DNA from: a virus
Lineage: Duplodnaviria > Caudoviricetes
Strand: one strand, 5' to 3'
IMG/VR virus record: IMGVR_UViG_3300025889_000070
DNA length: 64,000 nucleotides
In this document: positions 1 to 64,000 of the stretch, piece after piece
How the letters are laid out: each line of letters opens with the position of its first letter
Position numbering within the stretch: position 1 is the stretch's first letter
The notes under the pieces: model-generated
What the model saw: the letters and a program-made list of their open reading frames with translations, nothing else
Databases searched by the model: none
What the model was told of the DNA's origin: nothing
Made by a program: the position numbers and the translations under genes

Positions 1-1
1 A

Positions 2-835
2 GATGACTGGTTTGATAATGTATGCTTGCCTATTGTAAATGAAACAAGTGGATGGGCATTTGGTGGTGTACAAAAAACAAACCTCAACCACAGCCTAAGA
101 AGGTTGCTATATCTCAAAGAACTTGGATTGCTACAAAAAGCAGAATGGATTCACTTCTTGGGCACAGGTAGACTTGACCAGGGTGTAATGTATACTGCTA
201 TGCAACGGGCTATCAGAAAGTCTATAAATCCGTTCCTTACAATAAGCATGGATTGTGCAAGTCCATTTATTGCTACAGCAAACGGCCAAGTGTATACTGA
301 CAATACATTTAACAACAAGCGTATTGGCTACAACATGGTACACATGGTAGACGAAAAGGATCCCGCAAACAAAGAAGCACCCTGGCCCTGGGACGACTCA
401 CCTATTGGCGCCAGACTTACCTGGCGTGATGTTAACTGGTATGATCCAGGTGACTTAAACAAGATTGGTAAAGAAGGCAAAACCAGTTGGGATAGTTTTG
501 CATACTGTTTGATGATGGGACATAACATCTACAAGCATATTGATTCAGTACAAATGGCTAACCGTCTAATGGCAAGGCCAATTGGTATGAATGAATGGAT
601 ACCAGACCAATATTTGCAATTCCAGGATCTATGTGTAGACTTGTTTGCTAGAGATTATAACAAGAGCATGGCTGCTATTGATGCAGAACTTGACAAGCAT
701 GAAGGTTTGATTAGTAAACTAAGCCGTATTAAAAATCTTAAAAACACAAACGCATTTGAGAGTTTGTTTAGTTTTGATGTTCCAACAACCAACACTGATA
801 TAGACAGTAGCCAGGAAGAGGACGATGCCCGATGA
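2..835 (+). CDS. TGT/DpdA-like guanine transglycosylase (5' partial; frame open to window start)
   Basis: GWAFGG, IHFLGTG, SMDCASPFIATANGQVY and MGHNIY align in order with Tgt motifs GYAVGG, YLMGVG, FDCVMPTRNARNGHLF and IHNL. The catalytic Asp is kept. Lies next to folE; queD/queE are downstream. Confidence 0.75.
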   Translation, partial: DDWFDNVCLPIVNETSGWAFGGVQKTNLNHSLRRLLYLKELGLLQKAEWIHFLGTGRLDQGVMYTAMQRAIRKSINPFLTISMDCASPFIATANGQVYTDNTFNNKRIGYNMVHMVDEKDPANKEAPWPWDDSPIGARLTWRDVNWYDPGDLNKIGKEGKTSWDSFAYCLMMGHNIYKHIDSVQMANRLMARPIGMNEWIPDQYLQFQDLCVDLFARDYNKSMAAIDAELDKHEGLISKLSRIKNLKNTNAFESLFSFDVPTTNTDIDSSQEEDDAR

Positions 836-1908
836 ACACCATTTATATTATATGTCTGGAGCCTATTGATCAGAGATATACTAAACAGTGGTTTACAAAC
901 ATTCCCAGTATACTGGAACAGCGTATCCAGGAACAGGGCTTAGATTATCGTGTAGTTACTATTGAAGGTGACACAGTGCCTGATAATACTACAGCAGGTG
1001 CGTTTTTGGACTTTGGTGCTACAAACGTCTACAAAGCAAGCCAGACTGTAACTGTTAGCAAGATGTTTAGTCAGGGAGACATCAAGCCTGGTGATAAGTT
1101 TTTAGTTACAGATGCCTGGAACTTTATTATTACACCTATCAAATACATGAGTGACCTGCTGGACATTCCAGTAGAAATACACAGCATCTGGCATGCTGGG
1201 GCATATGATCCCAGTGACATCCTGGGTTACAAAATGAACAAGCCATGGCCCTGGGATGCTGAGCGTAGTTGGTTTTATAGCAGTGACTATAACTACTATG
1301 CCAGTGAAAATCATCGTAAAATGTTTTTAACTAACTTAAACATACCAGAAGAATATCATCACAAAGCAGTGCGAAGTGGCCAGCCACACGAATTGATAAT
1401 CGATGATCTTGTTAGGCATCAGAATACAGACAAACAAGATCGTGTTATGTGGCCACATCGTTACAATGCTGACAAGCAACCAGCGATCGCAGAAGATCTT
1501 GCTGCCAACTTTGACATGGTTATTACTCAGAAAATGAACTTGAACAAAGCAGATTACTATGCTACAATGGGCACAAGTAAACTTATTTTTAGTTGTGCAC
1601 TACATGAGAACCTTGGCATCAGTGTCATGGAAGCAGTGCTAACTGGAGCAGTTCCAGTGGTGCCGGATCGTTGTAGTTACAGTGAAATGTATTTAGATGA
1701 ATTTAAATATCCCAGTGAGTGGACAGAGGATCTGGAAAGTTATCAGAAAAATAAACACAGGGTAGCAGAGTTTATTCAGGATAAACTGGATAACTACTCT
1801 AATTATCATAATCTTATTCGTGAGCAACAGAGTATTCTCGTACGAGATTATTTAAGCAGCAATATTATGATGGACAAATTATTAGAAAAAAAGGAACTTA
1901 GTGCATGA
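832..1908 (+). CDS. GT-B glycosyltransferase, GTDC1/QTMAN (DUF3524)-like
   Basis: Retaining GT-B signature HENLGISVME (E-x7-E). WPHRYNADKQP resembles the WPHRWEHDKDP motif I recall for GTDC1/QTMAN. ATGA overlap with the upstream gene. Confidence 0.85.
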   Translation: MNTIYIICLEPIDQRYTKQWFTNIPSILEQRIQEQGLDYRVVTIEGDTVPDNTTAGAFLDFGATNVYKASQTVTVSKMFSQGDIKPGDKFLVTDAWNFIITPIKYMSDLLDIPVEIHSIWHAGAYDPSDILGYKMNKPWPWDAERSWFYSSDYNYYASENHRKMFLTNLNIPEEYHHKAVRSGQPHELIIDDLVRHQNTDKQDRVMWPHRYNADKQPAIAEDLAANFDMVITQKMNLNKADYYATMGTSKLIFSCALHENLGISVMEAVLTGAVPVVPDRCSYSEMYLDEFKYPSEWTEDLESYQKNKHRVAEFIQDKLDNYSNYHNLIREQQSILVRDYLSSNIMMDKLLEKKELSA

Positions 1909-2594
1909 GAAATACTTCCGAACAAATTATAGAACGTATAAAACAGTCCAATGGCCGTTACTGGGCTGGAGATAATATTAGTGAATATCTAGGGCCAGGT
2001 GACAAAGAAGCACTTATTGAAGAACTTACTGTTAAGTTTGAAAGTGTACTGGATAGTTTGGTGATCGATCGTCACACTGATCCAAACAGTCAGGATACTG
2101 GCAGACGTTTGGCCAAGATGTACATTCGAGAGATAATGAGTGGTCGTTACAATCCTAAACCTAACGCAACAGCATTTCCTAATCATACAAATGAGCGATA
2201 TGATGGTATGCTAGTCGTGCGTAGTGAACTTAAAAGTATGTGTTCACACCACCATCAACCAGTCACTGGTGTAGCATACATTGGAATTATTGCTGCTGAT
2301 ACTCTCATTGGTTTAAGTAAATATACACGAATAGCACAATGGTGTGCTCGCCGTGGAACTCTACAAGAAGAACTTGCCATGGATATTGCCCGAGAAATTC
2401 AGGCAGCAACTGGCAGTAATGATGTTGGCGTATATATTCAGGCTACACATGGTTGTTGTGAAAATCGCGGCATAGGTGCTCATAGTAGCCTAACACAAAC
2501 TACAGTTTTGCGTGGCAGTTTCCACAATGATCCTGCTTGCAAGAAAGAGTTTATGGATAACATTAAACTACAACAAGGATTTGCTCCAAGATGA
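1905..2594 (+). CDS. folE: GTP cyclohydrolase I
   Basis: SMCSHHHQP, GLSKYTRIA, LQEELA, HGCCENRG and TTVLRGSF motifs. Confidence 0.97.
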   Translation: MRNTSEQIIERIKQSNGRYWAGDNISEYLGPGDKEALIEELTVKFESVLDSLVIDRHTDPNSQDTGRRLAKMYIREIMSGRYNPKPNATAFPNHTNERYDGMLVVRSELKSMCSHHHQPVTGVAYIGIIAADTLIGLSKYTRIAQWCARRGTLQEELAMDIAREIQAATGSNDVGVYIQATHGCCENRGIGAHSSLTQTTVLRGSFHNDPACKKEFMDNIKLQQGFAPR

Positions 2595-3301
2595 TACTGT
2601 TATTTGATGTAGACGGTACTCTTACTCCGAGCAGGGGAGAAATGAATCTTGAGTTTGCTAATAAGTTTCTCAAGTTAAAAAACTTTAGTTTAGTCACTGG
2701 CAGTGACTGGCCAAAAACAGTGGAACAAGTTGGCACAAAAATATTTGAAGATGCTGATTATTCATTTAATTGTAGCGGCAATGATGTTTACAGCAAAGGA
2801 AAACACATAGCCAAAAATAACTGGAAACCCGGCACAGACTTACTGGATTACCTTAGCAAGTGTTTAGGGGAATCTAGTTATCCTGAAAAATATGGTAACC
2901 ATATTGAAATACGAACTGGAATGCTTAACTTTAGTATAGTAGGAAGAAATGCTATAGGTAAGCAAAGAACAGATTATTATAACTGGGACGTTCAAATGCT
3001 GGAACGTGACAGAATATGCAGAGGAATCAAATATCATTTTCCAGAACTTTGTGCTGAAGTTGGTGGTGAAACTGGTGTTGACATTTATCCAGTTGGTAAT
3101 GATAAATCCCAGTGCTTAAAATATTTTGGTGGTCGACCAATACATTTTTTTGGTGATTCTTGTCACGCCGGCGGGAATGATTATAGCATAGCAAGTATAC
3201 TGGAATCTAGATCAGATTGTAAAGTATATCATGTCAATGATTGGAAGGAAACATGGCAGATCCTAAACCAAAAATATATGAATCACCTGATGGTGGATTA
3301 A
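2591..3301 (+). CDS. pmm: Phosphomannomutase, eukaryote-type HAD IIB
   Basis: LFDVDGTLTPSR, VTGSD, IEIRTGMLNFSIVGR and HFFGD..GGNDY, characteristic of the PMM1/PMM2/Sec53 family. Confidence 0.9.
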   Translation: MILLFDVDGTLTPSRGEMNLEFANKFLKLKNFSLVTGSDWPKTVEQVGTKIFEDADYSFNCSGNDVYSKGKHIAKNNWKPGTDLLDYLSKCLGESSYPEKYGNHIEIRTGMLNFSIVGRNAIGKQRTDYYNWDVQMLERDRICRGIKYHFPELCAEVGGETGVDIYPVGNDKSQCLKYFGGRPIHFFGDSCHAGGNDYSIASILESRSDCKVYHVNDWKETWQILNQKYMNHLMVD

Positions 3302-3585
3302 CTGTATACGCCAGAGATTTTGGTGCTCCAACGGATAGTAGAGTCGAGATTACCATGCCTGATAATCTTTACTATGACGAATTGTCTGGCTGGGAAGTTA
3401 AAATAAGTGATAATCGTTCTAACGGTTATATAGAGTATGACGCCATCAAAGAAGCAATAAAAAGTAACAGTACATTTGTAGATGTTGAATTACACAACAA
3501 ATATCCTGAACTCAGGGAAGCCTGGGAAGAATACAAAAAATTACAGGATCAATATAGTATGTGGCAACATATAGCACAAAAATAA
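3253..3585 (+). CDS. Hypothetical phage protein (IYESPDGG motif)
   Basis: ORF with GGAAGGA SD before the ATG at 3253. Confidence 0.75.
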   Translation: MADPKPKIYESPDGGLTVYARDFGAPTDSRVEITMPDNLYYDELSGWEVKISDNRSNGYIEYDAIKEAIKSNSTFVDVELHNKYPELREAWEEYKKLQDQYSMWQHIAQK

Positions 3586-3588
3586 TCC

Positions 3589-3623
3589 AAAACGGTTGAC
3601 GTTCGACAACCTCATGCTATCAT
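3589..3623 (+). promoter_or_regulatory. Sigma70-like early promoter of the subtilase gene
   Basis: AAAACGG-TTGACG, 16-nt spacer, TGc-TATCAT; same pattern as promoters at 15285 and 19629. Confidence 0.75.
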
Positions 3624-3664
3624 AATATTATGCAATGGTGCATATTTGATAAATGAGGTAAAAA

Positions 3665-6600
3665 ATGAACAAAGCATATATTGGTGCTTTGCTTGCTTCA
3701 ACTGCTCTGCTCAGTGCTTGTGTTCCTGGAAGTGGAACTCTAAGCTCTGCTGCAAGTACTGTAAAGTCTGCGTTTAACGCTAACAACGCTTTTGCTGTTA
3801 TTAGTGGGCAAATCTCAGAACTTGAAAATGTAGTTGCGGTGGCGCAAAGCAGCGCAAGCCTAAGCGCATTGGTCAATCCAACTAATGAAGACAGGACCAA
3901 TGCTGCCAACGTCGTTAGCAAGATTGATGCTGTTATCCGTGGCTGGGAAGATCATAAAGCCAACATGGATCCTAATCTACTTGCCGTTAAACTTAGTACA
4001 GCAGAATGGCGGCAAGCAGAAGCTGTTGTAAAACTACTCAAGGATGATCTCCGTCCCGTAGTTGACCGTGTAGTTCAGGGCGGCAACTATGATACCAAAG
4101 ACTTTGAATTCCTCGCAAAGAAGGAATCACTTGAACAAAAGATTAATGAAAAGAAGGCTGCCATTTTTGAAGCAGCCCAGCCCACTGTTATTAGCGCAAC
4201 TACCAGTGCAGTAACAGTAAACACTGGAGCGTCGTCCATGTCTCCTGAACGTGTCAAAAGCACTGAAGTTGTAGACGGTACACAAACGGTAACAGGTGGT
4301 AGTAGCATAAGCGATCTAACTCGTACAGCAACCTGGACCAGGACAACTACTCTGAGCATGGAGTATGATCGTACCTGGACTGTTGATGTACAGGATGTTA
4401 CTACAACTGTTTTCAGTAATGGTACTACATCTGAATCTCGTGGTACAGTTCGCAGCATTACAAACACTCAGACGTTTGATGCTCAACCACAGGTTAGCAG
4501 CCAGGAGATGACGCAAAACATTGGTTATACTGTTACAGAGCAGAATACACCAACTGTTAGTGTTACTAATGGAGAACCCACTGTTGTTGCTGAACACGTA
4601 GATAGGGTTGAACAAACAACTCAGGAAAATGGAAGTATTTTACATACTACTATTAGGACTACTACAACTACTACTACCACTCCTGTGACAACTACTACAA
4701 CTTATCCAAAAATTAGTGTCTACAACTATGAAGATGGACACTCTTTTACACACGATGCTACTGATGAAGTTTTGAGTAGCACAGTGGATGATGTTGTTGT
4801 TGCTACCAGTGAGGCTGTCGTAGAAACTATTACTGAGCATGTTGTAACAACAGAAACTACTACTAATGAAGTTGTTACACAGGTTACAGAAGGTAATCCA
4901 GTATTTGTTACTACACACGAAGATGTTACTACTACAAATACTGTAAACGGCGTAACTACTACTACAGTTACTCGTAACTATACTACAACTGCTACAGTGA
5001 CAACTACTACCACGACAAGTACTACCCCTGTAACTGTTAAAGTGTGGACAGACGGTAAACAAGAAACTATTCGTGGCGAAACTGTTGTAACAACGGAAAC
5101 CAGTGAAAGTGTAGTAACTGACCAGTGGGCAAAAGTAATGGAACAAACCACTACTGATGCTGTTGCGGAAGAAACTACAGAGTCAGCAGGAAGTGTTAAT
5201 CTTGCTGACCTAGGAACCCCAACGCCTGGAATGAGCAGCAATCCAGCAGACTTTAAGACCAATGAGTTTACCCTTGGTGCTACTGGTGGCTGGACTGACA
5301 ACAAAAGCATTATCAAGGCTGATGTTGCTTATAGTCGTGGTTGGACTGGTAAAGGTAGTTTGATTACCATTGCTGACACTGGCTATAATACCACGCACAC
5401 TGACTTAGAAGCAAAACACACTTTTAATACTATCACCGGTGATTCGACTAACATGGAAGATAATGTTGGACACGGATCACATGTTATGGGTATTGCAGCT
5501 GGCCGTAGAAACGGAACTGGTATGCATGGTGTAGCATTTGATGCTGATGTTGCTGTAGTTAAAGTAACAGATACCACAGGTTACAGTTTCGCTCGTGCTA
5601 GAACTGGCGCGACTTGGGCTGCTAACCTAGGCAGTGTTGCTTACAACGTAAGTGCTAACTATAGCTCAGACAGTGCTTTGCGTAGCAGTATTGTAGCAAC
5701 AGGTGATGGCACCTATAAGTCCACGCACTATTACTACGGTGTTAATGGCTATAATGGTGTACTACAAGAAGCCCAATTATGGAAAACCGCACTGGGTACT
5801 GAACAGATCCTAGTAAACAGTGCCGGCAACCAGACCAGCGATGTTGTATTTGGAACAGGACAAATGGCAACTGCTACAGAAAATGGTCAGCTTATCCTAG
5901 GCGGACGAATGCTGGTAGTTGGCAACTGGGACCAGAATAACAACGTTGTTCAGGGTGCAAAAGCTGGTCATCTTTGTACCACATACGATGAAGCAGCAGC
6001 AACTTGTAAAGACGCTGCTAGCATGCGGGACTTTTACATTCTTGCTCCAGGCATGAGTGTTAAGAGTGCTAACAAAGGAGATCCAAACGCTATCGTAGAC
6101 ATGAGTGGTACTAGTATGGCAGCACCACAGGTTACTGGCGCACTTGCTATTCTTAACCAAATGTGGCCACACATGAAAGGTGAAAACCTTGTCAAGTTGG
6201 TAACTACTACTGCCAGCAAGGACTTGCCTGGATACAATCCAGGTGTACACGGCAGCGGTTTGCTGGATTTGGATCGTGCTACACAGCCTGTAGGTGCTAC
6301 TGGTATCCCAACAAGTGGTCGTACCAGTGGCGCTATCGCAAGCCTGAGCACACTAAGCGGTGGTGCCCTAGTTGGCTCAATTAGCAGTGAAGCATTTGCT
6401 CCGCTTGCAAATGTTATGGTACTAGACAGCTTTGAGCGTGATTACACTATTGACCTTAGTGAAGCACAAAAGGTTGATACACGCCCAGGTAGCTATGTAG
6501 AATCTCTAGCATTTGGCAACGGCGACTACGACGCTTATGGAAACCTTGCCAGCAGTAATGCTAATCTTGCACTACCAAACATGCTAGGCTATACTGGTAA

Positions 6601-7231
6601 TATTAAAATCAACGAGAACGCAACTGGCGACTATGCATTTAGTGTTGGTTACAATCTTGTTGATGATAAGGATACCAAAGTAGATTTTGGTTTGGGCTTT
6701 GTCAAAGAAACAGGTAAGTTTCTTAACAACGTTCAGCAGGGCTTCATGGGAGTTGGTGAAAATCACACCACAAACTATGCCAGCCTAAAGATTAAACACA
6801 ACTTCAATGATACAGTGTTTGGGTTTGGTAATCTCCAGCTGGGTATGACAGATGTTGAATCCAGCAAGGATTTTAGCCTAGTTACAGGATACAGCAATCT
6901 AGTAAGTCGCAGTTTTGCTGTAGGCGCTGGGGTAAAGCCTGCTCAAGGCTGGAAACTCGGGGCTACATATAGTCAGCCACTAAATATCATGAGTGGCAAA
7001 ATGAACTACAAAGTTCCTGTAGCCAGAACCTTGGATGGTCAAGTTCAGTTTAATGAAGGAAGTGCTGATGCAAGCACAAAAGTTATTGAACATGACCTGG
7101 GTCTTTTTGTACAATATAAGATGGATGAAAACTTTAGCTTTGCTGGCTATGGTGAACACAGAATAAACGTTGCCGGTACAAAAGGAAACAGCCAGACTAA
7201 CGTAGGTGTAAAATTTAACTGGCAGTTCTAA
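3665..7231 (+). CDS. Lipoprotein S8 subtilase with Thr/Val-rich stalk and C-terminal beta-barrel-like domain
   Basis: Lipobox LLSAC; catalytic IADTG, HGSHVMG, NSAGN and GTSMAAP; ends with alternating residues and a terminal Phe (VGVKFNWQF). Confidence 0.9.
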   Translation: MNKAYIGALLASTALLSACVPGSGTLSSAASTVKSAFNANNAFAVISGQISELENVVAVAQSSASLSALVNPTNEDRTNAANVVSKIDAVIRGWEDHKANMDPNLLAVKLSTAEWRQAEAVVKLLKDDLRPVVDRVVQGGNYDTKDFEFLAKKESLEQKINEKKAAIFEAAQPTVISATTSAVTVNTGASSMSPERVKSTEVVDGTQTVTGGSSISDLTRTATWTRTTTLSMEYDRTWTVDVQDVTTTVFSNGTTSESRGTVRSITNTQTFDAQPQVSSQEMTQNIGYTVTEQNTPTVSVTNGEPTVVAEHVDRVEQTTQENGSILHTTIRTTTTTTTTPVTTTTTYPKISVYNYEDGHSFTHDATDEVLSSTVDDVVVATSEAVVETITEHVVTTETTTNEVVTQVTEGNPVFVTTHEDVTTTNTVNGVTTTTVTRNYTTTATVTTTTTTSTTPVTVKVWTDGKQETIRGETVVTTETSESVVTDQWAKVMEQTTTDAVAEETTESAGSVNLADLGTPTPGMSSNPADFKTNEFTLGATGGWTDNKSIIKADVAYSRGWTGKGSLITIADTGYNTTHTDLEAKHTFNTITGDSTNMEDNVGHGSHVMGIAAGRRNGTGMHGVAFDADVAVVKVTDTTGYSFARARTGATWAANLGSVAYNVSANYSSDSALRSSIVATGDGTYKSTHYYYGVNGYNGVLQEAQLWKTALGTEQILVNSAGNQTSDVVFGTGQMATATENGQLILGGRMLVVGNWDQNNNVVQGAKAGHLCTTYDEAAATCKDAASMRDFYILAPGMSVKSANKGDPNAIVDMSGTSMAAPQVTGALAILNQMWPHMKGENLVKLVTTTASKDLPGYNPGVHGSGLLDLDRATQPVGATGIPTSGRTSGAIASLSTLSGGALVGSISSEAFAPLANVMVLDSFERDYTIDLSEAQKVDTRPGSYVESLAFGNGDYDAYGNLASSNANLALPNMLGYTGNIKINENATGDYAFSVGYNLVDDKDTKVDFGLGFVKETGKFLNNVQQGFMGVGENHTTNYASLKIKHNFNDTVFGFGNLQLGMTDVESSKDFSLVTGYSNLVSRSFAVGAGVKPAQGWKLGATYSQPLNIMSGKMNYKVPVARTLDGQVQFNEGSADASTKVIEHDLGLFVQYKMDENFSFAGYGEHRINVAGTKGNSQTNVGVKFNWQF

Positions 7232-7241
7232 GGAGGAAGAA

Positions 7242-7724
7242 ATGCAACTAGTGCAGATCACATTAGAAAACTATAAGAAACTTAAATTTAATATCGATGA
7301 TGATCCAGTACGGCCTGAGCTAACTTTAGACTTTAGACTAGCACCAGGGCGTGAGATTTGGGCACTAGTTGCAGATGACGAATACAAGGCGGCGGTCTGT
7401 GTGGCATACTGCAACGAAGTACCTATTACTGTAAAAGAACTTGATTATTACAGTCAAGCAGCGCATCAAGACGATCAACATGGTAATATTGCAATCGCAT
7501 ACACAGTTTGGACCAAGCAACCTGGTGCTGGAAGAAAACTAATATTGGACATGATAAAACTATTAGAACAACAACGTGTCCTGCGCCTAGTAACTCTAAG
7601 TCCAAAAACAGCAATGGCGAGAAAATTCCATTTAAGAAATGGCGCCTTTATTTTTCAATTAAATACTGAGACAGACAACTATGAATATAAACTTTATCAA
7701 GAACAGGAAACGAGTAATACTTGA
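7242..7724 (+). CDS. Hypothetical protein, possible GNAT-like fold
   Basis: YTVW..QPGAGRKLI and ARKFHLRNGA resemble GNAT acetyl-CoA-binding motifs; strong SD AAGGAGG. Confidence 0.55.
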   Translation: MQLVQITLENYKKLKFNIDDDPVRPELTLDFRLAPGREIWALVADDEYKAAVCVAYCNEVPITVKELDYYSQAAHQDDQHGNIAIAYTVWTKQPGAGRKLILDMIKLLEQQRVLRLVTLSPKTAMARKFHLRNGAFIFQLNTETDNYEYKLYQEQETSNT

Positions 7725-8124
7725 CAGACTGGGAAACAACCCTTATCTTGTTAGATACTACTTGTTCCTTAAAGATAGAAAATGGTTTCCATTCAATATT
7801 TTCCTACACAAGTTTCTAAGCAGTGACCCAGATGAACTACATGACCATCCCTGGCCCTACTTTACACTTATACTACGCGGCGGATACTGGGAAACAACAC
7901 CAAATGGCAGATTTTGGAGACAGCCTGGGCATTTTAGGTTTTGTAAACCAAAAGATTTACATCGCATTGAACTAGAGCCTGATATTACCGCCTGGACTCT
8001 TTTTATTCCTGGCCCAAAACTTAGAGAATGGGGTTTTATAGTAAACGGAAAGTGGATGCATAACGAGCAATATTTTGCTTGGAGAAAACAAAAGGTAAAA
8101 AATGAAAAAGTTGTATCTTTCTAA
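7681..8124 (+). CDS. Cupin-like protein
   Basis: LHDHPWPYFTLILRGGYWE and LHRIEL metal-binding cupin pattern. Confidence 0.7.
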   Translation: MNINFIKNRKRVILDRLGNNPYLVRYYLFLKDRKWFPFNIFLHKFLSSDPDELHDHPWPYFTLILRGGYWETTPNGRFWRQPGHFRFCKPKDLHRIELEPDITAWTLFIPGPKLREWGFIVNGKWMHNEQYFAWRKQKVKNEKVVSF

Positions 8125-8635
8125 TAAACAGATTAAAAAAAGCATACACGATATTGTTTCACAAATGTATGCTGATAACTGGCGACCTGACTACATTGTA
8201 GGTATTACTCGTGGCGGTCTTGTCCCCGCTGTTCTTATGAGCCATCTAACAGGTATTAAGATGCATACCCTTGATGTTAGATTACGTGATGCCGCTGGCG
8301 AAAATGAATCCAACTACTGGATGGCAGAGGATGCTTTTGGCAACCATAGAACTGATGATCTACCAAGTTATAGCAATCCGCATCTTAGGAAAAATATTTT
8401 AATCTTGGATGATATCAATGATAGCGGAGCAACTCTTGAATGGATCAAAAACGATTGGCCCAGCGGATGCTTGCCAAATGATCCTGCTTGGAATGATGTT
8501 TGGCACAATAATGTTCGTTTCGCGACCATTGTAAATAATCTATCAAGTCCCTTTGAAGTTGATTATTCCTGTATCGAAATAAACAAAGCGGAAGAAGATG
8601 TTTGGGTAGTTTTTCCCTATGAGGAATGGTGGTAA
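8102..8635 (+). CDS. Type I phosphoribosyltransferase (purine PRT-like)
   Basis: VGITRGGLVPA, PRPP loop LILDDINDSGATL, and WVVFPYE C-terminus. Confidence 0.9.
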   Translation: MKKLYLSNKQIKKSIHDIVSQMYADNWRPDYIVGITRGGLVPAVLMSHLTGIKMHTLDVRLRDAAGENESNYWMAEDAFGNHRTDDLPSYSNPHLRKNILILDDINDSGATLEWIKNDWPSGCLPNDPAWNDVWHNNVRFATIVNNLSSPFEVDYSCIEINKAEEDVWVVFPYEEWW

Positions 8636-9204
8636 TGCTGTTTACAGAATACAAAAATTGGATATCTGATAAGGAACACATTGATATTTTAAGTAAAATT
8701 GTATACGCACCAAAGTGGCGTTTTGGCCAAGTAAGTGATGATCAAATTGAACCAAACTATCCAATGTGGTTCCAGGGATTTTATCACGTGCACAAACATG
8801 AATTTAAGGACGATTGTCCTGATATTGCTAAAACTTTAACGGAACGGTTTTTGGACCTAGCACCCGACAACTATATGTTGGTTAGAAGCATGGCTAGTAG
8901 TAATACGTTTGGTCAGGACGGAGACTTTCACACAGATTGGCCAGTATTTGGGCAAAGCATTACTGGTGTACTTTATACTGATAAAGTATGGGAAACAAAC
9001 TGGGGCGGTGAAACCTTGTTTAAAGGAGATCAGGTTTTAGAAGCAAGTGAGTATGAGCCTTGTAAACTTGTTACTTTTGATAGTAGCATTCCGCACATTG
9101 GTAAAGGTCCCCAACGTAGGTGCAAGGAAATGCGTAGCATACTAGCATTCCAAGCAGTGGAAGCCGATGCTCTCAGAGAAAGAATGAATAAAAAACTTGA
9201 CTAA
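8635..9204 (+). CDS. 2OG-Fe(II) oxygenase (prolyl-hydroxylase-like)
   Basis: HTD triad, WGGETLF, distal His (PHIG) and R-S (MRSIL); TAATG coupling to the PRTase. Confidence 0.85.
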   Translation: MLFTEYKNWISDKEHIDILSKIVYAPKWRFGQVSDDQIEPNYPMWFQGFYHVHKHEFKDDCPDIAKTLTERFLDLAPDNYMLVRSMASSNTFGQDGDFHTDWPVFGQSITGVLYTDKVWETNWGGETLFKGDQVLEASEYEPCKLVTFDSSIPHIGKGPQRRCKEMRSILAFQAVEADALRERMNKKLD

Positions 9205-9225
9205 ATAGAAAGTACTTGTTATTAT
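9197..9225 (+). promoter_or_regulatory. Sigma70-like promoter of the queD operon
   Basis: TTGACT (9197-9202), 17 nt, TGt-TATTAT (9220-9225); predicted start site near 9231-9232. Confidence 0.7.
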
Positions 9226-9231
9226 AATAAT

Positions 9232-9290
9232 AAGAGGACTTAGTGTTCGTTCCCTCTTTAAATATTCCGCGCACTCCATAACCAAGGAGT
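9232..9290 (+). ncRNA. Candidate cis-regulatory RNA, preQ1-I-like pseudoknot with an SD-sequestering hairpin
   Basis: P1 AAGAGG/CCUCUU; loop AGUGU can pair with downstream GCACU; competing ACUCC/GGAGU hairpin covers the SD; directly upstream of queD. Confidence 0.5.
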
Positions 9291-9297
9291 ATAAATT

Positions 9298-9777
9298 ATG
9301 GCAAAATATATTAGTACTAAAACATATAGACACTTAGGTCCAGTAGCATACAGGCAGTGGAGAGCAGACAGTCATTGTAATTTAATTCATGGATACGCAT
9401 TAAGTTTCCATTTTGAATTTGAATGCGACACACTGGATGCTAGAAACTGGTGCATGGACTTTGGTGGTTTGAAGCCACTAAAACAAAACCTAGAAGATTG
9501 GTTTGATCATACGCTATTAGTAGCACAAGACGATCCAGACCGAGAAACATTGTTAGATCTTGGTAAAAAAGGATTAGCAAAGATCACAGAAGTTGAAAAA
9601 ACTGGCTGCGAGGGTCTAGCAGACTTCCTTTATGAATACGTAAATACTATTTTCTTACCCAACTATGGCAAAGCAGAAGCAGAACGTATCTGGTGCTGTA
9701 AAGTTGAGGTAAGGGAAACCGACTCAAATATGGCTATGCGTGTCGGGCATAGAGAAGATGGAGAATTCGATGTTTAA
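9298..9777 (+). CDS. queD: 6-carboxy-5,6,7,8-tetrahydropterin synthase
   Basis: HCNLIHGY, DFGGLK, FDHTLLV, CEGLA and VEVRET motifs. Confidence 0.93.
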   Translation: MAKYISTKTYRHLGPVAYRQWRADSHCNLIHGYALSFHFEFECDTLDARNWCMDFGGLKPLKQNLEDWFDHTLLVAQDDPDRETLLDLGKKGLAKITEVEKTGCEGLADFLYEYVNTIFLPNYGKAEAERIWCCKVEVRETDSNMAMRVGHREDGEFDV

Positions 9778-9985
9778 AACTTTTTGGAACTTTATTTCTG
9801 GTTTAGGCAGTGTTGAAGACATTGTAAAGACAGCTACAGTAACAGAAGCAGAACTTAAAAAGATGACCAAAAAAGAAATTGATGACTGGGCTGCTAGTTC
9901 AGGCGTTACACTTGATCGTCGTCTTACAAAAGATAAGATGATTGCTGAACTTAAAACACACACATCTAAAGTTAACATTACATAA
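9770..9985 (+). CDS. Small protein with Rho-N/HeH-like helical motif
   Basis: LKKMTKKEIDDWAASSGVTLDRRLTKDKMIAEL; GGAG SD before the ATG at 9770. Confidence 0.6.
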   Translation: MFKTFWNFISGLGSVEDIVKTATVTEAELKKMTKKEIDDWAASSGVTLDRRLTKDKMIAELKTHTSKVNIT

Positions 9986-9994
9986 GAGGCATTA

Positions 9995-10876
9995 ATGAAA
10001 ATAAGATACACTGAAGCGTTTTATAGTGTACAAGGCGAAGGAAGGTTTGTTGGAGTTCCCAGCGTTTTCTTGCGTATGTACGGTTGTAATTTTACATGTC
10101 CAAAGTTTGGGCTAGCAAGGGATGCAGATACAAGTCAGACTGATAAAAAGTTAGCGGACATTGTTTACGAAACAACCAAGGTGTTTCCTGAAAAATATGA
10201 TAGTGTAGATAAACTCCCACTTATTGAAACAGGCTGTGACAGTTATGCCGCTTGGCATCCTGCTTTTAAACATCTACAGAATGACGTAGACTTGGACACA
10301 CTTGTAGATAGACTGCTAGCACTAACACCCACTGGATCATGGACACAGGAAAATGGTCAAGACATACACTTGGTTATCACAGGTGGTGAACCTTTGTTGG
10401 GTTGGCAGCGTGTGTATACAGAACTATTTGAACATCCAAAAATGAAGGATCTTAAAAATGTCACTTTTGAAACTAACACCACACAGCCTTTGCAGGACAA
10501 TTTCCAGTCTTACCTCAACAATAACCAACAACTACATGTTACATGGTCATGTTCCCCGAAGCTATCGGTTAGTGGACATGCTTGGGATGATGCTATACAG
10601 CCTAGTATTGCTAGGAGTTACAGTGACATTCGTGATAGCTACCTATATTTCAAGTTTGTTGTATGTGATGATGTTGATGTGGAAGAAGTTGACCGAGCTG
10701 TGGCGGAATTTAGAGCTGCCGGTATTACTGCGCCGGTTTATGTCATGGCTGTCGGAGGTACAACAACAAGTTACTTTGCTAACGGCAAAACTGTGGCGGA
10801 ACTTGCTCTTAAAAAAGGCTATTGTTATTCGCCCAGGCTTCATGTCGACGTTTTTGGCAATGCCTGGGGAACGTAA
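9995..10876 (+). CDS. queE: 7-carboxy-7-deazaguanine synthase (radical SAM)
   Basis: FYSVQGEG..G.PSVFLR..GCNFTC, ITGGEPLL, FETN, SCSPKL and PRLHVD. Confidence 0.93.
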   Translation: MKIRYTEAFYSVQGEGRFVGVPSVFLRMYGCNFTCPKFGLARDADTSQTDKKLADIVYETTKVFPEKYDSVDKLPLIETGCDSYAAWHPAFKHLQNDVDLDTLVDRLLALTPTGSWTQENGQDIHLVITGGEPLLGWQRVYTELFEHPKMKDLKNVTFETNTTQPLQDNFQSYLNNNQQLHVTWSCSPKLSVSGHAWDDAIQPSIARSYSDIRDSYLYFKFVVCDDVDVEEVDRAVAEFRAAGITAPVYVMAVGGTTTSYFANGKTVAELALKKGYCYSPRLHVDVFGNAWGT

Positions 10877-10889
10877 TAAATCCACTGGT

Positions 10890-10970
10890 ATGCCTGTAAT
10901 AGAAAAACAAAAACAAGAAAAACTAGTCCCAAAAGATTTAGAACAGAGACTTAGAGAATCAGGATTATGA
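10890..10970 (+). CDS. Possible 26-aa peptide (MPVIEKQKQEKLVPKDLEQRLRESGL)
   Basis: Fills the gap between queE and the phosphatase gene and overlaps the latter by ATGA; no clear SD. Confidence 0.35.
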   Translation: MPVIEKQKQEKLVPKDLEQRLRESGL

Positions 10971-11530
10971 AATCAGTTTGGGTAAGACACGGTCAAAGCG
11001 AATACAATGCTCAAAACTTGAGCACTGGTTGGCACGATCCTGATCTTACAGAACAGGGAGTGATAGAAGCGCATCAAGCAGGTGTTGTGCTTGCTGAAAG
11101 ATACACAAGCGTTGCTGGCGTATATGCTAGTGACCTACGTCGTAGTTTTAATACTGCTAATATTATAGTAGAAACCACTGGTTGGAATATTACCCCACAG
11201 GTTAGTCCTGCTATAAGAGAACGTGATTATGGCGATTGGAGTGGTAAAAATAAAGATCAGATCAAGCAGGAACTGGGGGAAGATAAATTCTTACAAATAC
11301 GCAGAGGTTGGCAGGCCAGCCCAGTTAACGGCGAAAGTTTAAAAGATACTGCTGCAAGAGTTTATGGTTTTTTACGCGAAATAGAAGACAGAGCAAATGA
11401 ACTACCACATATTATTATTTGTCATGGTAATACAATCAGGGCGGCCGCAGTAGTGCTGGGAAAAAGAACACAAGAAGACGTACATGAGTTTGAAGTACAC
11501 ACAGGAGAAGTAATTGAATGGGACTTTTAG
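10967..11530 (+). CDS. Histidine phosphatase / dPGM-like protein
   Basis: VRHGQSEYN, ASDLRRS, ERDYG and ICHGNTIRA motifs. Confidence 0.9.
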   Translation: MKSVWVRHGQSEYNAQNLSTGWHDPDLTEQGVIEAHQAGVVLAERYTSVAGVYASDLRRSFNTANIIVETTGWNITPQVSPAIRERDYGDWSGKNKDQIKQELGEDKFLQIRRGWQASPVNGESLKDTAARVYGFLREIEDRANELPHIIICHGNTIRAAAVVLGKRTQEDVHEFEVHTGEVIEWDF

Positions 11531-11886
11531 ATGATGCAAAACGTGCTATGGGCCTGGGGAAAGCAAAAGTAGTAGAAGAGCCAAAACCTAGAGCGCCTAA
11601 AAAAACAGCAAAAGAAATTGCTACAGAAAAGGGAGAGCCCTGGGTAAGTGTGCTCGATATAGAACTGGATCCTGAAAATCCTGGAAACGGTGCTTTTGAA
11701 CTTGACTGGAACGAATATTTTATAAAGCGTCTTTGGAAGGCTGGCTACCGTGACGAAGATGAAAATGACATGGTAGATCGTTGGTTCCAGGATGTTTGTA
11801 GACAGGTAGTTCTTGAAACATATGAAAAAGATGAAGCAATGGTAACCAGAAATGATCTAGGTGATGGAAAGACAGAGTATAGATAA
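11518..11886 (+). CDS. Hypothetical phage protein
   Basis: ORF coupled to both neighbours. Confidence 0.75.
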   Translation: MGLLDDAKRAMGLGKAKVVEEPKPRAPKKTAKEIATEKGEPWVSVLDIELDPENPGNGAFELDWNEYFIKRLWKAGYRDEDENDMVDRWFQDVCRQVVLETYEKDEAMVTRNDLGDGKTEYR

Positions 11887-12656
11887 TGTTGCTATACGTA
11901 AATGGTGATAGTCATAGTGCTGGAGCAGAACTTGTTAAAGACTATTGCTTTGCAGAAGACGACAACCGATATCGTCATTATGGCAGAACTCCTCACCCTG
12001 AAGCAATACCAAAAACATTTGGACATCATTTGTCTAAAAAACTTAACGCTGGCTACTTTTTAGACGCTGAGAGTGCAAGTAGTAATGATCGTATCCTCCG
12101 GACAACTCAGTTATTCCTAGGTGAGAAAATACGCAAACCGCGTACAATAGTTATTGGTTGGAGTTCCTGGGAGAGAGAAGAGTTTTGGCATACTGATAGA
12201 TATTATCAGTTTACAGCAAGTGGAACTGATAGTGTTCCTGAAGAATTAGAACTTGATTATAAAATCTGGGTTGCAGAACAAACTAATGATACACTAAGAA
12301 TAAAGCACATATACTGGCACAATAAAATCTGGGATTTTCACCAGGAACTTGTGGAGAAAAACGTTAAACATTTATTCTTTAATGCCATGCAAAATTTTAA
12401 TCCAGGCTGGGTAGAAAGCAAGGACTGGCAGGGAAGTTATATAGAGCCATATGATAATAACTGGGTATACATAAACTGGGCTAAACAACAAGGCTTCCTA
12501 ACAGCAAACTTCTTTGGCAGTCATTATGGCGAGGACGCTCATAAAGCCTGGGCAAGAGAACTTCATACACGGTTGACAGGACCAGTAGAATCTAGTACAA
12601 TAAACACTAGAGTAGTAAATGCAAGAGTAAACCCTTACAAACCGAGGAAGTTGTGA
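11886..12656 (+). CDS. Hypothetical protein, SGNH-hydrolase-like
   Basis: N-terminal NGDSHSAG, ASSNDRI and C-terminal HYGEDAH. Confidence 0.55.
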   Translation: MLLYVNGDSHSAGAELVKDYCFAEDDNRYRHYGRTPHPEAIPKTFGHHLSKKLNAGYFLDAESASSNDRILRTTQLFLGEKIRKPRTIVIGWSSWEREEFWHTDRYYQFTASGTDSVPEELELDYKIWVAEQTNDTLRIKHIYWHNKIWDFHQELVEKNVKHLFFNAMQNFNPGWVESKDWQGSYIEPYDNNWVYINWAKQQGFLTANFFGSHYGEDAHKAWARELHTRLTGPVESSTINTRVVNARVNPYKPRKL

Positions 12657-13645
12657 CCACATACTTACTTGTTGATACAGCAAATACTTTTTTTAGAGCA
12701 CGGCACGTCTCCCATCGGGGCATGGATACCTGGACCAGACTGGGCTTTAGTATACATGTTACAATGAGTGCTATTAACAAAGCCTGGCGTATTGCTGGTG
12801 CTGATCATGTTGTTTTTGCGCTTGAAGGTCGTAGTTGGCGCAAAGACTACTATGAACCTTATAAGAAGAACCGCAAAGTAAAGTACGACTCACTCACTGA
12901 AGAACAGCAGGAAGAAGACAAACTGTTCTGGGAGACCTATGATGAACTTACTGGTTTTTTGACAGATACCAGTAATTGTAGTGTGTTACGTTGTGATATT
13001 GCTGAAGCAGATGATATTATAGCACGTTGGATTAACAAGCATCCAGATGATGATCATGTTATTGTTAGCAGTGACACTGACTTTGTGCAGTTGGTTAGCG
13101 ATAACGTCCGCCAATACAATGGCATTCAAAATCATATGATTACGCTGGATGGTATTTTTGACGATTATGGTAAACCTGTAAAAGACAAAAAGACAGGCGA
13201 AGCCAAGGAAATTCCTGACCCAGAATGGTTGCTGTTTGAAAAGTGTATGCGTGGCGACCCTACCGACAATGTTTTTAGTGCCTATCCTGGTGTGCGAAAA
13301 AAGGGTACTAAGAACAAGGTAGGGCTGGCTGAAGCTTTTGAGGATCGCAACACCAAAGGCTACAACTGGAACAACCTTATGCTACAACGCTGGACTGACC
13401 ATAATGGTGACGAGCATCGTGTGCTTGATGACTACGAACGCAATCGTACACTAGTAGATTTAACTGCTCAACCAGAAGAACTAAAAGAGTATATTGACAA
13501 CGCAATAGAAGATCAGTTAGAATCTAAAAATAATAGCATGGTTGGTGCTAAGTTTCTTAAGTTCTGCGGCAAGTATGAACTTAATAGAATTGCTGAGGAG
13601 GCAACAAAGTATGCTGAATGGTTACAACGGGGATACAATGTATAA
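12653..13645 (+). CDS. rnh: T4-like RNase H / 5'-3' exonuclease
   Basis: LLVDTAN, FALEGRSWRK, EADDIIA, SSDTDFVQL and GDPTDNV; GTG start. Confidence 0.92.
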   Translation: MTTYLLVDTANTFFRARHVSHRGMDTWTRLGFSIHVTMSAINKAWRIAGADHVVFALEGRSWRKDYYEPYKKNRKVKYDSLTEEQQEEDKLFWETYDELTGFLTDTSNCSVLRCDIAEADDIIARWINKHPDDDHVIVSSDTDFVQLVSDNVRQYNGIQNHMITLDGIFDDYGKPVKDKKTGEAKEIPDPEWLLFEKCMRGDPTDNVFSAYPGVRKKGTKNKVGLAEAFEDRNTKGYNWNNLMLQRWTDHNGDEHRVLDDYERNRTLVDLTAQPEELKEYIDNAIEDQLESKNNSMVGAKFLKFCGKYELNRIAEEATKYAEWLQRGYNV

Positions 13646-14099
13646 AGCAAAACCTGTTATAGCTGACAAGTTTTGGATTGTGGAACAAAACGGAGAACGT
13701 GTGGGCACTATTCGTAAGGGCACTGATTTAACTGTCAGTTTAGCAGGAAAGAATATTGGTAGATGCAGCAATCTCGATGAACTAGAAAACAAGTTTAATA
13801 TTCGCCTGGTGTCTGGGAAAGAACTTACTGTTGGTAAGGAAGAAAAATCAGTACTTGAAGTTCACGGTTATCCATCTAAAACAGCGCCATTTAATGCTAT
13901 GTATGACATGAAACGTAAACTGCCGCTTTATACAAAAACACAGAACAGCCAGAGTTTTTATTGTGCTGGTTATTACATTATTCAGTTTGACAAATGGTTA
14001 CCAAGTTTTTGCCCTAAACTTTTAACATTGAGTAGGAACGAGTTTAAAGGCCCATTTAAGACTAAACTAGAAATGCAGCAAGTCCTTAAAAATACATGA
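13638..14099 (+). CDS. Hypothetical phage protein
   Basis: ATG at 13638 overlaps the rnh end; the longer upstream start in the ORF track is unlikely. Confidence 0.75.
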   Translation: MYKAKPVIADKFWIVEQNGERVGTIRKGTDLTVSLAGKNIGRCSNLDELENKFNIRLVSGKELTVGKEEKSVLEVHGYPSKTAPFNAMYDMKRKLPLYTKTQNSQSFYCAGYYIIQFDKWLPSFCPKLLTLSRNEFKGPFKTKLEMQQVLKNT

Positions 14100-14314
14100 G
14101 ACTACCTAACACGAGCAACCTTGAAACATTTGTAAAACGTGCAAACGCTGGAAATGCGCCTGGCATATCCATTAGTAGACTAGAGGCACAGGGTATTTCC
14201 AGAGAATATATTAATCTTGTAAACTATGTTATGAAACTTCAAGATCGTATTATTGAATTAGAAGAGCAACAAAACAATCCTGATACACTGGAGATTGTAA
14301 CTCCTAACTTCTAA
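14096..14314 (+). CDS. Hypothetical protein
   Basis: ATGA-coupled ORF with a coiled-coil C-terminus. Confidence 0.7.
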   Translation: MRLPNTSNLETFVKRANAGNAPGISISRLEAQGISREYINLVNYVMKLQDRIIELEEQQNNPDTLEIVTPNF

Positions 14315-14333
14315 CAAAACCTGCTGAATATTA

Positions 14334-14341
14334 GATAAATA
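14334..14341 (+). promoter_or_regulatory. T4-late-like promoter motif GATAAATA
   Basis: Intergenic, 25 nt before the 14366 ATG; similar motifs precede tail genes. Confidence 0.5.
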
Positions 14342-14365
14342 TATGCGTATATTTTAGGAACTAGT

Positions 14366-14653
14366 ATGAGCAGACCCAAACCTGAAGTTTTAATAGAAAA
14401 GGTAGACAAAGCAACATATAAATCTGAACAGATACTTGCTAGCGAAGGCATCTGGAGTGTCTATTATCAAGGCAGGCCCATAAATTTAAAAAGTCACAAT
14501 ATTCTTATTAGTTACCCTGGACCAAAATATAAAAAAGTAAGTTTTAGTAACAGCGGTCATGCTATCAACTTGGCTAAAAAGTTAAACAAAAAATTTAACT
14601 GTGAAGATTTTAGTGTGGTGCTTCTCAAACTAGGTGATGTAATATATCCATAA
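14366..14653 (+). CDS. Hypothetical phage protein (MSRPKP N-terminus)
   Basis: Clean ORF with AGGA SD. Confidence 0.8.
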   Translation: MSRPKPEVLIEKVDKATYKSEQILASEGIWSVYYQGRPINLKSHNILISYPGPKYKKVSFSNSGHAINLAKKLNKKFNCEDFSVVLLKLGDVIYP

Positions 14654-15003
14654 CAAAAAAACAATATGCTGAAAAGTTTGCTGAAGTTGGCAGGCTAGAT
14701 ATTCCAGTTGACGAACTTGCTGGTTTTTTTTGGATGAATATACGTGACAACGGCGGCCTTAGGTTAAACGATAACGGATATACCTACCTAGTGAACAATT
14801 TAGAATTAGAATCTTATACAGTAAACCTGTACGAGCAGGCAATAAATCATAAATTTTTGCTGGAACTAGACAAGTTTATGGATTGTCCATATTTTCTTGT
14901 TAGGGGGAGATGGCCAAAAATAATATTGTTTAGTGAGCAAACTTACATGTGGTGTTGTTTACATGAAGATTTTAGGAGTTTTCTAAATGGATACAAAGTT
15001 TGA
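14650..15003 (+). CDS. Hypothetical protein (start uncertain: ATA at 14650 or ATG at 14734)
   Basis: Frame is open from 14650 and would overlap the upstream TAA as ATAA. Confidence 0.6.
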   Translation: MTKKQYAEKFAEVGRLDIPVDELAGFFWMNIRDNGGLRLNDNGYTYLVNNLELESYTVNLYEQAINHKFLLELDKFMDCPYFLVRGRWPKIILFSEQTYMWCCLHEDFRSFLNGYKV

Positions 15004-15286
15004 ACTTGGATACACAAAGCAAATTCAAGGGTCTAGATGGAAGCATATAATAAATGTAGACTTACCATTATACACAAATCATACGCCACAAAAGCAAGAA
15101 TTCCTAAATTTTATGCAAATAGAATATGGCATTGTAGACAAAAGATATAGTATTCGCTGGACAGACCATGGCGCTGATGTAAGGTTTGAATCTGATGCTG
15201 ATGCTGCTAGTTTTTTGATGTTGCATACTAAACAATACAATTGGGCTATTAAAAAAACTAGATATTCTAGTATTAGGGGTCACTAA
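14987..15286 (+). CDS. Hypothetical protein
   Basis: ORF overlapping the upstream gene; AGGAG SD. Confidence 0.7.
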   Translation: MDTKFELGYTKQIQGSRWKHIINVDLPLYTNHTPQKQEFLNFMQIEYGIVDKRYSIRWTDHGADVRFESDADAASFLMLHTKQYNWAIKKTRYSSIRGH

Positions 15287-15320
15287 AAACGGTTGACTAT
15301 CCGTGTATCTGTGTTATGTT
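15285..15320 (+). promoter_or_regulatory. Sigma70-like early promoter
   Basis: AAAAACGG-TTGACT, 16 nt, TGt-TATGTT. Confidence 0.75.
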
Positions 15321-15363
15321 TAGTATGTAAGTTGATGTTAACGGGTAAGAAACGGAGAAGATT

Positions 15364-15552
15364 ATGACATATACTATTTCAATGGAAGAGTATGTTGACG
15401 GAGAAGTTGTAGATACTCAAACCTTTACCTTTGATTCTAAGGATGAACGTGACGAAGCCGCAGGAATGATTTGGAGGTCTTACACTATGCTCAATGAAGC
15501 GTGGATAGAAGATGGGTTTGGTACTGGTTGGCTAATGCTCGACGAAGAATAG
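15364..15552 (+). CDS. Small acidic early protein
   Basis: GGAGAAG SD; downstream of a promoter. Confidence 0.75.
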   Translation: MTYTISMEEYVDGEVVDTQTFTFDSKDERDEAAGMIWRSYTMLNEAWIEDGFGTGWLMLDEE

Positions 15553-15569
15553 ATCATAGGACGATAATT

Positions 15570-15599
15570 GGTTGACATATCACAGATCTGTGTTATGTT
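15570..15599 (+). promoter_or_regulatory. Sigma70-like early promoter of the AAA ATPase
   Basis: GG-TTGACA, 16 nt, TGt-TATGTT; shares ATCTGTGTTATGTTTAGT with the 15285 promoter. Confidence 0.8.
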
Positions 15600-15629
15600 T
15601 AGTTATAGTTATTAACAAGGAGTAACAAG

Positions 15630-16739
15630 ATGTCAGAAGCAGTTGATGCCCGCACAGTTACGCTAGCAGAAGCAGAACAGCGTATTGTTCGTGCTTTCCG
15701 CAAAAAGCGTCCTGTGTTTTTGTGGGGCTTGCCGGGTGTTGGCAAGAGTGAGCTCATGGAGCGCATTGCCAACAAGGCTTACCTGGGCAATACATACCTG
15801 GTAGATGTTCGTGTGGCGCTCATGGAGCCCACGGACCTGCGTGGTATGCCGTTTTACAATCGTGAGACAGGCAAGATGGAATGGGCGCCGCCTGTAGATT
15901 TGCCGGATGAGGCTCTTGCTAGCCAGTACGATACTGTTATCTTGTTCTTGGACGAGATGAACAGTGCTGCTCCGGCTGTCCAGGCCGCTGCCTACCAATT
16001 GGTGCTCAATCGCCGTATTGGTCAGTTTAAGTTGCCTGACAACGTGGTTATTGTTGCTGCTGGCAACCGCGAAAGTGACAAGGGTGTTACTTATCGTATG
16101 CCCACGCCGCTTGCTAACCGTTTCGTCCACCTTGAAGTTCGTGTGGACTTTGACAGTTGGTTTGACTGGGCTGTGGAGAACAAAATCCATGAAGATGTGG
16201 TTGGCTATGTCAGTTTTGCCAAGGCTGACTTATGCAACTTTGATCCCCGTTCCAGCGGACGTTCGTTTGCTACCCCGCGTAGTTGGACGTTTGTTAGCCA
16301 GTTCCTGGACGACGATGCCAGTGATATGGAGTTAACTGACTTAATCAGCGGTTGCATTGGCGAAGGTACTGCTCTTAAGTTCATGGCCCATCGCAAGATT
16401 GCCAAGGACATGCCAGAGCCTACTGCTATCCTGGCCGGCAAGGTCAAAGAGCTCAAGGTCAAAGAGATCAGCGCCCAGTATGCTCTTACTGTTGGTATGT
16501 GCTATGAGCTCAAGGATGCCTACGACAAGTTCGGCAAAAAGGACACCAAGAAATGGCACGAAATGGCAGACAACTTCTTCCGCTTTACCATGGACAATTT
16601 CCCTACTGAGATGGTTGTTATGGGGGCACGTATGGCGATTACCAACTATAACTTGCCCTTCCAGCCCAACAAGCTCAGCAACTTCAAGGAATTCTTTGAT
16701 CGGTTTGGCAAATATGTTGTCAAGGCCATGGAGGACTAA
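15630..16739 (+). CDS. MoxR-like AAA+ ATPase
   Basis: Walker A GLPGVGKS, DLRGMP, Walker B LFLDEMN, AAGNRESD and PLANRF. Confidence 0.92.
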   Translation: MSEAVDARTVTLAEAEQRIVRAFRKKRPVFLWGLPGVGKSELMERIANKAYLGNTYLVDVRVALMEPTDLRGMPFYNRETGKMEWAPPVDLPDEALASQYDTVILFLDEMNSAAPAVQAAAYQLVLNRRIGQFKLPDNVVIVAAGNRESDKGVTYRMPTPLANRFVHLEVRVDFDSWFDWAVENKIHEDVVGYVSFAKADLCNFDPRSSGRSFATPRSWTFVSQFLDDDASDMELTDLISGCIGEGTALKFMAHRKIAKDMPEPTAILAGKVKELKVKEISAQYALTVGMCYELKDAYDKFGKKDTKKWHEMADNFFRFTMDNFPTEMVVMGARMAITNYNLPFQPNKLSNFKEFFDRFGKYVVKAMED

Positions 16740-16913
16740 ATGAAAGGTTTAAAACTTATAATTGCTGTTGTTGTTCTCGTAGTGGTTGGTGTTAGTGGAT
16801 GGCATTTAACACGCTGGTTTAACTATGAATTTGGATACAATGCTAAAATTGAGCAAACCGTGTGTCACATGGTTAAACCAGCAGCACTTATTAACCCTAG
16901 CAAATGTAAATAG
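16740..16913 (+). CDS. 57-aa single-pass membrane or secreted protein (absent from the ORF track)
   Basis: MKGLKLIIAVVVLVVVGVSGW...SKCK; GGAGG SD; starts immediately after the ATPase stop. Confidence 0.75.
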   Translation: MKGLKLIIAVVVLVVVGVSGWHLTRWFNYEFGYNAKIEQTVCHMVKPAALINPSKCK

Positions 16914-16923
16914 GAAAAATTAT

Positions 16924-17127
16924 ATGAAAGCAACTATTGTTGCGTTGATAATGACTACTGTGCTGGCAGGATGCACTTTTAAAACAGTTAAAAAGTGCAC
17001 CCTGGGTTGCGGCGAGTTTGTGCTGGTAACGAGAGACGGCGTTACTTACGCCAGAACTGTAGACAAACAAACGCTGAACGTTCCTCCTTATATTAATGAC
17101 AGACCGGAGAAAAACAATGAAAAATAG
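16924..17127 (+). CDS. Small predicted lipoprotein
   Basis: MKATIVALIMTTVLAGC with lipobox LAGC. Confidence 0.7.
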   Translation: MKATIVALIMTTVLAGCTFKTVKKCTLGCGEFVLVTRDGVTYARTVDKQTLNVPPYINDRPEKNNEK

Positions 17128-17395
17128 TTTAACACTTGCTGAAGACTTTGATCTATGGTGGAAGATGCGGAAATACCAAACTAGAGATATTCCAGCCAGG
17201 GAGTTTGGTGACCAAACTGTTGTAATGCGTCATGGCAGTAACTCAGGTTGGCCTGGTGAAGAGAAAGACGTAGAGTACTGGGTAGAACTTAAGAATGGCA
17301 TGGCTGTTGGTTTCCGACATGGGCGTAGTTCAACTGGAGTCCGTCGTGCAAAATATGCTGAATTTCCAGTAGTAAAATTGTTGACAACAGGTTAA
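17117..17395 (+). CDS. Hypothetical protein
   Basis: GGAG SD before the ATG at 17117. Confidence 0.7.
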   Translation: MKNSLTLAEDFDLWWKMRKYQTRDIPAREFGDQTVVMRHGSNSGWPGEEKDVEYWVELKNGMAVGFRHGRSSTGVRRAKYAEFPVVKLLTTG

Positions 17396-17409
17396 CAATA
17401 TACTATAAT
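17381..17409 (+). promoter_or_regulatory. Consensus sigma70 promoter
   Basis: TTGACA, 17 nt, TATAAT. Confidence 0.85.
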
Positions 17410-17499
17410 AATAGAGTAAGTTGATACCCAACTTATATGGTCCTTACCAAGGACTTTTAATAAACCGCTCGTTTTAGAGCATAAAAAGGAAACACTAAA

Positions 17500-18768
17500 A
17501 TGAAAAAAGACACTATTGGTCTATTTGTAGATACATCGCGACCAAAAGCAGAGTTAACAGACACTGCTTATTCTGTCATGAGCTATGCTCAACAGGTTAA
17601 CGAGAAATTCAACACAAAAGAAGATACGATTGTAGAGCTGGCTACTCGGTTTGTCCAGGCTATCGTAGAAAAAGATCCTAACTTGCCTGATTTTCTTAGG
17701 GAATTAGCACAAGAATTTCGTAATCGTAATCCACAATACACAGAGTTTGCTGACATGTATGCTGATATGGTGCAGATGTCTGCAAACAAGAAGGAACGTG
17801 TTAAACTCAAGCAGATGCTTATTAACGCAACTATCCAGCGTGAAGTTGATCCTGAATGGGTTTTAAAAATCGTTGGAAAGTTTGATCCTTTCTTTGTTAA
17901 CATTATTCGCTTATATCCCGTGCTGAATGGAAAAGCTGAACAAAAATTGTTTGCTATCTGGGACGGTCAGCATACGACCCTTAGTTTGCTCTGCATTGCT
18001 ATGTACGCATTTGATATGAGCTTTGAGGACGCTATGGAACTTGAAGTACCAACGGCAATATATCCTGGCAGAGATGTTGCAAAGTTACGCAAACGGTTTA
18101 TTGGTGTACATGATGACACTATGAGCAAACGGTTGGACAAGATTGATTTGTATATGCAGTATGTATGGGCAGTACGAAACAATGGAGATACTGATCCCTG
18201 GAGCATGCGTTTTGAAGAAATCCAGTGCGCTCTAGAAGAGTTCAATTGCTTTTTTACGCATGACAAGTTTGGAGACACAGACAAGCCTGGTGCTGTATCA
18301 CGTCCTACAGAAATTTTTCCTAAAGGTCGTGATGTGACTAAGTGGAAGAGTAGTGTGCTACGGCGAGTTTTCCAGTATCACAATATGTACCTTGCAGATC
18401 AGCCCATTGAGCCTCTGGAAATTGACAATATGGCACATATTTTCCGTGCTTGCGATCTGCAGGCCATTGTTGTAGACGATGATTATGTGCGTGAATTTGG
18501 CAAGTACCTTGCCGCTGTTACAAAGAATACTTGGGCAAAGGGATATACTAATAAGCAACTTAAACACAAGTTAGTTTCTAGTGCCTACAAGAGTTGGTTT
18601 AATAGACAGGACTCGCGAGTCCGTATGACACTGAATAGCCGCTGTAATCAGACAGAAGTTGCTCCTACTTGGATCTGTCAGGCAATAGCCAAAGCAGGGT
18701 TTTCCAAAGACTTGCCGATCTTTACTGGTAGGTTTGCATATGATTTTGATGACAAGGAGTTAGGCTAA
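17500..18768 (+). CDS. ParB/Srx-like (DGQH-motif) domain protein
   Basis: QREVD...FDP...FAIWDGQHTTL resembles the ParB-like/DGQHR N-terminal domain. Confidence 0.55.
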   Translation: MKKDTIGLFVDTSRPKAELTDTAYSVMSYAQQVNEKFNTKEDTIVELATRFVQAIVEKDPNLPDFLRELAQEFRNRNPQYTEFADMYADMVQMSANKKERVKLKQMLINATIQREVDPEWVLKIVGKFDPFFVNIIRLYPVLNGKAEQKLFAIWDGQHTTLSLLCIAMYAFDMSFEDAMELEVPTAIYPGRDVAKLRKRFIGVHDDTMSKRLDKIDLYMQYVWAVRNNGDTDPWSMRFEEIQCALEEFNCFFTHDKFGDTDKPGAVSRPTEIFPKGRDVTKWKSSVLRRVFQYHNMYLADQPIEPLEIDNMAHIFRACDLQAIVVDDDYVREFGKYLAAVTKNTWAKGYTNKQLKHKLVSSAYKSWFNRQDSRVRMTLNSRCNQTEVAPTWICQAIAKAGFSKDLPIFTGRFAYDFDDKELG

Positions 18769-19208
18769 TGACATTACGCGATCCTAACCTGGACCTTCTT
18801 AAAGAAGGCGTAGCATTAAGAAATGCCCGTAAAACACGTTGTAGCGTTGAAGGCTGTGAGAAATTTCTCACAGCCTATCAGGGCCCAGGTAGCGATACAC
18901 TTTGTAGAGAACATCAGAAAAATCTTGCTGACTATAATGGTTTAGCTACTATAAAAAAGGCTTATAGCCATCATCGTGGCACTCATTGTGAACACTGTGG
19001 ATATACCCCCTTGACGGACACCAGGGTTCAAGAAATAGAAGATGTTAAAATTAAAAACAGACTTATTAGAACTCTGCTAACTGTTGATCATATGGATGGC
19101 AATCATAGTAATAATAATCCGGAAAATCTACAAACACTATGCACTGTATGTCATGCTATAAAAACTGTTATCAACGGCGATACACTGACTCCTAGCAACC
19201 AAAATTAA
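18768..19208 (+). CDS. HNH endonuclease with zinc ribbons
   Basis: CSVEGC, CEHCG and LTVDHMDGNHSNNNPENLQTLCTVCH. Confidence 0.88.
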   Translation: MTLRDPNLDLLKEGVALRNARKTRCSVEGCEKFLTAYQGPGSDTLCREHQKNLADYNGLATIKKAYSHHRGTHCEHCGYTPLTDTRVQEIEDVKIKNRLIRTLLTVDHMDGNHSNNNPENLQTLCTVCHAIKTVINGDTLTPSNQN

Positions 19209-19210
19209 TA

Positions 19211-19238
19211 AAATAGCCCTAGAAATAGGGCTATTTTT
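19211..19238 (+). terminator. Intrinsic terminator (probably bidirectional)
   Basis: AAATAGCCCTA-GAAA-TAGGGCTATTT followed by TT. Confidence 0.88.
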
Positions 19239-19240
19239 GG

Positions 19241-19268
19241 TTGACAAAACTGCTATCTATGCTAATAT
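19241..19268 (+). promoter_or_regulatory. Sigma70-like early promoter
   Basis: TTGACA, 16 nt, TGc-TAATAT. Confidence 0.75.
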
Positions 19269-19296
19269 GTATATGTAGGAAATGAGGAGAAAACAT

Positions 19297-19371
19297 ATGG
19301 ATTACGTCGAAAACTGCTTCTTCGAAAAGGAATGCCTCGCCGCTGTCAAAGGCATTTTGGAGATCACCTAA
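19297..19371 (+). CDS. 24-aa micro-ORF (MDYVENCFFEKECLAAVKGILEIT)
   Basis: GAGGAG SD; first ORF after the promoter; TAATG coupling to the next ORF. Confidence 0.65.
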   Translation: MDYVENCFFEKECLAAVKGILEIT

Positions 19372-19478
19372 TGATCGAGTTCTTTGATAACCTTCCAAAG
19401 GCTTTAACGGTCATAGCTATCTTGCTGCCGCCGTCTTTGGTGCTGACTTGGTTGATTAAACGGAGTGAACCCAAATGA
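19371..19478 (+). CDS. 35-aa hydrophobic micro-ORF
   Basis: MIEFFDNLPKALTVIAILLPPSLVLTWLIKRSEPK; GGAG SD; coupled on both sides. Confidence 0.65.
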   Translation: MIEFFDNLPKALTVIAILLPPSLVLTWLIKRSEPK

Positions 19479-19630
19479 GTGGCTTTCTCGTAAACGCAGC
19501 AGCTAAACAGATCGACGCTGGCAACGCCCAGGTCAAACTCTTGACGCTGGGCTATGCGATTAAGGTGGAAGTTACCCGCCAGGTTGAACTGGGCGCTTTT
19601 ACCGCTGAATACGGTTTTGATTTCGTCTAA
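19475..19630 (+). CDS. 51-aa micro-ORF
   Basis: MSGFLVNAAAKQIDAG...YGFDFV; GGAG SD; ATGA overlap. Confidence 0.65.
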   Translation: MSGFLVNAAAKQIDAGNAQVKLLTLGYAIKVEVTRQVELGAFTAEYGFDFV

Positions 19631-19663
19631 AACGGTTGACAAGTACAAGCTATATGTTAGTAT
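19629..19663 (+). promoter_or_regulatory. Sigma70-like early promoter of the VWA gene
   Basis: AAAACGG-TTGACA, 16 nt, TGt-TAGTAT. Confidence 0.8.
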
Positions 19664-19682
19664 ATACATATAGGAGACAAAC

Positions 19683-20981
19683 ATGACCACTACAACTGCG
19701 AATAAGAAAAACGTAGAAATTCCAGTAGGATTTGAGACAGATCCTCTAGAGGATGCGCTTGCTCGTGAAGCCCTTACTACTGCTAGAGTAGCCCTGCTCC
19801 TTAAAGCCAGCTTCTTCGGCAACATGGCTACTCGCTTGCCGCTTGTAAACGCAGATGCTTGGCTTCCCACAGCGGCTACTGATGGACGCTATTTCTACTA
19901 CAATAGCAAGTTCATCAACATGCTTAAAAAGAAGGAAATTGAGTTCCTGTTTGGGCATGAGGTGCTCCACAATGTGTATGAGCACCTGGGCCGTAGCAAG
20001 CTGAACAAACATAACCCTATGATTGCTAACATTGCGGCAGACTATGCTGTAAACGGTGACCTTGTTAAGAGTCGTATTGGTCAGCTGATTACCACTGTAC
20101 CTGCTCTGCACGATACAAAATACTATGGCATGAGCATGGAAGAGATCTACGACGACATTTATGAAAATGCCGAGAAGATAGATCTAGATCAACTTGCTGA
20201 TATGCTGCTAGATGAGCATCTGGAAAGCGACGATGAGCAGGACGGCAATAGTGGTGCTGGCGGCCCTCAAGAAGACGAGAACGGCAACCTCAAGAGTAAA
20301 AGCAAGCCCAAGTACAGCGAAGAAGAGCGCAAAAAGATTCGTGATGAGATCAAGGAGAGCCTCATCAATGCTGCCAAGCAAAGTTCAGGTGCTGGTGAAA
20401 TTCCTGGTGGTGTACAGCGCATTATCAAGGACTTGACCGAGCCCAAGATGAACTGGCGCGAACTGCTTGCTCAGACTATCGAGAGCAGCATTAAAAGCGA
20501 TTATAGCTTTATGCGTCCTAGCCGCAAGGGCTGGGGTATGGATGTGGTACTTCCTGGCATGGTTGCAGAAAACACTATTGACATTGCGGTTGCTGTGGAC
20601 ATGAGCGGCAGCATCAGCGACCAGCAAGCCCGGGACTTTTTTAGTGAGATTAAAGCTATCATGGATAGCTACACTGACTTTAAGATCAAGCTCTGGTGCT
20701 TTGACACGCAGGTTTATAACTATGCTGAGTTTGATAACACGAACATAGATGATATCCTTGTTTACGAGCCGGCTGGCGGTGGCGGCACTATGTTTGAGTG
20801 TAACTGGGCTTACATGAAGGAAAACGACATACAGCCCAACCGCTTTGTTATGTTTACTGATGGCTATCCTTGCGGTACCTGGGGAGATGAGTTCTACTGC
20901 GATACGGTGTTTATTATTCACGGTCCAGAAACTATCAAGCCATCATTTGGTAATTATGCCTACTACGATGGTAAGAAATAA
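19683..20981 (+). CDS. Metallopeptidase-like plus VWA domain protein (DUF2201-like), MoxR partner
   Basis: TAATDG, HEVLH (HExxH), acidic linker, MIDAS DMSGS, GGGGT and FTDGY. Confidence 0.9.
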   Translation: MTTTTANKKNVEIPVGFETDPLEDALAREALTTARVALLLKASFFGNMATRLPLVNADAWLPTAATDGRYFYYNSKFINMLKKKEIEFLFGHEVLHNVYEHLGRSKLNKHNPMIANIAADYAVNGDLVKSRIGQLITTVPALHDTKYYGMSMEEIYDDIYENAEKIDLDQLADMLLDEHLESDDEQDGNSGAGGPQEDENGNLKSKSKPKYSEEERKKIRDEIKESLINAAKQSSGAGEIPGGVQRIIKDLTEPKMNWRELLAQTIESSIKSDYSFMRPSRKGWGMDVVLPGMVAENTIDIAVAVDMSGSISDQQARDFFSEIKAIMDSYTDFKIKLWCFDTQVYNYAEFDNTNIDDILVYEPAGGGGTMFECNWAYMKENDIQPNRFVMFTDGYPCGTWGDEFYCDTVFIIHGPETIKPSFGNYAYYDGKK

Positions 20982-21622
20982 TGAGGTACTGGACAGAGTA
21001 TCAAAATTTCAAGCATGCTCAAATAGTAAAAAAATACCAGCACTCTTATCCTATAAGCAAGGGTAAGATGCCACTTTTTTCCTGGGCTGGTTTTGATGGT
21101 ATAGATACTAGTGTATGGATACCTAAAACCTATTCTGAGTGGTTAACAAATAGAAAAAAAATGAAAGAAAAACATAAGCGAGCACACATGCGGGCAGCCT
21201 TTGCATATGCTGAATGTAGCACTGCGAAGCGTTTGCAAGTGGGTTGTGTTATAGTAAAGGACGATCGCATTATCAGCATCGGCTACAATGGCATGCCCAG
21301 TGGCTGGACAAATGAGTGCGAAGAAGAAGTTGTTGAAGTTCCTGAGTTACAGGCGGCTTTACCTGAAAACGAAATAAGATACTTGGTTACCAAACCAGAA
21401 GTGCTACACGCGGAAATGAATGCTCTTATGAAGTTGGCTCGATCTACTGAGAGTGGCGAGGACGCAACTGCATTTATAACACATCAACCCTGCATGGAAT
21501 GTTCTAAAGGTTTATATCAAGCAGGTATTAAGGAAATATTCTATGTTCATCCATATAGATTAAACGATGGACTAGAGTTTTTAAAAAAATGTGGTATACC
21601 CGTTGAACAAATAAATGTTTGA
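20981..21622 (+). CDS. dCMP deaminase (N-terminal ~60 aa may be an extension; alternative ATG at 21161)
   Basis: RLQVGCVIV, SIGYNGMPSG, HAEMNAL and PCMECSK. Confidence 0.93.
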   Translation: MRYWTEYQNFKHAQIVKKYQHSYPISKGKMPLFSWAGFDGIDTSVWIPKTYSEWLTNRKKMKEKHKRAHMRAAFAYAECSTAKRLQVGCVIVKDDRIISIGYNGMPSGWTNECEEEVVEVPELQAALPENEIRYLVTKPEVLHAEMNALMKLARSTESGEDATAFITHQPCMECSKGLYQAGIKEIFYVHPYRLNDGLEFLKKCGIPVEQINV

Positions 21623-22859
21623 TATCTTTTGTATGCAGATTACAGGTAACAATGTTGACCTACCCGCTAATACACAATACACTCGTTGGAATGGTACACA
21701 CCTAGACACAATACGTAGGTGTGTAAATCATGCTAGAACAGAGTACGTTTGGATTGTAGCAGACTGTTGCAATTATTCTAACTTTGATTTTACCTGGCAA
21801 CCCGTGCCCTGGGAAGCAGATCAGATACACTGCTGGGCAAGCGGTAACCAACAGTTTGGTGATACTTTCCTGGTGCCTGTCAGTGCTTTTAAGAAGCAAG
21901 AGCAAGGGCTTAAACTACTTGAGTGGTATGAGTATATCAACTGGCACAGTGAGCCCAGTGTGCCGCGCTATGAATGGCCCACAGTGACCGATTTAGATGC
22001 TCAGACCAGCTTGTATGCTTGGCACAAGCAAACCAGCGCAGACATTGACTATGAGCCCAGTTTATGGAAAAAACGTGATCTACACGCCTTTACACAGAGC
22101 GGTAGTGTACTACTAGTGCCCAGGGACTGTAAAACGCATTTTAAAGAGCAATACTACGACTACCCACATATCTTGCGCCATACGGACTATAATATACCTG
22201 AAAAACTACTTGATGTAGTATACTTGAGCAACGGTGAAAAAAACGCCCTTAAAAACTGGAATATATTAAAAGAAATTTGCCCTAGGGCAAAATGGGTTGA
22301 GGGGGTAACAGGCAGGGCAGCGGCATATAAAGCCTGCGCTGAGATAAGCGATACACCCTGGTTCTTTAATGTGTTTGCTAAGTGTATTGTAGATCCAGAC
22401 TTTGACTTTAACTGGCAACCAGACTGGTTACAAGGACCCAAGCACTGGATATTTCACAGTCGTAATCCTGTTAATGGGTTGGAATATGGACACATGGGTA
22501 TCATTGCTTACCACAAGCAGATGGTACTTGATGCTACTGAATGGGGGCTAGACTTTACGCTGAGTGCTAGACACGGCGTTGTGCCTGTGGTGGGTAGTAC
22601 AGCAGACTTTAATACTAGTCCATACGAAACTTGGCGTACTGCTTTTAGAGAATGTATCAAACTGTATGGACAATCAGATCCAGAAAGTCGCTACAGGTTA
22701 AATCAATGGTGTACAGTTGGTAAAGGTGACTATGCTGAGTGGAGTATAGAAGGTGCTACTTATGCCACTGTTTATGCTGCTAGCGGAAACGATCTACAAG
22801 CCACCTTTGAATGGAAATTCCTCAAAGAACTCTTTGATAGCAAGTATAACATGGTGTAG
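21615..22859 (+). CDS. Two-domain glycosyltransferase-like protein
   Basis: GT-A-like segments (VWIVADCC; GVTGRAAAYKACA..WFFNVFAK) and WRTAFREC; paralog of 38288-39205. Confidence 0.55.
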   Translation: MFDIFCMQITGNNVDLPANTQYTRWNGTHLDTIRRCVNHARTEYVWIVADCCNYSNFDFTWQPVPWEADQIHCWASGNQQFGDTFLVPVSAFKKQEQGLKLLEWYEYINWHSEPSVPRYEWPTVTDLDAQTSLYAWHKQTSADIDYEPSLWKKRDLHAFTQSGSVLLVPRDCKTHFKEQYYDYPHILRHTDYNIPEKLLDVVYLSNGEKNALKNWNILKEICPRAKWVEGVTGRAAAYKACAEISDTPWFFNVFAKCIVDPDFDFNWQPDWLQGPKHWIFHSRNPVNGLEYGHMGIIAYHKQMVLDATEWGLDFTLSARHGVVPVVGSTADFNTSPYETWRTAFRECIKLYGQSDPESRYRLNQWCTVGKGDYAEWSIEGATYATVYAASGNDLQATFEWKFLKELFDSKYNMV

Positions 22860-23786
22860 TTCATGATCTGTCATATAAGGATCACAGGGAAGAGCTAGTT
22901 GGCATAAACAGTTTTCTGTGGCTTGTGGTGATTTATAAATTGGTTGTTCGTAAACACGTTTAATTTGTATTTCACGCTTTATCATCCACATTTCTAGTTC
23001 TACTCTAAGCGGAGTGCTTATCACAAACTTGCTTACTTGACCACGTGGATCAGTTACGCAGGTAACTAGATGTCTAATTTGTTGATAATAGTCTCTGGCA
23101 ATCTCTTGTCTGCGTTCTTGCCAAATTGGAAAGTGATCCAGCTTTACTAGAAGTTCAGCACATTCACGTTCACTGGGTATACTATTGCCGCCTATTTCCA
23201 AACCATGTCGTCTTAGGGATCGTAAATTACCAGCAATAGTATCTGAGTTTGTTACGACTGCGCCGGCGTTTCCAAAGTTAGGTAAACTTTTTGTAGGATC
23301 AAAACTATAACTAGCAAAAATGCCCTGTAGTGGAGCACCAAAATGTTGAGCTCCATCTTCATATATTTTTTTATTTTCTGGTAAGTGTTGATAATTATTT
23401 CCAAACAAGCCTACCCAAATAACATGATCTATACCACTGGGTATTTTATTCCAATCCAGTAAACCAGTATCTGTTACATCAACCGGCACTGGAATATTAT
23501 TACTCCTATTAATACTGTTTTTTGTTGCTATAAAGGTTTGTGCTGGAAATGCAATTAAAGATTTAGATAAGCCACTGGCTACTAGACCATAATATAACGC
23601 ATCACTGCCACTACCAAGCATTACACAGTGCTTTGCTTGACTTAGTTTGGCAATTCTATTTTCTAGTTCTTTTGTACAGTTTCCTAGCAGATGCCTTCCT
23701 GATTGATAAACCTGTTCAGTTGCTAGGTCTAGGCTTTGTTTTAATTCAGCATACAATCTATCTAGATTGTGGAGGTGGATTGTCAT
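22794..23786 (-). CDS. DegT/DnrJ/EryC1/StrS PLP aminotransferase
   Basis: GSGSDAL, YEDGAQHFG and SFDPTKSLPNFGNAGAVVT with the PLP lysine. Confidence 0.9.
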   Translation of the reverse strand: MTIHLHNLDRLYAELKQSLDLATEQVYQSGRHLLGNCTKELENRIAKLSQAKHCVMLGSGSDALYYGLVASGLSKSLIAFPAQTFIATKNSINRSNNIPVPVDVTDTGLLDWNKIPSGIDHVIWVGLFGNNYQHLPENKKIYEDGAQHFGAPLQGIFASYSFDPTKSLPNFGNAGAVVTNSDTIAGNLRSLRRHGLEIGGNSIPSERECAELLVKLDHFPIWQERRQEIARDYYQQIRHLVTCVTDPRGQVSKFVISTPLRVELEMWMIKREIQIKRVYEQPIYKSPQATENCLCQLALPCDPYMTDHELHHVILAIKEFFEEFPFKGGL

Positions 23787-23991
23787 CTTCTGAAACTTTT
23801 ACTTGTTGCAAATTAAGAATAACTAATTCACGTAATTCATCTATGTTAACATCACCTGACTCGATCATGTCTAATGCTTGGCTTGGTTTTATTTTTTTTA
23901 ATCGCACAAGAGCAGAAGATAAAATCACTAATTCCGGTCTGCTCATTTTCGGGTATTTTTTAATTATACTTAATATGTCTGTGTAAGTCAT
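23758..23991 (-). CDS. Hypothetical protein
   Basis: ORF packed in the operon. Confidence 0.6.
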   Translation of the reverse strand: MTYTDILSIIKKYPKMSRPELVILSSALVRLKKIKPSQALDMIESGDVNIDELRELVILNLQQVKVSEDDNPPPQSR

Positions 23992-23992
23992 T

Positions 23993-24289
23993 TTATTCCC
24001 TATGCTGCTTATTATACCATTTTAAAGTCCAGAGCGCCAGTTCGTTAGGATCCTCAAAGCTCATTACCGCTTGGTTCTCATCAGGCGTAAACCACCAACC
24101 CCATTTACTTTGGCAATTTTCTATAGCCCACTCTATACTAGGATACATAACACCATTTGTATTTAAAAAACAGTTGTAGTCAAACTTTTTATTGTATCCA
24201 CAATCAGGGTTTTTATCTTTAATCATTGGGTCTAGTTTTTGCCATTCATAATAAGTAAACCCTTGTTTGTTTATCCTAGGTAGTCCCAT
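23993..24289 (-). CDS. Hypothetical protein
   Basis: ATG at 24289 overlaps the thyX end. Confidence 0.7.
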   Translation of the reverse strand: MGLPRINKQGFTYYEWQKLDPMIKDKNPDCGYNKKFDYNCFLNTNGVMYPSIEWAIENCQSKWGWWFTPDENQAVMSFEDPNELALWTLKWYNKQHRE

Positions 24290-24968
24290 CCCATTCAAAC
24301 ATTTCGTCCGCAAGTGGGAACACATCTGCAATTACTCGTGCACACGCATGAGCAATCTCCATGTGTTCCTTTTGAGTACCATTAGCACCACGTAGTTCAA
24401 TATAGTGTACCCAACTACGTAGCGTACCGTTCATATACATGCGACTTACTGTATTACCCTCAGGCAATACAGCCCTAGCTTGTTCTTTAGCAATACCGTT
24501 CTCAATAGCCCACTGATATGCCTTTTTTGATGCATCAATTACAAATTGTTGAGCAGCAGTCCACTGATGTTCTAGTTCTTCGTCATTTACATCAATACTG
24601 TTCTGCCTGTTTGTAGTGTCCTGCAAACGTGCTTCACGAGTAACAAACTCTAGATCCTTTGTGGGATCAGCGTAGCGTTGGCTAAACTCTTGGAAACTGA
24701 AACTCCTGTGACGCAGGATCTGCCTTGCTATGTCACGAGTAGTTTCAATCTCCATACAAGCACTGACCATTTCTAGGGGACTCCAATGCTTGTGTTTGAT
24801 GAGATATTTAATGAGCTTTGCGCTAGTTTCCATGTTTAACTGTCCACTAGGGTTGCTGACTCTAGCACAGAACGCAATAAGGTCCTGCACGTCTGCATCA
24901 ACAAGATCATGAGCAGTTAAAAACTCTGGACTGGCTTGGCTATAGCTAACCAGGCTTACTTTCATCAA
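24276..24968 (-). CDS. thyX: Flavin-dependent thymidylate synthase
   Basis: HWSPLE, RQILRHRSFSFQEFSQRY and ARAVLP. Confidence 0.97.
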   Translation of the reverse strand: MMKVSLVSYSQASPEFLTAHDLVDADVQDLIAFCARVSNPSGQLNMETSAKLIKYLIKHKHWSPLEMVSACMEIETTRDIARQILRHRSFSFQEFSQRYADPTKDLEFVTREARLQDTTNRQNSIDVNDEELEHQWTAAQQFVIDASKKAYQWAIENGIAKEQARAVLPEGNTVSRMYMNGTLRSWVHYIELRGANGTQKEHMEIAHACARVIADVFPLADEMFEWDGTT

Positions 24969-25594
24969 GCAGCAGCCTTTTTACGTCCACGCTTCTTAGG
25001 TGCTAGACTTGGATCTAGATCCTGAGCCTGGGCTGTTAACCTTTCAATCTCTTCTGTAAGAACATTAATCTGTGCTCGCATACCATCAGCTTGCTTAACT
25101 AAATCCTGAGCTAAATCAGCATCAGTTAGTACGCCTCCAGGTGTTGCAGCGGCGGCCGCAGCTTCTCTGCCTGCCTGTTGCTTGGCTGGATCAGCCAATC
25201 CTGACGTAGCATCAATCTCAGCTAGTCTGCTAGCAGCATCACCACCAGCTTCCATGTCACGGATAATCTGATTAATTTCATCTAACCTAGCACCCTGACC
25301 ACCTGGACTTGGTGTCATGATAATATCCTGTGTGCGTACCTTCTTCATCCAACCTTCTCTGTGCATTTTAGTAAGAAGGTTAGCACCGTCGGTTCCTACT
25401 ACACGGTGTAATGCGTCACCAAGATGTTTTGCTGCCTGACCGGCATTGCTTTCAATACATTTCATGATATCGTCATGAAACCCTGTAGGCAACTGCTGGG
25501 GGTATGCTACCAGAGCCATGTGTTCTTCTCCGGGAACTTCACGGAAAACAACAACTACTCTTTTATCACCTTGTCTACCTACGTGTTTAAGCAT
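24965..25594 (-). CDS. Hypothetical phage protein
   Basis: GAAGGAG SD before MLKHVGR at 25594; basic C-terminus KKRGRKK. Confidence 0.8.
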   Translation of the reverse strand: MLKHVGRQGDKRVVVVFREVPGEEHMALVAYPQQLPTGFHDDIMKCIESNAGQAAKHLGDALHRVVGTDGANLLTKMHREGWMKKVRTQDIIMTPSPGGQGARLDEINQIIRDMEAGGDAASRLAEIDATSGLADPAKQQAGREAAAAAATPGGVLTDADLAQDLVKQADGMRAQINVLTEEIERLTAQAQDLDPSLAPKKRGRKKAAA

Positions 25595-25955
25595 TGTCTG
25601 CTTCTCCTTCTTCATGTGAGTGTTCTACATCACCATCAACATGTGAATGTGTAGTGCCATCATCATGTGTATGTTCTACTTCTTGTTGAGCAGAAGGCTG
25701 ATTTAATGTTCTAGCACCATTAGCTACTAGAAAAGTAATAAGCCTGTTGTACAGGGTGCCTACTGCTTCCATTTCACCAGCACGGATTGCGCCGCGTTGT
25801 GATACTGCTTCAAGCACATTTGCCATAAGATTTAAGTCAGCAACACCTAGTTGCGGTGCTTGAACCGCTGATTCGCCAACTACTGGATCTACACTGGCAT
25901 CTGCCTCTACTGCTTCTTCTTCTGTTTCTTCTACTACATTCATTTCTTCACTCAT
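25587..25955 (-). CDS. Acidic protein with His-rich C-terminal motif
   Basis: AGGAG SD; HTHDDGTTHSHVDGDVEHSHE. Confidence 0.75.
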   Translation of the reverse strand: MSEEMNVVEETEEEAVEADASVDPVVGESAVQAPQLGVADLNLMANVLEAVSQRGAIRAGEMEAVGTLYNRLITFLVANGARTLNQPSAQQEVEHTHDDGTTHSHVDGDVEHSHEEGEADNA

Positions 25956-26005
25956 GTTATCGATTCTCCTTTTAGGTCGATAAGTATATTATATAGGATT
26001 ACTTT

Positions 26006-26548
26006 ATGATTTCCAAATACTTTTTTATAATTTTAACAATTTTTTTATTAACTACTAAGCCTCTTTTTTCTCAAGAAATTAATTCAGGGGAAATGATTGT
26101 TAATAATATTTTTACCTTGTTTGAAGCAAGTCTTCAATGTCAGGCAGTAGCAGAAATCACTGCCAATTACTACATTATTTACCTAGGATTCAAACACAGT
26201 TTAGAAAAATCTGATATTAAAAAGTTAGAAACGCCAAAAAGTATAAGTTACCTCAAAACACAATTTACAAAATATGAAGAGTTAATACAAGAAATAAAAA
26301 AGTTATTAACTCGCTTAGACAGTACTACGGCAAACAAAATAAAAAATTATGAACAAAGTACATACATAAAAATAAAACAACAACTACTATATTTTTTATT
26401 GAACAGAATAGAGCCAGATTTTATAGAAAATACTATGGCCTTGAACAGTGAATGTTATCAAAAATTTAAATTTCGCCAAGATTATTTAAAGACAATATCT
26501 GCAGATATTGACAGGCATATACAAGAAAATCCTAGCTTAAAACCTTAA
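26006..26548 (+). CDS. AT-rich hypothetical secreted protein, opposite strand to its neighbours
   Basis: Signal-peptide-like N-terminus; overlaps the 3' end of the carbamoyltransferase. Confidence 0.7.
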   Translation: MISKYFFIILTIFLLTTKPLFSQEINSGEMIVNNIFTLFEASLQCQAVAEITANYYIIYLGFKHSLEKSDIKKLETPKSISYLKTQFTKYEELIQEIKKLLTRLDSTTANKIKNYEQSTYIKIKQQLLYFLLNRIEPDFIENTMALNSECYQKFKFRQDYLKTISADIDRHIQENPSLKP

Positions 26549-28013
26549 CACCATAATGCTTTTCAAACCTATCTGCGTCCGCTCTAGTATTAATCATGGG
26601 CTCGCCACGGATATTTAGACTAGTGTTTAACAGCATTGGACAGTCAGTTAGCACATACCATTTTTCTAGAAGTTCCCTTACGCCAGAATGATCGTTTCTA
26701 CCAACCGTTTGTACTCTACTGGTTGAGTCTACATGAAGTATAGCAGGAAAGCCAAGCCTTGTACACCCGTAGACGCTCTGCATATATGGATTTGTTTCCC
26801 AGGGCGGCATAGCAAAATAATCGCTGGCATGTTCATTTAGAATCATGGGAGCAAAAGGTCTAAACTTTTGTCTGCGTTTTATTTCATTTACACGGTCTTT
26901 GATATCAGCACCTCTCGGATCTGCTAGCAAACTTCTAGTGCCCAGTGCTCTTGGTCCAAACTCCGCTCTGCCACTGGCCACTCCCACTATTTTGTTTTCC
27001 ATTAGTTCACTGATAATTTCATCAACTGGATATTCACCTGGTATATTGGTACCCAGATATGGTCCTTGCCAGTTTAAGCGTTTACCATAGGCTAATGCGG
27101 CTGCTCCTAGACTGCTACCACAATCTCCTGGATTGGGCATTATCCAAAACCTGTTCCATATCTCACTTATTTTAGCATTTGCTACACAGTTTAAGGCAAC
27201 GCCGCCCATGTATACACAATCATCTATATCAGTATAAGTTTCAGCAAGTTGACGCATTAAGGTAGTTAAACAGCGTTCAGTTACAAGTTGTGCGCTTAAT
27301 GCCAAACTTTCTGGGTCAATATCTGGCAACATGGATTTAGGTATACCAGTATGACAGTTATACTTCCAGGTTTGATTGTGATCAGCATCTACAAAGGTAT
27401 TATAAACGTCTTTGTACCAATTTGGCATGCCATAAGCACTCATACCCATTAAGATATATTCTTCTTCCATGGGTTTAAGACCAACTGCTTGTGTCATAGC
27501 ACTGTAAAATAATCCTAGACTGTTTGGGTATCTGCGTTTTAGAACGGATTTATACACCGCATTGCCATGGTTATCATAACTGGCAATATAGGCACTGTAG
27601 GTATCCCATTCTCCAATAGCATCTACTACCACAACCATGGCTCTATCAAACGGTGATGTTTGAAACCCTGCGGCAGCATGACTCAAATGATGACTATATG
27701 TGGTTATTGGTTTGTTTATGCCAACGTCTGCTAGATGACGTTTAGGAGATTTATCAGTAAGTGCTTTGCGCCATTCTCCGCTGTAGAGTTGTCGTGTCTT
27801 TTTAAGCCAGGGTCGCTCATACCAAGCAACTTGACTTATATCACCATAACTCAAGGCTTCATCTATTATTTCTTGGTTAAGTTCTGGGTCATTTTTAACA
27901 CGACTATATCGTTCGCTGTGAGCAGCAAATAGAATATCACCGTGATTGTTGATTACACTCACACCAGCATCATGAAAGCCGGCACTCACACCCAGTATAT
28001 TTGGTAGTTTCAT
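26532..28013 (-). CDS. Carbamoyltransferase, NodU/CmcH family
   Basis: GFHDAG, HHLSHAAAGF, VDAIGE, EFGPRALGTRSLLADPR, FRPFAP and LNTSLNIRGEP. Confidence 0.95.
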   Translation of the reverse strand: MKLPNILGVSAGFHDAGVSVINNHGDILFAAHSERYSRVKNDPELNQEIIDEALSYGDISQVAWYERPWLKKTRQLYSGEWRKALTDKSPKRHLADVGINKPITTYSHHLSHAAAGFQTSPFDRAMVVVVDAIGEWDTYSAYIASYDNHGNAVYKSVLKRRYPNSLGLFYSAMTQAVGLKPMEEEYILMGMSAYGMPNWYKDVYNTFVDADHNQTWKYNCHTGIPKSMLPDIDPESLALSAQLVTERCLTTLMRQLAETYTDIDDCVYMGGVALNCVANAKISEIWNRFWIMPNPGDCGSSLGAAALAYGKRLNWQGPYLGTNIPGEYPVDEIISELMENKIVGVASGRAEFGPRALGTRSLLADPRGADIKDRVNEIKRRQKFRPFAPMILNEHASDYFAMPPWETNPYMQSVYGCTRLGFPAILHVDSTSRVQTVGRNDHSGVRELLEKWYVLTDCPMLLNTSLNIRGEPMINTRADADRFEKHYGVKVLS

Positions 28014-28111
28014 TTATATATAAAAGGGTCTCTACGTCTCAACTCTTTTAATCTTTTTCTATACTGTATTTCCAGTTTAATACGGTTTATAATATTTTTA
28101 ATCCACTGCAT
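28010..28111 (-). CDS. 33-aa basic peptide (MQWIKNIINRIKLEIQYRKRLKELRRRDPFIYK; absent from the ORF track)
   Basis: Fills the gap exactly; ATGA overlap with the carbamoyltransferase. Confidence 0.7.
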   Translation of the reverse strand: MQWIKNIINRIKLEIQYRKRLKELRRRDPFIYK

Positions 28112-29381
28112 CTGGTATATCCTTCCACCATTTGATAAGAGCAGGATCGCGTAACGTGTCTATAAACCTTGTCCCTTTTCTACCTGTATCCAGACTTTCC
28201 ATTCGTTGTTTGGCCCTACATCTGGCCTCGAGATATACTTCCGACGGATATTCTTCTTCAAACGTTTTACGTTTTAGTAGGTTTATTAACACGTCACGCA
28301 TCGCACCTTTTGTATTAGGAACTATACTATTAATTATCTGTTCTAAAATATGACGCGGAAGAAATAATGGACTCATTGCTATATCAGGCGTAAACGCAAA
28401 ACAAACCTTTGCTAATATTTCTACGTCCAGTTCGTCTGCTAATTTAGTAATTTCTGGTACTTGAAATAAGCCTGGCGTGGTTAATGTAAAGTCTATACGC
28501 ATCATGCGTTTGTTTTTAGCATATGCTAAACCTTGTTTAAAATTTTCTAACCACTCATCGTATTTCAATCCAGTTCGTATATACTCTCCTATCTTACCAA
28601 CACCATCCAAACTGGCACATATTTGCCAATCTCTAATTTTATCTAATATATCAGTATACAAGTTTACACCCTGATAATCTACACGACTTAAATTTGTATT
28701 GTATCTAGCATACAAACCAGGACCATCGCCTAGTTCAATAATCCGTTGCATGTACCGCCAATGCTGTTCATACATCAGTGGCTCGCCGCCTACCCAGTAT
28801 ATTTCTTCTATGCGATGTTCTTCAACTGCCCGGGCAAACTCTGCTTCTATTTGTGTGTCTTGATAGTTGCTAATTTGTTTTTTTACACTGGGTTCCATCC
28901 AGGGTTCTATTTTGCCCTGTTTGCGAGCCTCTGTTTCCCAACTGCTGGATAGCATAGGTCCACACATACGACATTTAAAGTTACATAGGTTGCTGAAACG
29001 ATAGTCCCAACTCACAGGTTGCATGGTTGTATAGCCAGTGGCATCGGTGGTTTCTGCTATTTGCTTATATTTGTGTTTGAATAAATGCCAAAAATAATCA
29101 CGATAAACGTCTGTGTTAAGTAACTTCTTGTCGCATACTTCGCACTCAGGTGGCAGTTCTCCGGCCATCATTTGACGGCGCACACGGCGTATATGCTCAC
29201 CATTCCACCACTCATCTAAGGTTTGCGGTTTATACTCATTTGTGCCATCTGCGGTGTCTATATATTGACGAAAGTTCTGTGCTGGCTCTCTACTAGCACA
29301 ACACAGTCTACGCTCTGTCTGTGGACTAAGATAGGTATGTAAAAAAGGTGCAAGGCATAAATTATCAGGCTTATCTTTCAT
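28098..29381 (-). CDS. Radical SAM protein with N-terminal twitch/SPASM-like domain
   Basis: CLAPF...LCC, CEVC, CNFKCRMC and GGEPL. Confidence 0.92.
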   Translation of the reverse strand: MKDKPDNLCLAPFLHTYLSPQTERRLCCASREPAQNFRQYIDTADGTNEYKPQTLDEWWNGEHIRRVRRQMMAGELPPECEVCDKKLLNTDVYRDYFWHLFKHKYKQIAETTDATGYTTMQPVSWDYRFSNLCNFKCRMCGPMLSSSWETEARKQGKIEPWMEPSVKKQISNYQDTQIEAEFARAVEEHRIEEIYWVGGEPLMYEQHWRYMQRIIELGDGPGLYARYNTNLSRVDYQGVNLYTDILDKIRDWQICASLDGVGKIGEYIRTGLKYDEWLENFKQGLAYAKNKRMMRIDFTLTTPGLFQVPEITKLADELDVEILAKVCFAFTPDIAMSPLFLPRHILEQIINSIVPNTKGAMRDVLINLLKRKTFEEEYPSEVYLEARCRAKQRMESLDTGRKGTRFIDTLRDPALIKWWKDIPDAVD

Positions 29382-30543
29382 AACCTATTACTCTGGCAAA
29401 TTTTTCATGTGTAGTAGCAAAGTTTTTATCCCTAAAGTCATCTTTTTCTTTTAACCGTTTTTTTAGTTTTTCGCCATCGTTTTCATCACTACGTTGGCTA
29501 ACTATAAACTTAATGCTGCGGATCTTTTCTTCATAATCAGGGTGCTGAACTATACACTTATCTAAAGCCAGCATAACCGGAGCCTTGGCAGTCTTTGGTA
29601 GATTATACAAACTAAACTCTTCCGGATCATGCATTAGATTATAGTGTACGTCAGTGATAGGTTGTTTCTTTACCCAGGTTAAGAAGTCAGCCATGTACAT
29701 AACGTTTTGCACGTTCCAGGTTACACAAATTTGAAACTCAAAAGGATATCCTTGGTCTCGTAGTTCATAAAATTTTTCTATATTACGGTTTACTGTTGCC
29801 CATTTAGCACCATCGCGCTCATATTCAAAACGCTCGCCCACATTGTCTATGCTAAAAGCGATCTGTACACGTTTAAACTTTTTCCATACTTCATGCTGTT
29901 TTGGAAACTGTGTTCCGTTTGTATTGTAGTGTATGTCAATATCACCAGCATAACCACCATCCACTGCTCGCTGTAGCAAATCAAAATGCTGTTTAATCAG
30001 GAATGGTTCGCCACCAGTGAACTCAAAATACTTAATGTCGGGTAATAGTTCATCTACGTGTTCCCAGAATTTTTTACTGCTTCTAGGCCAGCGTCCCTGA
30101 CTTAACCACTGCTTGGCTATGTGCTTTTCGCCAAATTGTGCTAGGTCTTCCTGCGCCCAGGCGCTGCTACTCCAACTGCCACAAATTCTACATTTTAGAT
30201 TACAGATATTGCCTAGTTTTAAGTCTAAAAATCTTAGCGTATCTCCACGGGTGTCTTCGTAGTTTACTTCTATGTCTTTAAACTTTTCCAGCATGTACTG
30301 TCGTTTACTTTTTTTGCCAGCATCTTCTTCTTTAAAACATTTGGCACACTGACCAGGTTGGCGATTTTTCATAAATGCTTCACGCAACTCTGTCATGTAT
30401 TCACCTTGTAAAACTTCTGTTAGGGTGTGTGTTTTTACATTAACAAATGGTATTTCTCTGTCAAATAAACAGCAGGGCCTAAGGTTTCCCAGTGGCGTTG
30501 TCTCTAAACTAATCCATGGTAGTATACATCTATTATCTGTCAT
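29371..30543 (-). CDS. Radical SAM protein with N-terminal twitch/SPASM-like domain
   Basis: CILPW...PCC, CAKC, CNLKCRIC and GGEPF. Confidence 0.92.
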   Translation of the reverse strand: MTDNRCILPWISLETTPLGNLRPCCLFDREIPFVNVKTHTLTEVLQGEYMTELREAFMKNRQPGQCAKCFKEEDAGKKSKRQYMLEKFKDIEVNYEDTRGDTLRFLDLKLGNICNLKCRICGSWSSSAWAQEDLAQFGEKHIAKQWLSQGRWPRSSKKFWEHVDELLPDIKYFEFTGGEPFLIKQHFDLLQRAVDGGYAGDIDIHYNTNGTQFPKQHEVWKKFKRVQIAFSIDNVGERFEYERDGAKWATVNRNIEKFYELRDQGYPFEFQICVTWNVQNVMYMADFLTWVKKQPITDVHYNLMHDPEEFSLYNLPKTAKAPVMLALDKCIVQHPDYEEKIRSIKFIVSQRSDENDGEKLKKRLKEKDDFRDKNFATTHEKFARVIGYER

Positions 30544-31849
30544 AGTCTTGTAATCTCTCTAATTCAGGGAATACACTAAAGAAATTTTCGTTGCGCCAAC
30601 GATCAAGTTCCTTAGCCCGCACTACAAACTCTGGTATGTGTTTGCTGTTATCTGAATTGCTCATAAAGTTAATAGCACTTTTGAATCCTTGTGTAGCACG
30701 ACTTAGTGGATCCTGTGGTTCCAACCAAGTAATATGATTTTGGTATAGTTCAACAAGTTCCTGTTTCATGTCTTCAGGTAATACATCTAATCTAAATCTA
30801 ATAGGATCTTGTAATATATTTACATTCCAATCCTGTGGCTTTACTAATCCTAGCTCTACCCACTCCTTGTGGAAGTCTACAATGTTGTAACTGTTCATTA
30901 GACTAAGTGTTGAACTTACATAAAAGTCTACAGTAGGACACTTCTCTAGCATACGTTCTCTGTTTGCTACAATCTTACTCCACACCGTGCCTTTACGTAT
31001 GAGCTCACCACGTTCATAGTTTGCGTCCAAACTTGCACCAATGCTTACAATGTCAAACTCATTCCACATGTCCAACACATCCTGCTGTTTGAATACTAGC
31101 TCTGTAAAGTTTGTATTGTAGTTCAGTCTAACGTCTGTGCGTCCTCTGCGTAGTAGCTCACGAAGTAAATTGTAATGCTCTACCATCATAAGTGGTTCAC
31201 CGCCCGCAAAGTAAATGTTTTCTATACTGTCAATGTGAGGCTCTAACTGTTCCCACATGTCCATTTCATAACGTCCTGCATACTGTACATTTGGATGGTT
31301 AGGTTTTAGCCAACTCATCTTCTTTGCTTCTTTTACCCAGTTACTACTAAAGATATCTCCGCATGTACGGCACGCAAGGTTACATAAATTACTAAAGCGA
31401 ATATCATAGTACTTGAGTTCAAAACGTTCTAGTGTACCATCTTCCAGTGTCTCATCTACAATACCAATGTGATGTCCTTCGTTTTTGTTCTGTGCATTGC
31501 GCATACTGAAGAACCCGTTCTTTTCCTGTTCATAACATTTTGTGCATTCTTTACAAGGCTTGTCTGCTAGCATGTTACGACGCATTTCACGCAAGGATTC
31601 GTCATTCCATACTTCAGCCATTGTTTGTTCACGTAGGTTACCAATAGGATGTTCCATAACACTTAAACAACAAGGATAAGCACGGCCGTCTGGAAATGCA
31701 TGCATGTGTATCCAGGGCAAAATACAAAATGTATCGCTATATATTAATCTATTGGTTTGCTGATCGTTTAAGTCCTGCAAATTTACGTAAACAGGATTAC
31801 GTGCACCATAGTCATAATTTTCATAATAATTTTTTAATTTGTCTGTCAT
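30533..31849 (-). CDS. Radical SAM protein with N-terminal twitch/SPASM-like domain
   Basis: CILPW...PCC, CTKC, CNLACRTC and GGEPL. Confidence 0.92.
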   Translation of the reverse strand: MTDKLKNYYENYDYGARNPVYVNLQDLNDQQTNRLIYSDTFCILPWIHMHAFPDGRAYPCCLSVMEHPIGNLREQTMAEVWNDESLREMRRNMLADKPCKECTKCYEQEKNGFFSMRNAQNKNEGHHIGIVDETLEDGTLERFELKYYDIRFSNLCNLACRTCGDIFSSNWVKEAKKMSWLKPNHPNVQYAGRYEMDMWEQLEPHIDSIENIYFAGGEPLMMVEHYNLLRELLRRGRTDVRLNYNTNFTELVFKQQDVLDMWNEFDIVSIGASLDANYERGELIRKGTVWSKIVANRERMLEKCPTVDFYVSSTLSLMNSYNIVDFHKEWVELGLVKPQDWNVNILQDPIRFRLDVLPEDMKQELVELYQNHITWLEPQDPLSRATQGFKSAINFMSNSDNSKHIPEFVVRAKELDRWRNENFFSVFPELERLQDYDR

Positions 31850-33252
31850 AGGCTGTTATACCATTCAACTAATTCTGGGAAGGTTTCTGTAAAGTTTTTA
31901 TTCCTACGCACATCATATTGACTATAAAACTGTTTAAAGTCATTGTGCAGTTTTGGCATTTCAAACGCTTCGTCGTGCGGTGTGTTAACAACTTTCAAAT
32001 ACTGAATTAATCTGTCTAATTGTCCTGTTTCAAATTCGTGGAAAACATCTGGACTATCTATGTGTCCTTGATCACTAGTCCACCTTTGCCTTAGCTCAAG
32101 TAGTCTGTTTACGTGTCTTTGTTTTATACTGTTGTCTAATACCAATGGTGACTGAAAACTAGGAAATCTTAAAATATTAAAACTCATTATTGCAAATCTT
32201 CTATTTCCATATTCAATTCGTTTAGTCATTATACGATTTACTAGTTCTGGCAAAGTTTCCAAGCAAAGGGCATTTATAGTACACATACAATGTGTATCTA
32301 TCCCTGATTCATGCAACCTTTGTATATTTTTCCACCAACGATCAAAAACCATTCCATCTCGTATGTATTCTGCAGCCTCGTCGGTTGCTTCTGCACTTGT
32401 GTATACTCCAAGACTTGGTAAGTGTGCCTTAACATCTATTAGTCTTTGTATTAATTCTGGTTTAGCAACAAGGTTACTGTTTATTGCTAGACTTGTTTGA
32501 CTTTTATCTCCGTTTTTTTCAAACCATTCTACAAGTTTCCAAAGGTCAGAACTCATTAATGGTTCTCCACCTGTGACTCGTAACTGTCTAAGTGTTTTAT
32601 GTAGATCGCTTTCCCACCATTTAAAAAATGCTTCCACATATGGATTGAATTCACCATATCCATATAACTGGTTGCTATCATGTGTGTGAGTAAAGTGTCC
32701 TCGTCCATCGCTGACTAAATTTTCATAAGGTCCATTTTTATTTAGATCTTTGACCCAAGTGCTTGAAAAAGCAGGATTACAGTAACTACATGCAAAATTA
32801 CATGTTCTATCAAAAGCAATCTCTAAACTTCTAAGATCAAAATCTGTATTATGGTCTGTTGTATATGCATCGCTAAGTTCTTCATCTGTGTAAATCCAAC
32901 TTTTGTAGACTCTATCACTTAAATGATCACCTCCCATATCCTCAATTTTCCAGCAATAGTTACAACCCTCAGGCCTTTCGCCACACTGCATTTGTCTACG
33001 TTGTTCTTTTTTTTCTGGTGTATTATGTAGTAGTTTAGGATTTGATTGTACTGCAATAGGATCTATTTTATGAGGCAGTGGATGATGACAACTAGTTGTC
33101 ATACCACTTCCAAGCCACACAGTAGCATTATACCATTTTGCACCGCAGAAACTTGCACTCTTACTATCCAAATGTTGTTGTTTGAAATCGTGCGGCGGTA
33201 GTGTATCTTGTAGTATACGTTCTAGATTATTAACTGGGTTGCCTTCAGTCAT
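31846..33252 (-). CDS. Radical SAM protein (SFCxAKW subfamily)
   Basis: SFCGAKW...SCHH, CNYC, CNFACSYC and GGEPL. Confidence 0.92.
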   Translation of the reverse strand: MTEGNPVNNLERILQDTLPPHDFKQQHLDSKSASFCGAKWYNATVWLGSGMTTSCHHPLPHKIDPIAVQSNPKLLHNTPEKKEQRRQMQCGERPEGCNYCWKIEDMGGDHLSDRVYKSWIYTDEELSDAYTTDHNTDFDLRSLEIAFDRTCNFACSYCNPAFSSTWVKDLNKNGPYENLVSDGRGHFTHTHDSNQLYGYGEFNPYVEAFFKWWESDLHKTLRQLRVTGGEPLMSSDLWKLVEWFEKNGDKSQTSLAINSNLVAKPELIQRLIDVKAHLPSLGVYTSAEATDEAAEYIRDGMVFDRWWKNIQRLHESGIDTHCMCTINALCLETLPELVNRIMTKRIEYGNRRFAIMSFNILRFPSFQSPLVLDNSIKQRHVNRLLELRQRWTSDQGHIDSPDVFHEFETGQLDRLIQYLKVVNTPHDEAFEMPKLHNDFKQFYSQYDVRRNKNFTETFPELVEWYNSL

Positions 33253-33542
33253 GTAAGTTTCTTCTTTAATATTTGTTTGATATCATCTTCAGTAAATTTT
33301 AATTCCCACGTACCATTGAAACTAACGTAATTTACATTTTTTAATTCTTTATAATCCTCATTATCAGTGGTCATGTTACTAAATTGAAACAATTCGTTTA
33401 ACAAGAGATCTTTGTAGTATATACTTTTTATAATAACATAGTCTTTTGCATTTGTTACATAGTTTTTTCCATAAAAATGAATTTTTGTTCCGTTGACATC
33501 ATATTGTATTGACCCGTTGTCTTCAAAAACATAATCTATCAT
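33249..33542 (-). CDS. AT-rich hypothetical protein
   Basis: ATGA-coupled ORF. Confidence 0.65.
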   Translation of the reverse strand: MIDYVFEDNGSIQYDVNGTKIHFYGKNYVTNAKDYVIIKSIYYKDLLLNELFQFSNMTTDNEDYKELKNVNYVSFNGTWELKFTEDDIKQILKKKLT

Positions 33543-34195
33543 TTGTATCTCGTTGTAATTAAAACACTTGCTCTGGAATTTTTATTAGAGAAGTTTGCAC
33601 TAACATGAAAGTTTTCTCTAGGCCATATCATTGCATCTCCTAATTTCCATTTGTGTATGCAATCTACTGTAAAGCCACCTAATGCATCATAGTTTAGATG
33701 ATTAAGATATTTGTTATAAATTTCTTTGTCAAAAGGAGTGTTGGCTAATCCATAATCGCTACGAGTGATTTGTTTGTACGTAGTAATACCTTTACTGCCA
33801 AGACCGAGTTCGTTATTAAACGTTACTGCCTTTGCACTTTTTTGTTCAAATATTATTGTATAATACGCATCTGTATCATGAACACTTATAGGAATTAAAT
33901 AACTATTTGCAATATTTTTATCTTCATTGATGTATCCATCACTATGAACACCACCAGCACTATAGTCAAAATTTATATTTACAGTAGTAATTTCTTCATC
34001 CTGCGGTAATTTTTCTTGCAACTGTTTTAGTTTCCTACTAAAAAAAGGTTGATCCCAATGAGCCATTGTTAGAAAACGTTGCCCATTATCTCGTGTTTCC
34101 GGAAGTACACTGTGATACCATATAAACCAGTCGCATTCTTTTTTGCTAAAAAAATTATATATCTGTTTCATTTGCAAAATACTCTTTAATTTCAT
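33539..34195 (-). CDS. Putative 2OG-Fe(II) oxygenase-fold protein
   Basis: HSD motif, distal His (FHVSA) and RASV. Confidence 0.55.
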   Translation of the reverse strand: MKLKSILQMKQIYNFFSKKECDWFIWYHSVLPETRDNGQRFLTMAHWDQPFFSRKLKQLQEKLPQDEEITTVNINFDYSAGGVHSDGYINEDKNIANSYLIPISVHDTDAYYTIIFEQKSAKAVTFNNELGLGSKGITTYKQITRSDYGLANTPFDKEIYNKYLNHLNYDALGGFTVDCIHKWKLGDAMIWPRENFHVSANFSNKNSRASVLITTRYK

Positions 34196-34326
34196 TCAAT
34201 ACTTTTTTTGTTGTGTGTTGTCCTTCTTGCATTTCTTTAACAACACCAAGTCGTCTTTGTATATCTAATAATACTGGATTTTGAAACTTCCAAACTATAT
34301 GTCCGTTGTGCCCGAGATATAGATTA
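34155..34326 (-). pseudogene. C-terminal remnant of a paralog of the 34413-34910 protein
   Basis: NLYLGHNGHIVW...VLNEIKEYF matches NLYLGHNGKLVY...FLQEMKKYF; no credible start of its own. Confidence 0.65.
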
Positions 34327-34407
34327 CCATCTTCCTGCGCAGAAACTTTCACTCTTTGTATCAAGCATGTCTTTTTTAAATTTAGTATAATCCATAATAT
34401 GGTCCAT
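34324..34407 (-). pseudogene. N-terminal remnant of a sixth twitch-type radical SAM gene
   Basis: MDHIMDYTKFKKDMLDTKSESFCAGRW* matches HLDSKSASFCGAKW of 31846-33252, then stops. Confidence 0.7.
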
Positions 34408-34412
34408 AATTT

Positions 34413-34910
34413 TTAATCATTAAAAAAATACTTCTTCATCTCTTGCAGAAATTCTTTATTACTACGCATGCCCTGTGGCTGATGAATATTACTAAAACGT
34501 TCATGGAACCATGGTATACTAGGAGTAATAAATTCATTATATACTAACTTACCATTATGTCCTAGATATAAATTGTTTTTCCACTCCAGGGGATGGTTAT
34601 CTACGTGCCAATTATCCCAAGGAGGTATATCTGGATATTGTATAAAATTATATAGTTCCTGCTTAATGTCTACCTTGTTTATATAAAGTTTTTGCAATTC
34701 AAAATGTGTATCTGTATCTGTACTATAGTTTTTTCCGTAATGAACTATTTCTATAACATGTTTACCGTCTTTTAATTCACAATCAATGGATATACTGCCA
34801 TCTCGTGTACATCTATGGTTAGCATAGATTTTACCATCAACAAGTAATTTTATTAAAGGCAATCCTGCTTTAGTAAAGTCGAACTTAAAATTAGTACGTT
34901 CCATTGGCAA
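34413..34910 (-). CDS. Hypothetical protein (NLYLGHNG motif)
   Basis: ORF coupled to the B12 radical SAM gene. Confidence 0.75.
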   Translation of the reverse strand: MPMERTNFKFDFTKAGLPLIKLLVDGKIYANHRCTRDGSISIDCELKDGKHVIEIVHYGKNYSTDTDTHFELQKLYINKVDIKQELYNFIQYPDIPPWDNWHVDNHPLEWKNNLYLGHNGKLVYNEFITPSIPWFHERFSNIHQPQGMRSNKEFLQEMKKYFFND

Positions 34911-36378
34911 TTTTTTCGTAACTTATCTTTAACCTTTTTAAATGACTGTCGGCGTTCCAAACATGGTATCCTAAATCTACTACATGCTCTTGTAACTCTA
35001 TACGTCTACGGATACGTTCTCTTAGCGTTAAGTCTGGATTGTCTGGCATTAGCCAGTTAAGACCAACCCGATCTCCTGTATCACCTAGGTGCATTAATCC
35101 TAGATCTGTCATTTCATTAAACAAAGGAGTTCCTTCATCTACACTTAATGTAGCACCTAAATTTAGTCCTCTAATTGTTCCATTTAGGGCATATTTTTTA
35201 AAATTAGTAAACATGTCCAGTGTTTGTTGATGATCTTCTTGTCGTTCAGTAGGATATCCACAAATCATACTAAAGAAACAGTTTAAGTTGTTCTTGTCAA
35301 GTTGGTCAATTACCGCGGCAAGTTCTGCTGTAGTAAACTGTTTACGCATGTGTTCTCTGACACGGTCACTGCCAGTCTCTGCTCCTATCATAACATGTGT
35401 GCATCCGGCACGTGCCATTAGTTGATAATCTTTTGGCGTTTGCTGGTTTAACCTTCTAACAATGAATTGGCCGTTAAATCGAAAGTGAGCGTCTGGTAAA
35501 TTATTTTTTTCATAATATTCAATAAGCGAAAACAGTAATTGTCTGAATGCTTTCATACTCCCATTAATTAAACTGTCAGTAAAAGTAAACTGTGTTACTC
35601 CATACTTTTCATAGTTCGTAATCATTTCTTCTGCTAGTACATGCCCACTACGAAACGTAAACTTTTTCCAATGTTCATGTATATCACAAAAACTGCATGC
35701 TCTTACACAGCCGCGGCTCCCGTTAACAGGAAGCATCTTTAATCCGTCATCATATTGATAGTTTAGTTCTATTAAATCGTCATACTCAGGAAAAGGTATA
35801 GTGTCTAAACTTAATTGCTTATAACTGTCATTATTAATACCAGGATACTGATCGTTTCCTGTTAAAAGTTCTACGAGTGCTATCTCGCCATCACCTCTAA
35901 TAAAATAATCAATCTGGTTTAAGTTTAGCATCTCTGCACCAAAGTCGTTGTATGCACTTGCAATACCATTGGTGCTAATACCAGCACCGCCTATAACTAT
36001 TTTTCCAGTGTATTTCTGTTTTAGTTTTTTAGTAAACAGCCTAGTGGCAAGTTGACACATCATTGTAAACACACTAATGCCAACAACCCTGGGATTTATT
36101 TCTATAACATCATCCACCCAGGAATCAAGTATTTGATCTACTCTAGCATCAATCTCAGGATCTCCATGAGTAGCTTCACTAAAATAATCAAAGAATTTTG
36201 AGTAGTCACTGCCAGTTTTGTTAAACAAATCTAAATTTAAATCTAGAATTGTACAAGTAAAACCAGCATCAACTACACTTCCTTTGAGCTGACTAGTGCC
36301 TGCCGGAGGATACTGTAACCCACTTATGGGTATATTAATTAGTAAAATGTCTAAATTATCGGTTAGCATTGTATTCAC
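34891..36378 (-). CDS. Cobalamin-dependent (class B) radical SAM protein
   Basis: N-terminal B12-binding-like domain (GISVF, IVIGGAG, GDGE), SRGCVRACSFC and GAETGS. Confidence 0.9.
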   Translation of the reverse strand: MNTMLTDNLDILLINIPISGLQYPPAGTSQLKGSVVDAGFTCTILDLNLDLFNKTGSDYSKFFDYFSEATHGDPEIDARVDQILDSWVDDVIEINPRVVGISVFTMMCQLATRLFTKKLKQKYTGKIVIGGAGISTNGIASAYNDFGAEMLNLNQIDYFIRGDGEIALVELLTGNDQYPGINNDSYKQLSLDTIPFPEYDDLIELNYQYDDGLKMLPVNGSRGCVRACSFCDIHEHWKKFTFRSGHVLAEEMITNYEKYGVTQFTFTDSLINGSMKAFRQLLFSLIEYYEKNNLPDAHFRFNGQFIVRRLNQQTPKDYQLMARAGCTHVMIGAETGSDRVREHMRKQFTTAELAAVIDQLDKNNLNCFFSMICGYPTERQEDHQQTLDMFTNFKKYALNGTIRGLNLGATLSVDEGTPLFNEMTDLGLMHLGDTGDRVGLNWLMPDNPDLTLRERIRRRIELQEHVVDLGYHVWNADSHLKRLKISYEKIANGTY

Positions 36379-37717
36379 ATGTACTCCAAAACTCAGTCAT
36401 CTCCGGAAACGTTTCTAAAAAGTTAGTATTTCTTCGGCGATCATGTTCTCTAAAGAAACGATAAAAGTCTGCACGTTTACGCTCTATATCGTCAGTGCCG
36501 GCTTTCATCCAAGCTAAATCTCTTTTCATTTTTAAAACTTCATAGTCCTTGAATCCATGACTATTATGAAGATTTTCTTCCATAAACTCAATACAGTCTG
36601 TTAAACATACCTCATATGCTGGCGGTAATATCTGCATGCTTTGCCAATCAGGCGTGTATAATAACGGAGTATCAAACCATACACGCTGATAAGTTTTTGT
36701 ATATGTTTTGCGTAGGTAAAGTATATGTTCAAGTAATCGCTTTAACCCAATAATGTTTAAATTGCTCATTGTTATTATAAAAGTAAGACTTGAACGTTCT
36801 GGAACTTCATTTATAAAACGTTCAACTCTATTTATAGCAACATCAAAGTCCAGACCATGACGTATATATTCTGCTTGTGCTCCCCAGGTATCTAGACTAA
36901 CAAACTGCATAAAATGTTCTACTGTGCCTGGAAGTTTAGTAATGCGTTTTACATAGTCCAAATATTTTTCAAATAATTGCTGTTCAACACTAAAATTACT
37001 AGTAACATTCAGGTGTAGGTCTGGCTTGGGATTTTCTAACACATAATCAAATACACGAAAGGTATTGGGATCCATTAATGGCTCACCACCTGTCATACGA
37101 AAGTGTTTTAGGTCTTTATATAAATCAGGCCACCAACGCCAAAATGCTTTGCGATATGGATTAGCTTCTCTTTTAGGTATTGGTTTACGATCACCTGTAA
37201 AGTATTCAGGATCATTATGTGGCTTCTGTGTAGGATATGCTCCGTGGTCACGGGATTCACGTTCCCAGGTTGAACTAAACTGTGGACTACAATAACTACA
37301 TTTCAAGTTACAACTATGACTAAAATTTACTTCAACATAACTTGGGTTAACGTCTGCTTCAGGGTTGGCCACAATGTCGTCAAATGCTTCCATAGCCCAG
37401 GGTTCACCACTGCGATAATGACGATCACTGAGGTCACCGTTTTTCTCAATGTTCCAGCAGTAGTTACATTCAGTGCACTTAACACCCGCCATCATTTCAG
37501 CACGGCGCTCTTTCTTATGTGCAGTATTATGTAGGGCACTTGGATTTTCTGCAAGCGGCTCAGTAGGAATACGATGCAGTGGAGGATGATAGCAACTATT
37601 GGTATGCCCTGTTGTTAGATGTAGGCTTACCTGCTTCCATTTAGCCAAACAGAAACTGCCACTAACACCTGCTAGTTTTGCTTTTGCAATTTGTGCATCA
37701 CTAAGGTATTCACTCAT
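36356..37717 (-). CDS. Radical SAM protein (SFCxAKW subfamily)
   Basis: SFCLAKW...SCYH, CNYC, CNLKCSYC and GGEPL. Confidence 0.92.
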   Translation of the reverse strand: MSEYLSDAQIAKAKLAGVSGSFCLAKWKQVSLHLTTGHTNSCYHPPLHRIPTEPLAENPSALHNTAHKKERRAEMMAGVKCTECNYCWNIEKNGDLSDRHYRSGEPWAMEAFDDIVANPEADVNPSYVEVNFSHSCNLKCSYCSPQFSSTWERESRDHGAYPTQKPHNDPEYFTGDRKPIPKREANPYRKAFWRWWPDLYKDLKHFRMTGGEPLMDPNTFRVFDYVLENPKPDLHLNVTSNFSVEQQLFEKYLDYVKRITKLPGTVEHFMQFVSLDTWGAQAEYIRHGLDFDVAINRVERFINEVPERSSLTFIITMSNLNIIGLKRLLEHILYLRKTYTKTYQRVWFDTPLLYTPDWQSMQILPPAYEVCLTDCIEFMEENLHNSHGFKDYEVLKMKRDLAWMKAGTDDIERKRADFYRFFREHDRRRNTNFLETFPEMTEFWSTCEYNANR

Positions 37718-38291
37718 TTTCTAACAAATTCAATCTAAAACTTTCCGCAATAATATCTTCGTCTTTTCCGGCTACAATGTCTGTAACAGGTGCAAAAGGT
37801 CCCCACTCTTTAAAAATTAAGAGTGCCTGTTCAAAATTCTTATTTGTATGACTATATAATTCATCTCTAATAATTTTAGAAAACTTACAAGTATCATTAT
37901 CGATATCTATTAGAACGTCACACTGCTTGTCGGGTATATTATCTTCATAATACCTAACATTACCAACTATAGTATCAAACGCAGATTCAACTGTGTTTCC
38001 TGTCTCATTTTTCCAAAAGACATCATAAAATCTGTGCAAGGATTGATAAAAGTCCTGGGTCCATAATTTGTGGATTTCAAATTTTGGAAAATGCTTTCTT
38101 AAAGTAGTAATAGTTAAGTTATGACATGTATATATTTTTCCAAATTCTACATTAGTATTTTCATCTAGATGTTTACTAAGGCCATAATTATGAGTTTCAT
38201 AATTTTGTTTATGCCCAGTATAATCTAAATCTTGTAGCATTAGCCTATATCTATTAGTACCCACTCCTGGGTATCCACAAATTATAATCAC
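37710..38291 (-). CDS. Hypothetical protein with N-terminal P-loop-like motif
   Basis: IICGYPGVGT; could be kinase-like or sulfotransferase-like. Confidence 0.5.
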   Translation of the reverse strand: MIIICGYPGVGTNRYRLMLQDLDYTGHKQNYETHNYGLSKHLDENTNVEFGKIYTCHNLTITTLRKHFPKFEIHKLWTQDFYQSLHRFYDVFWKNETGNTVESAFDTIVGNVRYYEDNIPDKQCDVLIDIDNDTCKFSKIIRDELYSHTNKNFEQALLIFKEWGPFAPVTDIVAGKDEDIIAESFRLNLLENE

Positions 38292-39205
38292 CAGCCTTCT
38301 GCCTTTCTTATTACTTCTAATTCTGTAGTCATAGGATCGTATGCATGATAGGTCTGACTGTAATAGTGTTTGAAAAACTTACTTTCGTCTACCGAGTAAT
38401 CAACAATGGGTAATTCAAGTATGCGTCTTAATTTTGCTCCATATTCATAGAAGTTTGAGTCCAACCATTCCTGTTCCTGGTCCCACAAACGATCCAGTGC
38501 CCTAAAGTCTCTAACTTCATGCCAGTCCCAGTCTGTGAGCATAAGCATATAAGTGCCTTGACGAGCACCATACATTGCCTCAAAGCCATGTTCAGCATCT
38601 AAGCCAACACTTTGCCAGATACACAGTTTGTCAAAGTTCTTAGCATGCACCTGTTGCTTGAATTCTTCCAGTGTAGGCTTGCGTCCTTTATTAAGACACA
38701 TCTTAACCCCTTCTCTGAAACCAGCACGCCAGGCATGTTTAGCATCCCCGTTGGGGTAGGTAGTGCTGTACACATTATTCATTGCTAGGTATTTTTGATC
38801 AAAACAAAACTCAACCACAGTTTCGTCGGTACCATCAGTTTCTTCGTGCGTTTTCATGTCGTTAATAAATTCACGTGTCCAACAACTTAAACCACCATTA
38901 CCATACATAAGTCCGTTTACTGCATTGCGTGCTTTCCAACGAAATACACAATCCTCATACTCTGGTTTAATATCTAACTGTAGATCAAAAAAGTTACTGT
39001 CTGGAATATTATCGCCGTCAATTAGAATAAAACGTTCAGTGTCGCTGGCCGCGGCGGCGGCTTTGTGTGCTGCATCACTACCTTCAACACCATCCACACG
39101 TTTAGCCCAAGGAACCATATTTTGAATATTTACCCAAAACTCTTCCTTTTGTGGTTCATCATAGGTCAAAAAAATCGTGTCTAAATCCGCTATGTCAACC
39201 AGCAT
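38288..39205 (-). CDS. Glycosyltransferase-like protein
   Basis: FLTYDEP, GVEGSDAAHKAAA, FILIDGDN (DxD) and WRAGFREG; paralog of 21615-22859. Confidence 0.6.
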   Translation of the reverse strand: MLVDIADLDTIFLTYDEPQKEEFWVNIQNMVPWAKRVDGVEGSDAAHKAAAAASDTERFILIDGDNIPDSNFFDLQLDIKPEYEDCVFRWKARNAVNGLMYGNGGLSCWTREFINDMKTHEETDGTDETVVEFCFDQKYLAMNNVYSTTYPNGDAKHAWRAGFREGVKMCLNKGRKPTLEEFKQQVHAKNFDKLCIWQSVGLDAEHGFEAMYGARQGTYMLMLTDWDWHEVRDFRALDRLWDQEQEWLDSNFYEYGAKLRRILELPIVDYSVDESKFFKHYYSQTYHAYDPMTTELEVIRKAEGW

Positions 39206-40010
39206 CTTCCATTTCCCTGAGTAGTTTGCGTCGTTCTGCTCTAAGTTCTGCTTTGTCAAAATCTGACAAATGTAAGTCGTTGTTTAAATTTACAACTTCG
39301 CAGTTATAACTAAAACTCCAGCGTTCACCTTTGCTGCGGAAAGGACCAACACTGTGATTAAGCCAGGCTGGAAAACAATATAAGTCACCAACCCTGGGTT
39401 TAACCTTAAATTGTGCTAAACTCATGCCTGTACTTCTGCCATCCCAGAAGTTTATAAGCCCAGCACTGGGATCATGATCCTCTAATAACCATTCACGTTC
39501 AATATCGTCTGGCAATTTAAAGTATCCAACACCGCTAACAGTGCCAGTATGGGTGTGGGGAGGATTGAAGTCACCCGCTACACTAATATTTCCCCAAACT
39601 TGCTGAATGTTAACAGTAATATTCATGTTTTGTAATTGTCTGTCTACGAGTTCTACATGCTTGGGAGTTAATATGCCTTTCTTAAAACGCCACTCTACTA
39701 GTATACTACTAGCATAAAGTTGACTTGCGATATCTGCTAAACAGTTTGTTAGTAGCGGTGTTTTGTCTCCTAGTGTAGTTTCTTGAATTTTAAACTCACG
39801 ACGCATGTTACCAGCAAGAGCATAACTGTTATCGTCTTCCTCACTTATGTCCGATGAATCGCTGTATTTCTGGAATACTTGTTGCATTTCAGTCACTAGA
39901 TCATCCTCCATTGTAGTTTTAACAATGTTACAACTAAACGGCCTAATCACTTCATATTTTTCGTCTACAGTTACCCCAAGTCTATCTTGAACTTCATTCA
40001 ACATCATCAA
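39195..40010 (-). CDS. 2OG-Fe(II) oxygenase (TIGR02466-like)
   Basis: WGN...FNPPHTH..SGVGY, GDLYCFPAWLNHSVGPF and RWSFSYN. Confidence 0.85.
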   Translation of the reverse strand: MMMLNEVQDRLGVTVDEKYEVIRPFSCNIVKTTMEDDLVTEMQQVFQKYSDSSDISEEDDNSYALAGNMRREFKIQETTLGDKTPLLTNCLADIASQLYASSILVEWRFKKGILTPKHVELVDRQLQNMNITVNIQQVWGNISVAGDFNPPHTHTGTVSGVGYFKLPDDIEREWLLEDHDPSAGLINFWDGRSTGMSLAQFKVKPRVGDLYCFPAWLNHSVGPFRSKGERWSFSYNCEVVNLNNDLHLSDFDKAELRAERRKLLREMEDAG

Positions 40011-40347
40011 GTTCCTTTATACAAAAAAACGGATTATTCTCCAGTGTTTGTGCTGGTGTCTTTTTCCAGTATATATTTTGTGCAGTTTCAATTTTAGCCA
40101 GTTTTCCATCTATAATTCTATGATTAACACTACTAGCATGAAAACTTTTATCAATAATTATATAAGGTTCTGTCCATATAGTATCCACAGTAACAGTGTC
40201 AGCGCGGCTTGTATCAAACTCCCCAGTGTCTTCATTATACGGCAATCTACGCTCTAGAGCAATTTTTGTTTTATTAAATGCTGCTAATGCCCTAGTTAGT
40301 TCACCAAATTCATCGTTATAGTCCCAGTCTTCGCTCATATCTTTCAA
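39994..40347 (-). CDS. Hypothetical protein
   Basis: ORF packed in the operon. Confidence 0.65.
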   Translation of the reverse strand: MKDMSEDWDYNDEFGELTRALAAFNKTKIALERRLPYNEDTGEFDTSRADTVTVDTIWTEPYIIIDKSFHASSVNHRIIDGKLAKIETAQNIYWKKTPAQTLENNPFFCIKELDDVE

Positions 40348-41167
40348 TTAAATCCTCTGTACAAAAATCTTTTTGGTAATAGTGAAATGGATAATGCTGG
40401 GCAAATCCACCTAATATTAGATCCATGTCCTTGGTAAGTGTCCAGGGCACAGCATTTCTCCAATCCATGTTAGGATGCCAACCATTAACTGCCCCCTTCA
40501 TGTGCGTAAAGGTTGGATAACCTATTTTGGTGGTAAATCCAATATTACTGTTACAGAACTTGCTGATGGTGCTGGCAATACTAAAGATAACATCAGTATC
40601 AGGTACACTGTAAACATTACCGGCAAGAACACTATTTCCAAGGTTATTATAGTTTTCAACAATCCTCTTTGACAGTTTAAAAAACTCCACACTAGGCCTG
40701 GATAAACGAAAATACATAAAACCATTATAAATATTGCCCAAGCAATTAACATCAAAAAACCTCCTGTATGCTCTAGTATAACTGGGTCTGCCCTGATAAT
40801 CTCTTACTGTATTAGTAAACACAACATTCTGATTTCTGCATCCGTGCCACCAGTGATCTAGGTTGCGAGGAATTAGCATGTCACTTTCAATTTTGAAAGT
40901 TTCTTTGAATGGCGTAAGATCCAGTGCTTGACATTCTAGAGCATAGGGATTACTAGACTTTGGCACCACCCTTATATAATCAAATACACCACGCTGCCTG
41001 TCTGTTAAAGTTTCTGCTGATTCTTCATCAACTACTACAGCAAACTTATTTATAGAGCAGGTTAACTTAATACTAAGAGCGAGCAAGTATGCTTGATTAA
41101 CATAGTTAACAGTGTCTGAGTTTTGTGCAAAAGTTAGCCAACCCTGCGCTTCATCTTTGGCTAGCAT
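40316..41167 (-). CDS. GT8-like glycosyltransferase
   Basis: TPFKETFKIESDML (DxD-like), YNGFMYF, DTDVIF and FTHMKG. Confidence 0.65.
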   Translation of the reverse strand: MLAKDEAQGWLTFAQNSDTVNYVNQAYLLALSIKLTCSINKFAVVVDEESAETLTDRQRGVFDYIRVVPKSSNPYALECQALDLTPFKETFKIESDMLIPRNLDHWWHGCRNQNVVFTNTVRDYQGRPSYTRAYRRFFDVNCLGNIYNGFMYFRLSRPSVEFFKLSKRIVENYNNLGNSVLAGNVYSVPDTDVIFSIASTISKFCNSNIGFTTKIGYPTFTHMKGAVNGWHPNMDWRNAVPWTLTKDMDLILGGFAQHYPFHYYQKDFCTEDLIERYERRLGL

Positions 41168-41936
41168 ATTGATCTAGTGCTCCATATATTTCTGGATTCT
41201 GTAAACATTTTTTATTCATACAGTGTAGGTTTACACCCTGTATTTTTACAGCATTGTACTTGTCACCGTATCTATAACGTATCAGCAACTTGTCGCCTTC
41301 TACTTTATATATGCTATCTTCGGTGCTTAAACTTGCTAGCGGATGATTAAAGTATGTGCCACTGCTATAACCATTCATAAGTTGATGTGCTACAGTTAAA
41401 CTAAAATCATTGCGATATTTTCCCGCCTTAAAACCGTATAGTTTAGCATAGTAACGCCAATTTGCTTGTATGTTTTTCATGGTTTCAAATATGCGATGTG
41501 CTAGTTCACATTTACGAAAATAGACTACTGTAGCCCAGAGCATGGGCAATCCAGATCTGGTCATTACGTAGTCATTTTTAAAACTATTAGTTTGTGTTAC
41601 GTCCCACACACTATTATAACAGAGAAATTCGTGGTTGCTGGAAAAGTATTGTTTTAAATTATCATTAAATGTAAGATAGTCTACATCTATTAAAAGTGTT
41701 TCGTCGTAGGGAGATAGATCAAAAGCCAGTGTTCTATCACTGTTATACCAGGGCACCGTAACTATCTCGTTGTTATGCCAACGGAATGCTCTAGTATTGC
41801 CTGGCCGTGCTTCACCTACATGTATATGCGTTTCAATGTCTAAATGTTTTTCTACAAGTTTGGCAGCTAGTTTAGCAAACCCTATGTAGTCTATTGTTTC
41901 ATGTGGTGTAGCAAGTAGTAGTGCACCCTTGCTCAT
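41151..41936 (-). CDS. GT8-like glycosyltransferase
   Basis: SPYDETLLIDVDYL (DxD), WATVVYF, RNDFS and HCMNK. Confidence 0.7.
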   Translation of the reverse strand: MSKGALLLATPHETIDYIGFAKLAAKLVEKHLDIETHIHVGEARPGNTRAFRWHNNEIVTVPWYNSDRTLAFDLSPYDETLLIDVDYLTFNDNLKQYFSSNHEFLCYNSVWDVTQTNSFKNDYVMTRSGLPMLWATVVYFRKCELAHRIFETMKNIQANWRYYAKLYGFKAGKYRNDFSLTVAHQLMNGYSSGTYFNHPLASLSTEDSIYKVEGDKLLIRYRYGDKYNAVKIQGVNLHCMNKKCLQNPEIYGALDQYASQR

Positions 41937-42259
41937 AATTGTTCTACACGTCTAACCTTTTTTAATTCTTCGTGCTGATTGTGCCAATCATTCATTACTT
42001 CGTACCAGCGTTGTCTACAGTGTACTAACATGTCACAAGCATCGGCAATCTTTACTGGATTATCATAGTCGTCTACAAGATATAGCAGTTCATCTGCTGG
42101 CCATGTTGCTAGTAGTGCCATTAGTTCTACAGTGATACGAAACTGACCACCATTATATGTGATAGTTAAGCGTTGTTCCTGTTGTTCTTTAAGTGTGAGT
42201 CGCTGACGATTATGATCTAATCGTTGGCGGGCAAATTCTTCAAATGTTTCCTGAGTCAT
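41933..42259 (-). CDS. Hypothetical protein, probably leaderless, first gene of the leftward cluster
   Basis: ATG at 42259 is 7 nt after the -10 box; no SD. Confidence 0.75.
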   Translation of the reverse strand: MTQETFEEFARQRLDHNRQRLTLKEQQEQRLTITYNGGQFRITVELMALLATWPADELLYLVDDYDNPVKIADACDMLVHCRQRWYEVMNDWHNQHEELKKVRRVEQL

Positions 42260-42265
42260 ACACAT

Positions 42266-42294
42266 AGTATAACAGGGGCTTTCGCCCCTGTCAA
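42266..42294 (-). promoter_or_regulatory. Sigma70 promoter whose spacer is a hairpin
   Basis: TTGACA-GGGGCGAAAGCCCCTGT-TATACT; ACAGGGGC-GAAA-GCCCCTGT is a perfect 8-bp stem. Confidence 0.85.
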
Positions 42295-42335
42295 CTTTTT
42301 ACCATAAACTTTAATATAATTGGCCCTATTTAAGA

Positions 42336-43325
42336 TTAAGACTCTGAATTTGTTACAGTTGCCCAGGTTAGTGTACCCCAGGTTGCTGAAATAAACGTTG
42401 TTGCTGGTGGTGTTGCTGCAAATACGTCAGCTTTATCTCCATCAACTTGGTCAAGAACGTTATAAATGTTTTTTGCATAACTGGTTTGATCAGTTTCAGC
42501 ATCGCTCCATGTACATTTTAGATGAACAACGGCGCCGTTGTTACCCCTACCATCAGCATGAGCTGTGTCAACTTTGGCTTCTAACTGCCAGAAGTTTGTT
42601 GTGTAAGGAGCAGTATCAGAGAATTGCTTGTAAAGCTCTGTATAAGCTGTTGTTAGATCATAATAACCAGTGTTATTAGCAATGGTTGGTGTTCCACTTC
42701 CGCCGTTCTTTTCTGTGGTTGTAGCACGTAGTCTGACACTTCCAATTAGTGTATTTACAGTGTCTTCCCATTCATTGTACTTATCATCAGTAAAGAAAGG
42801 TGCTGGGGATGGGCCACCAACAGACGTAGTACCGCCTGAAAGACTGGGGTTAACATCAATGTAACCGCCGGCATTAAAGAAGTAACGAGCTTCGTCACCA
42901 CCATCAAATGTTAGTGTTGCTTCGTGTACAATAGTTGATGAAAATGTGCCAGAGCTTGTTAATGTCAAGTCTGTGCTAGCACCAGTACTAGCGTTAACAC
43001 TACCACCAGCTACGCTTGTGTCAAGTGTACCAATGTCCGTTGCGAGAGCAGTAATAGCTGTAATAAGATCACTGGTTGATGGGTTAGTGACACTATCAAC
43101 TGTAATGTTACCATCATCTACTGTATGATCGCTGATGCTTTTGATTCTTGTTAGTAGGGTAGCCCACTGTGTAGCTGTAATTGTGTTGCCGTCAGCTACT
43201 GTGCTGATTGTGGTTGTTTGTCCCCAGCCTCTAATTCCAGTGCTCTGACCCCATAATGCATTGACACTAGTTACAAATCCATTGTAGTGAGTGTCTAGAA
43301 TTGTATCACCTGTTTGATATGCCAT
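42336..43325 (-). CDS. Virion tail/baseplate-associated protein
   Basis: MAYQTGDTI N-terminus; Thr/Gly-rich; lies in the structural block. Confidence 0.7.
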   Translation of the reverse strand: MAYQTGDTILDTHYNGFVTSVNALWGQSTGIRGWGQTTTISTVADGNTITATQWATLLTRIKSISDHTVDDGNITVDSVTNPSTSDLITAITALATDIGTLDTSVAGGSVNASTGASTDLTLTSSGTFSSTIVHEATLTFDGGDEARYFFNAGGYIDVNPSLSGGTTSVGGPSPAPFFTDDKYNEWEDTVNTLIGSVRLRATTTEKNGGSGTPTIANNTGYYDLTTAYTELYKQFSDTAPYTTNFWQLEAKVDTAHADGRGNNGAVVHLKCTWSDAETDQTSYAKNIYNVLDQVDGDKADVFAATPPATTFISATWGTLTWATVTNSES

Positions 43326-43337
43326 ATTATATAATCC

Positions 43338-44774
43338 TTAATTTATGGTAACAAAGGCTTCTACTGTGCCTTCTTGTTCTGTTGATTTAGATTCAATAGC
43401 ACGTCCAATTACATTAAATGCTGTTGCTTCGCCTGGTTGTGCTGCTCTTGCTAGACCATTGCCTGCGCTAACAAGTCTATCACCTTTATTTACAGTACCT
43501 AGTACTCTAACTGGTACACGACCGGTTACAGCAACTGGTAGACCATCTTCTAGTCCAGCGTTCATTAGGTAAGCTGGCTTCTCAGAGATAACACCAAATA
43601 CCTGCTCGCTGGCTTCTTCGTTTACACGAGTAATTTCTTCCGCACCACCTAGTGCAACAACTGTGCCTGGTGCATACTGTGAGTCTGCTGAGAAATTTTC
43701 TGCAACGTCAGCGTATTGTGCTGCGGTACTAGTTCCATTAAATGTTGTAGCAAATACTGTAGAAATTCTAGAACCACTGCTACCAAAATTAACAGTGCCA
43801 CTTACGAGAATATTACCTGTCATTGTGCCACCGGAGGTAAGTAGAGAACCTGCTCCGCTTACTTGACTATCAACGTATGCTTTTGTAGCTGCGTCTGCAC
43901 TGGCAGTTGGTGTTGCTAGACTAGTAATCTTTTTACTACTAACATCAACAGTGCCGTTTCCATTTGGAGCAAGAATAATGCTGCCGTTTGTGTTTGTGTT
44001 TGTAAACACTGGGTTGCTACTACCGTTAACAGTAATAGTTAAGTCACTGTCTACACCAACAACTAAACCAGTATCATTAAGAACACTTAGTACACCACTG
44101 GTGCTATCGTTTGCATTGCTGCGTAGATAGTTTGCTGCGGCAACGCCACCAAGCGCATCTGCATCAGTTGCTGTGCCTTGTAGCTTGGCACCTGTAACTG
44201 TTGAACTAAGTTGAATACCGGGTTTAATAGTTGTAAATCCGCTTAAGGCTGCTTGTGGAGTAAATTCTGTGTCTTTACTGACTGTACCAACTACAGTATT
44301 GCTTACATATAGTTTTACAACTACGTGATCAGCACTAGCGTTGTCAGTTACAACTTCAACAATGGCCCCTGAAGTTCCTGAACCGCTGGTAAATGCTGGA
44401 CCAATTGTGGTAAAGCTACTACCATTGTAAACTTTTAACTGACCATTTGTAGTATCCCACCACAAATCCCCAGTTACACTGTTACTTGGAGCACTTGCAC
44501 TTGCTGTGCTTGAACTAACAGTTTTAAATGCGGTGCCTGTATAAACTTTGAGCAGACTGTTTGTAGTATCCCACCACATTTGGCCTGCTAGAGGTGAACT
44601 GGGTGCGCTACTATTTGCAAAATTCTCTAGCAGTTTTACGTAGTTTTCATTAAGAAACTCGCCGTAACCTGCGTAGTTTTTACCAATTAGTACTAAATCT
44701 GTTGTTGTGTTAATTGTTCCGTCTGAAACAGTTGCTAGAACAGATCCGTTGGTTTTGTTGACCGTATATGCCAT
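43338..44774 (-). CDS. Tail fibre/baseplate protein with C-terminal intramolecular chaperone-like domain
   Basis: GKNYAGYGEFLNEN, repeated GxxWWDTT, and C-terminal YADVAE...VAVTGRVPVRV. Confidence 0.8.
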   Translation of the reverse strand: MAYTVNKTNGSVLATVSDGTINTTTDLVLIGKNYAGYGEFLNENYVKLLENFANSSAPSSPLAGQMWWDTTNSLLKVYTGTAFKTVSSSTASASAPSNSVTGDLWWDTTNGQLKVYNGSSFTTIGPAFTSGSGTSGAIVEVVTDNASADHVVVKLYVSNTVVGTVSKDTEFTPQAALSGFTTIKPGIQLSSTVTGAKLQGTATDADALGGVAAANYLRSNANDSTSGVLSVLNDTGLVVGVDSDLTITVNGSSNPVFTNTNTNGSIILAPNGNGTVDVSSKKITSLATPTASADAATKAYVDSQVSGAGSLLTSGGTMTGNILVSGTVNFGSSGSRISTVFATTFNGTSTAAQYADVAENFSADSQYAPGTVVALGGAEEITRVNEEASEQVFGVISEKPAYLMNAGLEDGLPVAVTGRVPVRVLGTVNKGDRLVSAGNGLARAAQPGEATAFNVIGRAIESKSTEQEGTVEAFVTIN

Positions 44775-44801
44775 TGTTTTAATTCTCCACGAACTTAAAT
44801 T

Positions 44802-44809
44802 TATTTATC
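44802..44809 (-). promoter_or_regulatory. T4-late-like promoter motif GATAAATA
   Basis: Intergenic, upstream of the 44774 tail gene. Confidence 0.55.
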
Positions 44810-44830
44810 ATGTTTTATAAACTAACAATA

Positions 44831-45493
44831 TTATAAACTTGTTAAATTAGTCAAGGTTTGAATACGAATTGTATAATCTATTTGTATCAATCTGTTCAAA
44901 CTTTTTTGTACAGGATGAAAAATAACATGAGTAAGTAACTTACCTGTGTTTACTGTTCCAATCCAGCTTTTTAAACCTAGTTCATCAAATGTATATGTGT
45001 CATTAAAATTACTAGTATTATCAAATGCTTGCTGATCATTGGGTTCGCCATAATCTAACAAGCAACTTACAACAATATCAGTGTAAACTTGGCCGCTTAC
45101 ATGACTTACTGTTAGTTTGTTTCTGCCTGAATCTGTGTTTAGGCTTGAATTATTGTCTACTACTTTGTAGTAGGTTTGATTGTAAAGGCTAGCATTTTGA
45201 CCGCTGCTATTTGCTGGTAGATATGTAATAACACCAGTGGGATCAACGTTTGTGCCGCCATTGCCAAATGCCATTTCATGAATAAAGCCAGTTGTTTTAT
45301 TTGCTACACTAAGAGCAAGTGCCTCACTCATATTTTCATAATGAATAGCATTACGCTTATTCACATATTCCTCGCCAGACTCAGGATCAAAGATACGGAT
45401 ATGCCCTTCCATAAGGACACCCCCCTGTTCTTTAAGAGGAGACTCTGGCTGGACTAGTTCTTGTTTTTCTTCCATGTCTTTATCTTCCTGCAT
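44831..45493 (-). CDS. Virion structural protein (baseplate-type)
   Basis: MAFGNGGT, FDELGL and HPVQKSLNRLIQIDYTIRIQ; located among tail genes. Confidence 0.7.
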   Translation of the reverse strand: MQEDKDMEEKQELVQPESPLKEQGGVLMEGHIRIFDPESGEEYVNKRNAIHYENMSEALALSVANKTTGFIHEMAFGNGGTNVDPTGVITYLPANSSGQNASLYNQTYYKVVDNNSSLNTDSGRNKLTVSHVSGQVYTDIVVSCLLDYGEPNDQQAFDNTSNFNDTYTFDELGLKSWIGTVNTGKLLTHVIFHPVQKSLNRLIQIDYTIRIQTLTNLTSL

Positions 45494-45499
45494 ATTATA

Positions 45500-48355
45500 C
45501 TAAACCTTTAACATACATTCAACAAGTTTTTCACCTGCGTCTGTGTTTGTTTCTAGAGCTATACCAACTCTATCTCCATCTGCTGTTGTGCTGGCTACGC
45601 CGTTATTGTCTGCTTTAACAACTTGACCCTTTTCAACTGGACCTATAACACGAACTTTAACTCGTCCAACCAACGCAACTGGGATGCCACCTTCTTGTTC
45701 ACTGTTCATTAAATAGGCTGGATTTTCACTGACTACGCCAGCTGGAACACCCAGACTATCGCAATGTGTTACTTCAAAGGATCCTCCAACCTTTAACACT
45801 GTTCCCACTGGATATCCAGCATCAGGTATGTACATTTCCGCTAAGTCAGCGTACTGTGCTTGGGTTGCTGTACCTGAGAAAAAACTGGTGGTGAGCGTGT
45901 TTGTACTTGGGTTGTAAGTAAGTCCTGTACTATCTACCTCGATGCCCTGTCCGCCGCTGGTGCCATCAACAAAGGCAATATAAACTGTTTCGTTTGTAGC
46001 AGTATTATCTGTAGTTGTTACGTTTGTTGCAGTGGTTGCAGTGGTTGCAGTGGTTGCATTACCACTTAGTGCACCACTAAATGTTGTTGCTGTAAGTGTG
46101 CCATTTGCACTGTTAAATGTAAGATTTGTTCCTGTCTTAGGAGGCAAGTTGCCGGTAGTACCAGTTACAAAAACTACATTACATGTTGTGTCTGCACTTT
46201 CATCTGCTACTGTAATGTTGGTTGCGTTAGTAGCGGTTGTTGCAGTGGTTGCATTACCACTTAGTGCACCACTAAATGTTGCTGCTGTAAGTGTACCTGT
46301 GCTTGGATTATATGTTAATCCACTGTCTTGTTTTACTGTGGTTAGTGCACCTGTTGTAGTGTCTGAAAAGTATAATAAGAAGTTTGTAGCAGTCGCTTCA
46401 TCATTTGAAACAGTTGCGCCGGCGGCTGCAAAACTTAGTGTACCTGCACCATTACTTACTAGTGCGTAACCACTAACACCAGCGTCTGCGCTTGGTAGTG
46501 TCCAGGTTACATTACTTGCAACTGTTGTTGGTGCTTGAAATGCTACCCAATTACTACTGTCTGCATCTGCAAATCTTAAATCCGACTGTGCTCGAAGTTG
46601 TACATCTGCATCAATATCTACTATACCCGATCCTGCTGTTGTTATAGATATACTCTGGTTTGTGTTTACTGTGCTTATTGCACTACCGCGAATGTGTAAA
46701 CTTGGATTATCTGTATCGCCTATCTCTAGTGCTTCTAACTGTAGTGTAGCAAGCCTAAATCCTGCGTCTGATGTATCAATAGTTGTTGAGCTACCAACAT
46801 CGCCTGCTGCGCCATAACCTGTAAACATCTTAAACTTGTTGTCACTGGCATCACGGAAGAGACCTGCGTGTGCTGGCCCATTATCGTAATAGTGTCCAAA
46901 GAAACCAATATCTACACTGTCACTTGATTCGTTATCACGAGCTAGTTTTATGAGAGGATCAGTAACATCAATCGTTGTTGCGTTAATAGTAGTAGTTGTG
47001 CCATTAACAGTAAAGTTGCCATCAACTGTTAGGTTGTTGCTAATCGTTACATCATTTGGCAGTCCAATAGTAATTTTATTTGCGGTTACAGTAGTTTGAA
47101 TTTCATTTGCAGTGCCTTCAAAGTCAATGGTATCGCCTGTTTCAACTGTGTCGTTTGATCCACTGTCTGCTTGTAGTGTAAAGATTGTTGTACCACTTGA
47201 CAGTAGTCCGTCAACATAGTTCTTAGTTGCTGCGTCTTGTGCACTAACAGGATCTGTAACGCCCTGCACTCTGTTAGTACCCATTTGTATAGTTTGACTG
47301 CCTGCAATAGTTAAACCATTTAATGTACCAACACTTGTAACGTTTGTTTGTGATGCGGTGGTTAGTGTACCTGCAACGTTTGTTGCTGTTACTGTATCTA
47401 TATATGCTTGTGACCATTCATTGCCACTTGCACCTAGTGTATATGAACTGTCAGCGTTTGGCTCTAGTTTACCATCAATAAGCACAGAACCTGTGCCATT
47501 TGGCTTTAGGATAATATCACTATTGGTACTGGTATTTTCAATAGTATTTGCTGCGCTGTTAATTTTAATATTACCAAATTCTGGCGAGCTTACTAGGCCA
47601 ATGGTTAAGTCGTTGGCATTCTGTGTTATTGTAATATTATCATCATGATTTATTGTTCTAAAATTAAACGTAACACCTGCTTTACCAGCAAAAATTTCAT
47701 TATACCCGCCTAGGTTTGCTGCTTGGTTTGCTTCGCCACCTGCTGCGCCTGGTAACTCAGCTAACTCTAATCGCATAGTGCTGGAATTCCAAACTAATCC
47801 AAAACCATTTACTTGTAAAGATAAGTCTACGTCGCTTAAATCATCTACGCTGGCGGCTGCAATTCTAGCATCTGCCCTAGCATTTGTAAAATATAGATTT
47901 GCTGAACCTTCCGGTACAACATCTGTGTCTACTTGATTAGCGCCTGTACCAAAATCAATGTGCGTGTCGTTAATACCATCTAGAAGAACACTAATTTCCC
48001 CACTGGCAATACCAATACCGCTTCCTGCTGTAAAATGTGATCTTACTTCACTTGCACTTGGGCCAGTATATGTAATAACACCAGTAGAACTATTATAACT
48101 TAAACTGCCGTCACCGCCAGCATCAGTAACACTAATAGCAGCTCTGCTTCTAGTATCTGTATAATAAAGATTGGTGTTTTCTGTAATATTATTTGTAGTA
48201 ATAGTTACAGCATTGCTAGTAGCAGTTAAACCATTAATGGTCTTAACATAATTTGCTTCAATTAGATTAGTTCTTGTGTTCAGATCAGTGAAGTTCCCGT
48301 CTAACTCTACATGGGTTAACGGAACACTTTTACTGCTTCTTAATACTATTGCCAT
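45500..48355 (-). CDS. Long tail fibre protein with C-terminal chaperone-like domain
   Basis: Gly/Thr-rich fibre repeats, PNGTG motif, DAATKNYVD, and C-terminal YADLAE...VALVGRVKVRV. Confidence 0.82.
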   Translation of the reverse strand: MAIVLRSSKSVPLTHVELDGNFTDLNTRTNLIEANYVKTINGLTATSNAVTITTNNITENTNLYYTDTRSRAAISVTDAGGDGSLSYNSSTGVITYTGPSASEVRSHFTAGSGIGIASGEISVLLDGINDTHIDFGTGANQVDTDVVPEGSANLYFTNARADARIAAASVDDLSDVDLSLQVNGFGLVWNSSTMRLELAELPGAAGGEANQAANLGGYNEIFAGKAGVTFNFRTINHDDNITITQNANDLTIGLVSSPEFGNIKINSAANTIENTSTNSDIILKPNGTGSVLIDGKLEPNADSSYTLGASGNEWSQAYIDTVTATNVAGTLTTASQTNVTSVGTLNGLTIAGSQTIQMGTNRVQGVTDPVSAQDAATKNYVDGLLSSGTTIFTLQADSGSNDTVETGDTIDFEGTANEIQTTVTANKITIGLPNDVTISNNLTVDGNFTVNGTTTTINATTIDVTDPLIKLARDNESSDSVDIGFFGHYYDNGPAHAGLFRDASDNKFKMFTGYGAAGDVGSSTTIDTSDAGFRLATLQLEALEIGDTDNPSLHIRGSAISTVNTNQSISITTAGSGIVDIDADVQLRAQSDLRFADADSSNWVAFQAPTTVASNVTWTLPSADAGVSGYALVSNGAGTLSFAAAGATVSNDEATATNFLLYFSDTTTGALTTVKQDSGLTYNPSTGTLTAATFSGALSGNATTATTATNATNITVADESADTTCNVVFVTGTTGNLPPKTGTNLTFNSANGTLTATTFSGALSGNATTATTATTATNVTTTDNTATNETVYIAFVDGTSGGQGIEVDSTGLTYNPSTNTLTTSFFSGTATQAQYADLAEMYIPDAGYPVGTVLKVGGSFEVTHCDSLGVPAGVVSENPAYLMNSEQEGGIPVALVGRVKVRVIGPVEKGQVVKADNNGVASTTADGDRVGIALETNTDAGEKLVECMLKV
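46047..46294. repeat. Intragenic ~53-bp direct repeat (46047-46099 and 46242-46294) in the tail fibre gene
   Basis: Near-identical copies encoding TLTA(A/T)TFSGALSGNATTA, 195 nt apart. Confidence 0.85.
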
Positions 48356-48381
48356 GGTGTAATCTTCTTCATCATTAATGT

Positions 48382-48389
48382 TATTTATT
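48382..48389 (-). promoter_or_regulatory. T4-late-like promoter motif AATAAATA
   Basis: Intergenic, upstream of the long tail fibre gene. Confidence 0.45.
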
Positions 48390-48407
48390 GTAGTTTATAA
48401 TATTATA

Positions 48408-51400
48408 TTATAACTCTAATTCCTCGACATAATTTGCATCAACGTATCCGTCGTCTACATATAATGGGCTTTGTAGTTCTTGGATGTAGTTAGGCAATGC
48501 TGCTTCACAGTCTTTGAGGAAGGCAGCGTTAATTGTACTTGAACTTTGCAGTCCATAACCATTTGCTGCGGTGCTCGCTCCTAAAGTATACCAGGTTTTT
48601 GTATGAGTATCTGTTGCTGGTAAACGCTGTTTATCTGTTGTGTCATAAACTTCTGTGCCTTTTAAATGCATAGGAGCCCAGCGTGTGCCCATTGTACTGC
48701 GTCTGATATTAGTTACATAGTTGTCCTCCAAACTGATTTCCCAGTATGTGATTCGCTCATTGCCAACATATAGTACACCAGGGTTGTCACTGTTAACGTT
48801 AACAAGCGGAAGTTTGGTAGCATCTTCTACATAAATTTTTGTATCCGCTGGTTTTAAATCTTTAGCAAGTTTTGTTTGTCCATCATTGCAGAGTCTAAAA
48901 TATTCGTAGTTACCCAGCATGTCGTTAACCATTCTATATCCAATAATTGGTTCAATGGTATTTTCACTAAAATGTGTTACAATAATTTCAGTATTTGCAT
49001 TAATAATTTGGCTACTTAAATCTATTCTACCATTTATATCAATAGTAAAATCACCAGCATGTAGTCTTACGCCGTCCAGTGTAATCCAAAGGTTGTTTGC
49101 GTTTGTTGGGGTTCTATCCTGAGTATATTTGTTAAGAGCAAGACCTGCTAGTGTTTCGCCATCGAAAGCCCCGCTGTCGAACCCAAGCTCATCAAACTCA
49201 TCAATGCTGGGCACAAGTTCACTGCCTTGTCCAATAAAGACCTTTGTTTGTGTTCTTAATGGATCGTGGTTATTAAATGAGGTAACGTATACTTTATCGC
49301 CAGTAGAAAAACTTACGCTATTATCTAACCTTAGTTTACCAGCATCAATATAAAACTCGTTGCTATTCTCAACACTTACAATTAAAGTGTCACCAGAATT
49401 ATAAGCACTTAGCAAATTAACTTGCCAAACAAGTGTGCTAGTTGCGTCTACAACTTGTGTGAGTGTATAATCCTGAATATTATTTAGATTTTGCGTAATA
49501 TTGTTAATTTTGTCTAGGCGTGTTACAATTATGTCTCCAACGCTGGTGTTTGCCGCTGTTTCCTGAGCAGTGCTGGGAACTCGATAAGCGACTGTACTGC
49601 CATCTAAAGTGTAATATTTACTGTTGGAGGGACGCAATCTTTCTGTACCTAGTTCTACAATGACATTACCAGTTAATGGGTTTGCAAAATCGTCATCAAA
49701 AGATTGGTCTAGGTTATAAATGTAAGTACCACTTGTTAGTGTTATTTCCTGCGTTGTGCCGTAGGTGAATGCTGGCTTGGCTACACTTCTATTACTAATA
49801 AAAGCATGCAATACACTGCCATCTGGATTGTTTGTACTTAATGTAATATTTACTCTATTGTTTTGATTGGAAATAGTGTGTGTTACCGGAACACCATCTC
49901 TGAGAACTAAACTTTGCACATAGCGGCTATACTCTACGCCTAGTGTGTATTGTACTGTACTGCCATCGCCAATAATGACTTCCTCATGTGTTATTTTTTC
50001 TCCAGTGGTTCCAAATCCATAAATGTAAATCTGTGTACCTGCTGCTGGTGTACTAGCAAAACTAATAGTCCGACCTTCATAATCTGCTGTAAAGTCAAAG
50101 ATTCTTGTACTACCCTGATACACGACCAAGTAATCTACTAATTCTTTTCTGGTTAAATTAGCATAATAAAACTTGTTACTTGTTCCGTCTGCTGTGTAAA
50201 CTCTGCTTACTGTTTTAAAACTATTTCCGTCACCTAGGAAGTCATCACTGGGATCTGTATATACTTCCATGTCCAAGTTATCAAAAACAATGCCTGGAAC
50301 AAATTCTTCTGGAGCATGACTGTTGTAAACATCTACAAACTTGCCACCGTCAATATCGATATCTTCTGGCCTGGTGCCCAGTGCCAAATCACTGAATGTA
50401 CTCTTAATAACTGTATCAAGACCACTAACAGTTGTTAAACCATCTGTGTCTATTTCAAAGTTGTCAAAACCAATTATATCGTAGGTTGCGCTGTCAAACC
50501 CGGGCTCTTTGTCAAATCCAAGACCACTTACTTTGTTCGCCAAATATCCAGTACCAGGCTGTAGTAGTTCAAGATCGTCACCTAGCATGCCTTCGCCAGG
50601 CACATAGTAGGCGCCAATTCTGTCTGCCGCGCTGCTTAAATTTTCATCAGCATAAGGAACAAGTATTATAGTACCAGTTATATCTTCCACACTAAAGGCA
50701 CTGCCACTGGTAAATCCTCCACTAGCACTAACCTGATAAACTTCCTGTATTTTAGTGTTGGTATTGTAGTAGGCAATTAGATCCTTATATACATAACTGG
50801 TATTTGCTGCCCAGTCTTTAACTATAGTGGCATAGGTAATTCTATCAAACTTTAATGTTGTATCAAACTCTCTAATCTGATCATTTTTTAGTCTTGGTGA
50901 AATATCCAGTCCAGTACCCTGCCCTGTAATAGTTAGTGTAGGTGTTTTTGTATAACCACTGCCCTTGTTTGTTACTGTTATTCTAACTATGCTGTTGCCA
51001 TTGGTAACCGCAGTAGCAGTTGCCTGCGTACCACCAGAGACATCAGGTGCACTAATAGTAAGTGTTGGGTTGTCTAAAAATCCAGCGCCAGCACTGTTAA
51101 TAACGATGCTGTCAATATAGTAAGTATAGTTTTTACTCCAGGGATTATTCAAACCCTGAGTTCTAGTTATTTCGTCTCCGCCAAAGTCACCACTGGGCTT
51201 TCTGAAATATTCTACACTGGTATCATAAAAACTGTGTAAGTCAAAGTCTGTTACATCACCTTTCCAGTTATCAGTACCATCATATTTGGCAACATACTCT
51301 CTAATTTTAGTGTGATAGGGCTTAACTTCCTCAATATATTTTTCTACAAAAGTACTATTATCAAGCTGGTAAGTTGGATACTGATCTAGATCTCTAATTT

Positions 51401-54400
51401 TATGTAAGACTCTAATAAAGCTGGTTTTGATCGTCCAGTCTGGATTACCAACATCTATTTCATGAAGTGCATACTCTATCATTCTAAAAAACAGTGTGTT
51501 GGCGTTTAGGGCTAGTGTACCTGTAAATATTTCGTTAAAAATAGCAGTAGCAATAGTCCTAACTTCCTGGTGTGGCACTCTGTCAAATTTTTCAAAGTCA
51601 AACACTCCACTATCAAATCCAATAAAACTTCCAGTATCTAAGTTAGCAAAGTCATAAATCGTATCTAGTATTCTAATGGTACCTTTTTCAATAATAACTT
51701 CTATCCATTTACTTCCATCAAATTTAAGGAAGCTGAAATTACCCTCGTCATTGCTTATAACTTTGGCTAGGTCTCCAGTTTCTGCTCCAGTAATAGTTAA
51801 CAAGTCTGGTTCAGTTGCTACAGTAAATTTTGGCAGTGTTGTATTATTATACCCAGCAGCATACCAGGTTTCATAACTCCAGTATCTTGCTGTATTATAT
51901 CCCTGAACTTTTTCTAAGAACCAAGTCCGAGTATTATCAGTGGCAACTTTTAATGAATATACTGTCCAGTCACCGCCTAGTGTTTCGTCTTTTTCTACCA
52001 GTACTTTGTATCCAGCTGGTAGTGTTAACACTGCCAGGTAGTCCCTGGTTTCTACATTTGGTACCTTTTTGTCGTAGGTTCTGGAACTTGGAAACGGATC
52101 ACTGGCAAACAAGCTAGTAAGGTTGAACTGTCTTGCTATAGGTGTAGTTAAAAATACACTGTTACAATATTTTACAAATGTCTTAAGTGCTTGTTGTCTG
52201 TTAACAAAAAGTGTCTGTCTTGGACGAACATTTATACCATATTTTTCACCAGCACTTAAAGTTTCATCAGGAACTATAGCACCCTGGCTATTAGCACCCG
52301 ACAAACTGTCAATAAGTCTTGCTTTAATATTAGCTGGTAGTGTTTGCTTTGAATCACCTTCACTAATGAGTTCGAATTCACTGTGTACAATACCTTCATT
52401 TTTTACAACATCGTAGTTAATATTTAAAACAACATTTTTATCAGCCCAGGTTTTAGACATATTGTTCATAACAAACGCATTTTTGTCAACAAGGCTTAAA
52501 TATTTTATGCCAGAACTTATTGGATTTTCAATTAGCTGTCTTACGCCTTCAGTACTAATTTGCCTGCGTTCATCATCAGGGAATGTTGTTAAACCAGATA
52601 CCCAATAATAATATTTTGTAATACTAGTGTTTGTTACACTGTTATACTGCAAACTTACGCTGTAAGCACTATCATCAGGATATTTAGGTGTTCCTGGCAA
52701 GCCGCTGTCAACATGTTGACTAGGTAATACTGAACTTTCTGTCCATTCATAAATGTCAATACTACTGCCAGGAAAGAACTGATTCCAGTGCTGAATTCTA
52801 TATGCTAAATCACCTTGTTCATACTCTATTACTCTGCAAGTACTTAAATCCCACCATAATCTGCCAACTTTTTCATTATTCCAGTTATTGTTTTCAGCAA
52901 AGGTTACACTATTAGGAATAGAGCTAACATTGTAGGCTGCAGGATCTATTGGTAAGATATAGTCTAGTTCGCCTTGTGCTAAACCAGGCAGTTTATTTTT
53001 ATAAATGTCAACAGTGTCTACAAAGTCTAATATCTGGTTTGTTGATTTATCGTAAGTAACAACTCTGTTAATTACATCAACATCTACTTTTGGTGTTTGT
53101 ACACGATGCTTGGACCATGTATCTGTATTATTTGTATTTTGGAAATAATAAAAACTTCCGGCATTTGTTAGCCAAATATTATCACTTGGACTACCAACAA
53201 ATATTCTACCCTGGTTTATAACGGCGCTGCCACCGAACTGATCAAGCTCATTTATATTTGTATTTCTTAGCTGTTGACCAAATGCAAATAATGGTTGGTT
53301 GGTAATACTTTGTGGTTTGCCAGGTACTGCGCTGCTATCAAGCAAATCATAAACATAAGCAGCGCCGCTCTGTGTAACTCTGTCAATAAATTTGGTGCTA
53401 TCATCATCAAACGTGGTTAGTGCATCATTGAACGTTAAACTTGTAGTGTTAGTGTCACGATCAAAAGCAACTGGCAGCAATGAGCTAGCTCTATCACTAG
53501 CAATAACCATTCTTTGTTTTGCTACTGAATCCTGTGGAATATGCTTATCAAATTCTACTACACGACCAAAGTTTTCATTTGCTACACCCAGTGGATGATT
53601 TATTTTTTGACTGTACTTAAAGGGTTTTACTTCTGCCAACACTCTAAAAGTATTTCCAGCGCCGGGCCTTACTTTCAGTTTTTTGTTTGGATCTTTATTT
53701 ACTGTTGTAATTTTAACTTGACCAGATGTGGTAAGACTAGCAGTTACACCAACCAGGCTAGTGCTATCATTAATAGGTGATGCAAATTTACTAGGATCAT
53801 TACTGGTGTTAAAATTCATTACAACTTCGAAATCATCTACAAATATTGTATCATTTTGATTAGTAAAAGTTGTCTTATTACTATTAGCAGTTGTTAGTTC
53901 TCCAAAACGCAGGCCTTCATCCATGAACACAAAAACGCTGCCAGTGTTTGGATTTACTTCATCTTCACCAGGACTGCCAATACTTGCTATTACACCATAG
54001 GCATCTAATCCCACGCTATAGCCAAAATTTTCACTGTCTCCTAGAGTTTGACCAGAGATCTGGGCCTGATCTATTCTTTGTATTTCAGCAAAACTTCCTG
54101 TATATACTCGGATCTTGCTTCCTGACCTGGGCTTATATCTAAAGCTAATAGTATTACCAGCAACTGTATACCTGTTTTCACTGCTATCACTATCAAAACT
54201 ACTAAATTCCCCGGTTGCTAGTTGTTGTTTTACGCCGTCTACTTCTATATAGAAATTACTGGCCAGGCTGGTGTTTGTTGTGAATTGATGTGTGGTTCCA
54301 TCGCCAGTAAATCTTTCTACTATATGATGGAATAGATATGCTTCACCAGCATTAGTAAACACTGTGCTATCACTGTTTGGTACTTCACTATATGGAGCGC

Positions 54401-57400
54401 CTACAATAATAGTTTCACCGGCCGTATCACAGTCTAGACTAAATCCAAACTGGTCTCCACTTATGGTTTCACTGCCAGTGATAGATGTTGTATAGCTATA
54501 GTAACTGCGTTTGCGAACAACTACATTAACTCCTGTTGCTGGTGCACTAGTAAATGTTAGAGTAGTTCCTGACACTGTCCAATCTTTGAATGACAGATAC
54601 TCTTTTGTATTACTATCTCTTATGAAAAGCTCGTGTGCACTAGATGAAGTATTAAGTGTAAATGCAGTTGTTAAAGAATTACCAGCAAAGGTCTGACTTG
54701 TTTCTTTTGCTGTTGGGACCTCTACTAGAGTATACACATGAACTCGGTTTTCCCCAGGAGCACCAACAAATAGATACCTGTCGTCTTTACTGATTGCTAG
54801 ACTATATCCAAACTGAGCATTTGCGCCAGGATTTTCTAATCTAATACTCTGAGTAAGATTAAACACACCAACATTATCACGCTTGTAAACAAATACATAA
54901 CCAAAACTGCCTTCACTACTGGGTGCACCAACAGCTAACCATACATTGCCTGCTGCCACACTATAACCATAAGCGTCTACACTGGTTCTTATATCCTGAG
55001 CTGTAAGTTTTGAGGCGGGATTGAATGTGCCACTTGAATCTCTGGCATAGGGATAAACAACACCAGTTGACTGTTCAGGAGCGCCACTAAACAGGTTAAG
55101 ACTATCATCAGTTATAGCAAGACTTGTTCCATTTTTACTATTACCACTACTTTCTATATTGAATATGACACTCTTGGAATCCCAGGGATTATTCTTTTTA
55201 AATACTGCCCAGTTACTTTTCTCGTCATAATCTACCCAGGCTAATTCGTTTTTCTCCCAGCCATATGGTGGTGTAAATGTAGCAATGTTACTTGTATTAG
55301 TAAATCTTGTGCTTACTAGTTTAAATATTGAAATAACAATATTAGATAAACTGTCTATTTCTGTGTCATCATCAACTCTTACAGTAAATTTGGTACTGCC
55401 TTCAGTGCTATGAATTATCTTTACACCGCCCACAATACTATTACTTGATTTTATAACAACTTTGTCATTTTTTACTAAACCGTTGGCTCTATTAGTAGTG
55501 TAGGTAATGAATCCGATACCAGGTTGCTCAATTCCAGTAACCTCAGCATTTATTTCTGTTACTCTGAAGACATCCCAATCAAAGTTGCTTTTAGCTGTCC
55601 ATATAGTTGTACCCCTACCAATACGGCTAATATCGGCTGATAATTGATCTAGATTACTGTCTAAATCAAAAATAGCAAAATCAGTGTCATCTATTCTTGG
55701 ATGGCCAGCCCCCGCAATATCTGTTTTTTTAACATTGCTAGTTCTAGTTGCAAAAATATTTTTATTATATTTGTTGGGAAGTTTAAACAAATCTTTTGGA
55801 TAATACTTCAAACCTAGATTACTACCAGAATCCCCTGTATTCAAAAGTTCAACAAAAACTTGATTTTCTTGCGCCTTAGATTCATCAACAACTAACTCGA
55901 TAACCTGGTTGCTGTCAATACTTCCAAAAGCACCAGATCTGAATCCCCATTCTTCAAATACATCTATTTCCTGATTCAGGTTAGTTAGTTCTGCTGTAGT
56001 AAGTCTGTCAATAACATTTTTAGTACCCTTGTTTCTAATCATACCCTGATAGAACTTAATTTGACTAATGTCATCCAATCCTAATTGATCTAAATACTCT
56101 CTGGCTCTAAATCCGATTTGGCCTTTAGCTGCTTTATCTGTGCTGCTTTCTAAATTTGTTTTATCAAAATCGTAAAAGTCATTAAATCTGTCTGCCTTCT
56201 GAGTTAGGTTAGGCAGTAATCCTGTACGCATATCTTCTACTAGACGCCAATTACTAAAATTGAACTTACTTTCACCAACATGATTTGTAATAGCAGCATA
56301 CAGTTTTTTGTTGTGACTTACAACTTCGCCCTTTTTATAATCTGTGTTTTCTACCCATACATCAAATTTATTTTCATTTATAATAAATCCTGGACTGTGT
56401 AATGTACCGTTCCAGGGACTGCTTTTAAACCCTACAAACTTAATTCTTGCTTGTCTATTACCAAGTTCAGGTTGATATATTACATCATTGAAAATAGTTG
56501 TATTGTCTATAACCAAATAATGTTCATACTGGATCGGATCTAGTCTAGCACTATAGATCTGATTTTTATTTTCGTCTACAGTAATTAAACTTAAATTGTC
56601 TATTCTACTTACATTATATTCTGTAGGTTTAAGTGCTTTGCTGCTAGGATTTTTAATATCTCCATTTTTGTTTACGTTGTCCAGAGTGGTTAATGGCCTA
56701 TTAATTCTAACTTCGGTGTTAGCAGGGCTAATACCAAGAACACTGCCAACACTCCAGTTTTGCTGATCCCAGAACAAAAATTCTTTTACAGCTAGAGTAA
56801 AATCCTTGGGTTCTTTATTTGAGTTAAGTGTTTCAAATTTAAATCCTTTAGCAGTCAAATATCTTTGATAAGCGATCAAAAAATCACAAACTTGTTGCTT
56901 AGATCTTATAAAAGTACCATATGGAATGTTACTAATAAAGTTTTGACTGTCTTCATATAATACCGCAGTATCAGTACCAACAGTTATAGTTCTGGTGTTA
57001 GAGGATCTAATACTTGGTATAATTTTAAAGAATGGATTATCTGTGTCAAAGCCTACAACTTCGTAACCATTTTGTTTTTTGATAATATTAACACCAGTAT
57101 AAGTAACTCTTTCAAGAGGAGTACTCTTGTTTAAAAATAGTTTTACATTTTCATCAGGAATAAAAATATTACTACTAGTACTAGTAGGGGTAGTACTTTC
57201 TATAAGAAGTTTACACTTATCTAGATTTGTAAACCCGCTAAGTGGATGGACAAGTTTGAGTTCCAAATTTTGTACTTGAGTTTGTAAATCAGTAGTGCTT
57301 AAACTTTTGAACTTAAGGTAACTTTCTAAGAACTGATTATATCCTTCAACCCTGTTTACGTTTGTTGTGGTACCAACACTGGTTCCATTAATTTTATAGT

Positions 57401-60400
57401 CTCTTATTTTTGGTCTGTAAGATTTATTTTTTTGTAGTATCTGATTAAATTCACTATTAAAACTAAAGAGATTTGTGTCCCACTGCAGGGCAAAATACCT
57501 CGCAGGGTTTTTTATTGCTGCTAGAATTTGTACTACGAATGGCCATTCACTACTACGACGCCACACAGATTCAACTGGTGCTACGTCGCCTATTCTCCAA
57601 TTATCTTTTGTATTGGTTTCTAAACTTCCCTTGGTTAAAAACTCAGCTGGACTTATAAGTTGTCCTTGATCGTTAACTGGTATTAAATTAGTTAGGCCTG
57701 GTCGCTTCCATAAATTGTTTACTGTATAGGTAGCATCAATATCAGCGCCAGAATACCTTTTGCCCTTTTCTAAATCTTCCCAGAGCACGTAGTTGCCACG
57801 AGTATATGGCGCCTTTCCATAACGTGTATCCCACCAACTTGGCTTCTGATACAAGCCCAGCATTTCCCAGGGAGTTAAGTGGGGAGTTTCTGTGTCGTAT
57901 AACCAACGATAGATAGCACGCCAATAACCTGGCAGCCTGGAATCTTTATCTTTTGTTATAGCAAGATTGTAGTTCCAGGTAAAACTATTATTAGGATCAT
58001 GATGTGTGTTGGTTAAGTAGTCTAGACTATTTTTTTGTGCCCAAGCAGCAAAGTATTTTCCTATAATGCTATTATCATTAGCAAGGTCTTCTAGTGTGTT
58101 TCTAAAATATCCACTTGTATAATTTAAAATGTCGATAACTGCTGGATTGTAGCTTGTCTTAATATTATTATAAACTCTAGCCTCATATTCCAGTATAATC
58201 TTATCTCTTATATCTTTATACGCAACCCAACGACTGCCATCATGACCTATAATTATTGGTGTATAATTTTTATACTCAGGATAATCTTCTGTGTCTATAG
58301 TAGCATGTGCTTGGTTTGTGGAAGGCATATAAAAAATTCTATCAGTGCCTTCGAACTTATGAGCATGTGATTGCCCGCTAGCATCTGCCGCGGCCGCGGC
58401 AGCACTAGTAGTATAAAGCGGATAAAACCATCCTGTTTGTCCTTGAGTACGCTGAACATAACGACTGTCACTTGTACCATAAATTTTGAAAGGTCCAGTT
58501 CCACTACTTGTACCAGTTTGATAAGTGTCGTCTAAACTAACAGTTGGTTGGAATTTAGGATATAAACCTAGTTTACTGGGCGTAGGTGGCACAAAGCTAC
58601 CATTTGTATTAGCGTATTCTACAATCTCAATAACGTCACCAACAGCAAGATCTAATTTGGTGTCAAGCGTAATACTTGCTTGTACAGTGTCAAATGTATA
58701 ATCTTTTCCGTGTATCAGCTGATTCTTTTTACCAGTTTCATCTAGATAAACTAGAACACCTCTACTACTAATTTCTGTTAAGTCAAACTGAGTTTTAAAC
58801 TCAAAAGTTCTTTCTGTTGTTTGATCCAGTGTTATCTTAGTTATAGTTTTTTCACTACCCCAGGGAAGCATATCTGTATAATAAAATGGAAAATCACTGC
58901 TCTTGCTGCCTACCATAAATGTTAAAATAGTATCCAGGGCGCCACTGGGATTTCTCAAATCAAGATCAAGTTTATCAATATTATCTAAAAGTCTATTTTT
59001 AAACCTAGTATATTCTTCTAGACTGTACTTCATACTACTTACAAACAAATTGTCATCAACAGTTAGTAAGTAGTGAGCAAGAGTTGCACCAGCACTGTGT
59101 TGTAAAATTTTACCAGGATAGTTTTTGTAACTTAAATCTCTTGCGTTGTTTGTTCCTAGGCTTTTTCCTGTAAAATCCGAAATATTTCTTGTAATCTCTA
59201 CAAAGTGGTTTCTACACTGACCCAGTGTTAAATCATTAAAGTCAGCATTGTTAGCATTATTTTCTAGGTTACTTGCTACTTCGTAAAATCCTAGTTTATT
59301 AACAGTATCGCTATAAACTCTGATCAAGACAACGTCATCTGATTTTAATGCAGCTAGAAAACTTACATAGTACTTTTCATTTTGAAACAGTTGTACATAC
59401 TTGTCTGTAGTTTGGAACACACCATTAACAAAAACTTGTAGTGTTACCTCGCCTAAAATTTCCTTAGGCTTACTTCCTATTTCAAAGGCATATTTTTCTT
59501 TATCAACAACATATTGGACTTGCTGCCATTGCCTGCTTTCATGTCTTACTCGTGTCCAACCATTTAATAAACTTCTTGTTGTCCCGGAATAACTATGAAT
59601 ATGACCACTTTTTACAATAATGTCAACTGCTCCAGTACTAGTAGTATAGGTAAACTTTTCTGTAATGAAATTATTGTCAAAAACAATATCACCAACGTTG
59701 GCAATATTTTTATAACTTAATCCAAATCCTAAAACAGTATCAGCATTTGCATTATTATTTCTTTTGTAACTAAACAGTCTGCTTCCTGCAAAATTACTAC
59801 TGGGATATTTGGTTGTATTACTAAAACTGACATGTTCACCATCAAATACATCAAACAAGGGTTCCTGGTTATTTTTAGTTTTTTGCTGTGCTAACTTCCA
59901 GATCTCGTTACCAGTATTATCAGTAGTATAATGATACATCTTACCCTGAGATGTTGTACCTAACATGCTTAATACGCTGTCATTTACACTTACTGTGTCT
60001 ATTTTAACAAGATTTATAATGGTATTAGTATTAGCATTATTGTCCTGATCTATTAGATCTACACGATAAATGTTTTGTTTAATGTCAGGATCTTTTGTAA
60101 AAATTATTGTTAGTCCTGGAGTCAAACTAATGCCATCACTGAAGTATCCAGTTTTTCCGTTTACATTACTAAAGGCATCTGTTTCACTGGTATCAATGAT
60201 ACTTACAGGTGTTTTACTAGTATAACCCATGTTAAACAAGTGTAACCCACTGTCAAATTCAATAATAGGACGTTTAGCTCTTGCTGCATCATCTATAACT
60301 GTGGTGAAATTATTATATTTTGCTGTTGCTGTAATAACGTCTCGGTGGAACCATCTGTTTCCCCTGCTCCAAGCATTGTTATCACCACTACTACGATTAA

Positions 60401-61982
60401 TAAGAATGTAGTCTTGATTAAGTGGATTATTAAGTGTGGACTCAAAATTACCTACATCAAAATTAGTACTATCGAAAGGAACATTAGCACTCTTTTGAAA
60501 ACTTTCCGGCGTAACTAAATCATCCACAGCAACCAGTTTAATGCTGGACCCAACACCTTCTACATAAAATTCTTTATTTTGAAAGTTAACAGGTGTTACC
60601 GTTGTATCAAAGTTTACTTTTAATCCATTTGTAAAATTAACACCGTTGGGACTCGTGTATGTTTTTTTACCCAGTACATCATTACTAATATCAATAACAC
60701 TATTACTGCCCTGATCTACTAGTATAATTTTACCGTTACGGTCAGCATCCCTGCCGTCCTGATAAAAAAGTTCGTTCTGACTAGCAGTAATATTAGGAAT
60801 AAGTCTTAAAAATCCTTCTGGATCTTTATAAAATTCTCTGCTGCCGTACTGTATACCTTGACTAACATATACTTTATTCCCCTGCGTAATATTCTGAATA
60901 AAAGCAAGTTTAATAGTACTAACACCATCAACATTTTCAATATTAATCCGGAATACACTGTAACGTTCTGCTTGATTCAGGGCTGTTACTGGGTCAAAGG
61001 TACCCTCACTGCCTTCTGTTGAACCACTGTCATAACCATGGGCATCAAAAAGTGCACCCTGATTCCAACGATTCTCATCAAGTGTATCATTAATCATAAT
61101 GATGTCTAAGCCGTCTATTTCAGTAAGTCCATCTATTCCGGTTGTATATTGTGCTAAAAATGCACTTAGTGTTTGATTGTGTAATTCACTGTAGGTTAAG
61201 GCTGTAGCCAAATCAACCACATAATCAGTTGTCATATTTGTAAACTGACTCTGGTCCTCAGCCTGGGGTACTCTAAAAGTTATAATACCAGCATCTTCAC
61301 CATTGTTTATTACACCAGCAACTTCTCGTGTACTGATATTTTGTTGTTGGCTGTCTATTCCTGACAAGCCACGTTCTGTTTGAATCCAAAAAGGAATTCC
61401 TACTTGGTCTACTTTAAAAGTATATTCGCCACCTCTAGCAAGGTAAAGAGTAGGATTAATACTAGCAGTAGCACTGTCAAATCTGTATAAAGTTTCGCTT
61501 GCTGATCTAAGAACCGTATAATCTCGAGTAGCGTCTACAGTACCAGCAAAAACCTGAACTGGATCTGGGCCAGCTGGTAACCAAAAATATTCACCATAGT
61601 TAATAAGTTTATCAAAATCAACAAAACTACTCCAGTTATAAAACTGTTGTCTATAAAGTAGGTCTTGATTATTTGTTTGTCCATTATTATAGTTGATAGT
61701 GTTAAGAGCATCTATAATACTGCTTACACTCTTAATATCGCCTGCAGCGTCCTGGTAAATAACACCTGGTTCTAGTTGATAATTTTGTCGCGTAGAATTT
61801 ATTTCCTTGAGGTAATTATCCTTAGCAATAAAGTTTTCTGCATTTTTTCTGCCAATAAAACCACTAAACTTAGCTTTATTTTCTTCACTTATCAATTGGT
61901 CAAGCGTAGCATTTAGGAACTTAGTATTTTTACTAGTTCTGAATACCTCTGGTAAAAGTTGACTACTTTTTCTTACAGCCAT
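48408..61982 (-). CDS. Giant (4524 aa) virion baseplate/adhesin-like protein
   Basis: Uninterrupted 13.6-kb ORF in the structural block; internal FG-GAP-like propeller repeats; KPYHTKIRE motif. Confidence 0.8.
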   Translation of the reverse strand: MAVRKSSQLLPEVFRTSKNTKFLNATLDQLISEENKAKFSGFIGRKNAENFIAKDNYLKEINSTRQNYQLEPGVIYQDAAGDIKSVSSIIDALNTINYNNGQTNNQDLLYRQQFYNWSSFVDFDKLINYGEYFWLPAGPDPVQVFAGTVDATRDYTVLRSASETLYRFDSATASINPTLYLARGGEYTFKVDQVGIPFWIQTERGLSGIDSQQQNISTREVAGVINNGEDAGIITFRVPQAEDQSQFTNMTTDYVVDLATALTYSELHNQTLSAFLAQYTTGIDGLTEIDGLDIIMINDTLDENRWNQGALFDAHGYDSGSTEGSEGTFDPVTALNQAERYSVFRINIENVDGVSTIKLAFIQNITQGNKVYVSQGIQYGSREFYKDPEGFLRLIPNITASQNELFYQDGRDADRNGKIILVDQGSNSVIDISNDVLGKKTYTSPNGVNFTNGLKVNFDTTVTPVNFQNKEFYVEGVGSSIKLVAVDDLVTPESFQKSANVPFDSTNFDVGNFESTLNNPLNQDYILINRSSGDNNAWSRGNRWFHRDVITATAKYNNFTTVIDDAARAKRPIIEFDSGLHLFNMGYTSKTPVSIIDTSETDAFSNVNGKTGYFSDGISLTPGLTIIFTKDPDIKQNIYRVDLIDQDNNANTNTIINLVKIDTVSVNDSVLSMLGTTSQGKMYHYTTDNTGNEIWKLAQQKTKNNQEPLFDVFDGEHVSFSNTTKYPSSNFAGSRLFSYKRNNNANADTVLGFGLSYKNIANVGDIVFDNNFITEKFTYTTSTGAVDIIVKSGHIHSYSGTTRSLLNGWTRVRHESRQWQQVQYVVDKEKYAFEIGSKPKEILGEVTLQVFVNGVFQTTDKYVQLFQNEKYYVSFLAALKSDDVVLIRVYSDTVNKLGFYEVASNLENNANNADFNDLTLGQCRNHFVEITRNISDFTGKSLGTNNARDLSYKNYPGKILQHSAGATLAHYLLTVDDNLFVSSMKYSLEEYTRFKNRLLDNIDKLDLDLRNPSGALDTILTFMVGSKSSDFPFYYTDMLPWGSEKTITKITLDQTTERTFEFKTQFDLTEISSRGVLVYLDETGKKNQLIHGKDYTFDTVQASITLDTKLDLAVGDVIEIVEYANTNGSFVPPTPSKLGLYPKFQPTVSLDDTYQTGTSSGTGPFKIYGTSDSRYVQRTQGQTGWFYPLYTTSAAAAAADASGQSHAHKFEGTDRIFYMPSTNQAHATIDTEDYPEYKNYTPIIIGHDGSRWVAYKDIRDKIILEYEARVYNNIKTSYNPAVIDILNYTSGYFRNTLEDLANDNSIIGKYFAAWAQKNSLDYLTNTHHDPNNSFTWNYNLAITKDKDSRLPGYWRAIYRWLYDTETPHLTPWEMLGLYQKPSWWDTRYGKAPYTRGNYVLWEDLEKGKRYSGADIDATYTVNNLWKRPGLTNLIPVNDQGQLISPAEFLTKGSLETNTKDNWRIGDVAPVESVWRRSSEWPFVVQILAAIKNPARYFALQWDTNLFSFNSEFNQILQKNKSYRPKIRDYKINGTSVGTTTNVNRVEGYNQFLESYLKFKSLSTTDLQTQVQNLELKLVHPLSGFTNLDKCKLLIESTTPTSTSSNIFIPDENVKLFLNKSTPLERVTYTGVNIIKKQNGYEVVGFDTDNPFFKIIPSIRSSNTRTITVGTDTAVLYEDSQNFISNIPYGTFIRSKQQVCDFLIAYQRYLTAKGFKFETLNSNKEPKDFTLAVKEFLFWDQQNWSVGSVLGISPANTEVRINRPLTTLDNVNKNGDIKNPSSKALKPTEYNVSRIDNLSLITVDENKNQIYSARLDPIQYEHYLVIDNTTIFNDVIYQPELGNRQARIKFVGFKSSPWNGTLHSPGFIINENKFDVWVENTDYKKGEVVSHNKKLYAAITNHVGESKFNFSNWRLVEDMRTGLLPNLTQKADRFNDFYDFDKTNLESSTDKAAKGQIGFRAREYLDQLGLDDISQIKFYQGMIRNKGTKNVIDRLTTAELTNLNQEIDVFEEWGFRSGAFGSIDSNQVIELVVDESKAQENQVFVELLNTGDSGSNLGLKYYPKDLFKLPNKYNKNIFATRTSNVKKTDIAGAGHPRIDDTDFAIFDLDSNLDQLSADISRIGRGTTIWTAKSNFDWDVFRVTEINAEVTGIEQPGIGFITYTTNRANGLVKNDKVVIKSSNSIVGGVKIIHSTEGSTKFTVRVDDDTEIDSLSNIVISIFKLVSTRFTNTSNIATFTPPYGWEKNELAWVDYDEKSNWAVFKKNNPWDSKSVIFNIESSGNSKNGTSLAITDDSLNLFSGAPEQSTGVVYPYARDSSGTFNPASKLTAQDIRTSVDAYGYSVAAGNVWLAVGAPSSEGSFGYVFVYKRDNVGVFNLTQSIRLENPGANAQFGYSLAISKDDRYLFVGAPGENRVHVYTLVEVPTAKETSQTFAGNSLTTAFTLNTSSSAHELFIRDSNTKEYLSFKDWTVSGTTLTFTSAPATGVNVVVRKRSYYSYTTSITGSETISGDQFGFSLDCDTAGETIIVGAPYSEVPNSDSTVFTNAGEAYLFHHIVERFTGDGTTHQFTTNTSLASNFYIEVDGVKQQLATGEFSSFDSDSSENRYTVAGNTISFRYKPRSGSKIRVYTGSFAEIQRIDQAQISGQTLGDSENFGYSVGLDAYGVIASIGSPGEDEVNPNTGSVFVFMDEGLRFGELTTANSNKTTFTNQNDTIFVDDFEVVMNFNTSNDPSKFASPINDSTSLVGVTASLTTSGQVKITTVNKDPNKKLKVRPGAGNTFRVLAEVKPFKYSQKINHPLGVANENFGRVVEFDKHIPQDSVAKQRMVIASDRASSLLPVAFDRDTNTTSLTFNDALTTFDDDSTKFIDRVTQSGAAYVYDLLDSSAVPGKPQSITNQPLFAFGQQLRNTNINELDQFGGSAVINQGRIFVGSPSDNIWLTNAGSFYYFQNTNNTDTWSKHRVQTPKVDVDVINRVVTYDKSTNQILDFVDTVDIYKNKLPGLAQGELDYILPIDPAAYNVSSIPNSVTFAENNNWNNEKVGRLWWDLSTCRVIEYEQGDLAYRIQHWNQFFPGSSIDIYEWTESSVLPSQHVDSGLPGTPKYPDDSAYSVSLQYNSVTNTSITKYYYWVSGLTTFPDDERRQISTEGVRQLIENPISSGIKYLSLVDKNAFVMNNMSKTWADKNVVLNINYDVVKNEGIVHSEFELISEGDSKQTLPANIKARLIDSLSGANSQGAIVPDETLSAGEKYGINVRPRQTLFVNRQQALKTFVKYCNSVFLTTPIARQFNLTSLFASDPFPSSRTYDKKVPNVETRDYLAVLTLPAGYKVLVEKDETLGGDWTVYSLKVATDNTRTWFLEKVQGYNTARYWSYETWYAAGYNNTTLPKFTVATEPDLLTITGAETGDLAKVISNDEGNFSFLKFDGSKWIEVIIEKGTIRILDTIYDFANLDTGSFIGFDSGVFDFEKFDRVPHQEVRTIATAIFNEIFTGTLALNANTLFFRMIEYALHEIDVGNPDWTIKTSFIRVLHKIRDLDQYPTYQLDNSTFVEKYIEEVKPYHTKIREYVAKYDGTDNWKGDVTDFDLHSFYDTSVEYFRKPSGDFGGDEITRTQGLNNPWSKNYTYYIDSIVINSAGAGFLDNPTLTISAPDVSGGTQATATAVTNGNSIVRITVTNKGSGYTKTPTLTITGQGTGLDISPRLKNDQIREFDTTLKFDRITYATIVKDWAANTSYVYKDLIAYYNTNTKIQEVYQVSASGGFTSGSAFSVEDITGTIILVPYADENLSSAADRIGAYYVPGEGMLGDDLELLQPGTGYLANKVSGLGFDKEPGFDSATYDIIGFDNFEIDTDGLTTVSGLDTVIKSTFSDLALGTRPEDIDIDGGKFVDVYNSHAPEEFVPGIVFDNLDMEVYTDPSDDFLGDGNSFKTVSRVYTADGTSNKFYYANLTRKELVDYLVVYQGSTRIFDFTADYEGRTISFASTPAAGTQIYIYGFGTTGEKITHEEVIIGDGSTVQYTLGVEYSRYVQSLVLRDGVPVTHTISNQNNRVNITLSTNNPDGSVLHAFISNRSVAKPAFTYGTTQEITLTSGTYIYNLDQSFDDDFANPLTGNVIVELGTERLRPSNSKYYTLDGSTVAYRVPSTAQETAANTSVGDIIVTRLDKINNITQNLNNIQDYTLTQVVDATSTLVWQVNLLSAYNSGDTLIVSVENSNEFYIDAGKLRLDNSVSFSTGDKVYVTSFNNHDPLRTQTKVFIGQGSELVPSIDEFDELGFDSGAFDGETLAGLALNKYTQDRTPTNANNLWITLDGVRLHAGDFTIDINGRIDLSSQIINANTEIIVTHFSENTIEPIIGYRMVNDMLGNYEYFRLCNDGQTKLAKDLKPADTKIYVEDATKLPLVNVNSDNPGVLYVGNERITYWEISLEDNYVTNIRRSTMGTRWAPMHLKGTEVYDTTDKQRLPATDTHTKTWYTLGASTAANGYGLQSSSTINAAFLKDCEAALPNYIQELQSPLYVDDGYVDANYVEELEL

Positions 61983-64000
61983 TAGTAACTATAACCTCCA
62001 CTGCCGGTAATTCTTGTAGTTGATCCGCCTATACTAATATTTTTAGTGGTTTCTACAACTGTGTTGGCGCTGCCTGTGGTTACACTTTCAATACGATTAA
62101 TTTCTGCAGTGGAGTTGATAACTATCCCACTTGCTTGAATCTGCGCCGCAGTTATTACATCTATAATTTGTACATCATTTACTGTCGCTGCACTTATAAA
62201 AATTTCATCCCTACTACTAGCTATTTGATACAAACTACCAAATCCACTGGTACTATTTTTAGGAACAATAATAACACTGAGTACATCTGGTGTTAATTTA
62301 TTGTGCAAATAGGCACTTAATTCACTAAAATAAAAAGTATCACCAAAGTCCCAATTTGCTAGCGCAAAATAATTATTAATCTCTTCCACAACTCTTGCTT
62401 TAATTTCGTTATCACTAACAAGTGTGGCGGTGTTTTTAACAATTTTAAAGTTTGCTTGTAATTCAGCGTCTGCCTTGGTGCCGAAAAGTGGTCTATAGTT
62501 GACGCCGTTAAAAATAATAGCGTCACTTACACTCTTGTAAGTTTCTAAACTACCATAACTGTCTCTTAGTTCATTTGTACTAGGCTTTACTGGCTTTGTT
62601 ACACTGCCAGTAATATCTGTTACATAATTACGATAATCAGTATCATATTGTTTTGTAAGCAGATATAAGTCAATAATATTACTAGGCGCAGGATCAATAC
62701 GTCTGTTATTGGGAGCATTATGAGTATACTGGAAAAGAATATTAGATCTACCAACTTTTGTCAAATACGCTGTAGATTCTGTTAGTACCTTTTCATTAGC
62801 ACTGTTCACGCTCAAAATATAGAATTTACCAGTACTACTTGTATAGAAAATTTGCCCACTGCTATATGTATCTTTGACCGCAGTTACCGCGGTAAGAGTT
62901 GTGTAATAACTTTCAACACTGGAATCGAGTACAGGTTCTATTTTTGTGTAACCATAGTTGTCCAAATATGATTTATAAAATGCAACCTTTTTACTAGCAT
63001 TAACATTTGGGCTTACTACTTTATCAAACACGTCAGGATCGTCAATAGCACCATCACTGTCCTGATCCGGAAAGGTTACCTTAATACGCTCTGTTAAAAC
63101 ATAACCATCAGTTTCAATGACTGTATCATCAATATTCATAACAAAGTCCTGAGCAAATGGTAAGTTACTGTCGGGCAAACTGTTTACTTTGAGCATAACA
63201 ATTTTATCTCTGATAGTTTTGCCAGTTCTTGGATCAAAGATTTTTAAATCTTTGTCAAAATAGAATCGTGTTTCCAAATAACTTTCGAAAACATAATCTA
63301 ACTGTCTATATTTTACAGTATACGTTTCCCCATCATTTGTAAGTAAAAAGTACCAACTAGCATCTCTGTTGTTGCCTGTGGTATCGCCGGCAAATTGTGT
63401 GCTGAAAGTTGTGGTTTGGTTTAAGTTAGTACTACTAATAATTGCCCAGGCTTGGGTGTCCTGATCATAACGTATACCCAGTGTCTTATAATCGCCAATG
63501 TCTGCTATTAGGCTTTGTCTAACTGTGTTTGTCAAACTTGTATTCCAGGGAACAATTACAACTTCAAGTTTAGCAGTATCAGGCACAACTTCAGTAAGAG
63601 TAATCGGCCCAGTGCCATTGTCTAAGTTTCCTTTGCCTTGGTTTGTGCCATCATCTACTAGGTTACTGCAACTTGCCCACAGGTAAGTCCTTGTATTTAA
63701 ATCACCAGAACTGCCAGCAACTAAATTATTGTTTACATCAAATACATAGCCACTGGGAGCAGTAAACTTTACTAAACTGCCCTCTTTAAAATATTTCATG
63801 TTACTACTAGTAAAGCCTGCTACCTGCTGCGGATTTCCACTACTATTTTTAAAATATCCGGTACAAACTCCTGTACCAATACTGCTTTGTTCCCAGGTAA
63901 TACCAAGAGCACTCACATCAAGTCTTGGCTGCTTGTCCAAGAAGTAATGCTGCATGCTTTTGCCCTGTGTCAAGCGTTGTATTTGTGTTGTAATAACGTT
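61982..64000 (-). CDS. Baseplate wedge-like protein (5' partial; frame open to window end)
   Basis: C-terminal NWDFGDTFYFSELSAYLH and FGSLYQI..RDEIFISAA; TAATG coupling to the giant gene. Confidence 0.75.
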   Translation of the reverse strand, partial: NVITTQIQRLTQGKSMQHYFLDKQPRLDVSALGITWEQSSIGTGVCTGYFKNSSGNPQQVAGFTSSNMKYFKEGSLVKFTAPSGYVFDVNNNLVAGSSGDLNTRTYLWASCSNLVDDGTNQGKGNLDNGTGPITLTEVVPDTAKLEVVIVPWNTSLTNTVRQSLIADIGDYKTLGIRYDQDTQAWAIISSTNLNQTTTFSTQFAGDTTGNNRDASWYFLLTNDGETYTVKYRQLDYVFESYLETRFYFDKDLKIFDPRTGKTIRDKIVMLKVNSLPDSNLPFAQDFVMNIDDTVIETDGYVLTERIKVTFPDQDSDGAIDDPDVFDKVVSPNVNASKKVAFYKSYLDNYGYTKIEPVLDSSVESYYTTLTAVTAVKDTYSSGQIFYTSSTGKFYILSVNSANEKVLTESTAYLTKVGRSNILFQYTHNAPNNRRIDPAPSNIIDLYLLTKQYDTDYRNYVTDITGSVTKPVKPSTNELRDSYGSLETYKSVSDAIIFNGVNYRPLFGTKADAELQANFKIVKNTATLVSDNEIKARVVEEINNYFALANWDFGDTFYFSELSAYLHNKLTPDVLSVIIVPKNSTSGFGSLYQIASSRDEIFISAATVNDVQIIDVITAAQIQASGIVINSTAEINRIESVTTGSANTVVETTKNISIGGSTTRITGSGGYSY

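Follow-up and report, generated by a model that had tools for sequence, protein, structure and literature searches.

The synthesis of 7-carboxy-7-deazaguanine (CDG) from GTP is carried out by FolE, which catalyzes the first step, together with QueD and QueE. To our knowledge, the eight deazaguanines known in DNA are all sugar-free, and all sugar-bearing DNA bases known are pyrimidines, namely glucosyl- and arabinosyl-hmC, glycosylated 5-hydroxycytosine and base J. DpdL, a paralog of QueD, is a published, unproven candidate for the decarboxylation of CDG, and in phiST and the other DpdA3/DpdL phages examined to date the base is located in the DNA; with dpdA and dpdL of phage ACP17 alone in E. 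coli, no dDG was observed, and the authors suggested that further enzymes may be needed (PMC10516641). The DNA of phage PA5oct is reported to contain a modified G and to resist enzymes having G in their sites, and modified-G sensors restrict the phage (PMC12191111). No description of a glycosylated deazaguanine in DNA was found in Creative-Commons PMC papers and bioRxiv.

The locus considered here is located in a window of 64,000 nucleotides, i.e., the whole stretch of DNA that was analyzed, from a large marine phage; positions 1-12000 of the window gave no match to cultured phages by DNA megablast. Four open reading frames, all on the + strand, occupy positions 2-3301 and are joined by ATGA overlaps (CGATGAAC at 832, GCATGAGA at 1905 and AGATGATA at 2591). 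The features of the locus are the following:

2..835 (open 5' end), + strand: DpdA-like (TGT-fold) transglycosylase, 277 C-terminal residues out of 487; Asp294, within MDCASPF, as predicted nucleophile
832..1908, + strand: retaining GT-B (GT4-type) glycosyltransferase (GT), predicted from its model and EX7E motif; translationally coupled to dpdA and folE
1905..2594, + strand: GTP cyclohydrolase I (FolE); PF01227 E 1.6e-39, phrog_2197 E 2.8e-45
2591..3301, + strand: eukaryotic-type phosphomannomutase (PMM; HAD-IIB); PF03332 E 1.7e-32; lineage-specific sugar-supply gene
7681..8124, + strand: small cupin (PHROG label 'cysteine dioxygenase'), putative module member; phrog_4786 E 9.6e-38
8102..8635, + strand: purine (xanthine/guanine-type) phosphoribosyltransferase (PRTase); PF00156 E 1.2e-12, NF006613 XPRT E 3.3e-9
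9298..9777, + strand: QueD-like 6-carboxytetrahydropterin synthase; PF01242 E 6.6e-16, phrog_2389 E 1.9e-40
9995..10876, + strand: QueE-like radical SAM 7-carboxy-7-deazaguanine synthase; phrog_2076 E 1e-50
L023:4327-4785 (same genome, about 4 kb upstream of the window): DpdL (T-fold QueD paralog); motif LxxxHRHxF, VSFLGYPHRHIFHF

The first-pass annotation of this DNA had described the four ATGA-coupled genes as TGT-like, GT-B, FolE and PMM, with which the ORF calls as well as the fold and family matches agree, and the QueD and QueE genes that it had placed downstream are recovered through their matches to phrog_2389 (9298-9777) and phrog_2076 (9995-10876). DpdL, the absence of QueC, the recurring purine PRTase and cupin, and the sugar genes upstream had been overlooked at that stage.

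Regarding the transglycosylase, the first ORF of the window has no match in Pfam, NCBIfam or PHROG, and its full-length form, a DpdA-like protein of 487 aa, is found at L023:8541-10004 in the same genome and in a 97-99% identical relative, P0003 (also L001). When sequence profiles of the DpdA-like protein and of the GT were compared with PDB sequences, only noise was obtained, fold comparison alone being informative. The AlphaFold model of the DpdA-like protein has a pLDDT of 87 and its best 50 Foldseek matches are all TGT (Z. mobilis TGT entries), with E about 1e-8. By VIA-align, Z reaches 19.2 with ArcTGT, 18.6 with QTRT2, 17.9 with bacterial TGT and 16.2 with DpdA (7ui4), as against 11.6 at most with unrelated TIM barrels. 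The stretches D104-S-G-G-F-Q109 and D294-C-A-S-P298 are invariant among 40 homologs; we take the Asp of DSGG[FY]Q to be equivalent to D102 of the Z. mobilis TGT, and the nucleophile Asp of the DC..P motif to D280. Among the columns that are invariant or nearly so in these 40 homologs, the Zn site CxCxxC...H of bacterial tRNA TGT is not seen, C295 being the only conserved Cys. By hhalign, the protein matches the DpdA from ACP17 (ASD50403) with a probability of 79% (E 1.6e-5) and, as a remote similarity, DpdA3 from phiST (gp042) with a probability of 59% (E 9e-5), and the ACP17 DpdA is matched at 3e-7 by HMM iteration from the DpdA-like family. Judging from its modeled fold, the 487-aa protein is a member of the TGT/DpdA superfamily that has kept both catalytic Asp motifs and is predicted to be active.

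The model of the GT (pLDDT 90) displays a GT-B fold with two Rossmann domains which is nearest to GT4 members, with Z of 20-25 to SPS, BshA, PglA, PimB' and LmbT (Foldseek, VIA-align) and a lower Z, 17.9, to T4 alpha-GT. The GT4 enzymes that match it best in structure use small-molecule or lipid acceptors and not DNA. An EX7E motif is present in the C-terminal domain (E259-NLGISVM-E267), both Glu being invariant among 40 homologs. PF00534 (Glycos_transf_1) gives only 15.9 bits with the GT of the window, below the gathering cut-off of 26.4, and is matched at E<=1 by 39 of 40 family members, the best E being 1.2e-5. From the model, the GT looks like a catalytically intact, retaining GT4-type GT-B enzyme, with activity predicted. 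The closeness to QTMAN that the first-pass annotation had read into it comes down to generic GT4 similarity. Drosophila QTMAN ranks 12th among the Swiss-Prot AFDB matches of the GT model (E 1.1e-9), tied with many GT4 enzymes, although its 16% identity is the highest among the best 30 matches; the QTMAN_N domain (PF12038) gave no match at E<=1 in 40 GT family members and is also not among the named atlas clusters. A QTMAN-specific signature was consequently dropped. Net charge and pI were likewise abandoned as uninformative clues to DNA binding, since the GT and the DpdA-like protein are both acidic (pI about 5.1-5.6). Acidic proteins are common in marine phages.

With regard to the base, the QueD-like protein keeps the catalytic Cys (motif CNLIHGY), the QueE-like protein is matched by the NCBIfam QueE models at its N-terminus only (E 1e-9 to 1e-10), and DpdL carries LxxxHRHxF in place of CxxxHGH. 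Homologs of DpdL adjoin the GT in ACP17, PA5oct and Phosso. A 122-aa ORF at 11518-11886 was ruled out as DpdL, having no HRH motif. QueC is missing from Phosso, ACP17 and PA5oct, whose genomes are complete, and no PP-loop motif of QueC is present in 74 kb of the roughly 220-kb genome of the phage. Since QueC is absent, the base would be of the CDG/DG type and not preQ0 or preQ1. The gene context of DpdA3-type systems, i.e., FolE, QueD and QueE without QueC plus DpdL, is thus present here, and on gene content the pathway is the QueC-less, DpdL-type route as in phage phiST, with CDG or DG as the predicted base.

Relatives of the GT are present in at least 593 IMG/VR stretches, and 983 homologs were found in a word-index protein search. 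Among 73 GT clusters at 90% identity, 46 are flanked by at least 6 kb on either side and constitute the set of non-redundant full-flank viral loci. In these, the GT is accompanied by DpdA-like in 44, DpdL in 44, QueE in 43 and FolE in 42, and no full-flank locus devoid of all the deazaguanine genes was encountered among the 46. The order of the genes is variously permuted while the gene set is retained, in sources as different as marine contigs, Pseudomonas PA5oct-like jumbo phages, Acidovorax ACP17 and Sinorhizobium Phosso. A flap endonuclease from the replication block lies near the GT in 31/46, a purine PRTase occurs in 30/46, and a small cupin (12/46) recurs between FolE and the PRTase, typically right before the latter. 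It had been suggested from the window alone that tgt-GT-folE-pmm synteny should be checked in relatives; the association of the first three genes holds in 42-44 of the 46 loci, including three unrelated cultured phage groups, whereas that of pmm does not (2/46). The GT is probably a functional member of the module.

The PMM itself is well defined. It scores 113.5 bits with PF03332 (cut-off 22.4), matches a solved PMM structure over residues 2-228 (5ue7, phmmer E 3.3e-37), and its FDVDGTLTP stretch, with the DVDGT nucleophile of the DxDxT phospho-acceptor motif, is aligned to the PMM motif. By homology it is a eukaryotic-type phosphomannomutase, predicted to convert Man-6-P to Man-1-P. It is nevertheless found in only 2 of the 46 representative GT loci; among cultured phages, its homologs are restricted to cyanophages, plus one weak Acinetobacter phage match, and these PMM-bearing cyanophages are absent from the GT, DpdL and DpdA-like search results. 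Sugar genes flank dpdA-GT on both sides in the genome of the phage, an NDP-sugar 6-dehydrogenase, an SDR epimerase/dehydratase and a DegT-like gene being located beside dpdA, upstream of the window. At least one carbohydrate-type gene adjoins the GT in 30/46 loci, and examples of these genes are a fusion of an RfaE-II-like nucleotidyltransferase and a PMI-like cupin, an NDP-sugar dehydrogenase, a pair of GFO and Zn-ADH oxidoreductases, and a class I FBP aldolase. No sugar-supply gene was detected in the other 16 loci, all three cultured phage groups included. The cupin at 7681-8124, o7242 and an upstream 175-aa cupin were tried as split homologs of the nucleotidyltransferase-PMI-cupin fusion of the relatives, and BLASTP gave no similarity. 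Because PMM is present in 2/46 loci and other lineages have different sugar genes, mannose is not established and is a lineage-specific guess; as the sugar it is doubtful. The genes beside dpdA make it likely that the sugar is more elaborate, a modified hexose (uronic or amino, from a manno- or gluco-precursor) and not necessarily plain mannose. Thus, the proposal that a deazaguanine is inserted into DNA and then mannosylated, with PMM feeding the mannose, is weakened as regards the sugar by the count of PMM and by the additional sugar genes, while its DNA part receives indirect support from the modified G of PA5oct.

PA5oct carries the same DpdA-GT-DpdL block, and DNA as the target of the module is in this way indirectly supported. 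In ACP17, the GT is located between dpdA and dpdL. Some DpdL phages have no GT of this family, among them phiST, in which plain dDG was identified by mass spectrometry, and the GT is therefore an add-on and not a core step. Altogether, we give a probability of roughly 0.55 to the reading that the module is a sugar-tailored version of QueC-less, DpdL-type 7-deazaguanine DNA modification, leading to a glycosylated deazaguanine in DNA. FolE, QueD and QueE, assigned by homology, would make CDG from GTP, which DpdL may decarboxylate, and the DpdA-like enzyme would replace G in the DNA of the phage by CDG, DG or one of their derivatives. The GT would transfer a sugar from an NDP-sugar to the deazaguanine, either once this is inserted in the DNA or while it is still a free base. 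The donor would be supplied or remodeled by lineage-specific genes, here possibly PMM, the NDP-sugar 6-dehydrogenase, the SDR epimerase/dehydratase, the DegT-like protein and the cupin, and the product may shield G-containing sites against restriction. Candidate acceptors are the exocyclic N2, for which huimycin and dapiramicin provide a precedent, the C7 carboxylate of CDG and the C7 of DG.

Other acceptors for the GT have to be weighed. It might act on the free 7-deazaguanine base or nucleotide and yield a small molecule or a nucleotide-pool compound instead of a DNA base, e.g., one resembling huimycin or dapiramicin, or a toyocamycin- or tubercidin-like nucleotide made by the PRTase, with a role in host takeover or in blocking competitors. 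The frequency of the PRTase (30/46 loci) is in favor of this, as are the nearest GT structures, which are the small-molecule GT4 enzymes BshA, MshA, LmbT and SenB; a PRTase and 7-carboxy-7-deazaguanine are reportedly used in making tubercidin (PMC6112128), and N2 is the position at which HuiG glycosylates a 7-deazapurine base (PMC7439116). However, a TGT-fold enzyme with intact catalytic Asp is present in 44/46 loci, often translationally coupled to the GT, and insertion into nucleic acid is therefore implied. In addition, known deazapurine natural-product clusters have no dpdA (10.64898/2026.04.15.718813) and it is the DNA of PA5oct itself that is modified at G, so that a free-base product appears unlikely. 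Similarly improbable is that the GT and the sugar genes serve a pterin, a virion or host protein or LPS and are merely co-located in an early/replication block. The linkage of the GT to DpdA-like and DpdL (44/46) is tighter than to any replication gene, persists through many rearrangements and in very different phage backbones, and every full-flank GT locus retains at least part of the deazaguanine set. This has to be set against the position of the module in the replication region (flap endonuclease in 31/46), the absence of the cyanophages with PMM homologs from the GT, DpdL and DpdA-like results, the resemblance of FolE plus PTPS plus GT to cyanobacterial biopterin-glucoside synthesis, and the presence of UDP-glucose:tetrahydrobiopterin glucosyltransferase among the tied structural matches of the GT (Z 20.5).

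The TGT-like protein and the GT could also modify tRNA, generating a glycosylated queuosine-like base at position 34 comparable to eukaryotic mannosyl- and galactosyl-queuosine. While the DpdA-like fold resembles tRNA TGTs (Z 17.9-19.2) no less than DpdA (Z 16.2), and QTMAN has the highest identity (16%) of the best 30 GT matches, QueC, QueF, QueA and QueG are absent from the gene set and queuosine therefore cannot be made. Neither the QTMAN_N domain, in 40 GT family members, nor the Cys motif of the tRNA-TGT Zn site, among the conserved DpdA-like columns, was found; moreover, the G modification of PA5oct is at the DNA level and the DpdA3/DpdL phages tested so far have the base in DNA (PMC10516641). 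A tRNA target is very improbable. The preferred reading of a glycosylated base in DNA has points against it too: neither DG nor CDG has an ordinary hydroxyl to accept the sugar, so that the chemistry is not evident, the model does not account for the nucleotide-level branch at which the frequent purine PRTase hints, and the acidic GT and DpdA-like protein lend no support to DNA binding.

In its most specific form, for which the odds seem about even, this reading would have phages with the module exchanging guanine for a sugar-bearing 7-deazaguanine, the sugar varying with the lineage (here a PMM-fed, oxidized or aminated hexose), through a linkage without precedent in nucleic acids (N2, C7 carboxylate ester or C7 C-glycoside), and with the GT as the 'missing enzyme' of ACP17. 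If this is true, a glycosylated purine analogue would for the first time be known from DNA of any kind, as a new class of DNA hypermodification, and the GT would explain the null result with ACP17 dpdA and dpdL in E. coli. It would also bear on the evasion of restriction and CRISPR, on sensing by type IV and END-type defenses and on the sequencing and amplification of such genomes, and add to the enzymatic tools for DNA labeling. The GT family is present in phages already cultured, including the therapy-relevant Pseudomonas phage PA5oct, making the prediction directly testable.

Several described systems share part of this architecture. The T4 alpha- and beta-glucosyltransferases and the phage 5hmC and 5-hydroxycytosine systems have in common with it a GT-B enzyme, the post-replicative glycosylation of a modified base and sugars varying between lineages, and T4 AGT is a structural match to the GT (Z 17.9). 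However, their acceptor is a hydroxyl on a modified pyrimidine, whereas the partner pathway here makes a purine analogue, and the GT is nearer to the GT4 family than to AGT. The eukaryotic tRNA-queuosine alpha-mannosyltransferase QTMAN/GTDC1 is also a retaining GT4-type GT-B enzyme (structural match at E 1.1e-9) and glycosylates a 7-deazaguanine derivative that is already part of a nucleic acid. Unlike the GT, of which 40 family members lack QTMAN_N (PF12038) and for which QTMAN is tied in rank with dozens of GT4 enzymes, it acts on the cyclopentenediol hydroxyl of tRNA queuosine, which the phage cannot make. In the huimycin cluster from Kutzneria albida, the glycosyltransferase HuiG is encoded beside FolE, QueD and QueE homologs and transfers GlcNAc onto the exocyclic N2 of a 7-deazapurine (PMC7439116), which is the only demonstrated glycosylation of such a base without a side-chain hydroxyl. 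HuiG is likened to the GT by function and gene context, but its product is a small molecule of an actinomycete, built on an aglycone derived from preQ0, and its cluster includes QueC and lacks DpdA. The dDG pathway of phiST (Cui, Hutinet et al., NAR 2023, PMC10516641) has the same FolE, QueD and QueE without QueC, the same Cys-less QueD paralog DpdL with the motif LxxxHRHxF, and a divergent TGT-fold DpdA missed by Pfam, in genes that likewise adjoin replication genes. In contrast, its DpdA3 is 259 aa long against 487 aa here, with a remote similarity (hhalign probability 59%), it has no homolog of the GT and its DNA carries plain dDG (PMC10516641), whereas the phage described here adds a GT4 enzyme, sugar-nucleotide genes, a purine PRTase and a cupin.

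The coupled operon of four genes that the first-pass annotation had placed at 2-3301 is borne out, with all ORFs present and an ATGA start/stop overlap at each junction among orf1, the glycosyltransferase (GT), FolE and PMM, and its FolE, PMM, QueD and QueE assignments hold in profile matches.

Genes of the operon and the downstream que genes in the window
2-835, + strand, open at the window edge: orf1, DpdA-like, TGT fold (fold match)
832-1908, + strand: GT, retaining GT-B, GT4 type (structure model)
1905-2594, + strand: FolE (unambiguous Pfam/PHROG match)
2591-3301, + strand: PMM (unambiguous; Pfam and solved structures)
9298-9777, + strand: QueD (Pfam/PHROG)
9995-10876, + strand: QueE (PHROG/NCBIfam)

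The window belongs to a larger contig, up to about 220 kb long, and its genome has also been recovered as the metagenome contig L023, which extends 10 kb further upstream. DNA comparison found no near relative among cultured phages. Judging from gene content, the source is a large tailed phage, since a virion structural protein of 4524 aa and tail-fibre-like genes are found further along. The former is a single ORF (48408-61982, - strand) matching phrog_10938, and is followed by a second ORF of >660 aa running off the window end.

No match to orf1 was found in Pfam, NCBIfam or PHROG. The window encodes its C-terminal 277 residues out of 487; L023:8541-10004 and P0003, a relative with 97-99% identity, supply the full-length protein. 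The structure model of its family (40 homologs; pLDDT 87) is a TGT-fold TIM barrel, for which the top 50 Foldseek matches are all Z. mobilis TGT (E about 1e-8). In a non-redundant structure search, the TGT superfamily stands alone on top (ArcTGT, Z 19.2; QTRT2, 18.6; bacterial TGT, 17.9; DNA preQ0 insertase DpdA, 7ui4, 16.2; Cap10, 14.0), unrelated barrels reaching at most 11.6. The DSGGFQ (D104) and DCASP (D294) motifs are invariant among the 40 homologs, and we take these residues to be the general acid/base and nucleophile Asp of TGT, respectively; the zinc Cys cluster of bacterial tRNA-TGT is not conserved in the family alignment. Profile comparison gives a remote link to the published DpdA of Acidovorax phage ACP17 (E 1.6e-5) and to DpdA3 of Cellulophaga phage phiST (E 9e-5).

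Upstream of the window, L023 carries in the same operon direction DpdL, the proposed CDG decarboxylase (L023:4327-4785; LxxxHRHxF signature as published), an SDR epimerase/dehydratase, an NDP-sugar 6-dehydrogenase, a 175-aa cupin and a 201-aa DegT-like protein, then dpdA-GT-folE-PMM. The insertion gene and the GT thus form part of a sugar-nucleotide operon, with DegT-like, NDP-sugar dehydrogenase and SDR genes beside them. Two adjoining short radical SAM genes (L023:1162-2888; 280 and 295 aa) precede DpdL by about 2 kb; their matches are weak (viperin-, MoaA- and PapB-like), and neither could be assigned to a subfamily. No QueC was found in three completely sequenced cultured relatives or in two long viral contigs, and no PP-loop motif occurs in the 74 kb examined of the window's genome. 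On gene content, the pathway is of the CDG/DG type (7-carboxy-7-deazaguanine and its decarboxylated form), not of the preQ0/preQ1 type.

GT relatives came from IMG/VR, where a first scan gave 19 loci and a profile scan at least 593 stretches, the best 80 of which were used, and three cultured phage groups (ACP17, Pseudomonas phage PA5oct and Sinorhizobium phage Phosso) and three metagenome contigs were added. HMMs built from the window's own proteins were searched against every ORF at these loci, with one iteration. Collapsing the GTs at 90% identity left 73 clusters; counts were made on the 46 that have 6 kb or more of flanking sequence on either side. The link between the GT and the deazaguanine genes is strong, judging by the first four counts.

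Gene families at the 46 representative GT loci
DpdA-like: 44/46
DpdL: 44/46
QueE: 43/46
FolE: 42/46
flap endonuclease: 31/46
purine PRTase: 30/46
nucleotidyltransferase-cupin: 17/46
small cupin: 12/46
GFO plus Zn-ADH pair: 12/46
NDP-sugar dehydrogenase: 11/46
PMM: 2/46

The tgt-GT-folE-pmm synteny proposed earlier survives as a gene set, but neither for PMM nor in its order, of which the commonest is DpdA-DpdL-GT-FolE-(cupin)-PRT-QueE, with dozens of permutations besides. Identity to the window GT ranges from 90% down to about 24%, and hosts include Alpha-, Beta- and Gammaproteobacteria. DpdL can be found without this GT in the phiST group, RHph_I1_18, Ahp1, Bakedbeans, D479, BUCT-ZZ01 and MA9V-3. 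The GT accompanies DpdA/DpdL, yet DpdL phages without it exist; such one-way linkage is what an optional tailoring step, built onto the DpdL/DpdA pathway, would be expected to show.

Other proteins also occur at these loci. The 'u173' protein (about 130-185 aa, no Pfam match) is present in 20/46, usually directly before DpdL or GT (e.g., L095:8793-9311, L015:7448-8005 and, directly before dpdA in ACP17, L021:6323-6721); it was not found in the examined part of the window's genome. Between PMM and the cupin-PRTase pair, the window encodes a 1188-aa protein (3665-7231, + strand) whose residues 562-852 make up a subtilase (S8) domain, and S8 homologs hold the same position in 6/46. Between the PRTase and QueD, the window has a gene for a pyrimidine-dimer glycosylase resembling T4 endonuclease V, the denV product (8626-9204, + strand; phrog_274).

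The GT model (pLDDT 90) is a retaining GT-B of GT4 type, matching SPS, BshA, glycogen synthase, PglA, GlgM, PimB' and LmbT at Z 22-25. Both Glu of the EX7E motif (E259 and E267) are invariant in the family, and a weak PF00534 match is present in 39/40 members. The 'QTMAN-like' label, after the eukaryotic tRNA-queuosine mannosyltransferase, reflects weak kinship: Drosophila QTMAN ranks 12th among the structural matches (E 1.1e-9, 16% identity), with dozens of GT4 enzymes tied, and no QTMAN_N domain was found in the 40 members examined. In protein-language-model space, the GT lies near virus-specific GT clusters and generic Glycos_transf_1 families. On sequence and model, membership of the QTMAN family does not appear to stand.

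The first-pass annotation had PMM feeding GDP-mannose for a mannosylated base, a proposal now weakened by the extra sugar-remodelling genes and the restriction of PMM to the window's genome and its closest relatives. Other cultured-phage homologs of PMM are limited to cyanophages S-SSM7, S-SSM6a and P-TIM68, plus a weak Acinetobacter phage match, none of which appeared in the GT, DpdL or DpdA-like searches. In other lineages, the GT neighbours an RfaE-domain-II-like nucleotidyltransferase fused to a cupin similar to the PMI domain of GMP/PMI, a class I FBP aldolase, the deazaguanine-precursor transporter YhhQ, a GFO/IDH/MocA oxidoreductase with Zn-ADH, or an NDP-sugar dehydrogenase. At least one carbohydrate-type gene is found in 30/46 representatives and none was detected in 16/46, including PA5oct, ACP17 and Phosso. 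PMI and PMM are steps of one route from fructose-6-P to NDP-mannose, so that the relatives' PMI-like cupin and the window's PMM lend some comparative support to a manno-sugar. The dehydrogenase, epimerase and DegT-like genes argue for further remodelling; donors of GT4 enzymes cannot be read from sequence, and plain mannose seems unlikely.

Elsewhere in the window, a NodU/CmcH-type carbamoyltransferase (26532-28013, - strand) is followed by six consecutive radical SAM genes (to 37717), two with an N-terminal SPASM/'twitch' domain and one with a B12-binding domain; relative L028 has twitch radical SAM proteins of this type 2 kb downstream of GT/FolE. This stretch may serve sugar or base tailoring or be a separate auxiliary island. 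At 15630-22859 (+ strand) are found a MoxR-like AAA ATPase (15630-16739), an HNH endonuclease (18768-19208), a DUF2201 metallopeptidase/VWA protein (19683-20981) and a dCMP deaminase (20981-21622).

Regarding the target, PA5oct carries a homologous DpdA-GT-DpdL block and its DNA has modified G (PMC12191111), which supports DNA. In ACP17, dpdA and dpdL flank the GT, and only these two genes were expressed in E. coli by Cui et al.; dDG was not seen, and other enzymes were suggested as possibly needed (PMC10516641). The GT, perhaps with the adjoining u173-family ORF, is an obvious candidate, and the proposal is directly testable in cultured phages. Since an XPRT-like PRTase recurs, a nucleotide-level step may occur too, paralleling the PRTase step reported for tubercidin biosynthesis (PMC6112128); this PRTase falls outside what the proposed model explains. 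No glycosylated deazaguanine in DNA was found reported in the literature covered (Creative-Commons PMC papers and bioRxiv); the 2023 NAR paper enumerates eight sugar-free derivatives, its main text having no word beginning 'glycosyl' (PMC10516641).

Among known systems, the CDG/DG-type pathway of the window's genome resembles that described for phiST and Campylobacter phages (PMC10516641). HuiG, the glycosyltransferase of the huimycin cluster, glycosylates N2 of a 7-deazapurine base, the sole demonstrated route for such a base without a side-chain hydroxyl (PMC7439116); by this precedent the acceptor might be the exocyclic N2, a CDG carboxyl ester or C7 C-glycoside being speculative alternatives. 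The functional analogy with QTMAN stands: like QTMAN, the phage enzyme would place a sugar on a deazaguanine within nucleic acid.

Follow-up and report, generated by a model that had tools for sequence, protein, structure and literature searches.

Glycosylation of DNA is known for pyrimidine bases only. In the phage and kinetoplastid systems of the T4 alpha- and beta-glucosyltransferases (5-hmC), the base J glucosyltransferase, and glycosylated 5-hydroxycytosine (PMC13326640), DNA receives a modified base that is then sugar-coated against nucleases, the genes lie side by side, and the glycosyltransferase, which depends on a nucleotide sugar, uses a hydroxyl handle. The 7-deazaguanines known from phage DNA carry small substituents only (cyano, amido, aminomethyl, formyl, methyl, carboxy, and hydrogen), and in phages with deazaguanine genes the DpdA-family proteins are known to act on DNA. 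In tRNA, human QTMAN (GTDC1) is reported to mannosylate queuosine-34 of tRNA-Asp with GDP-mannose as donor and to need its lysine K296 for activity. The HuiG-type GT4 enzymes of the huimycin and dapiramicin pathways put a sugar on a 7-deazaguanine-derived scaffold, at the exocyclic N2 in both compounds; they belong to the secondary metabolism of actinomycetes, where their substrate is a free small molecule, and have a canonical PF13439 N-domain.

The DNA in this report, a window of 64,000 nucleotides (the whole stretch analysed), comes from a giant marine phage; megablast against the phage collection found nothing similar. Near its left end, at 832..1908 on the plus strand, an ORF with an ATG start encodes a 358-residue glycosyltransferase (GT). 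The initial annotation had assigned this protein a GTDC1/QTMAN signature; the ORF is indeed open throughout, and the three strings quoted from it are real, at residues 205-217, 238-243 (NKADYY), and 254-293 (reading SCALHENLG...DEFKY). Single-sequence searches gave no match in NCBIfam, PHROGs, or the PDB (phmmer), and in Pfam only PF00534 (Glycos_transf_1) at 15.9 bits, below its gathering score of 26.4. Among 52 diverse relatives, 41 match PF00534 at E≤1, with E-values down to 4.5e-9. The AlphaFold2 model (pLDDT 85.4, pTM 0.84) has the two Rossmann domains of a GT-B fold, and Foldseek found no fewer than 500 PDB structures at E≤0.001; every one is a GT-B protein, and BshA, glycogen synthase, and PglA lead the list. 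All of its structural neighbors in the PDB and Swiss-Prot are GT4 retaining enzymes. These matches indicate that the GT is a divergent member of the GT4 superfamily.

The donor-binding residues expected of such an enzyme can be recognized. The VMWPHRYNADKQP segment (1444..1482, plus strand; residues 205-217), which includes R210 and K215, corresponds to W[NP]HRWE[YH]DK.P of the QTMAN type (in hhalign it aligns with WNHRWEYDK) and to the GT4 phosphate-binding segment GR...K(G). K296 of human QTMAN probably corresponds to K215 here. The EX7E catalytic and donor segment, SCALHENLGISVMEAV...VPDRCSYSEMY (1591..1710, plus strand; residues 254-293), contains E259 and E267, eight residues apart, and aligns with STA.HEFFG.S..EA...GC.PL.P.RLAYPE of the QTMAN-type alignment. 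Among the 52 relatives E267 is invariant, and E259, R210, and K215 are each kept in at least 90%. The GT is thus predicted, from its sequence and model, to be a catalytically intact, retaining-type GT-B enzyme of a large phage-only family. That family is confined to viruses and comprises about 2000 clusters at 50% identity. Its members occur in PA5oct-like and ACP17-like phages, in Phosso, in jumbo phages of Xanthomonas and Burkholderia, and in abundant T4-related phages of the sea; the cultured phages that carry it infect Pseudomonas, Xanthomonas, Acidovorax, Burkholderia, and Sinorhizobium.

The proposed likeness to QTMAN was examined with a set of 55 full-length metagenomic proteins picked by the degenerate motif W[NP]HRWE[YH]DK; QTMAN_N was found by Pfam search in all 31 of those tested, with E-values down to 1e-62. 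An HMM of the phage family (52 proteins) scored all 55, with a median of 62 and a maximum of 92.6 bits, compared to at most 15.9 bits for 43 canonical GT4 control ORFs, 21 bits for the best non-phage match in 88 bacterial genomes (more than 480 PF00534 matches were counted in 61 of these), and 27 bits in the PDB, where the profile gave weak generic GT matches only, the best being AmGGT (8xsg). When the fishing motif was masked as a control for bias, the median fell from 62 to 51 bits. The reciprocal HMM search gave a median of 55 bits, compared to at most 30 for controls, and the QTMAN-type HMM scored the window GT at 60.7 bits (E 6e-15, database size 1e6). By BLASTP, residues 205-296 of the GT matched the QTMAN_N-type protein L146, which carries WPHRWEHDKDP, at E 9e-12. 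In hhalign the phage family aligned with the QTMAN-type profile at 99.7% probability and E 3e-26, compared to E 2e-7 for the canonical GT4 profile; with the C-terminal halves alone the values were E 2e-28 and E 4e-8. A match beyond the generic GT4 motifs, as first suggested, is therefore borne out by these profiles, and the grouping with unrelated GT4 clades that would have refuted it did not occur.

Both blocks of the C-terminal signature, W[NP]HRWE[YH]DK.P and HEFFG.S..EA...GC.PL.P.RL.YPE, have counterparts in register in the window GT, namely WPHRYNADKQP and HENLGISVMEAVLTGAVPVVPDRCSYSEMY. More generally, QTMAN and the phage GT, both retaining-type GT-B/GT4 proteins, have in common (W/F)(P/N)HR...(D/E)K.P, an EY..LL helix, and (H/Q)E..G.S..EA...GC.P..P.RL.Y.E. 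Similarity to the BshA/MshA/PimA type of GT4 enzyme is of another sort: these are the best structural matches (TM 0.6-0.67) and share the EX7E and R/K donor kit, but their profile similarity is weak and confined to the EX7E region. Fold comparison gave a less discriminating picture. In the ESM-Atlas search the first non-viral row was a QTMAN_N cluster (TM 0.76), and Drosophila QTMAN ranked third in Swiss-Prot, but Foldseek alone does not separate QTMAN (TM 0.56-0.76) from other GT4 enzymes (0.6-0.78). Language-model neighbors, which we treat as a lead only and rank below HMM and hhalign, were generic GT4 clusters, with no QTMAN_N cluster among them. QTMAN did not appear among the PDB matches of the phage-family profile, an absence that is uninformative since to our knowledge no QTMAN structure has been solved. 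The glycosyltransferases of the T4, base J, and 5-hydroxycytosine systems were likewise not among the PDB or Pfam matches of the GT. Over a comparison that took in the 43 control ORFs, the 88 genomes, and the PDB, that sampled GT4 subfamilies in part, and that for the search of 1.8 billion proteins holds among the matches listed, QTMAN/GTDC1-type proteins are the closest non-viral relatives of the GT in every sequence test run.

The resemblance stops at the N-terminal half. QTMAN/GTDC1 proteins, bacterial homologues included, combine PF12038 with Glycos_transf_1. PF12038 (cut-off 25 bits) matched neither the window GT at E≤10 nor any of the 52 relatives at E≤1, and the complete genomes of Phosso, PA5oct, and ACP17, searched at E≤10, likewise lacked it; nor was it found in the 88 genomes, all of one phylum, that of a metagenome-assembled genome with a phage contig. 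Aligned by hhalign, the N-terminal half shows no detectable likeness to the QTMAN alignment (E 0.05, 1% probability). The N-domain motifs HENQ and FNS, invariant in the 31-member QTMAN-type alignment, are replaced in the window GT by WHAGAY and YASENH, with only the His in common, and in the phage-family consensus by HAGS and FAT (variants HAG(A/S) and (Y/F)A(S/T)). No informative relative of this acceptor half was found by hhalign. The GTDC1/QTMAN signature of the initial annotation accordingly holds for the C-terminal donor half, where all of the quoted motifs lie, and fails for the N-terminal half, which lacks QTMAN_N; membership of the DUF3524 family, also proposed, is not supported.

The protein is best described as two halves of different origin. 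Its C-terminal nucleotide-sugar-binding half is, as far as profiles can tell, specifically related by common ancestry to QTMAN/GTDC1, and its N-terminal acceptor half (approximately residues 1-145) is unique, a separate and well-conserved invention of the phage family. Since that half is unlike QTMAN_N, the homology informs the donor side and not deazaguanine recognition. Overall identity to QTMAN is about 19%, and the phage branch is very long: in a three-group tree made by a quick method every group is monophyletic and the phage family has a stem of 2.9 substitutions, although three groups cannot prove sisterhood. Taking the profile evidence as a whole, the phage GTs appear to be a viral family that is sister to QTMAN rather than DUF3524 members.

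The gene just upstream gives this kinship its context. At 2..835 on the plus strand lies the 3′ part (277 of 487 codons) of a DpdA-like transglycosylase gene, the stop of which overlaps the GT start (ATGA); the full gene, L004:8541-10001, encodes a protein of 487 residues that contains the motif DSGGFQ and shares 39% identity with PA5oct gp316. The protein has no Pfam, PHROG, or PDB sequence match, and its profile found nothing among PDB sequences, so that the identification comes from the fold search alone. The AlphaFold2 model of the full protein has a pLDDT of 85, and its 50 best Foldseek PDB matches are all tRNA-guanine transglycosylases (TGTs), confirming the TGT-like neighbor noted at the outset. 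Small ORFs beside the ACP17-type DpdA were considered as DpdL and rejected as DEDDh exonuclease-like.

The operon runs dpdA-like, GT, folE, and phosphomannomutase (PMM), with the GT second and every junction ATGA-coupled, all on the plus strand. FolE (GTP cyclohydrolase I; 1905..2594) matches PF01227 at 1.6e-39, and the PMM (2591..3301), a eukaryotic-type enzyme converting Man-6-P to Man-1-P, matches PF03332 at 1.7e-32. Farther along the same strand are an HGPRT-like phosphoribosyltransferase (8102..8635; PF00156, 1.2e-12), a QueD/PTPS-family gene with the variant motif CxxxHGY (9298..9777; PF01242) that is 69% identical to the sole PTPS-family gene of phage ACP17, and a QueE-like radical-SAM gene for 7-carboxy-7-deazaguanine synthase (9995..10876; phrog_2076, 1e-50). 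A gene set of the Dpd type is thereby present: a TGT-fold DpdA-family gene with FolE, QueD, and QueE. QueC was not found in the relatives, nor in the window plus 10 kb upstream. The same gene string holds further sugar-nucleotide genes, i.e., a UDP-Glc/GDP-Man dehydrogenase, an epimerase, and a DegT-like gene in addition to the PMM. No preQ1 riboswitch was detected by Rfam at E≤1 in positions 1-12000.

Much of this arrangement recurs in other members of the family. In 78 of 87 loci the 10 kb upstream of the GT include a TGT-family gene (66 of PA5oct type and 12 of ACP17 type), and 7 of the other 9 are cut less than 2 kb upstream; for the 80 metagenomic loci, synteny partly reflects shared descent and is not independent evidence. 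Within 10 kb of the GT are also folE (78/87 loci) and the phosphoribosyltransferase (54/87), a frequent companion of the module, and a QueE-like gene is near it in 50/87. The PMM is near the GT in only 10/87 loci, and the sugar genes are confined to close relatives, each being found in between 6 and 14 of the 87 loci. Among cultured lineages, the GT adjoins or is within a few genes of the TGT-like gene in four of five (PA5oct, ACP17, Xanthomonas X1, and Burkholderia BCSR5), with GT identities of 24 to 44%, two TGT subtypes, and two gene orders, inverted in X1 and BCSR5; cases of direct adjacency in these four span GT identities of 24 to 37%. In the fifth, Phosso, the DpdA-like gene is about 170 kb away and folE and queE are near the GT. 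The GT cluster sits inside the DNA-replication module (polymerase, clamp, FEN, and primase); p243, which travels with the module, is the sliding clamp and serves as a marker of this synteny, not as part of the pathway. Three of the five GT-bearing records lack a thymidylate-synthase-family gene, which a hydroxymethyl-pyrimidine acceptor would require.

We propose that the GT glycosylates a 7-deazaguanine that the DpdA-like protein has inserted into phage DNA, a reading for which we see the chances as evenly balanced. FolE, QueD, and QueE would lead to 7-carboxy-7-deazaguanine (CDG), and because no QueC was seen the base is taken to be CDG or a derivative. By its fold and the DpdA precedent, the TGT-fold protein would exchange guanine in the phage DNA for this base, and the GT would then move a hexose from a nucleotide sugar onto it. 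The sugar source here would probably be a GDP-mannose-type donor supplied by the adjacent PMM. The product would be a glycosylated deazaguanine shielding the DNA from host nucleases. This logic resembles that of the pyrimidine systems, although the proposed acceptor is a deazaguanine, and it ties the phage GT, like QTMAN, to a 7-deazaguanine placed in nucleic acid by a TGT-fold enzyme, with DNA rather than tRNA as the likely substrate. The acceptor atom would be on the C7 substituent or the exocyclic N2. Without a QueC-dependent pathway it cannot be the cyclopentenediol of queuosine, and the bases expected (CDG, or DG if decarboxylated) have no hydroxyl, so that the acceptor would need to be a carboxylate, an amine (compare N2 in huimycin), or the product of another enzyme. 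The N2 sugars of huimycin and dapiramicin imply that the acceptor need not be a hydroxyl.

In favor of this proposal we count the intact catalytic kit, the QTMAN kinship, the linkage to TGT genes, the replication context, the sugar genes, the lack of a thymidylate-synthase-family gene in three of the five records, and the behavior of PA5oct DNA, which resists restriction at sites containing G and is recognized by nucleases targeting hypermodified DNA (PMC12191111). Against it we count the N-terminal half unlike QTMAN_N, the distant DpdA-like gene of Phosso, the presence of sugar genes in few loci, the lack of a hydroxyl on the expected bases, and the fact that the DNA of DpdA3 phages, e.g., phiST and CP220, is fully modified without such a GT.

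The order of the steps could also be reversed, with the GT acting on a free 7-deazaguanine base or nucleotide and the TGT-fold enzyme or the polymerase bringing the glycosylated unit into DNA. The phosphoribosyltransferase that often accompanies the module could convert such a base to its nucleotide, as in the tubercidin and toyocamycin pathways. GT4 enzymes for free 7-deazapurines exist, HuiG acting on an O-methylated preQ0 intermediate, and Cui et al. mention an ADG nucleoside observed in the cytoplasm of cells infected by a DpdA3 phage. We nevertheless regard this order as unlikely: TGT pockets fit closely around the base and would have to be far larger to admit one that bears a hexose, and QTMAN, the closest relative, acts on a base already in the polymer. 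That the GT has nothing to do with the deazaguanine genes, and modifies a hydroxymethyl-pyrimidine, a protein, or an envelope precursor while merely sharing an early or replication operon, seems to us slightly less probable again. The upstream sugar-nucleotide genes do resemble the surface-polysaccharide sets common in large marine phages, the window GT is below the Pfam threshold for any family, and the acceptor half has no informative relative. However, in four of the five cultured lineages the GT and the TGT-fold gene have stayed together despite divergence, different subtypes, and different gene orders; Phosso keeps folE and queE near the GT even with its DpdA-like gene elsewhere; the sugar genes come and go among loci; and the lack of a thymidylate-synthase-family gene in three of five records speaks against a hydroxymethyl-pyrimidine.

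A tRNA substrate deserves separate mention, since both proteins have tRNA enzymes, TGT and QTMAN, as their nearest known relatives. The module would then equip tRNAs of host or phage with a deazaguanine at position 34, which the GT would glycosylate as in animals, tuning translation during infection. The bacterial QTMAN-like genes resemble stand-alone housekeeping genes, sometimes beside smpB: SmpB was the commonest family among their 135 immediate neighbors (8/135), and the 25 commonest neighbor families included no tgt or que family. This context gives no support to an ancestral prokaryotic role in deazapurine glycosylation, as had been suggested. We consider a tRNA target very improbable for the phage module, which sits among replication genes and includes a protein of the DNA-acting DpdA family; PA5oct DNA itself behaves as G-modified; the 64-kb window has no tRNA genes; and neither QueC nor QueA was seen to build a queuosine-type diol, the genome-wide search in relatives covering QueC.

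Returning to glycosylation of the inserted base, we think it a little short of an even prospect that the virion DNA of the window phage and many relatives carries a glycosylated 7-deazaguanine, which would be the first case in any DNA of a purine analogue with a sugar attached, made by an enzyme that shares its donor domain with QTMAN, and that deazaguanine glycosylation is old enzymology common to phage DNA and cellular tRNA. We found no publication of this reading and no report of a glycosylated purine analogue in DNA in the searchable literature. A glycosylated deazaguanine may explain the failed reconstitution of dDG from ACP17 genes. The phage family is the first clear out-group to QTMAN/GTDC1, alike in the donor half and different in the acceptor half, and should help in working out how QTMAN recognizes its substrate. 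If the proposal is true, deazaguanine bearing a sugar would add a class to the known hypermodifications of DNA, with direct consequences for restriction, CRISPR, and glycosylase-based defenses: the recently described deazaguanine-specific defense glycosylases and END nucleases would meet a different substrate in these phages, and the sequencing and cloning of their DNA would be affected.

The glycosyltransferase (GT) gene at 832..1908 (+) is an open frame of 358 codons with an ATG start. It is the second of four genes joined by ATGA overlaps: a TGT-like gene ends at 835 (+), folE starts downstream at 1905 (+), and a eukaryotic-type phosphomannomutase (PMM) gene follows folE from 2591 (+). The motif strings quoted in the initial annotation are all present in the protein, VMWPHRYNADKQP at residues 205-217, NKADYY at 238-243, and SCALHENLGISVMEAVLTGAVPVVPDRCSYSEMYLDEFKY at 254-293. 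Standard libraries are nearly blind to it, since its sole Pfam match in a search to E<=10 is Glycos_transf_1 at 15.9 bits, under the 26.4-bit cut-off, and no match was found in NCBIfam, PHROGs, or, with phmmer, all PDB sequences. The AlphaFold2 model, calculated from a 23-sequence alignment, is a confident GT-B fold (pLDDT 85.4, pTM 0.84). Foldseek gave more than 500 PDB matches, with a TM of about 0.6 for the best; the best matches are the retaining GT4 enzymes BshA, PglA, MshA, and PimA, together with further GT-B enzymes, among them glycogen and starch synthases. Across a 52-member alignment of the family, whose members share 25-55% identity with the window protein, E267 never varies and R210, K215, and E259 are at least 90% conserved; E259 and E267 form the EX7E pair, and R210 and K215 the Arg/Lys pair that binds phosphate in GT4 enzymes. 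The N-terminal half has its own conserved aromatic and charged positions (E10, R15, Y16, W20, F58, K68, Q71, D94, W96, H121, D126, D129, W139, and E144). With its catalytic kit intact and these N-half positions conserved, the protein looks like a working enzyme with a predicted, defined acceptor pocket.

The Pfam family QTMAN_N (PF12038, formerly DUF3524) found no match in the window protein at E<=10, in its 52 relatives at E<=1, or in a six-frame search of the Phosso, PA5oct, and ACP17 phage genomes at E<=10. We fished members of the QTMAN family, the tRNA-queuosine mannosyltransferases also known as GTDC1, from metagenome contigs with a degenerate DNA pattern for W[NP]HRWE[YH]DK. At an estimated 41 bits or so, this pattern should hit only a handful of stretches by chance, and it recovered at least 120. 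Complete ORFs, 347-482 aa long and with the motif around residue 190-240, account for 55 of these. All 31 that were aligned (alignment A3) match QTMAN_N, with E down to 1e-62, as well as Glycos_transf_1, and their HENQ and FNS motifs are invariant. As controls we used 43 ORFs (300-480 aa) from the 30 loci with the best PF00534 matches of one bacterial phylum, and HMM scores were calculated with the database size set to 1e6. The phage-family HMM scored all 55 QTMAN-type proteins (median 62 bits, top 92.6 bits, E 1e-24) and gave the controls no more than 15.9 bits; in the other direction, the QTMAN-type HMM scored all 52 phage proteins (median 55 bits, controls <=30 bits), including the window protein at 60.7 bits (E 6e-15). 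BLASTP aligned the window protein with L146, a fished protein carrying WPHRWEHDKDP, at E 9e-12. In hhalign, the phage alignment matched the QTMAN-type alignment with 99.7% probability and E 3e-26 over 273-281 columns, compared to 93.8% and E 2e-7 for a canonical GT4 profile. Searched against 88 whole genomes, the phage profile gave nothing above 21 bits except on a phage contig (61 of the genomes, taken as a sample, hold more than 480 PF00534 matches), and against all PDB sequences it gave nothing above 27 bits. Masking the fishing motif only lowered the phage-HMM median to 51 bits. The affinity to QTMAN/GTDC1 beyond generic GT4 motifs proposed in the initial annotation is thus borne out, and the profiles do not place the protein with unrelated GT4 clades.

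This similarity is confined, as far as profiles can locate it, to the C-terminal half. The part of the QTMAN-type proteins after the motif, taken alone, kept a median of 52 bits with the phage HMM, while their N-terminal part reached at most 7.8 bits. Likewise, the phage C-half (146-358) aligned in hhalign at E 2e-28 with QTMAN and 4e-8 with canonical GT4, whereas the N-half (1-145) gave only E 0.05 and 1% probability with QTMAN and E 0.43 with canonical GT4. The QTMAN N-half does match canonical GT4 N-domains (hhalign E 4e-7). The phage GT and QTMAN therefore have the donor-binding half in common, but the phage acceptor half is unlike anything tested, the QTMAN N-half and canonical GT4 included. 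In GT-B enzymes the nucleotide sugar is held mainly by the C-domain, and homology there points to a related donor rather than to a common mode of deazaguanine recognition. Structure searches agree with this kinship but do not separate it from that with other GT4 enzymes: an ESM-Atlas fold search lists a bacterial QTMAN_N cluster (TM 0.76) as its first non-viral row, beside generic GT4 clusters (0.72-0.78), and Drosophila QTMAN ranks third in Swiss-Prot with 15% identity, the highest in that list. In a quick maximum-likelihood tree the three groups form separate clades and a very long stem leads to the phage family, although three groups cannot prove sisterhood. From its sequence, the protein is a specific relative of QTMAN and not, as first proposed, a member of the DUF3524 family.

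The family is large and mostly viral near the window protein. A word-indexed search returned 983 proteins, an exhaustive HMMER search of 1.84 billion representatives found 2017 clusters at E<=0.001, of which 310 reach E<=1e-30, and the nearest ESM-Atlas clusters are 94-100% viral. Homologues in cultured phages occur in Sinorhizobium phage Phosso (44% identity), the PA5oct group of Pseudomonas jumbo phages (37%), Acidovorax phage ACP17 (32%), Burkholderia phage BCSR5 (26%), and Xanthomonas phage X1/BUDD (24%).

We compared 87 loci bearing the gene, namely 80 contigs from IMG/VR, 3 cultured phages, and 4 further contigs. FolE occurs no more than 10 kb from the GT in 78 of them, and at the same range a phosphoribosyltransferase is found in 54, QueE in 50, and QueD in 37. 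In 78 of the 87 there is a TGT-family gene upstream of the GT, of PA5oct type in 66 and of ACP17 type in 12, and the two types are barely alignable (E 0.002); in seven of the other nine, the sequence available upstream of the GT is shorter than 2 kb. Phosso has its DpdA-like gene elsewhere in the genome, with folE and queE beside the GT. In X1 and BCSR5, whose GTs are 24-26% identical to that of the window, a TGT-like gene directly follows the GT, with folE and queE nearby. That the GT is kept beside two TGT subtypes, in two gene orders, and across divergent lineages is our main argument that it is functionally coupled to the TGT-type gene. Sugar-nucleotide genes are near the GT only in close relatives (PMM 10/87, dehydrogenase 7/87, epimerase 6/87, DegT-like 14/87), and genes for replication (polymerase, clamp, FEN/RNase H, and primase-helicase) surround the whole cluster. 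The module also occurs on 49 kb and 16 kb contigs binned in metagenome-assembled genomes labelled Nitrosarchaeum (L009) and Deltaproteobacteria (L010), probably as phage contamination of the bins rather than evidence of a host or prophage.

The TGT-like gene is cut by the window start; its full length, 487 aa, is read from L004:8541-10001, a stretch reaching upstream of the window. The protein has no Pfam, PHROG, or PDB sequence match. It carries the DSGGFQ motif typical of TGT and is 39% identical to PA5oct gp316, and the best 50 PDB fold matches of its model (pLDDT 85.4) are all tRNA-guanine transglycosylases. Upstream of it are an NDP-sugar epimerase/dehydratase, a UDP-Glc/GDP-Man dehydrogenase, a cupin/oxygenase-like ORF, and a short DegT-like ORF; downstream of the GT operon are phosphoribosyltransferase, QueD/PTPS, and QueE-like genes. 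Since a search for QueC (PF06508) came up empty in three complete genomes and two large contigs of GT-bearing phages, while its control matched 14 of 14 cellular genomes, the encoded pathway, judged by gene content, is one that stops at 7-carboxy-7-deazaguanine (CDG) or a derivative. The gene set matches the class with DpdA, FolE, QueD, and QueE but no QueC described by Cui et al. (PMC10516641).

Several neighbours have features of their own. The QueD/PTPS gene (9298-9777, +, and L003:4798-5274) has CxxxHGY in place of the QueD signature CxxxHGH, and its exact reaction may differ from that of QueD; it is 69% identical to the sole PTPS-family gene of ACP17, well above the conservation of the neighbouring GT (32%) and of the TGT-like genes. 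The HGPRT-like phosphoribosyltransferase (8102-8635, +) accompanies the GT/DpdA module in 54 of 87 loci. As in the tubercidin and toyocamycin pathways, this enzyme could convert a deazaguanine base to its nucleotide, which would bear on pre- versus post-replicative modification. Three small cupin/2OG-oxygenase-like ORFs (7681-8124, +; 8626-9204, +; L004:7375-7899), with matches to phrog_4786, phrog_274, and weakly Asp_Arg_Hydrox, belong to this gene string, occur only in close relatives (2-8/87 loci) and could create or tailor the acceptor or the sugar. Besides the QueE-like gene, two adjoining radical-SAM genes lie upstream of the window (L004:1162-2885; 2-4/87 loci). A 122-aa acidic protein with no family match (11518-11886, +) is near the module in 38/87 loci, with homologues in Phosso (41%) and PA5oct (31%). 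Directly behind the deazaguanine operon, still in the string of phage genes, a gene at 3665-7231 (+) encodes a protein of 1188 aa. Its start resembles a signal peptide with a lipobox, and it goes on with an extended Thr-rich region, a subtilisin domain (Peptidase_S8), and a C-terminal portion resembling an autotransporter beta-domain; it is present in 21/87 loci. A single 4524-codon ORF spans 48408-61982 (-) among structural-looking genes.

The initial annotation further suggested an ancestral prokaryotic role of DUF3524-type enzymes in deazapurine glycosylation, for which we find no support. Among 135 immediate neighbour ORFs of bacterial and metagenomic QTMAN-type genes (L095-L214), the 25 commonest Pfam families, led by SmpB (8) and FlgD_ig (6), include no tgt or que family. 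Judged by these neighbours, bacterial QTMAN-type genes look like scattered housekeeping genes whose context is silent on deazapurines.

The most likely function of the phage GT, to which we give about an even chance, is glycosylation of a DpdA-inserted 7-deazaguanine in phage DNA. It is suggested by an intact GT4-type enzyme with a QTMAN-homologous donor half, in an operon with a TGT-fold gene and folE, with QueD and QueE present. The TGT-fold protein would put CDG or a derivative into phage DNA; we infer this from the DpdA precedent, from published work in which PA5oct DNA resists restriction where the site contains G and is targeted by END nucleases, which sense hypermodification (PMC12191111), and from the deazaguanine system listed for PA5oct by Iyer et al. 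The GT would then add a sugar to the inserted base. Because QTMAN uses GDP-mannose and the PMM gene is translationally coupled downstream, the donor in this phage is plausibly GDP-mannose or a derivative. CDG offers its carboxylate as a candidate acceptor, and a hydroxyl could be made by some further tailoring step. The exocyclic N2 is a further candidate, being the atom that GT4 enzymes glycosylate in the huimycin and dapiramicin pathways. A hydroxymethyl-pyrimidine is an unlikely acceptor, as thymidylate-synthase-family genes are absent from three of five GT-bearing records. In BCSR5 and X1 there are hints, by analogy, of a GlcNAc-then-deacetylate route: the protein two genes upstream of the GT (L255:5812-6516 and L254:5873-6517, respectively) starts like a PIG-L/LmbE deacetylase (PF02585 at 24 bits, under cut-off, in BCSR5; the X1 homologue is 28% identical), a pairing that recalls MshA/MshB and BshA/BshB. 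X1 also has a PAPS-reductase-family PP-loop protein beside folE.

Glycosylation of an inserted deazaguanine would also touch on an earlier result, in which E. coli carrying ACP17 DpdA and DpdL made no dDG and the authors suspected that further enzymes were needed (PMC10516641); the GT beside ACP17 DpdA is an obvious candidate. Full-text literature searches turned up neither a paper that connects QTMAN/GTDC1/DUF3524 with phage Dpd clusters nor a report of a glycosylated deazaguanine in DNA. If the proposal is true, the product of this GT would combine deazaguanine DNA with the glycosylation of DNA bases, both of them known themes.

Follow-up and report, generated by a model that had tools for sequence, protein, structure and literature searches.

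The 5′-end of the queD transcript in the analyzed window, a stretch of 64,000 nt of Caudoviricetes DNA, was found to contain a 43-nt H-type pseudoknot (positions 9233–9275), in which helix P2 crosses helix P1 (Table 1). The pseudoknot that the initial annotation had placed at this transcript end is therefore real, and it is conserved: the element precedes queD-like genes in more than 300 viral-contig loci, with at least about 210 distinct aptamer sequences. It appears to be a relative of the preQ1 riboswitch that is new and specific to phages. We regard it as fairly probable that a new class of riboswitch, specific to phages and controlling the translation of the queD-like gene, has this element as its aptamer. 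Full-text searches of the literature found no description of the element.

Table 1. Coordinates of the promoter, the pseudoknot, the competing hairpin and the downstream genes in the window.
Feature	Sequence	Position	Strand	Remarks
Sigma-70-type promoter		9197..9225	+	Score 10/12 with extended −10
P1 5′ strand	AGAGG	9233..9237	+	Covariation; A9232-U9258 is an optional sixth pair
L1	A-C-U-U	9238..9241	+	C9239 and U9240 invariant in all three alignments (A1, A2, A3)
P2 5′ strand	AGUGU-U-CG	9242..9249	+	Upper helix 9242-46, mismatch U9247, lower pairs C9248 and G9249
L2	U-U-C	9250..9252	+	C9252, adjoining the P1 3′ strand, invariant
P1 3′ strand	CCUCU	9253..9257	+	Covariation
L3	UUAAAUAUUC	9258..9267	+	Family consensus N-W-A-H-A-H-A-Y-U-C; terminal UC invariant
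P2 3′ strand	CG-C-GCACU	9268..9275	+	Final bases 9273-75 double as the beginning of the anti-SD strand
Alternative SD-sequestering hairpin (predicted)	ACUCC 9273-77/GGAGU 9286-90	9273..9290	+	Present in the MFE fold; SD AAGGAG at 9284-89
queD-like gene, PTPS/T-fold family, 159 aa (regulated gene)		9298..9777	+	ATG at 9298; Pfam PTPS 6.6e-16; PHROG QueD-like 1.9e-40
QueE-like radical-SAM gene		9995..10876	+	PHROG QueE-like 1e-50

The stem AAGAGG (9232–9237)/CCUCUU (9253–9258) proposed in the initial annotation was recovered at exactly these coordinates. The second helix given there, AGUGU (9242–9246)/GCACU (9271–9275), is correct as far as it goes and incomplete: the comparative data extend P2 to 9242–9249/9268–9275, adding the pairs C9248-G9269 and G9249-C9268 across a conserved U9247·C9270 mismatch. 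The C just 5′ of the 3′ strand of P1, which had also been pointed out, is C9252 and is invariant in the family. The UAG of the loop, read at that time as a hallmark of preQ1-I, is coincidental; it is not conserved in the family and sits in the variable L1/P2 region. With an MFE of −12.4 kcal/mol and a z-score of −0.77, the folding energy of the leader is unexceptional, and it is the comparative evidence, not thermodynamics alone, that singles the leader out.

Covariation in the leaders of related phages had been suggested as a check on the structure; this analysis was run, and both P1 and P2 were found to covary. A covariance model built from homologous leaders produced a single match in the 64-kb window (9232–9277, 57.1 bits, E 1.7e-9). 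For the first covariation set, 36 leaders found via QueD homology, 99.1% of all cells were paired and 8 of 12 pairs had changed on both sides, whereas the observed covariation score was reached by none of 500 shuffles. P2 taken separately was paired in 98.8%, and 6 of its 7 pairs had changed on both sides. The second set consisted of the 88 distinct sequences among the matches listed for a search pattern in which neither the middle of P1 nor any part of upper P2 was constrained. Here, P1 was paired in 99.5% and P2 in 93.4%, with changes on both sides in 5 of the 7 P2 pairs. Sliding the columns by one to three as a control gave pairing in 31–64% (34–64% in the set of 36 leaders). The covariation counts are inflated by the relatedness of the sequences, but the slid controls argue against relatedness as the explanation.

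P1 was identified in five complementary variants, namely AGAGG/CCUCU, AGUGG/CCACU, AGCGG/CCGCU, ACCGG/CCGGU and AUCGG/CCGAU. Its third position was C-G in 91, A-U in 79 and U-A in 37 of the distinct aptamers among the matches listed. The basal pair of P2 (9249-9268 in the window), at which the search pattern permitted a mismatch, was A-U in 127 and G-C in 80 of 207 distinct aptamers, and a mismatch was found in none of them. Across the family, the upper part of P2 comprises 3 to 6 pairs and the lower part two pairs, with the conserved U·C internal loop between them. About 16 loop and junction nucleotides are invariant across the family. The invariant positions include the C-U of L1, the C of L2 before the 3′ strand of P1, the A-Y-U-C end of L3 and the lower P2 pairs, all of which lie at the P1/P2 junction. 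L1 has the consensus N-C-U, in which N is A, U or C and the C-U is invariant; a variable spacer of up to about 8 nt comes next. The base 5′ of the invariant C in L2 was U in 120, A in 58 and C in 33 of 211 sequences. Positions 4 and 6 of L3 change together with the middle pair of P1 (mutual information of 0.89 and 0.78 bits, respectively) and are candidates for L3-P1 triples.

Upstream of the element, the −35 hexamer TTGACT (9197–9202) is followed by a spacer of 17 nt and the extended −10 motif TGnTATTAT (9217–9225). By promoter scoring, +1 was predicted at about 9231–9233, which is the foot of P1. The promoter and the start at the foot of the AAGAGG stem described in the initial annotation were thus reproduced at the same coordinates, with a score of 10/12 including the extended −10. 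Among the 94 distinct leaders of the UCCGC class, to which the window belongs, 48% have a promoter scoring at least 10/12 that ends 5 to 12 nt 5′ of P1, compared to 0% at a control position 200 nt upstream. Since the spacing between the promoter and P1 is correct, the transcript should begin at P1. The queD leader was also scanned for terminators and none was found; transcription attenuation was rejected on this ground.

In the comparison with the NCBIfam QueD model, the queD-like protein, which carries the motif HCNLIHGY, reached only 38 bits (cut-off 89). The QueE-like gene that follows is probably co-transcribed with queD in the phage of the window. A QueE-like gene was the next gene after queD in about 70 of 211 loci, and many relatives show no linkage between the two, which are 50–60 kb apart in complete jumbo phage genomes. 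The carrier phages encode FolE, QueE-like and DpdA-like proteins, the genes of which are often located 50–60 kb from the regulated queD. QueC was not found in the carrier phage genomes, so that synthesis of preQ0 or preQ1 is not expected and preQ1 is an unlikely ligand.

The position of the element in front of queD is highly consistent. In 115 of the 119 pattern matches listed, queD starts within about 100 nt, and in three more a small ORF lies between the motif and queD. For one match the sequence ends 99 nt downstream of the motif, and one other match precedes a 306-aa protein of the PTPS family. Where the downstream gene was readable, it always belonged to the PTPS/QueD family. Phage loci totalling about 1.6 Mb contained one match each, as did five phage records of 180–400 kb, and four complete phage genomes (190–400 kb) carry one copy each. 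No second copy was found before other pathway genes in the window, in the 1.6 Mb of loci or in the five large phage records. The element is abundant in IMG/VR, where all pattern counts are lower bounds.

A pattern scan of bacterial genomes (185,579 species) resulted in nine matches, of which five are real and all located 5′ of queD on MAG contigs. The other four were rejected as chance matches, as they have no P1, no P2 and no queD. All carriers are uncultured phage contigs and short MAG contigs. Among cultured phages, a DNA search with the region found no match, and BLAST with a leader of class B returned chance matches only (E = 8). The covariance model detected nothing near the queD of Acidovorax phage ACP17, Xanthomonas phage BUDD and Dinoroseobacter phage R26L. 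In these three phages, queD directly abuts the upstream ORF.

The hairpin ACUCC (9273–9277)/GGAGU (9286–9290) over the SD, contained in the MFE fold, was confirmed at the coordinates given in the initial annotation. Its competition with P2, which had been postulated there, is borne out by the overlap of the strands; the ON logic and a ligand other than preQ1, both put forward at the same time, are what we likewise infer. In the window, the anti-SD hairpin and the P2 duplex are isoenergetic (−5.5 kcal/mol each). When the strands of P2 were blocked in the folding calculation, the unpaired probability of the SD increased from about 0 to 0.83. Once P2 has formed, part of the AUG of the window might be masked by a weak CCAUAA/UUAUGG helix.

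At least three unrelated expression platforms were identified, consisting of an anti-SD helix ACUCC/GGAGU, an anti-start helix UGUCAUC/GAUGGCA and an anti-SD helix CCUAUG/CAUAGG. Two or more nucleotides of the P2 3′ strand were part of the alternative helix in 96% of 150 leaders, and in 92% of the 150 the pairing partner of this strand is the SD or the start-codon window. A median of 23 nt (range 15–94) separates the end of P2 from the downstream start codon, and the SD falls within this interval, outside P2. The platform helices covary only to a limited extent, as SD or coding sequence makes up their 3′ strands. As the partner of the P2 3′ strand in all three platforms is the SD or the start codon, formation of the pseudoknot should free the ribosome site, and the element would probably switch translation ON and not OFF. 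In an accessibility model of 190 leaders, the accessibility of the RBS rises modestly from 0.52 to 0.62 and falls in 7% of the leaders; this averaged effect is not taken to prove that the switch is of the ON type. It is uncommon for a biosynthetic gene to be under ON control, and we know of no preQ1 riboswitch that works in this way.

The element has the signature of a riboswitch, as a conserved and covarying aptamer is combined with variable platforms in cis before functionally related genes. The preQ1-I riboswitches (RF00522) comprise types I to III, with examples such as B. subtilis queC, T. tengcongensis, C. antarcticum and E. coli; their ligand binds at the P1/P2 junction, where a cytosine reads it by Watson–Crick pairing, and in the bound state the SD is occluded or a terminator is formed (OFF). 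In both cases, a small H-type pseudoknot is located at the 5′-end of an mRNA for a gene of the queuosine/7-deazaguanine pathway, and the conserved bases are gathered at the P1/P2 junction. P1 has 5 bp in both, and the variant AGAGG/CCUCU is identical to that of a Bacillus preQ1-I. L3 of the phage element is A-rich at its start and, by analogy, would be expected to run along the minor groove of P1. The specificity cytosine of preQ1-I is located directly 5′ of the P1 3′ strand, after U (type I) or A (types II and III), and the phage C9252 occupies this position, mostly after U or A (PMC11625349).

L1 is NCU with a variable spacer in the phage element, compared to UU(C) in preQ1-I (UUC in the Bacillus genome examples). 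P2 spans 7 to 8 positions with the conserved U·C internal loop, whereas preQ1-I has 3 to 4 bp. L3 is 10 nt long and ends with the invariant A-Y-U-C, while the A-rich L3 of preQ1-I comprises 6 to 8 nt. The SD of the phage leaders lies outside P2 and the P2 3′ strand is the anti-RBS strand, with ON predicted instead of OFF. In contrast to preQ1-I, the element is confined to uncultured phage contigs and short MAG contigs, and its carriers are without QueC.

Rfam 15, searched in gathering mode with the whole window, gave no match. The Rfam models of preQ1 classes I–III, which the initial annotation had listed as a further check, were absent at E ≤ 10 for leaders of three classes (window, B and C; RF00522, RF01054 and RF02680). 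The matches that appeared at this threshold were rejected as chance (snoRNA, miRNA, blv_FSE and freshwater-2, the latter with 17 bits at a cut-off of 50), and under no Rfam family name was there a match to the leaders. RF00522 also gave no match at the queD leader on the phage records of 180–400 kb, while it identified the true preQ1-I of a Bacillus control genome with 52.2 and 44.8 bits. In the reverse search, the phage model R1 scored true preQ1-I with at most 4.5 bits and left it undetected. The earlier view of the element as a variant preQ1-I aptamer is not sustained, as RF00522, L1, P2 and the end of L3 all place it outside that family.

Like the element, preQ1-II (RF01054) and preQ1-III (RF02680) are pseudoknotted, act at the level of translation and are associated with queuosine-related genes. 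They differ in their HLout topology with extra hairpins, whereas the element is a classical H-type pseudoknot, and in their ligand-bound form, which buries or docks the SD (OFF) in contrast to the predicted ON. In the add adenine riboswitch, a translational ON switch, the 3′ strand of the aptamer doubles as the anti-RBS strand and the ligand frees the ribosome site. This is the same strand-sharing logic, although add folds as a three-way junction and has no sequence kinship with the element.

According to the proposed mechanism, about 45 nt at the 5′-end of the mRNA would fold as the H-type pseudoknot, and its P2 3′ strand would double as the 5′ strand of an RBS-hiding helix, here ACUCC/GGAGU over the SD. 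A ligand stabilizing the pseudoknot would withdraw the shared strand, and the SD would be exposed for translation. Ligand binding, the ON direction and the identity of the ligand are conclusions that we infer. We consider a guanine-faced heterocycle of the pathway the most likely kind of ligand, with the exception of preQ1; candidates could be 7,8-dihydroneopterin triphosphate (the QueD substrate) or another pterin, CDG, 7-deazaguanine, guanine or GTP. We see about an even chance for the reading that an undescribed, phage-confined class, common in uncultured large phages, senses a non-preQ1 metabolite of 7-deazaguanine DNA modification and switches ON QueD as the committing enzyme. Under this reading, dihydroneopterin triphosphate (the FolE product), CDG, 7-deazaguanine or guanine released by DpdA may be sensed.

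The pseudoknot could instead be an operator, stabilized or disrupted by a phage or host protein such as the QueD-like enzyme or a translational regulator, which would set the translation of queD; the pseudoknot of the T4 gene 32 mRNA is an example of a protein-recognized operator. Conserved single-stranded bases next to structured helices would suit a protein site equally well, and the occurrence before one gene family, once per genome, is as in autoregulatory operators. We consider this unlikely, since the element is very small and its invariant bases are, as in preQ1-I, concentrated at a helical junction, the QueD-like proteins of the carriers share only 42–97% identity in very different gene neighborhoods, and no co-occurring candidate regulator was seen next to the element. 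Fixed folding without a ligand, or folding dependent on temperature or kinetics, might also make the leader a translational enhancer, a delay timer acting during transcription or a 5′ stabilizer of the mRNA. The location at the extreme 5′-end, the nearly isoenergetic helices and the modest change of the modelled accessibility are in agreement with such a device. It would, however, need neither about 16 invariant loop and junction nucleotides for simple stability or timing nor the coupling of the same aptamer to three different platforms, and appears quite improbable.

That the element is a divergent true preQ1-I, binding preQ1 or preQ0 and repressing queD by end-product feedback (OFF), is very improbable. 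The H-type fold, the 5-bp P1, the C at the specificity position after U or A and the queuosine-pathway context would fit this explanation. Against it, RF00522 misses the element while scoring the Bacillus preQ1-I at 52 and 45 bits, the phage model misses true preQ1-I (4.5 bits or less), the SD is not part of P2, the 3′ strand of which is the anti-RBS strand, and preQ0 or preQ1 is not expected in carriers without QueC.

To our knowledge, phage-native riboswitches are few and none governing DNA hypermodification is known. If the reading as a phage riboswitch is true, the element would be the first riboswitch devoted to the hypermodification of phage DNA, and also the first with a preQ1-I-like fold to act as an ON switch. 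As it is tiny and sharply defined by covariation, it should be an easy target for biochemistry and crystallography. If a ligand is bound, the element would constitute a new aptamer class that uses the preQ1-I scaffold but regulates in the opposite direction, and could serve as a compact ON switch for synthetic biology and as a metagenome marker for deazaguanine-modifying phages. It would also reveal the metabolite that phages monitor to time the synthesis of 7-deazaguanine.

The intergenic stretch at 9205-9297 is flanked by a 2OG-oxygenase-like ORF on one side and a PTPS/QueD-family ORF (queD) on the other. All elements described for this leader in the initial annotation, namely the stems P1 and P2, the hairpin covering the Shine-Dalgarno sequence (SD) and the ATG, were found at their coordinates. 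From the position of the promoter, the transcript start is predicted at about 9231-9233. The leader does not stand out by its folding energy (z = −0.77); a single sequence is therefore no proof, and the argument depends on comparison with other sequences. An 81-aa candidate ORF (9740-9985) begins within the 3′ part of queD and spans the interval up to the QueE-like gene; its PHROG matches are weak.

Features of the queD leader and neighboring genes, expression platforms of the leader classes, and copies of the element on MAG contigs
Feature	Position	Description
DpdA-like gene	2-835	upstream of queD
FolE	1905-2594	upstream of queD
2OG-oxygenase-like ORF	8626-9204	
Near-consensus promoter	TTGACT at 9197; end at 9225	TTGACT, 17-nt spacer, TGnTATTAT
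P1	9232-37 / 9253-58	AAGAGG with CCUCUU
P2 as first read	9242-46 / 9271-75	loop AGUGU with GCACU
Anti-SD hairpin	9273-77 / 9286-90	ACUCC with GGAGU
queD start codon	9298	ATG
PTPS/QueD-family ORF	9298-9777	Pfam PTPS 6.6e-16; PHROG QueD-like 1.9e-40
QueE-like gene	9995-10876	3′ of queD
Class A platform (window)		anti-SD ACUCC/GGAGU
Class B platform		UGUCAUC with G-AUG-GCA over start codon
Class C platform		CCUAUG/CAUAGG over SD
MAG-contig copies		L203, L207, L209, L210 and L211; bins Bacteroidota (Crocinitomicaceae, Chitinophagales, Haliscomenobacter, 'Bacteroidetes') and Nitrospira

The QueD-like protein of the window has 409 relatives in IMG/VR, and about 60 of the best 80 of these 409 loci carry the same motif immediately 5′ of queD. 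In a MAFFT alignment of 36 distinct leaders including that of the window, P1 and an extended P2 were paired in 99.1% of the cells, compared to 34-64% in controls for which the structure was shifted along the alignment by 1-3 columns. Covariation of P1 and P2 among homologous leaders, which the initial annotation had proposed as a check, is present: both-sided changes were identified at 8 of 12 pairs, and the observed covariation was reached by 0 of 500 shuffles. The five upper pairs of P2 had been recognized correctly, but the helix extends further, with the two lower pairs C9248-G9269 and G9249-C9268 and a conserved U.C mismatch (9247.9270).

A covariance model of homologous leaders (R1) was built with P2 as sole structure. 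In addition, IMG/VR was scanned with two patterns that specified just the conserved loop nucleotides and G-G/C-C at the top of P1 and left the middle of P1 and the entire upper P2 free, each resulting in at least about 120 matches. For the 88 distinct sequences among the matches listed, P1 was 99.5% and P2 93.4% paired, compared to 31-52% for slid controls. All sets pooled comprise at least 207-211 distinct aptamers. In 207 of these, the pair at the foot of P2 is A-U (127) or G-C (80) and never A.C or G.U, and the middle pair of P1 is C-G (91), A-U (79) or U-A (37). Variants of P1 are AGAGG/CCUCU, AGUGG/CCACU, AGCGG/CCGCU, ACCGG/CCGGU and AUCGG/CCGAU. Aptamers off the simple P2 register retain a GC-rich upper helix beyond an internal loop that is slightly larger. 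Judged from this sequence comparison, the pseudoknot is real.

Positions 4 and 6 of L3 (9258-9267) covary family-wide with the middle P1 pair (9235/9255). Where this pair is A-U or U-A, position 4 is an A in 118 of 118 cases and position 6 mostly U or C; with a C-G pair, 90 of 93 sequences have C or U at position 4 and all 93 have A at position 6. This may be due to minor-groove base triples or merely to lineage.

For 115 of the 119 new-locus pattern matches listed, queD was found within about 100 nt of the motif. A small ORF lies in between in 3 more, as in two loci of the first set (L013 and L019), and in one match the contig end cuts off the downstream sequence. The last match (L196:2658-3650) precedes a 306-aa PTPS-family protein, apparently two-domain, and is the one motif copy without an ordinary queD match downstream. 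The inserted ORFs (58-88 aa, longer elsewhere; L013:2823-2999, L019:2735-3001, also L144, L164 and L177) take over the AUG-GCA start of the leader, and therefore the putative switch would control a two-gene unit in such phages. The neighbors of queD in many relatives are sugar-nucleotide epimerase/dehydratase and DAHP/KDO8P-synthase-family genes (L020:1914-2960, L072:4176-5108, L038:3443-4285) and not queE.

In phage loci totaling about 1.6 Mb, R1 detected exactly one match at each locus, and it likewise detected exactly one in each of five phage records of 180-400 kb, four of which are 98-100% complete according to CheckV. FolE and a QueE-like gene are present in all five and a DpdA-like gene in four, while no credible QueC was found in them, just short PP-loop matches (17-26 bits). 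The element is absent from the cultured phages of the collection searched, and full-text literature searches yielded no description of it. A pattern scan of 185,579 prokaryote species genomes revealed five real copies, all 5′ of queD; four further matches were rejected as chance. Four of the copies are located on short MAG contigs (three Bacteroidota bins, one Nitrospira bin) and the fifth on a contig of 183 kb from a Haliscomenobacter bin. All five are probably phage DNA, perhaps from mis-binned phage genomes, and the bins may hint at the phage host range.

The aptamer is followed by one of at least three expression platforms that are unrelated to each other (classes A, B and C), with pairing-preserving variants such as UGCCAUC/GAUGGCA and UGUCAUC/GAUGACA in class B. 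In all three classes, the helix that sequesters the ribosome site shares 2-4 nt of its 5′ strand with the P2 3′ strand. Of 150 leaders in which P2 is regular, 96% have 2 nt or more of this P2 strand within the alternative fold, and in 92% these nucleotides pair with the SD or start-codon window. Since the strand is common to both helices, the pseudoknot and the helix masking the ribosome binding site (RBS) are mutually exclusive, and whatever stabilizes the pseudoknot should therefore turn translation on. For the leader of the window, −5.5 kcal/mol was calculated both for the P2 duplex and for the anti-SD hairpin, and the unpaired probability of the SD rises from about 0 to 0.83 once the P2 strands are engaged. 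The ON direction is put forward as a prediction, since the averaged change in RBS accessibility in a model of 190 leaders is modest (0.52 to 0.62), the AUG of the window might be partly covered by a weak CCAUAA/UUAUGG helix when the pseudoknot is formed, and coding and SD constraints leave little room for covariation in the platform helices.

Roughly half of the leaders of class A have a strong promoter that ends 5-12 nt 5′ of P1 (control position 0%), so that the mRNA of those phages begins with the aptamer. Some two thirds of the leaders of all classes have the aptamer within 25 nt of the end of an upstream ORF, and some leaders therefore fit both descriptions. In leaders that lack a promoter, this proximity points to co-transcription with control at the level of translation.

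The invariant bases (C-U of L1, the C of L2 before the P1 3′ strand, the A-Y-U-C end of L3, the two lower pairs of P2 and the U.C loop) come together where P1 and P2 join in an H-type pseudoknot. At this junction, preQ1-I riboswitches bind their ligand, which sits between the top P1 pair and the first P2 pair and is read by the C before the P1 3′ strand (PMC11625349). Real Bacillus examples of preQ1-I have UUC after P1, a P2 of 3-4 bp and a poly-A L3, whereas the phage element has NCU, a P2 of 7-8 positions interrupted by an internal loop, and an L3 of 10 nt whose last two bases are UC. Beyond chance matches, no Rfam 15 family, the preQ1 classes suggested initially included, matched the three leader classes at E ≤ 10. 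The preQ1-I model RF00522 recovered two true preQ1-I in a Bacillus genome as control (52.2 and 44.8 bits); when run on three phage records and on the genome from the Haliscomenobacter bin, it gave weak matches (12-22 bits) that were never on the queD leader, and R1 scored true preQ1-I loci at 4.5 bits at most. The element is preQ1-I-like in fold and in its probable pocket position, yet it departs from preQ1-I in several membership features. Of the initial reading, the architecture and the probable ON switch are retained and preQ1-I membership is not.

A divergent preQ1-I of the OFF type would share this fold; the predicted wiring of the phage element is opposite to that of every known preQ1 switch, and we consider this explanation very improbable. 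The stabilizing factor could also be a protein, the element then being a protein-binding operator, which is considered unlikely. A ligand-free folding device would be compatible with two balanced helices and is given a slightly lower probability in view of the invariant bases. A new phage-specific riboswitch class is favored here and considered moderately probable. The observation of the pseudoknot is confirmed and extended, and its interpretation is partly supported.

The conserved C of L2 suggests a guanine-like Watson-Crick face on the putative ligand. Since the carrier genomes lack QueC, preQ0 or preQ1 would not be expected as a self-made product, and with an ON switch a substrate or signal is a better fit than an end product. 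Candidate ligands include dihydroneopterin triphosphate, which FolE produces and QueD uses as substrate, as well as CDG or 7-deazaguanine, guanine set free by DpdA, and GTP. The QueD-like protein of the window scores 38 bits against the QueD equivalog of NCBIfam (cut-off 89) and its active-site stretch reads S-H-C-N-L-I-H-G-Y (motif HCNLIHGY), while the canonical QueD motif is C-x3-H-G-H. The enzyme is thus atypical and may catalyze something other than plain synthesis of CPH4.

In three of the five large phage records (G004, G006 and G007; complete, 350-400 kb, behind the loci L072, L111 and L119), queD and its leader are located 50-60 kb from the folE, QueE-like and DpdA-like genes, and the element is found at queD alone. 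It would therefore regulate queD specifically and not a pathway operon.
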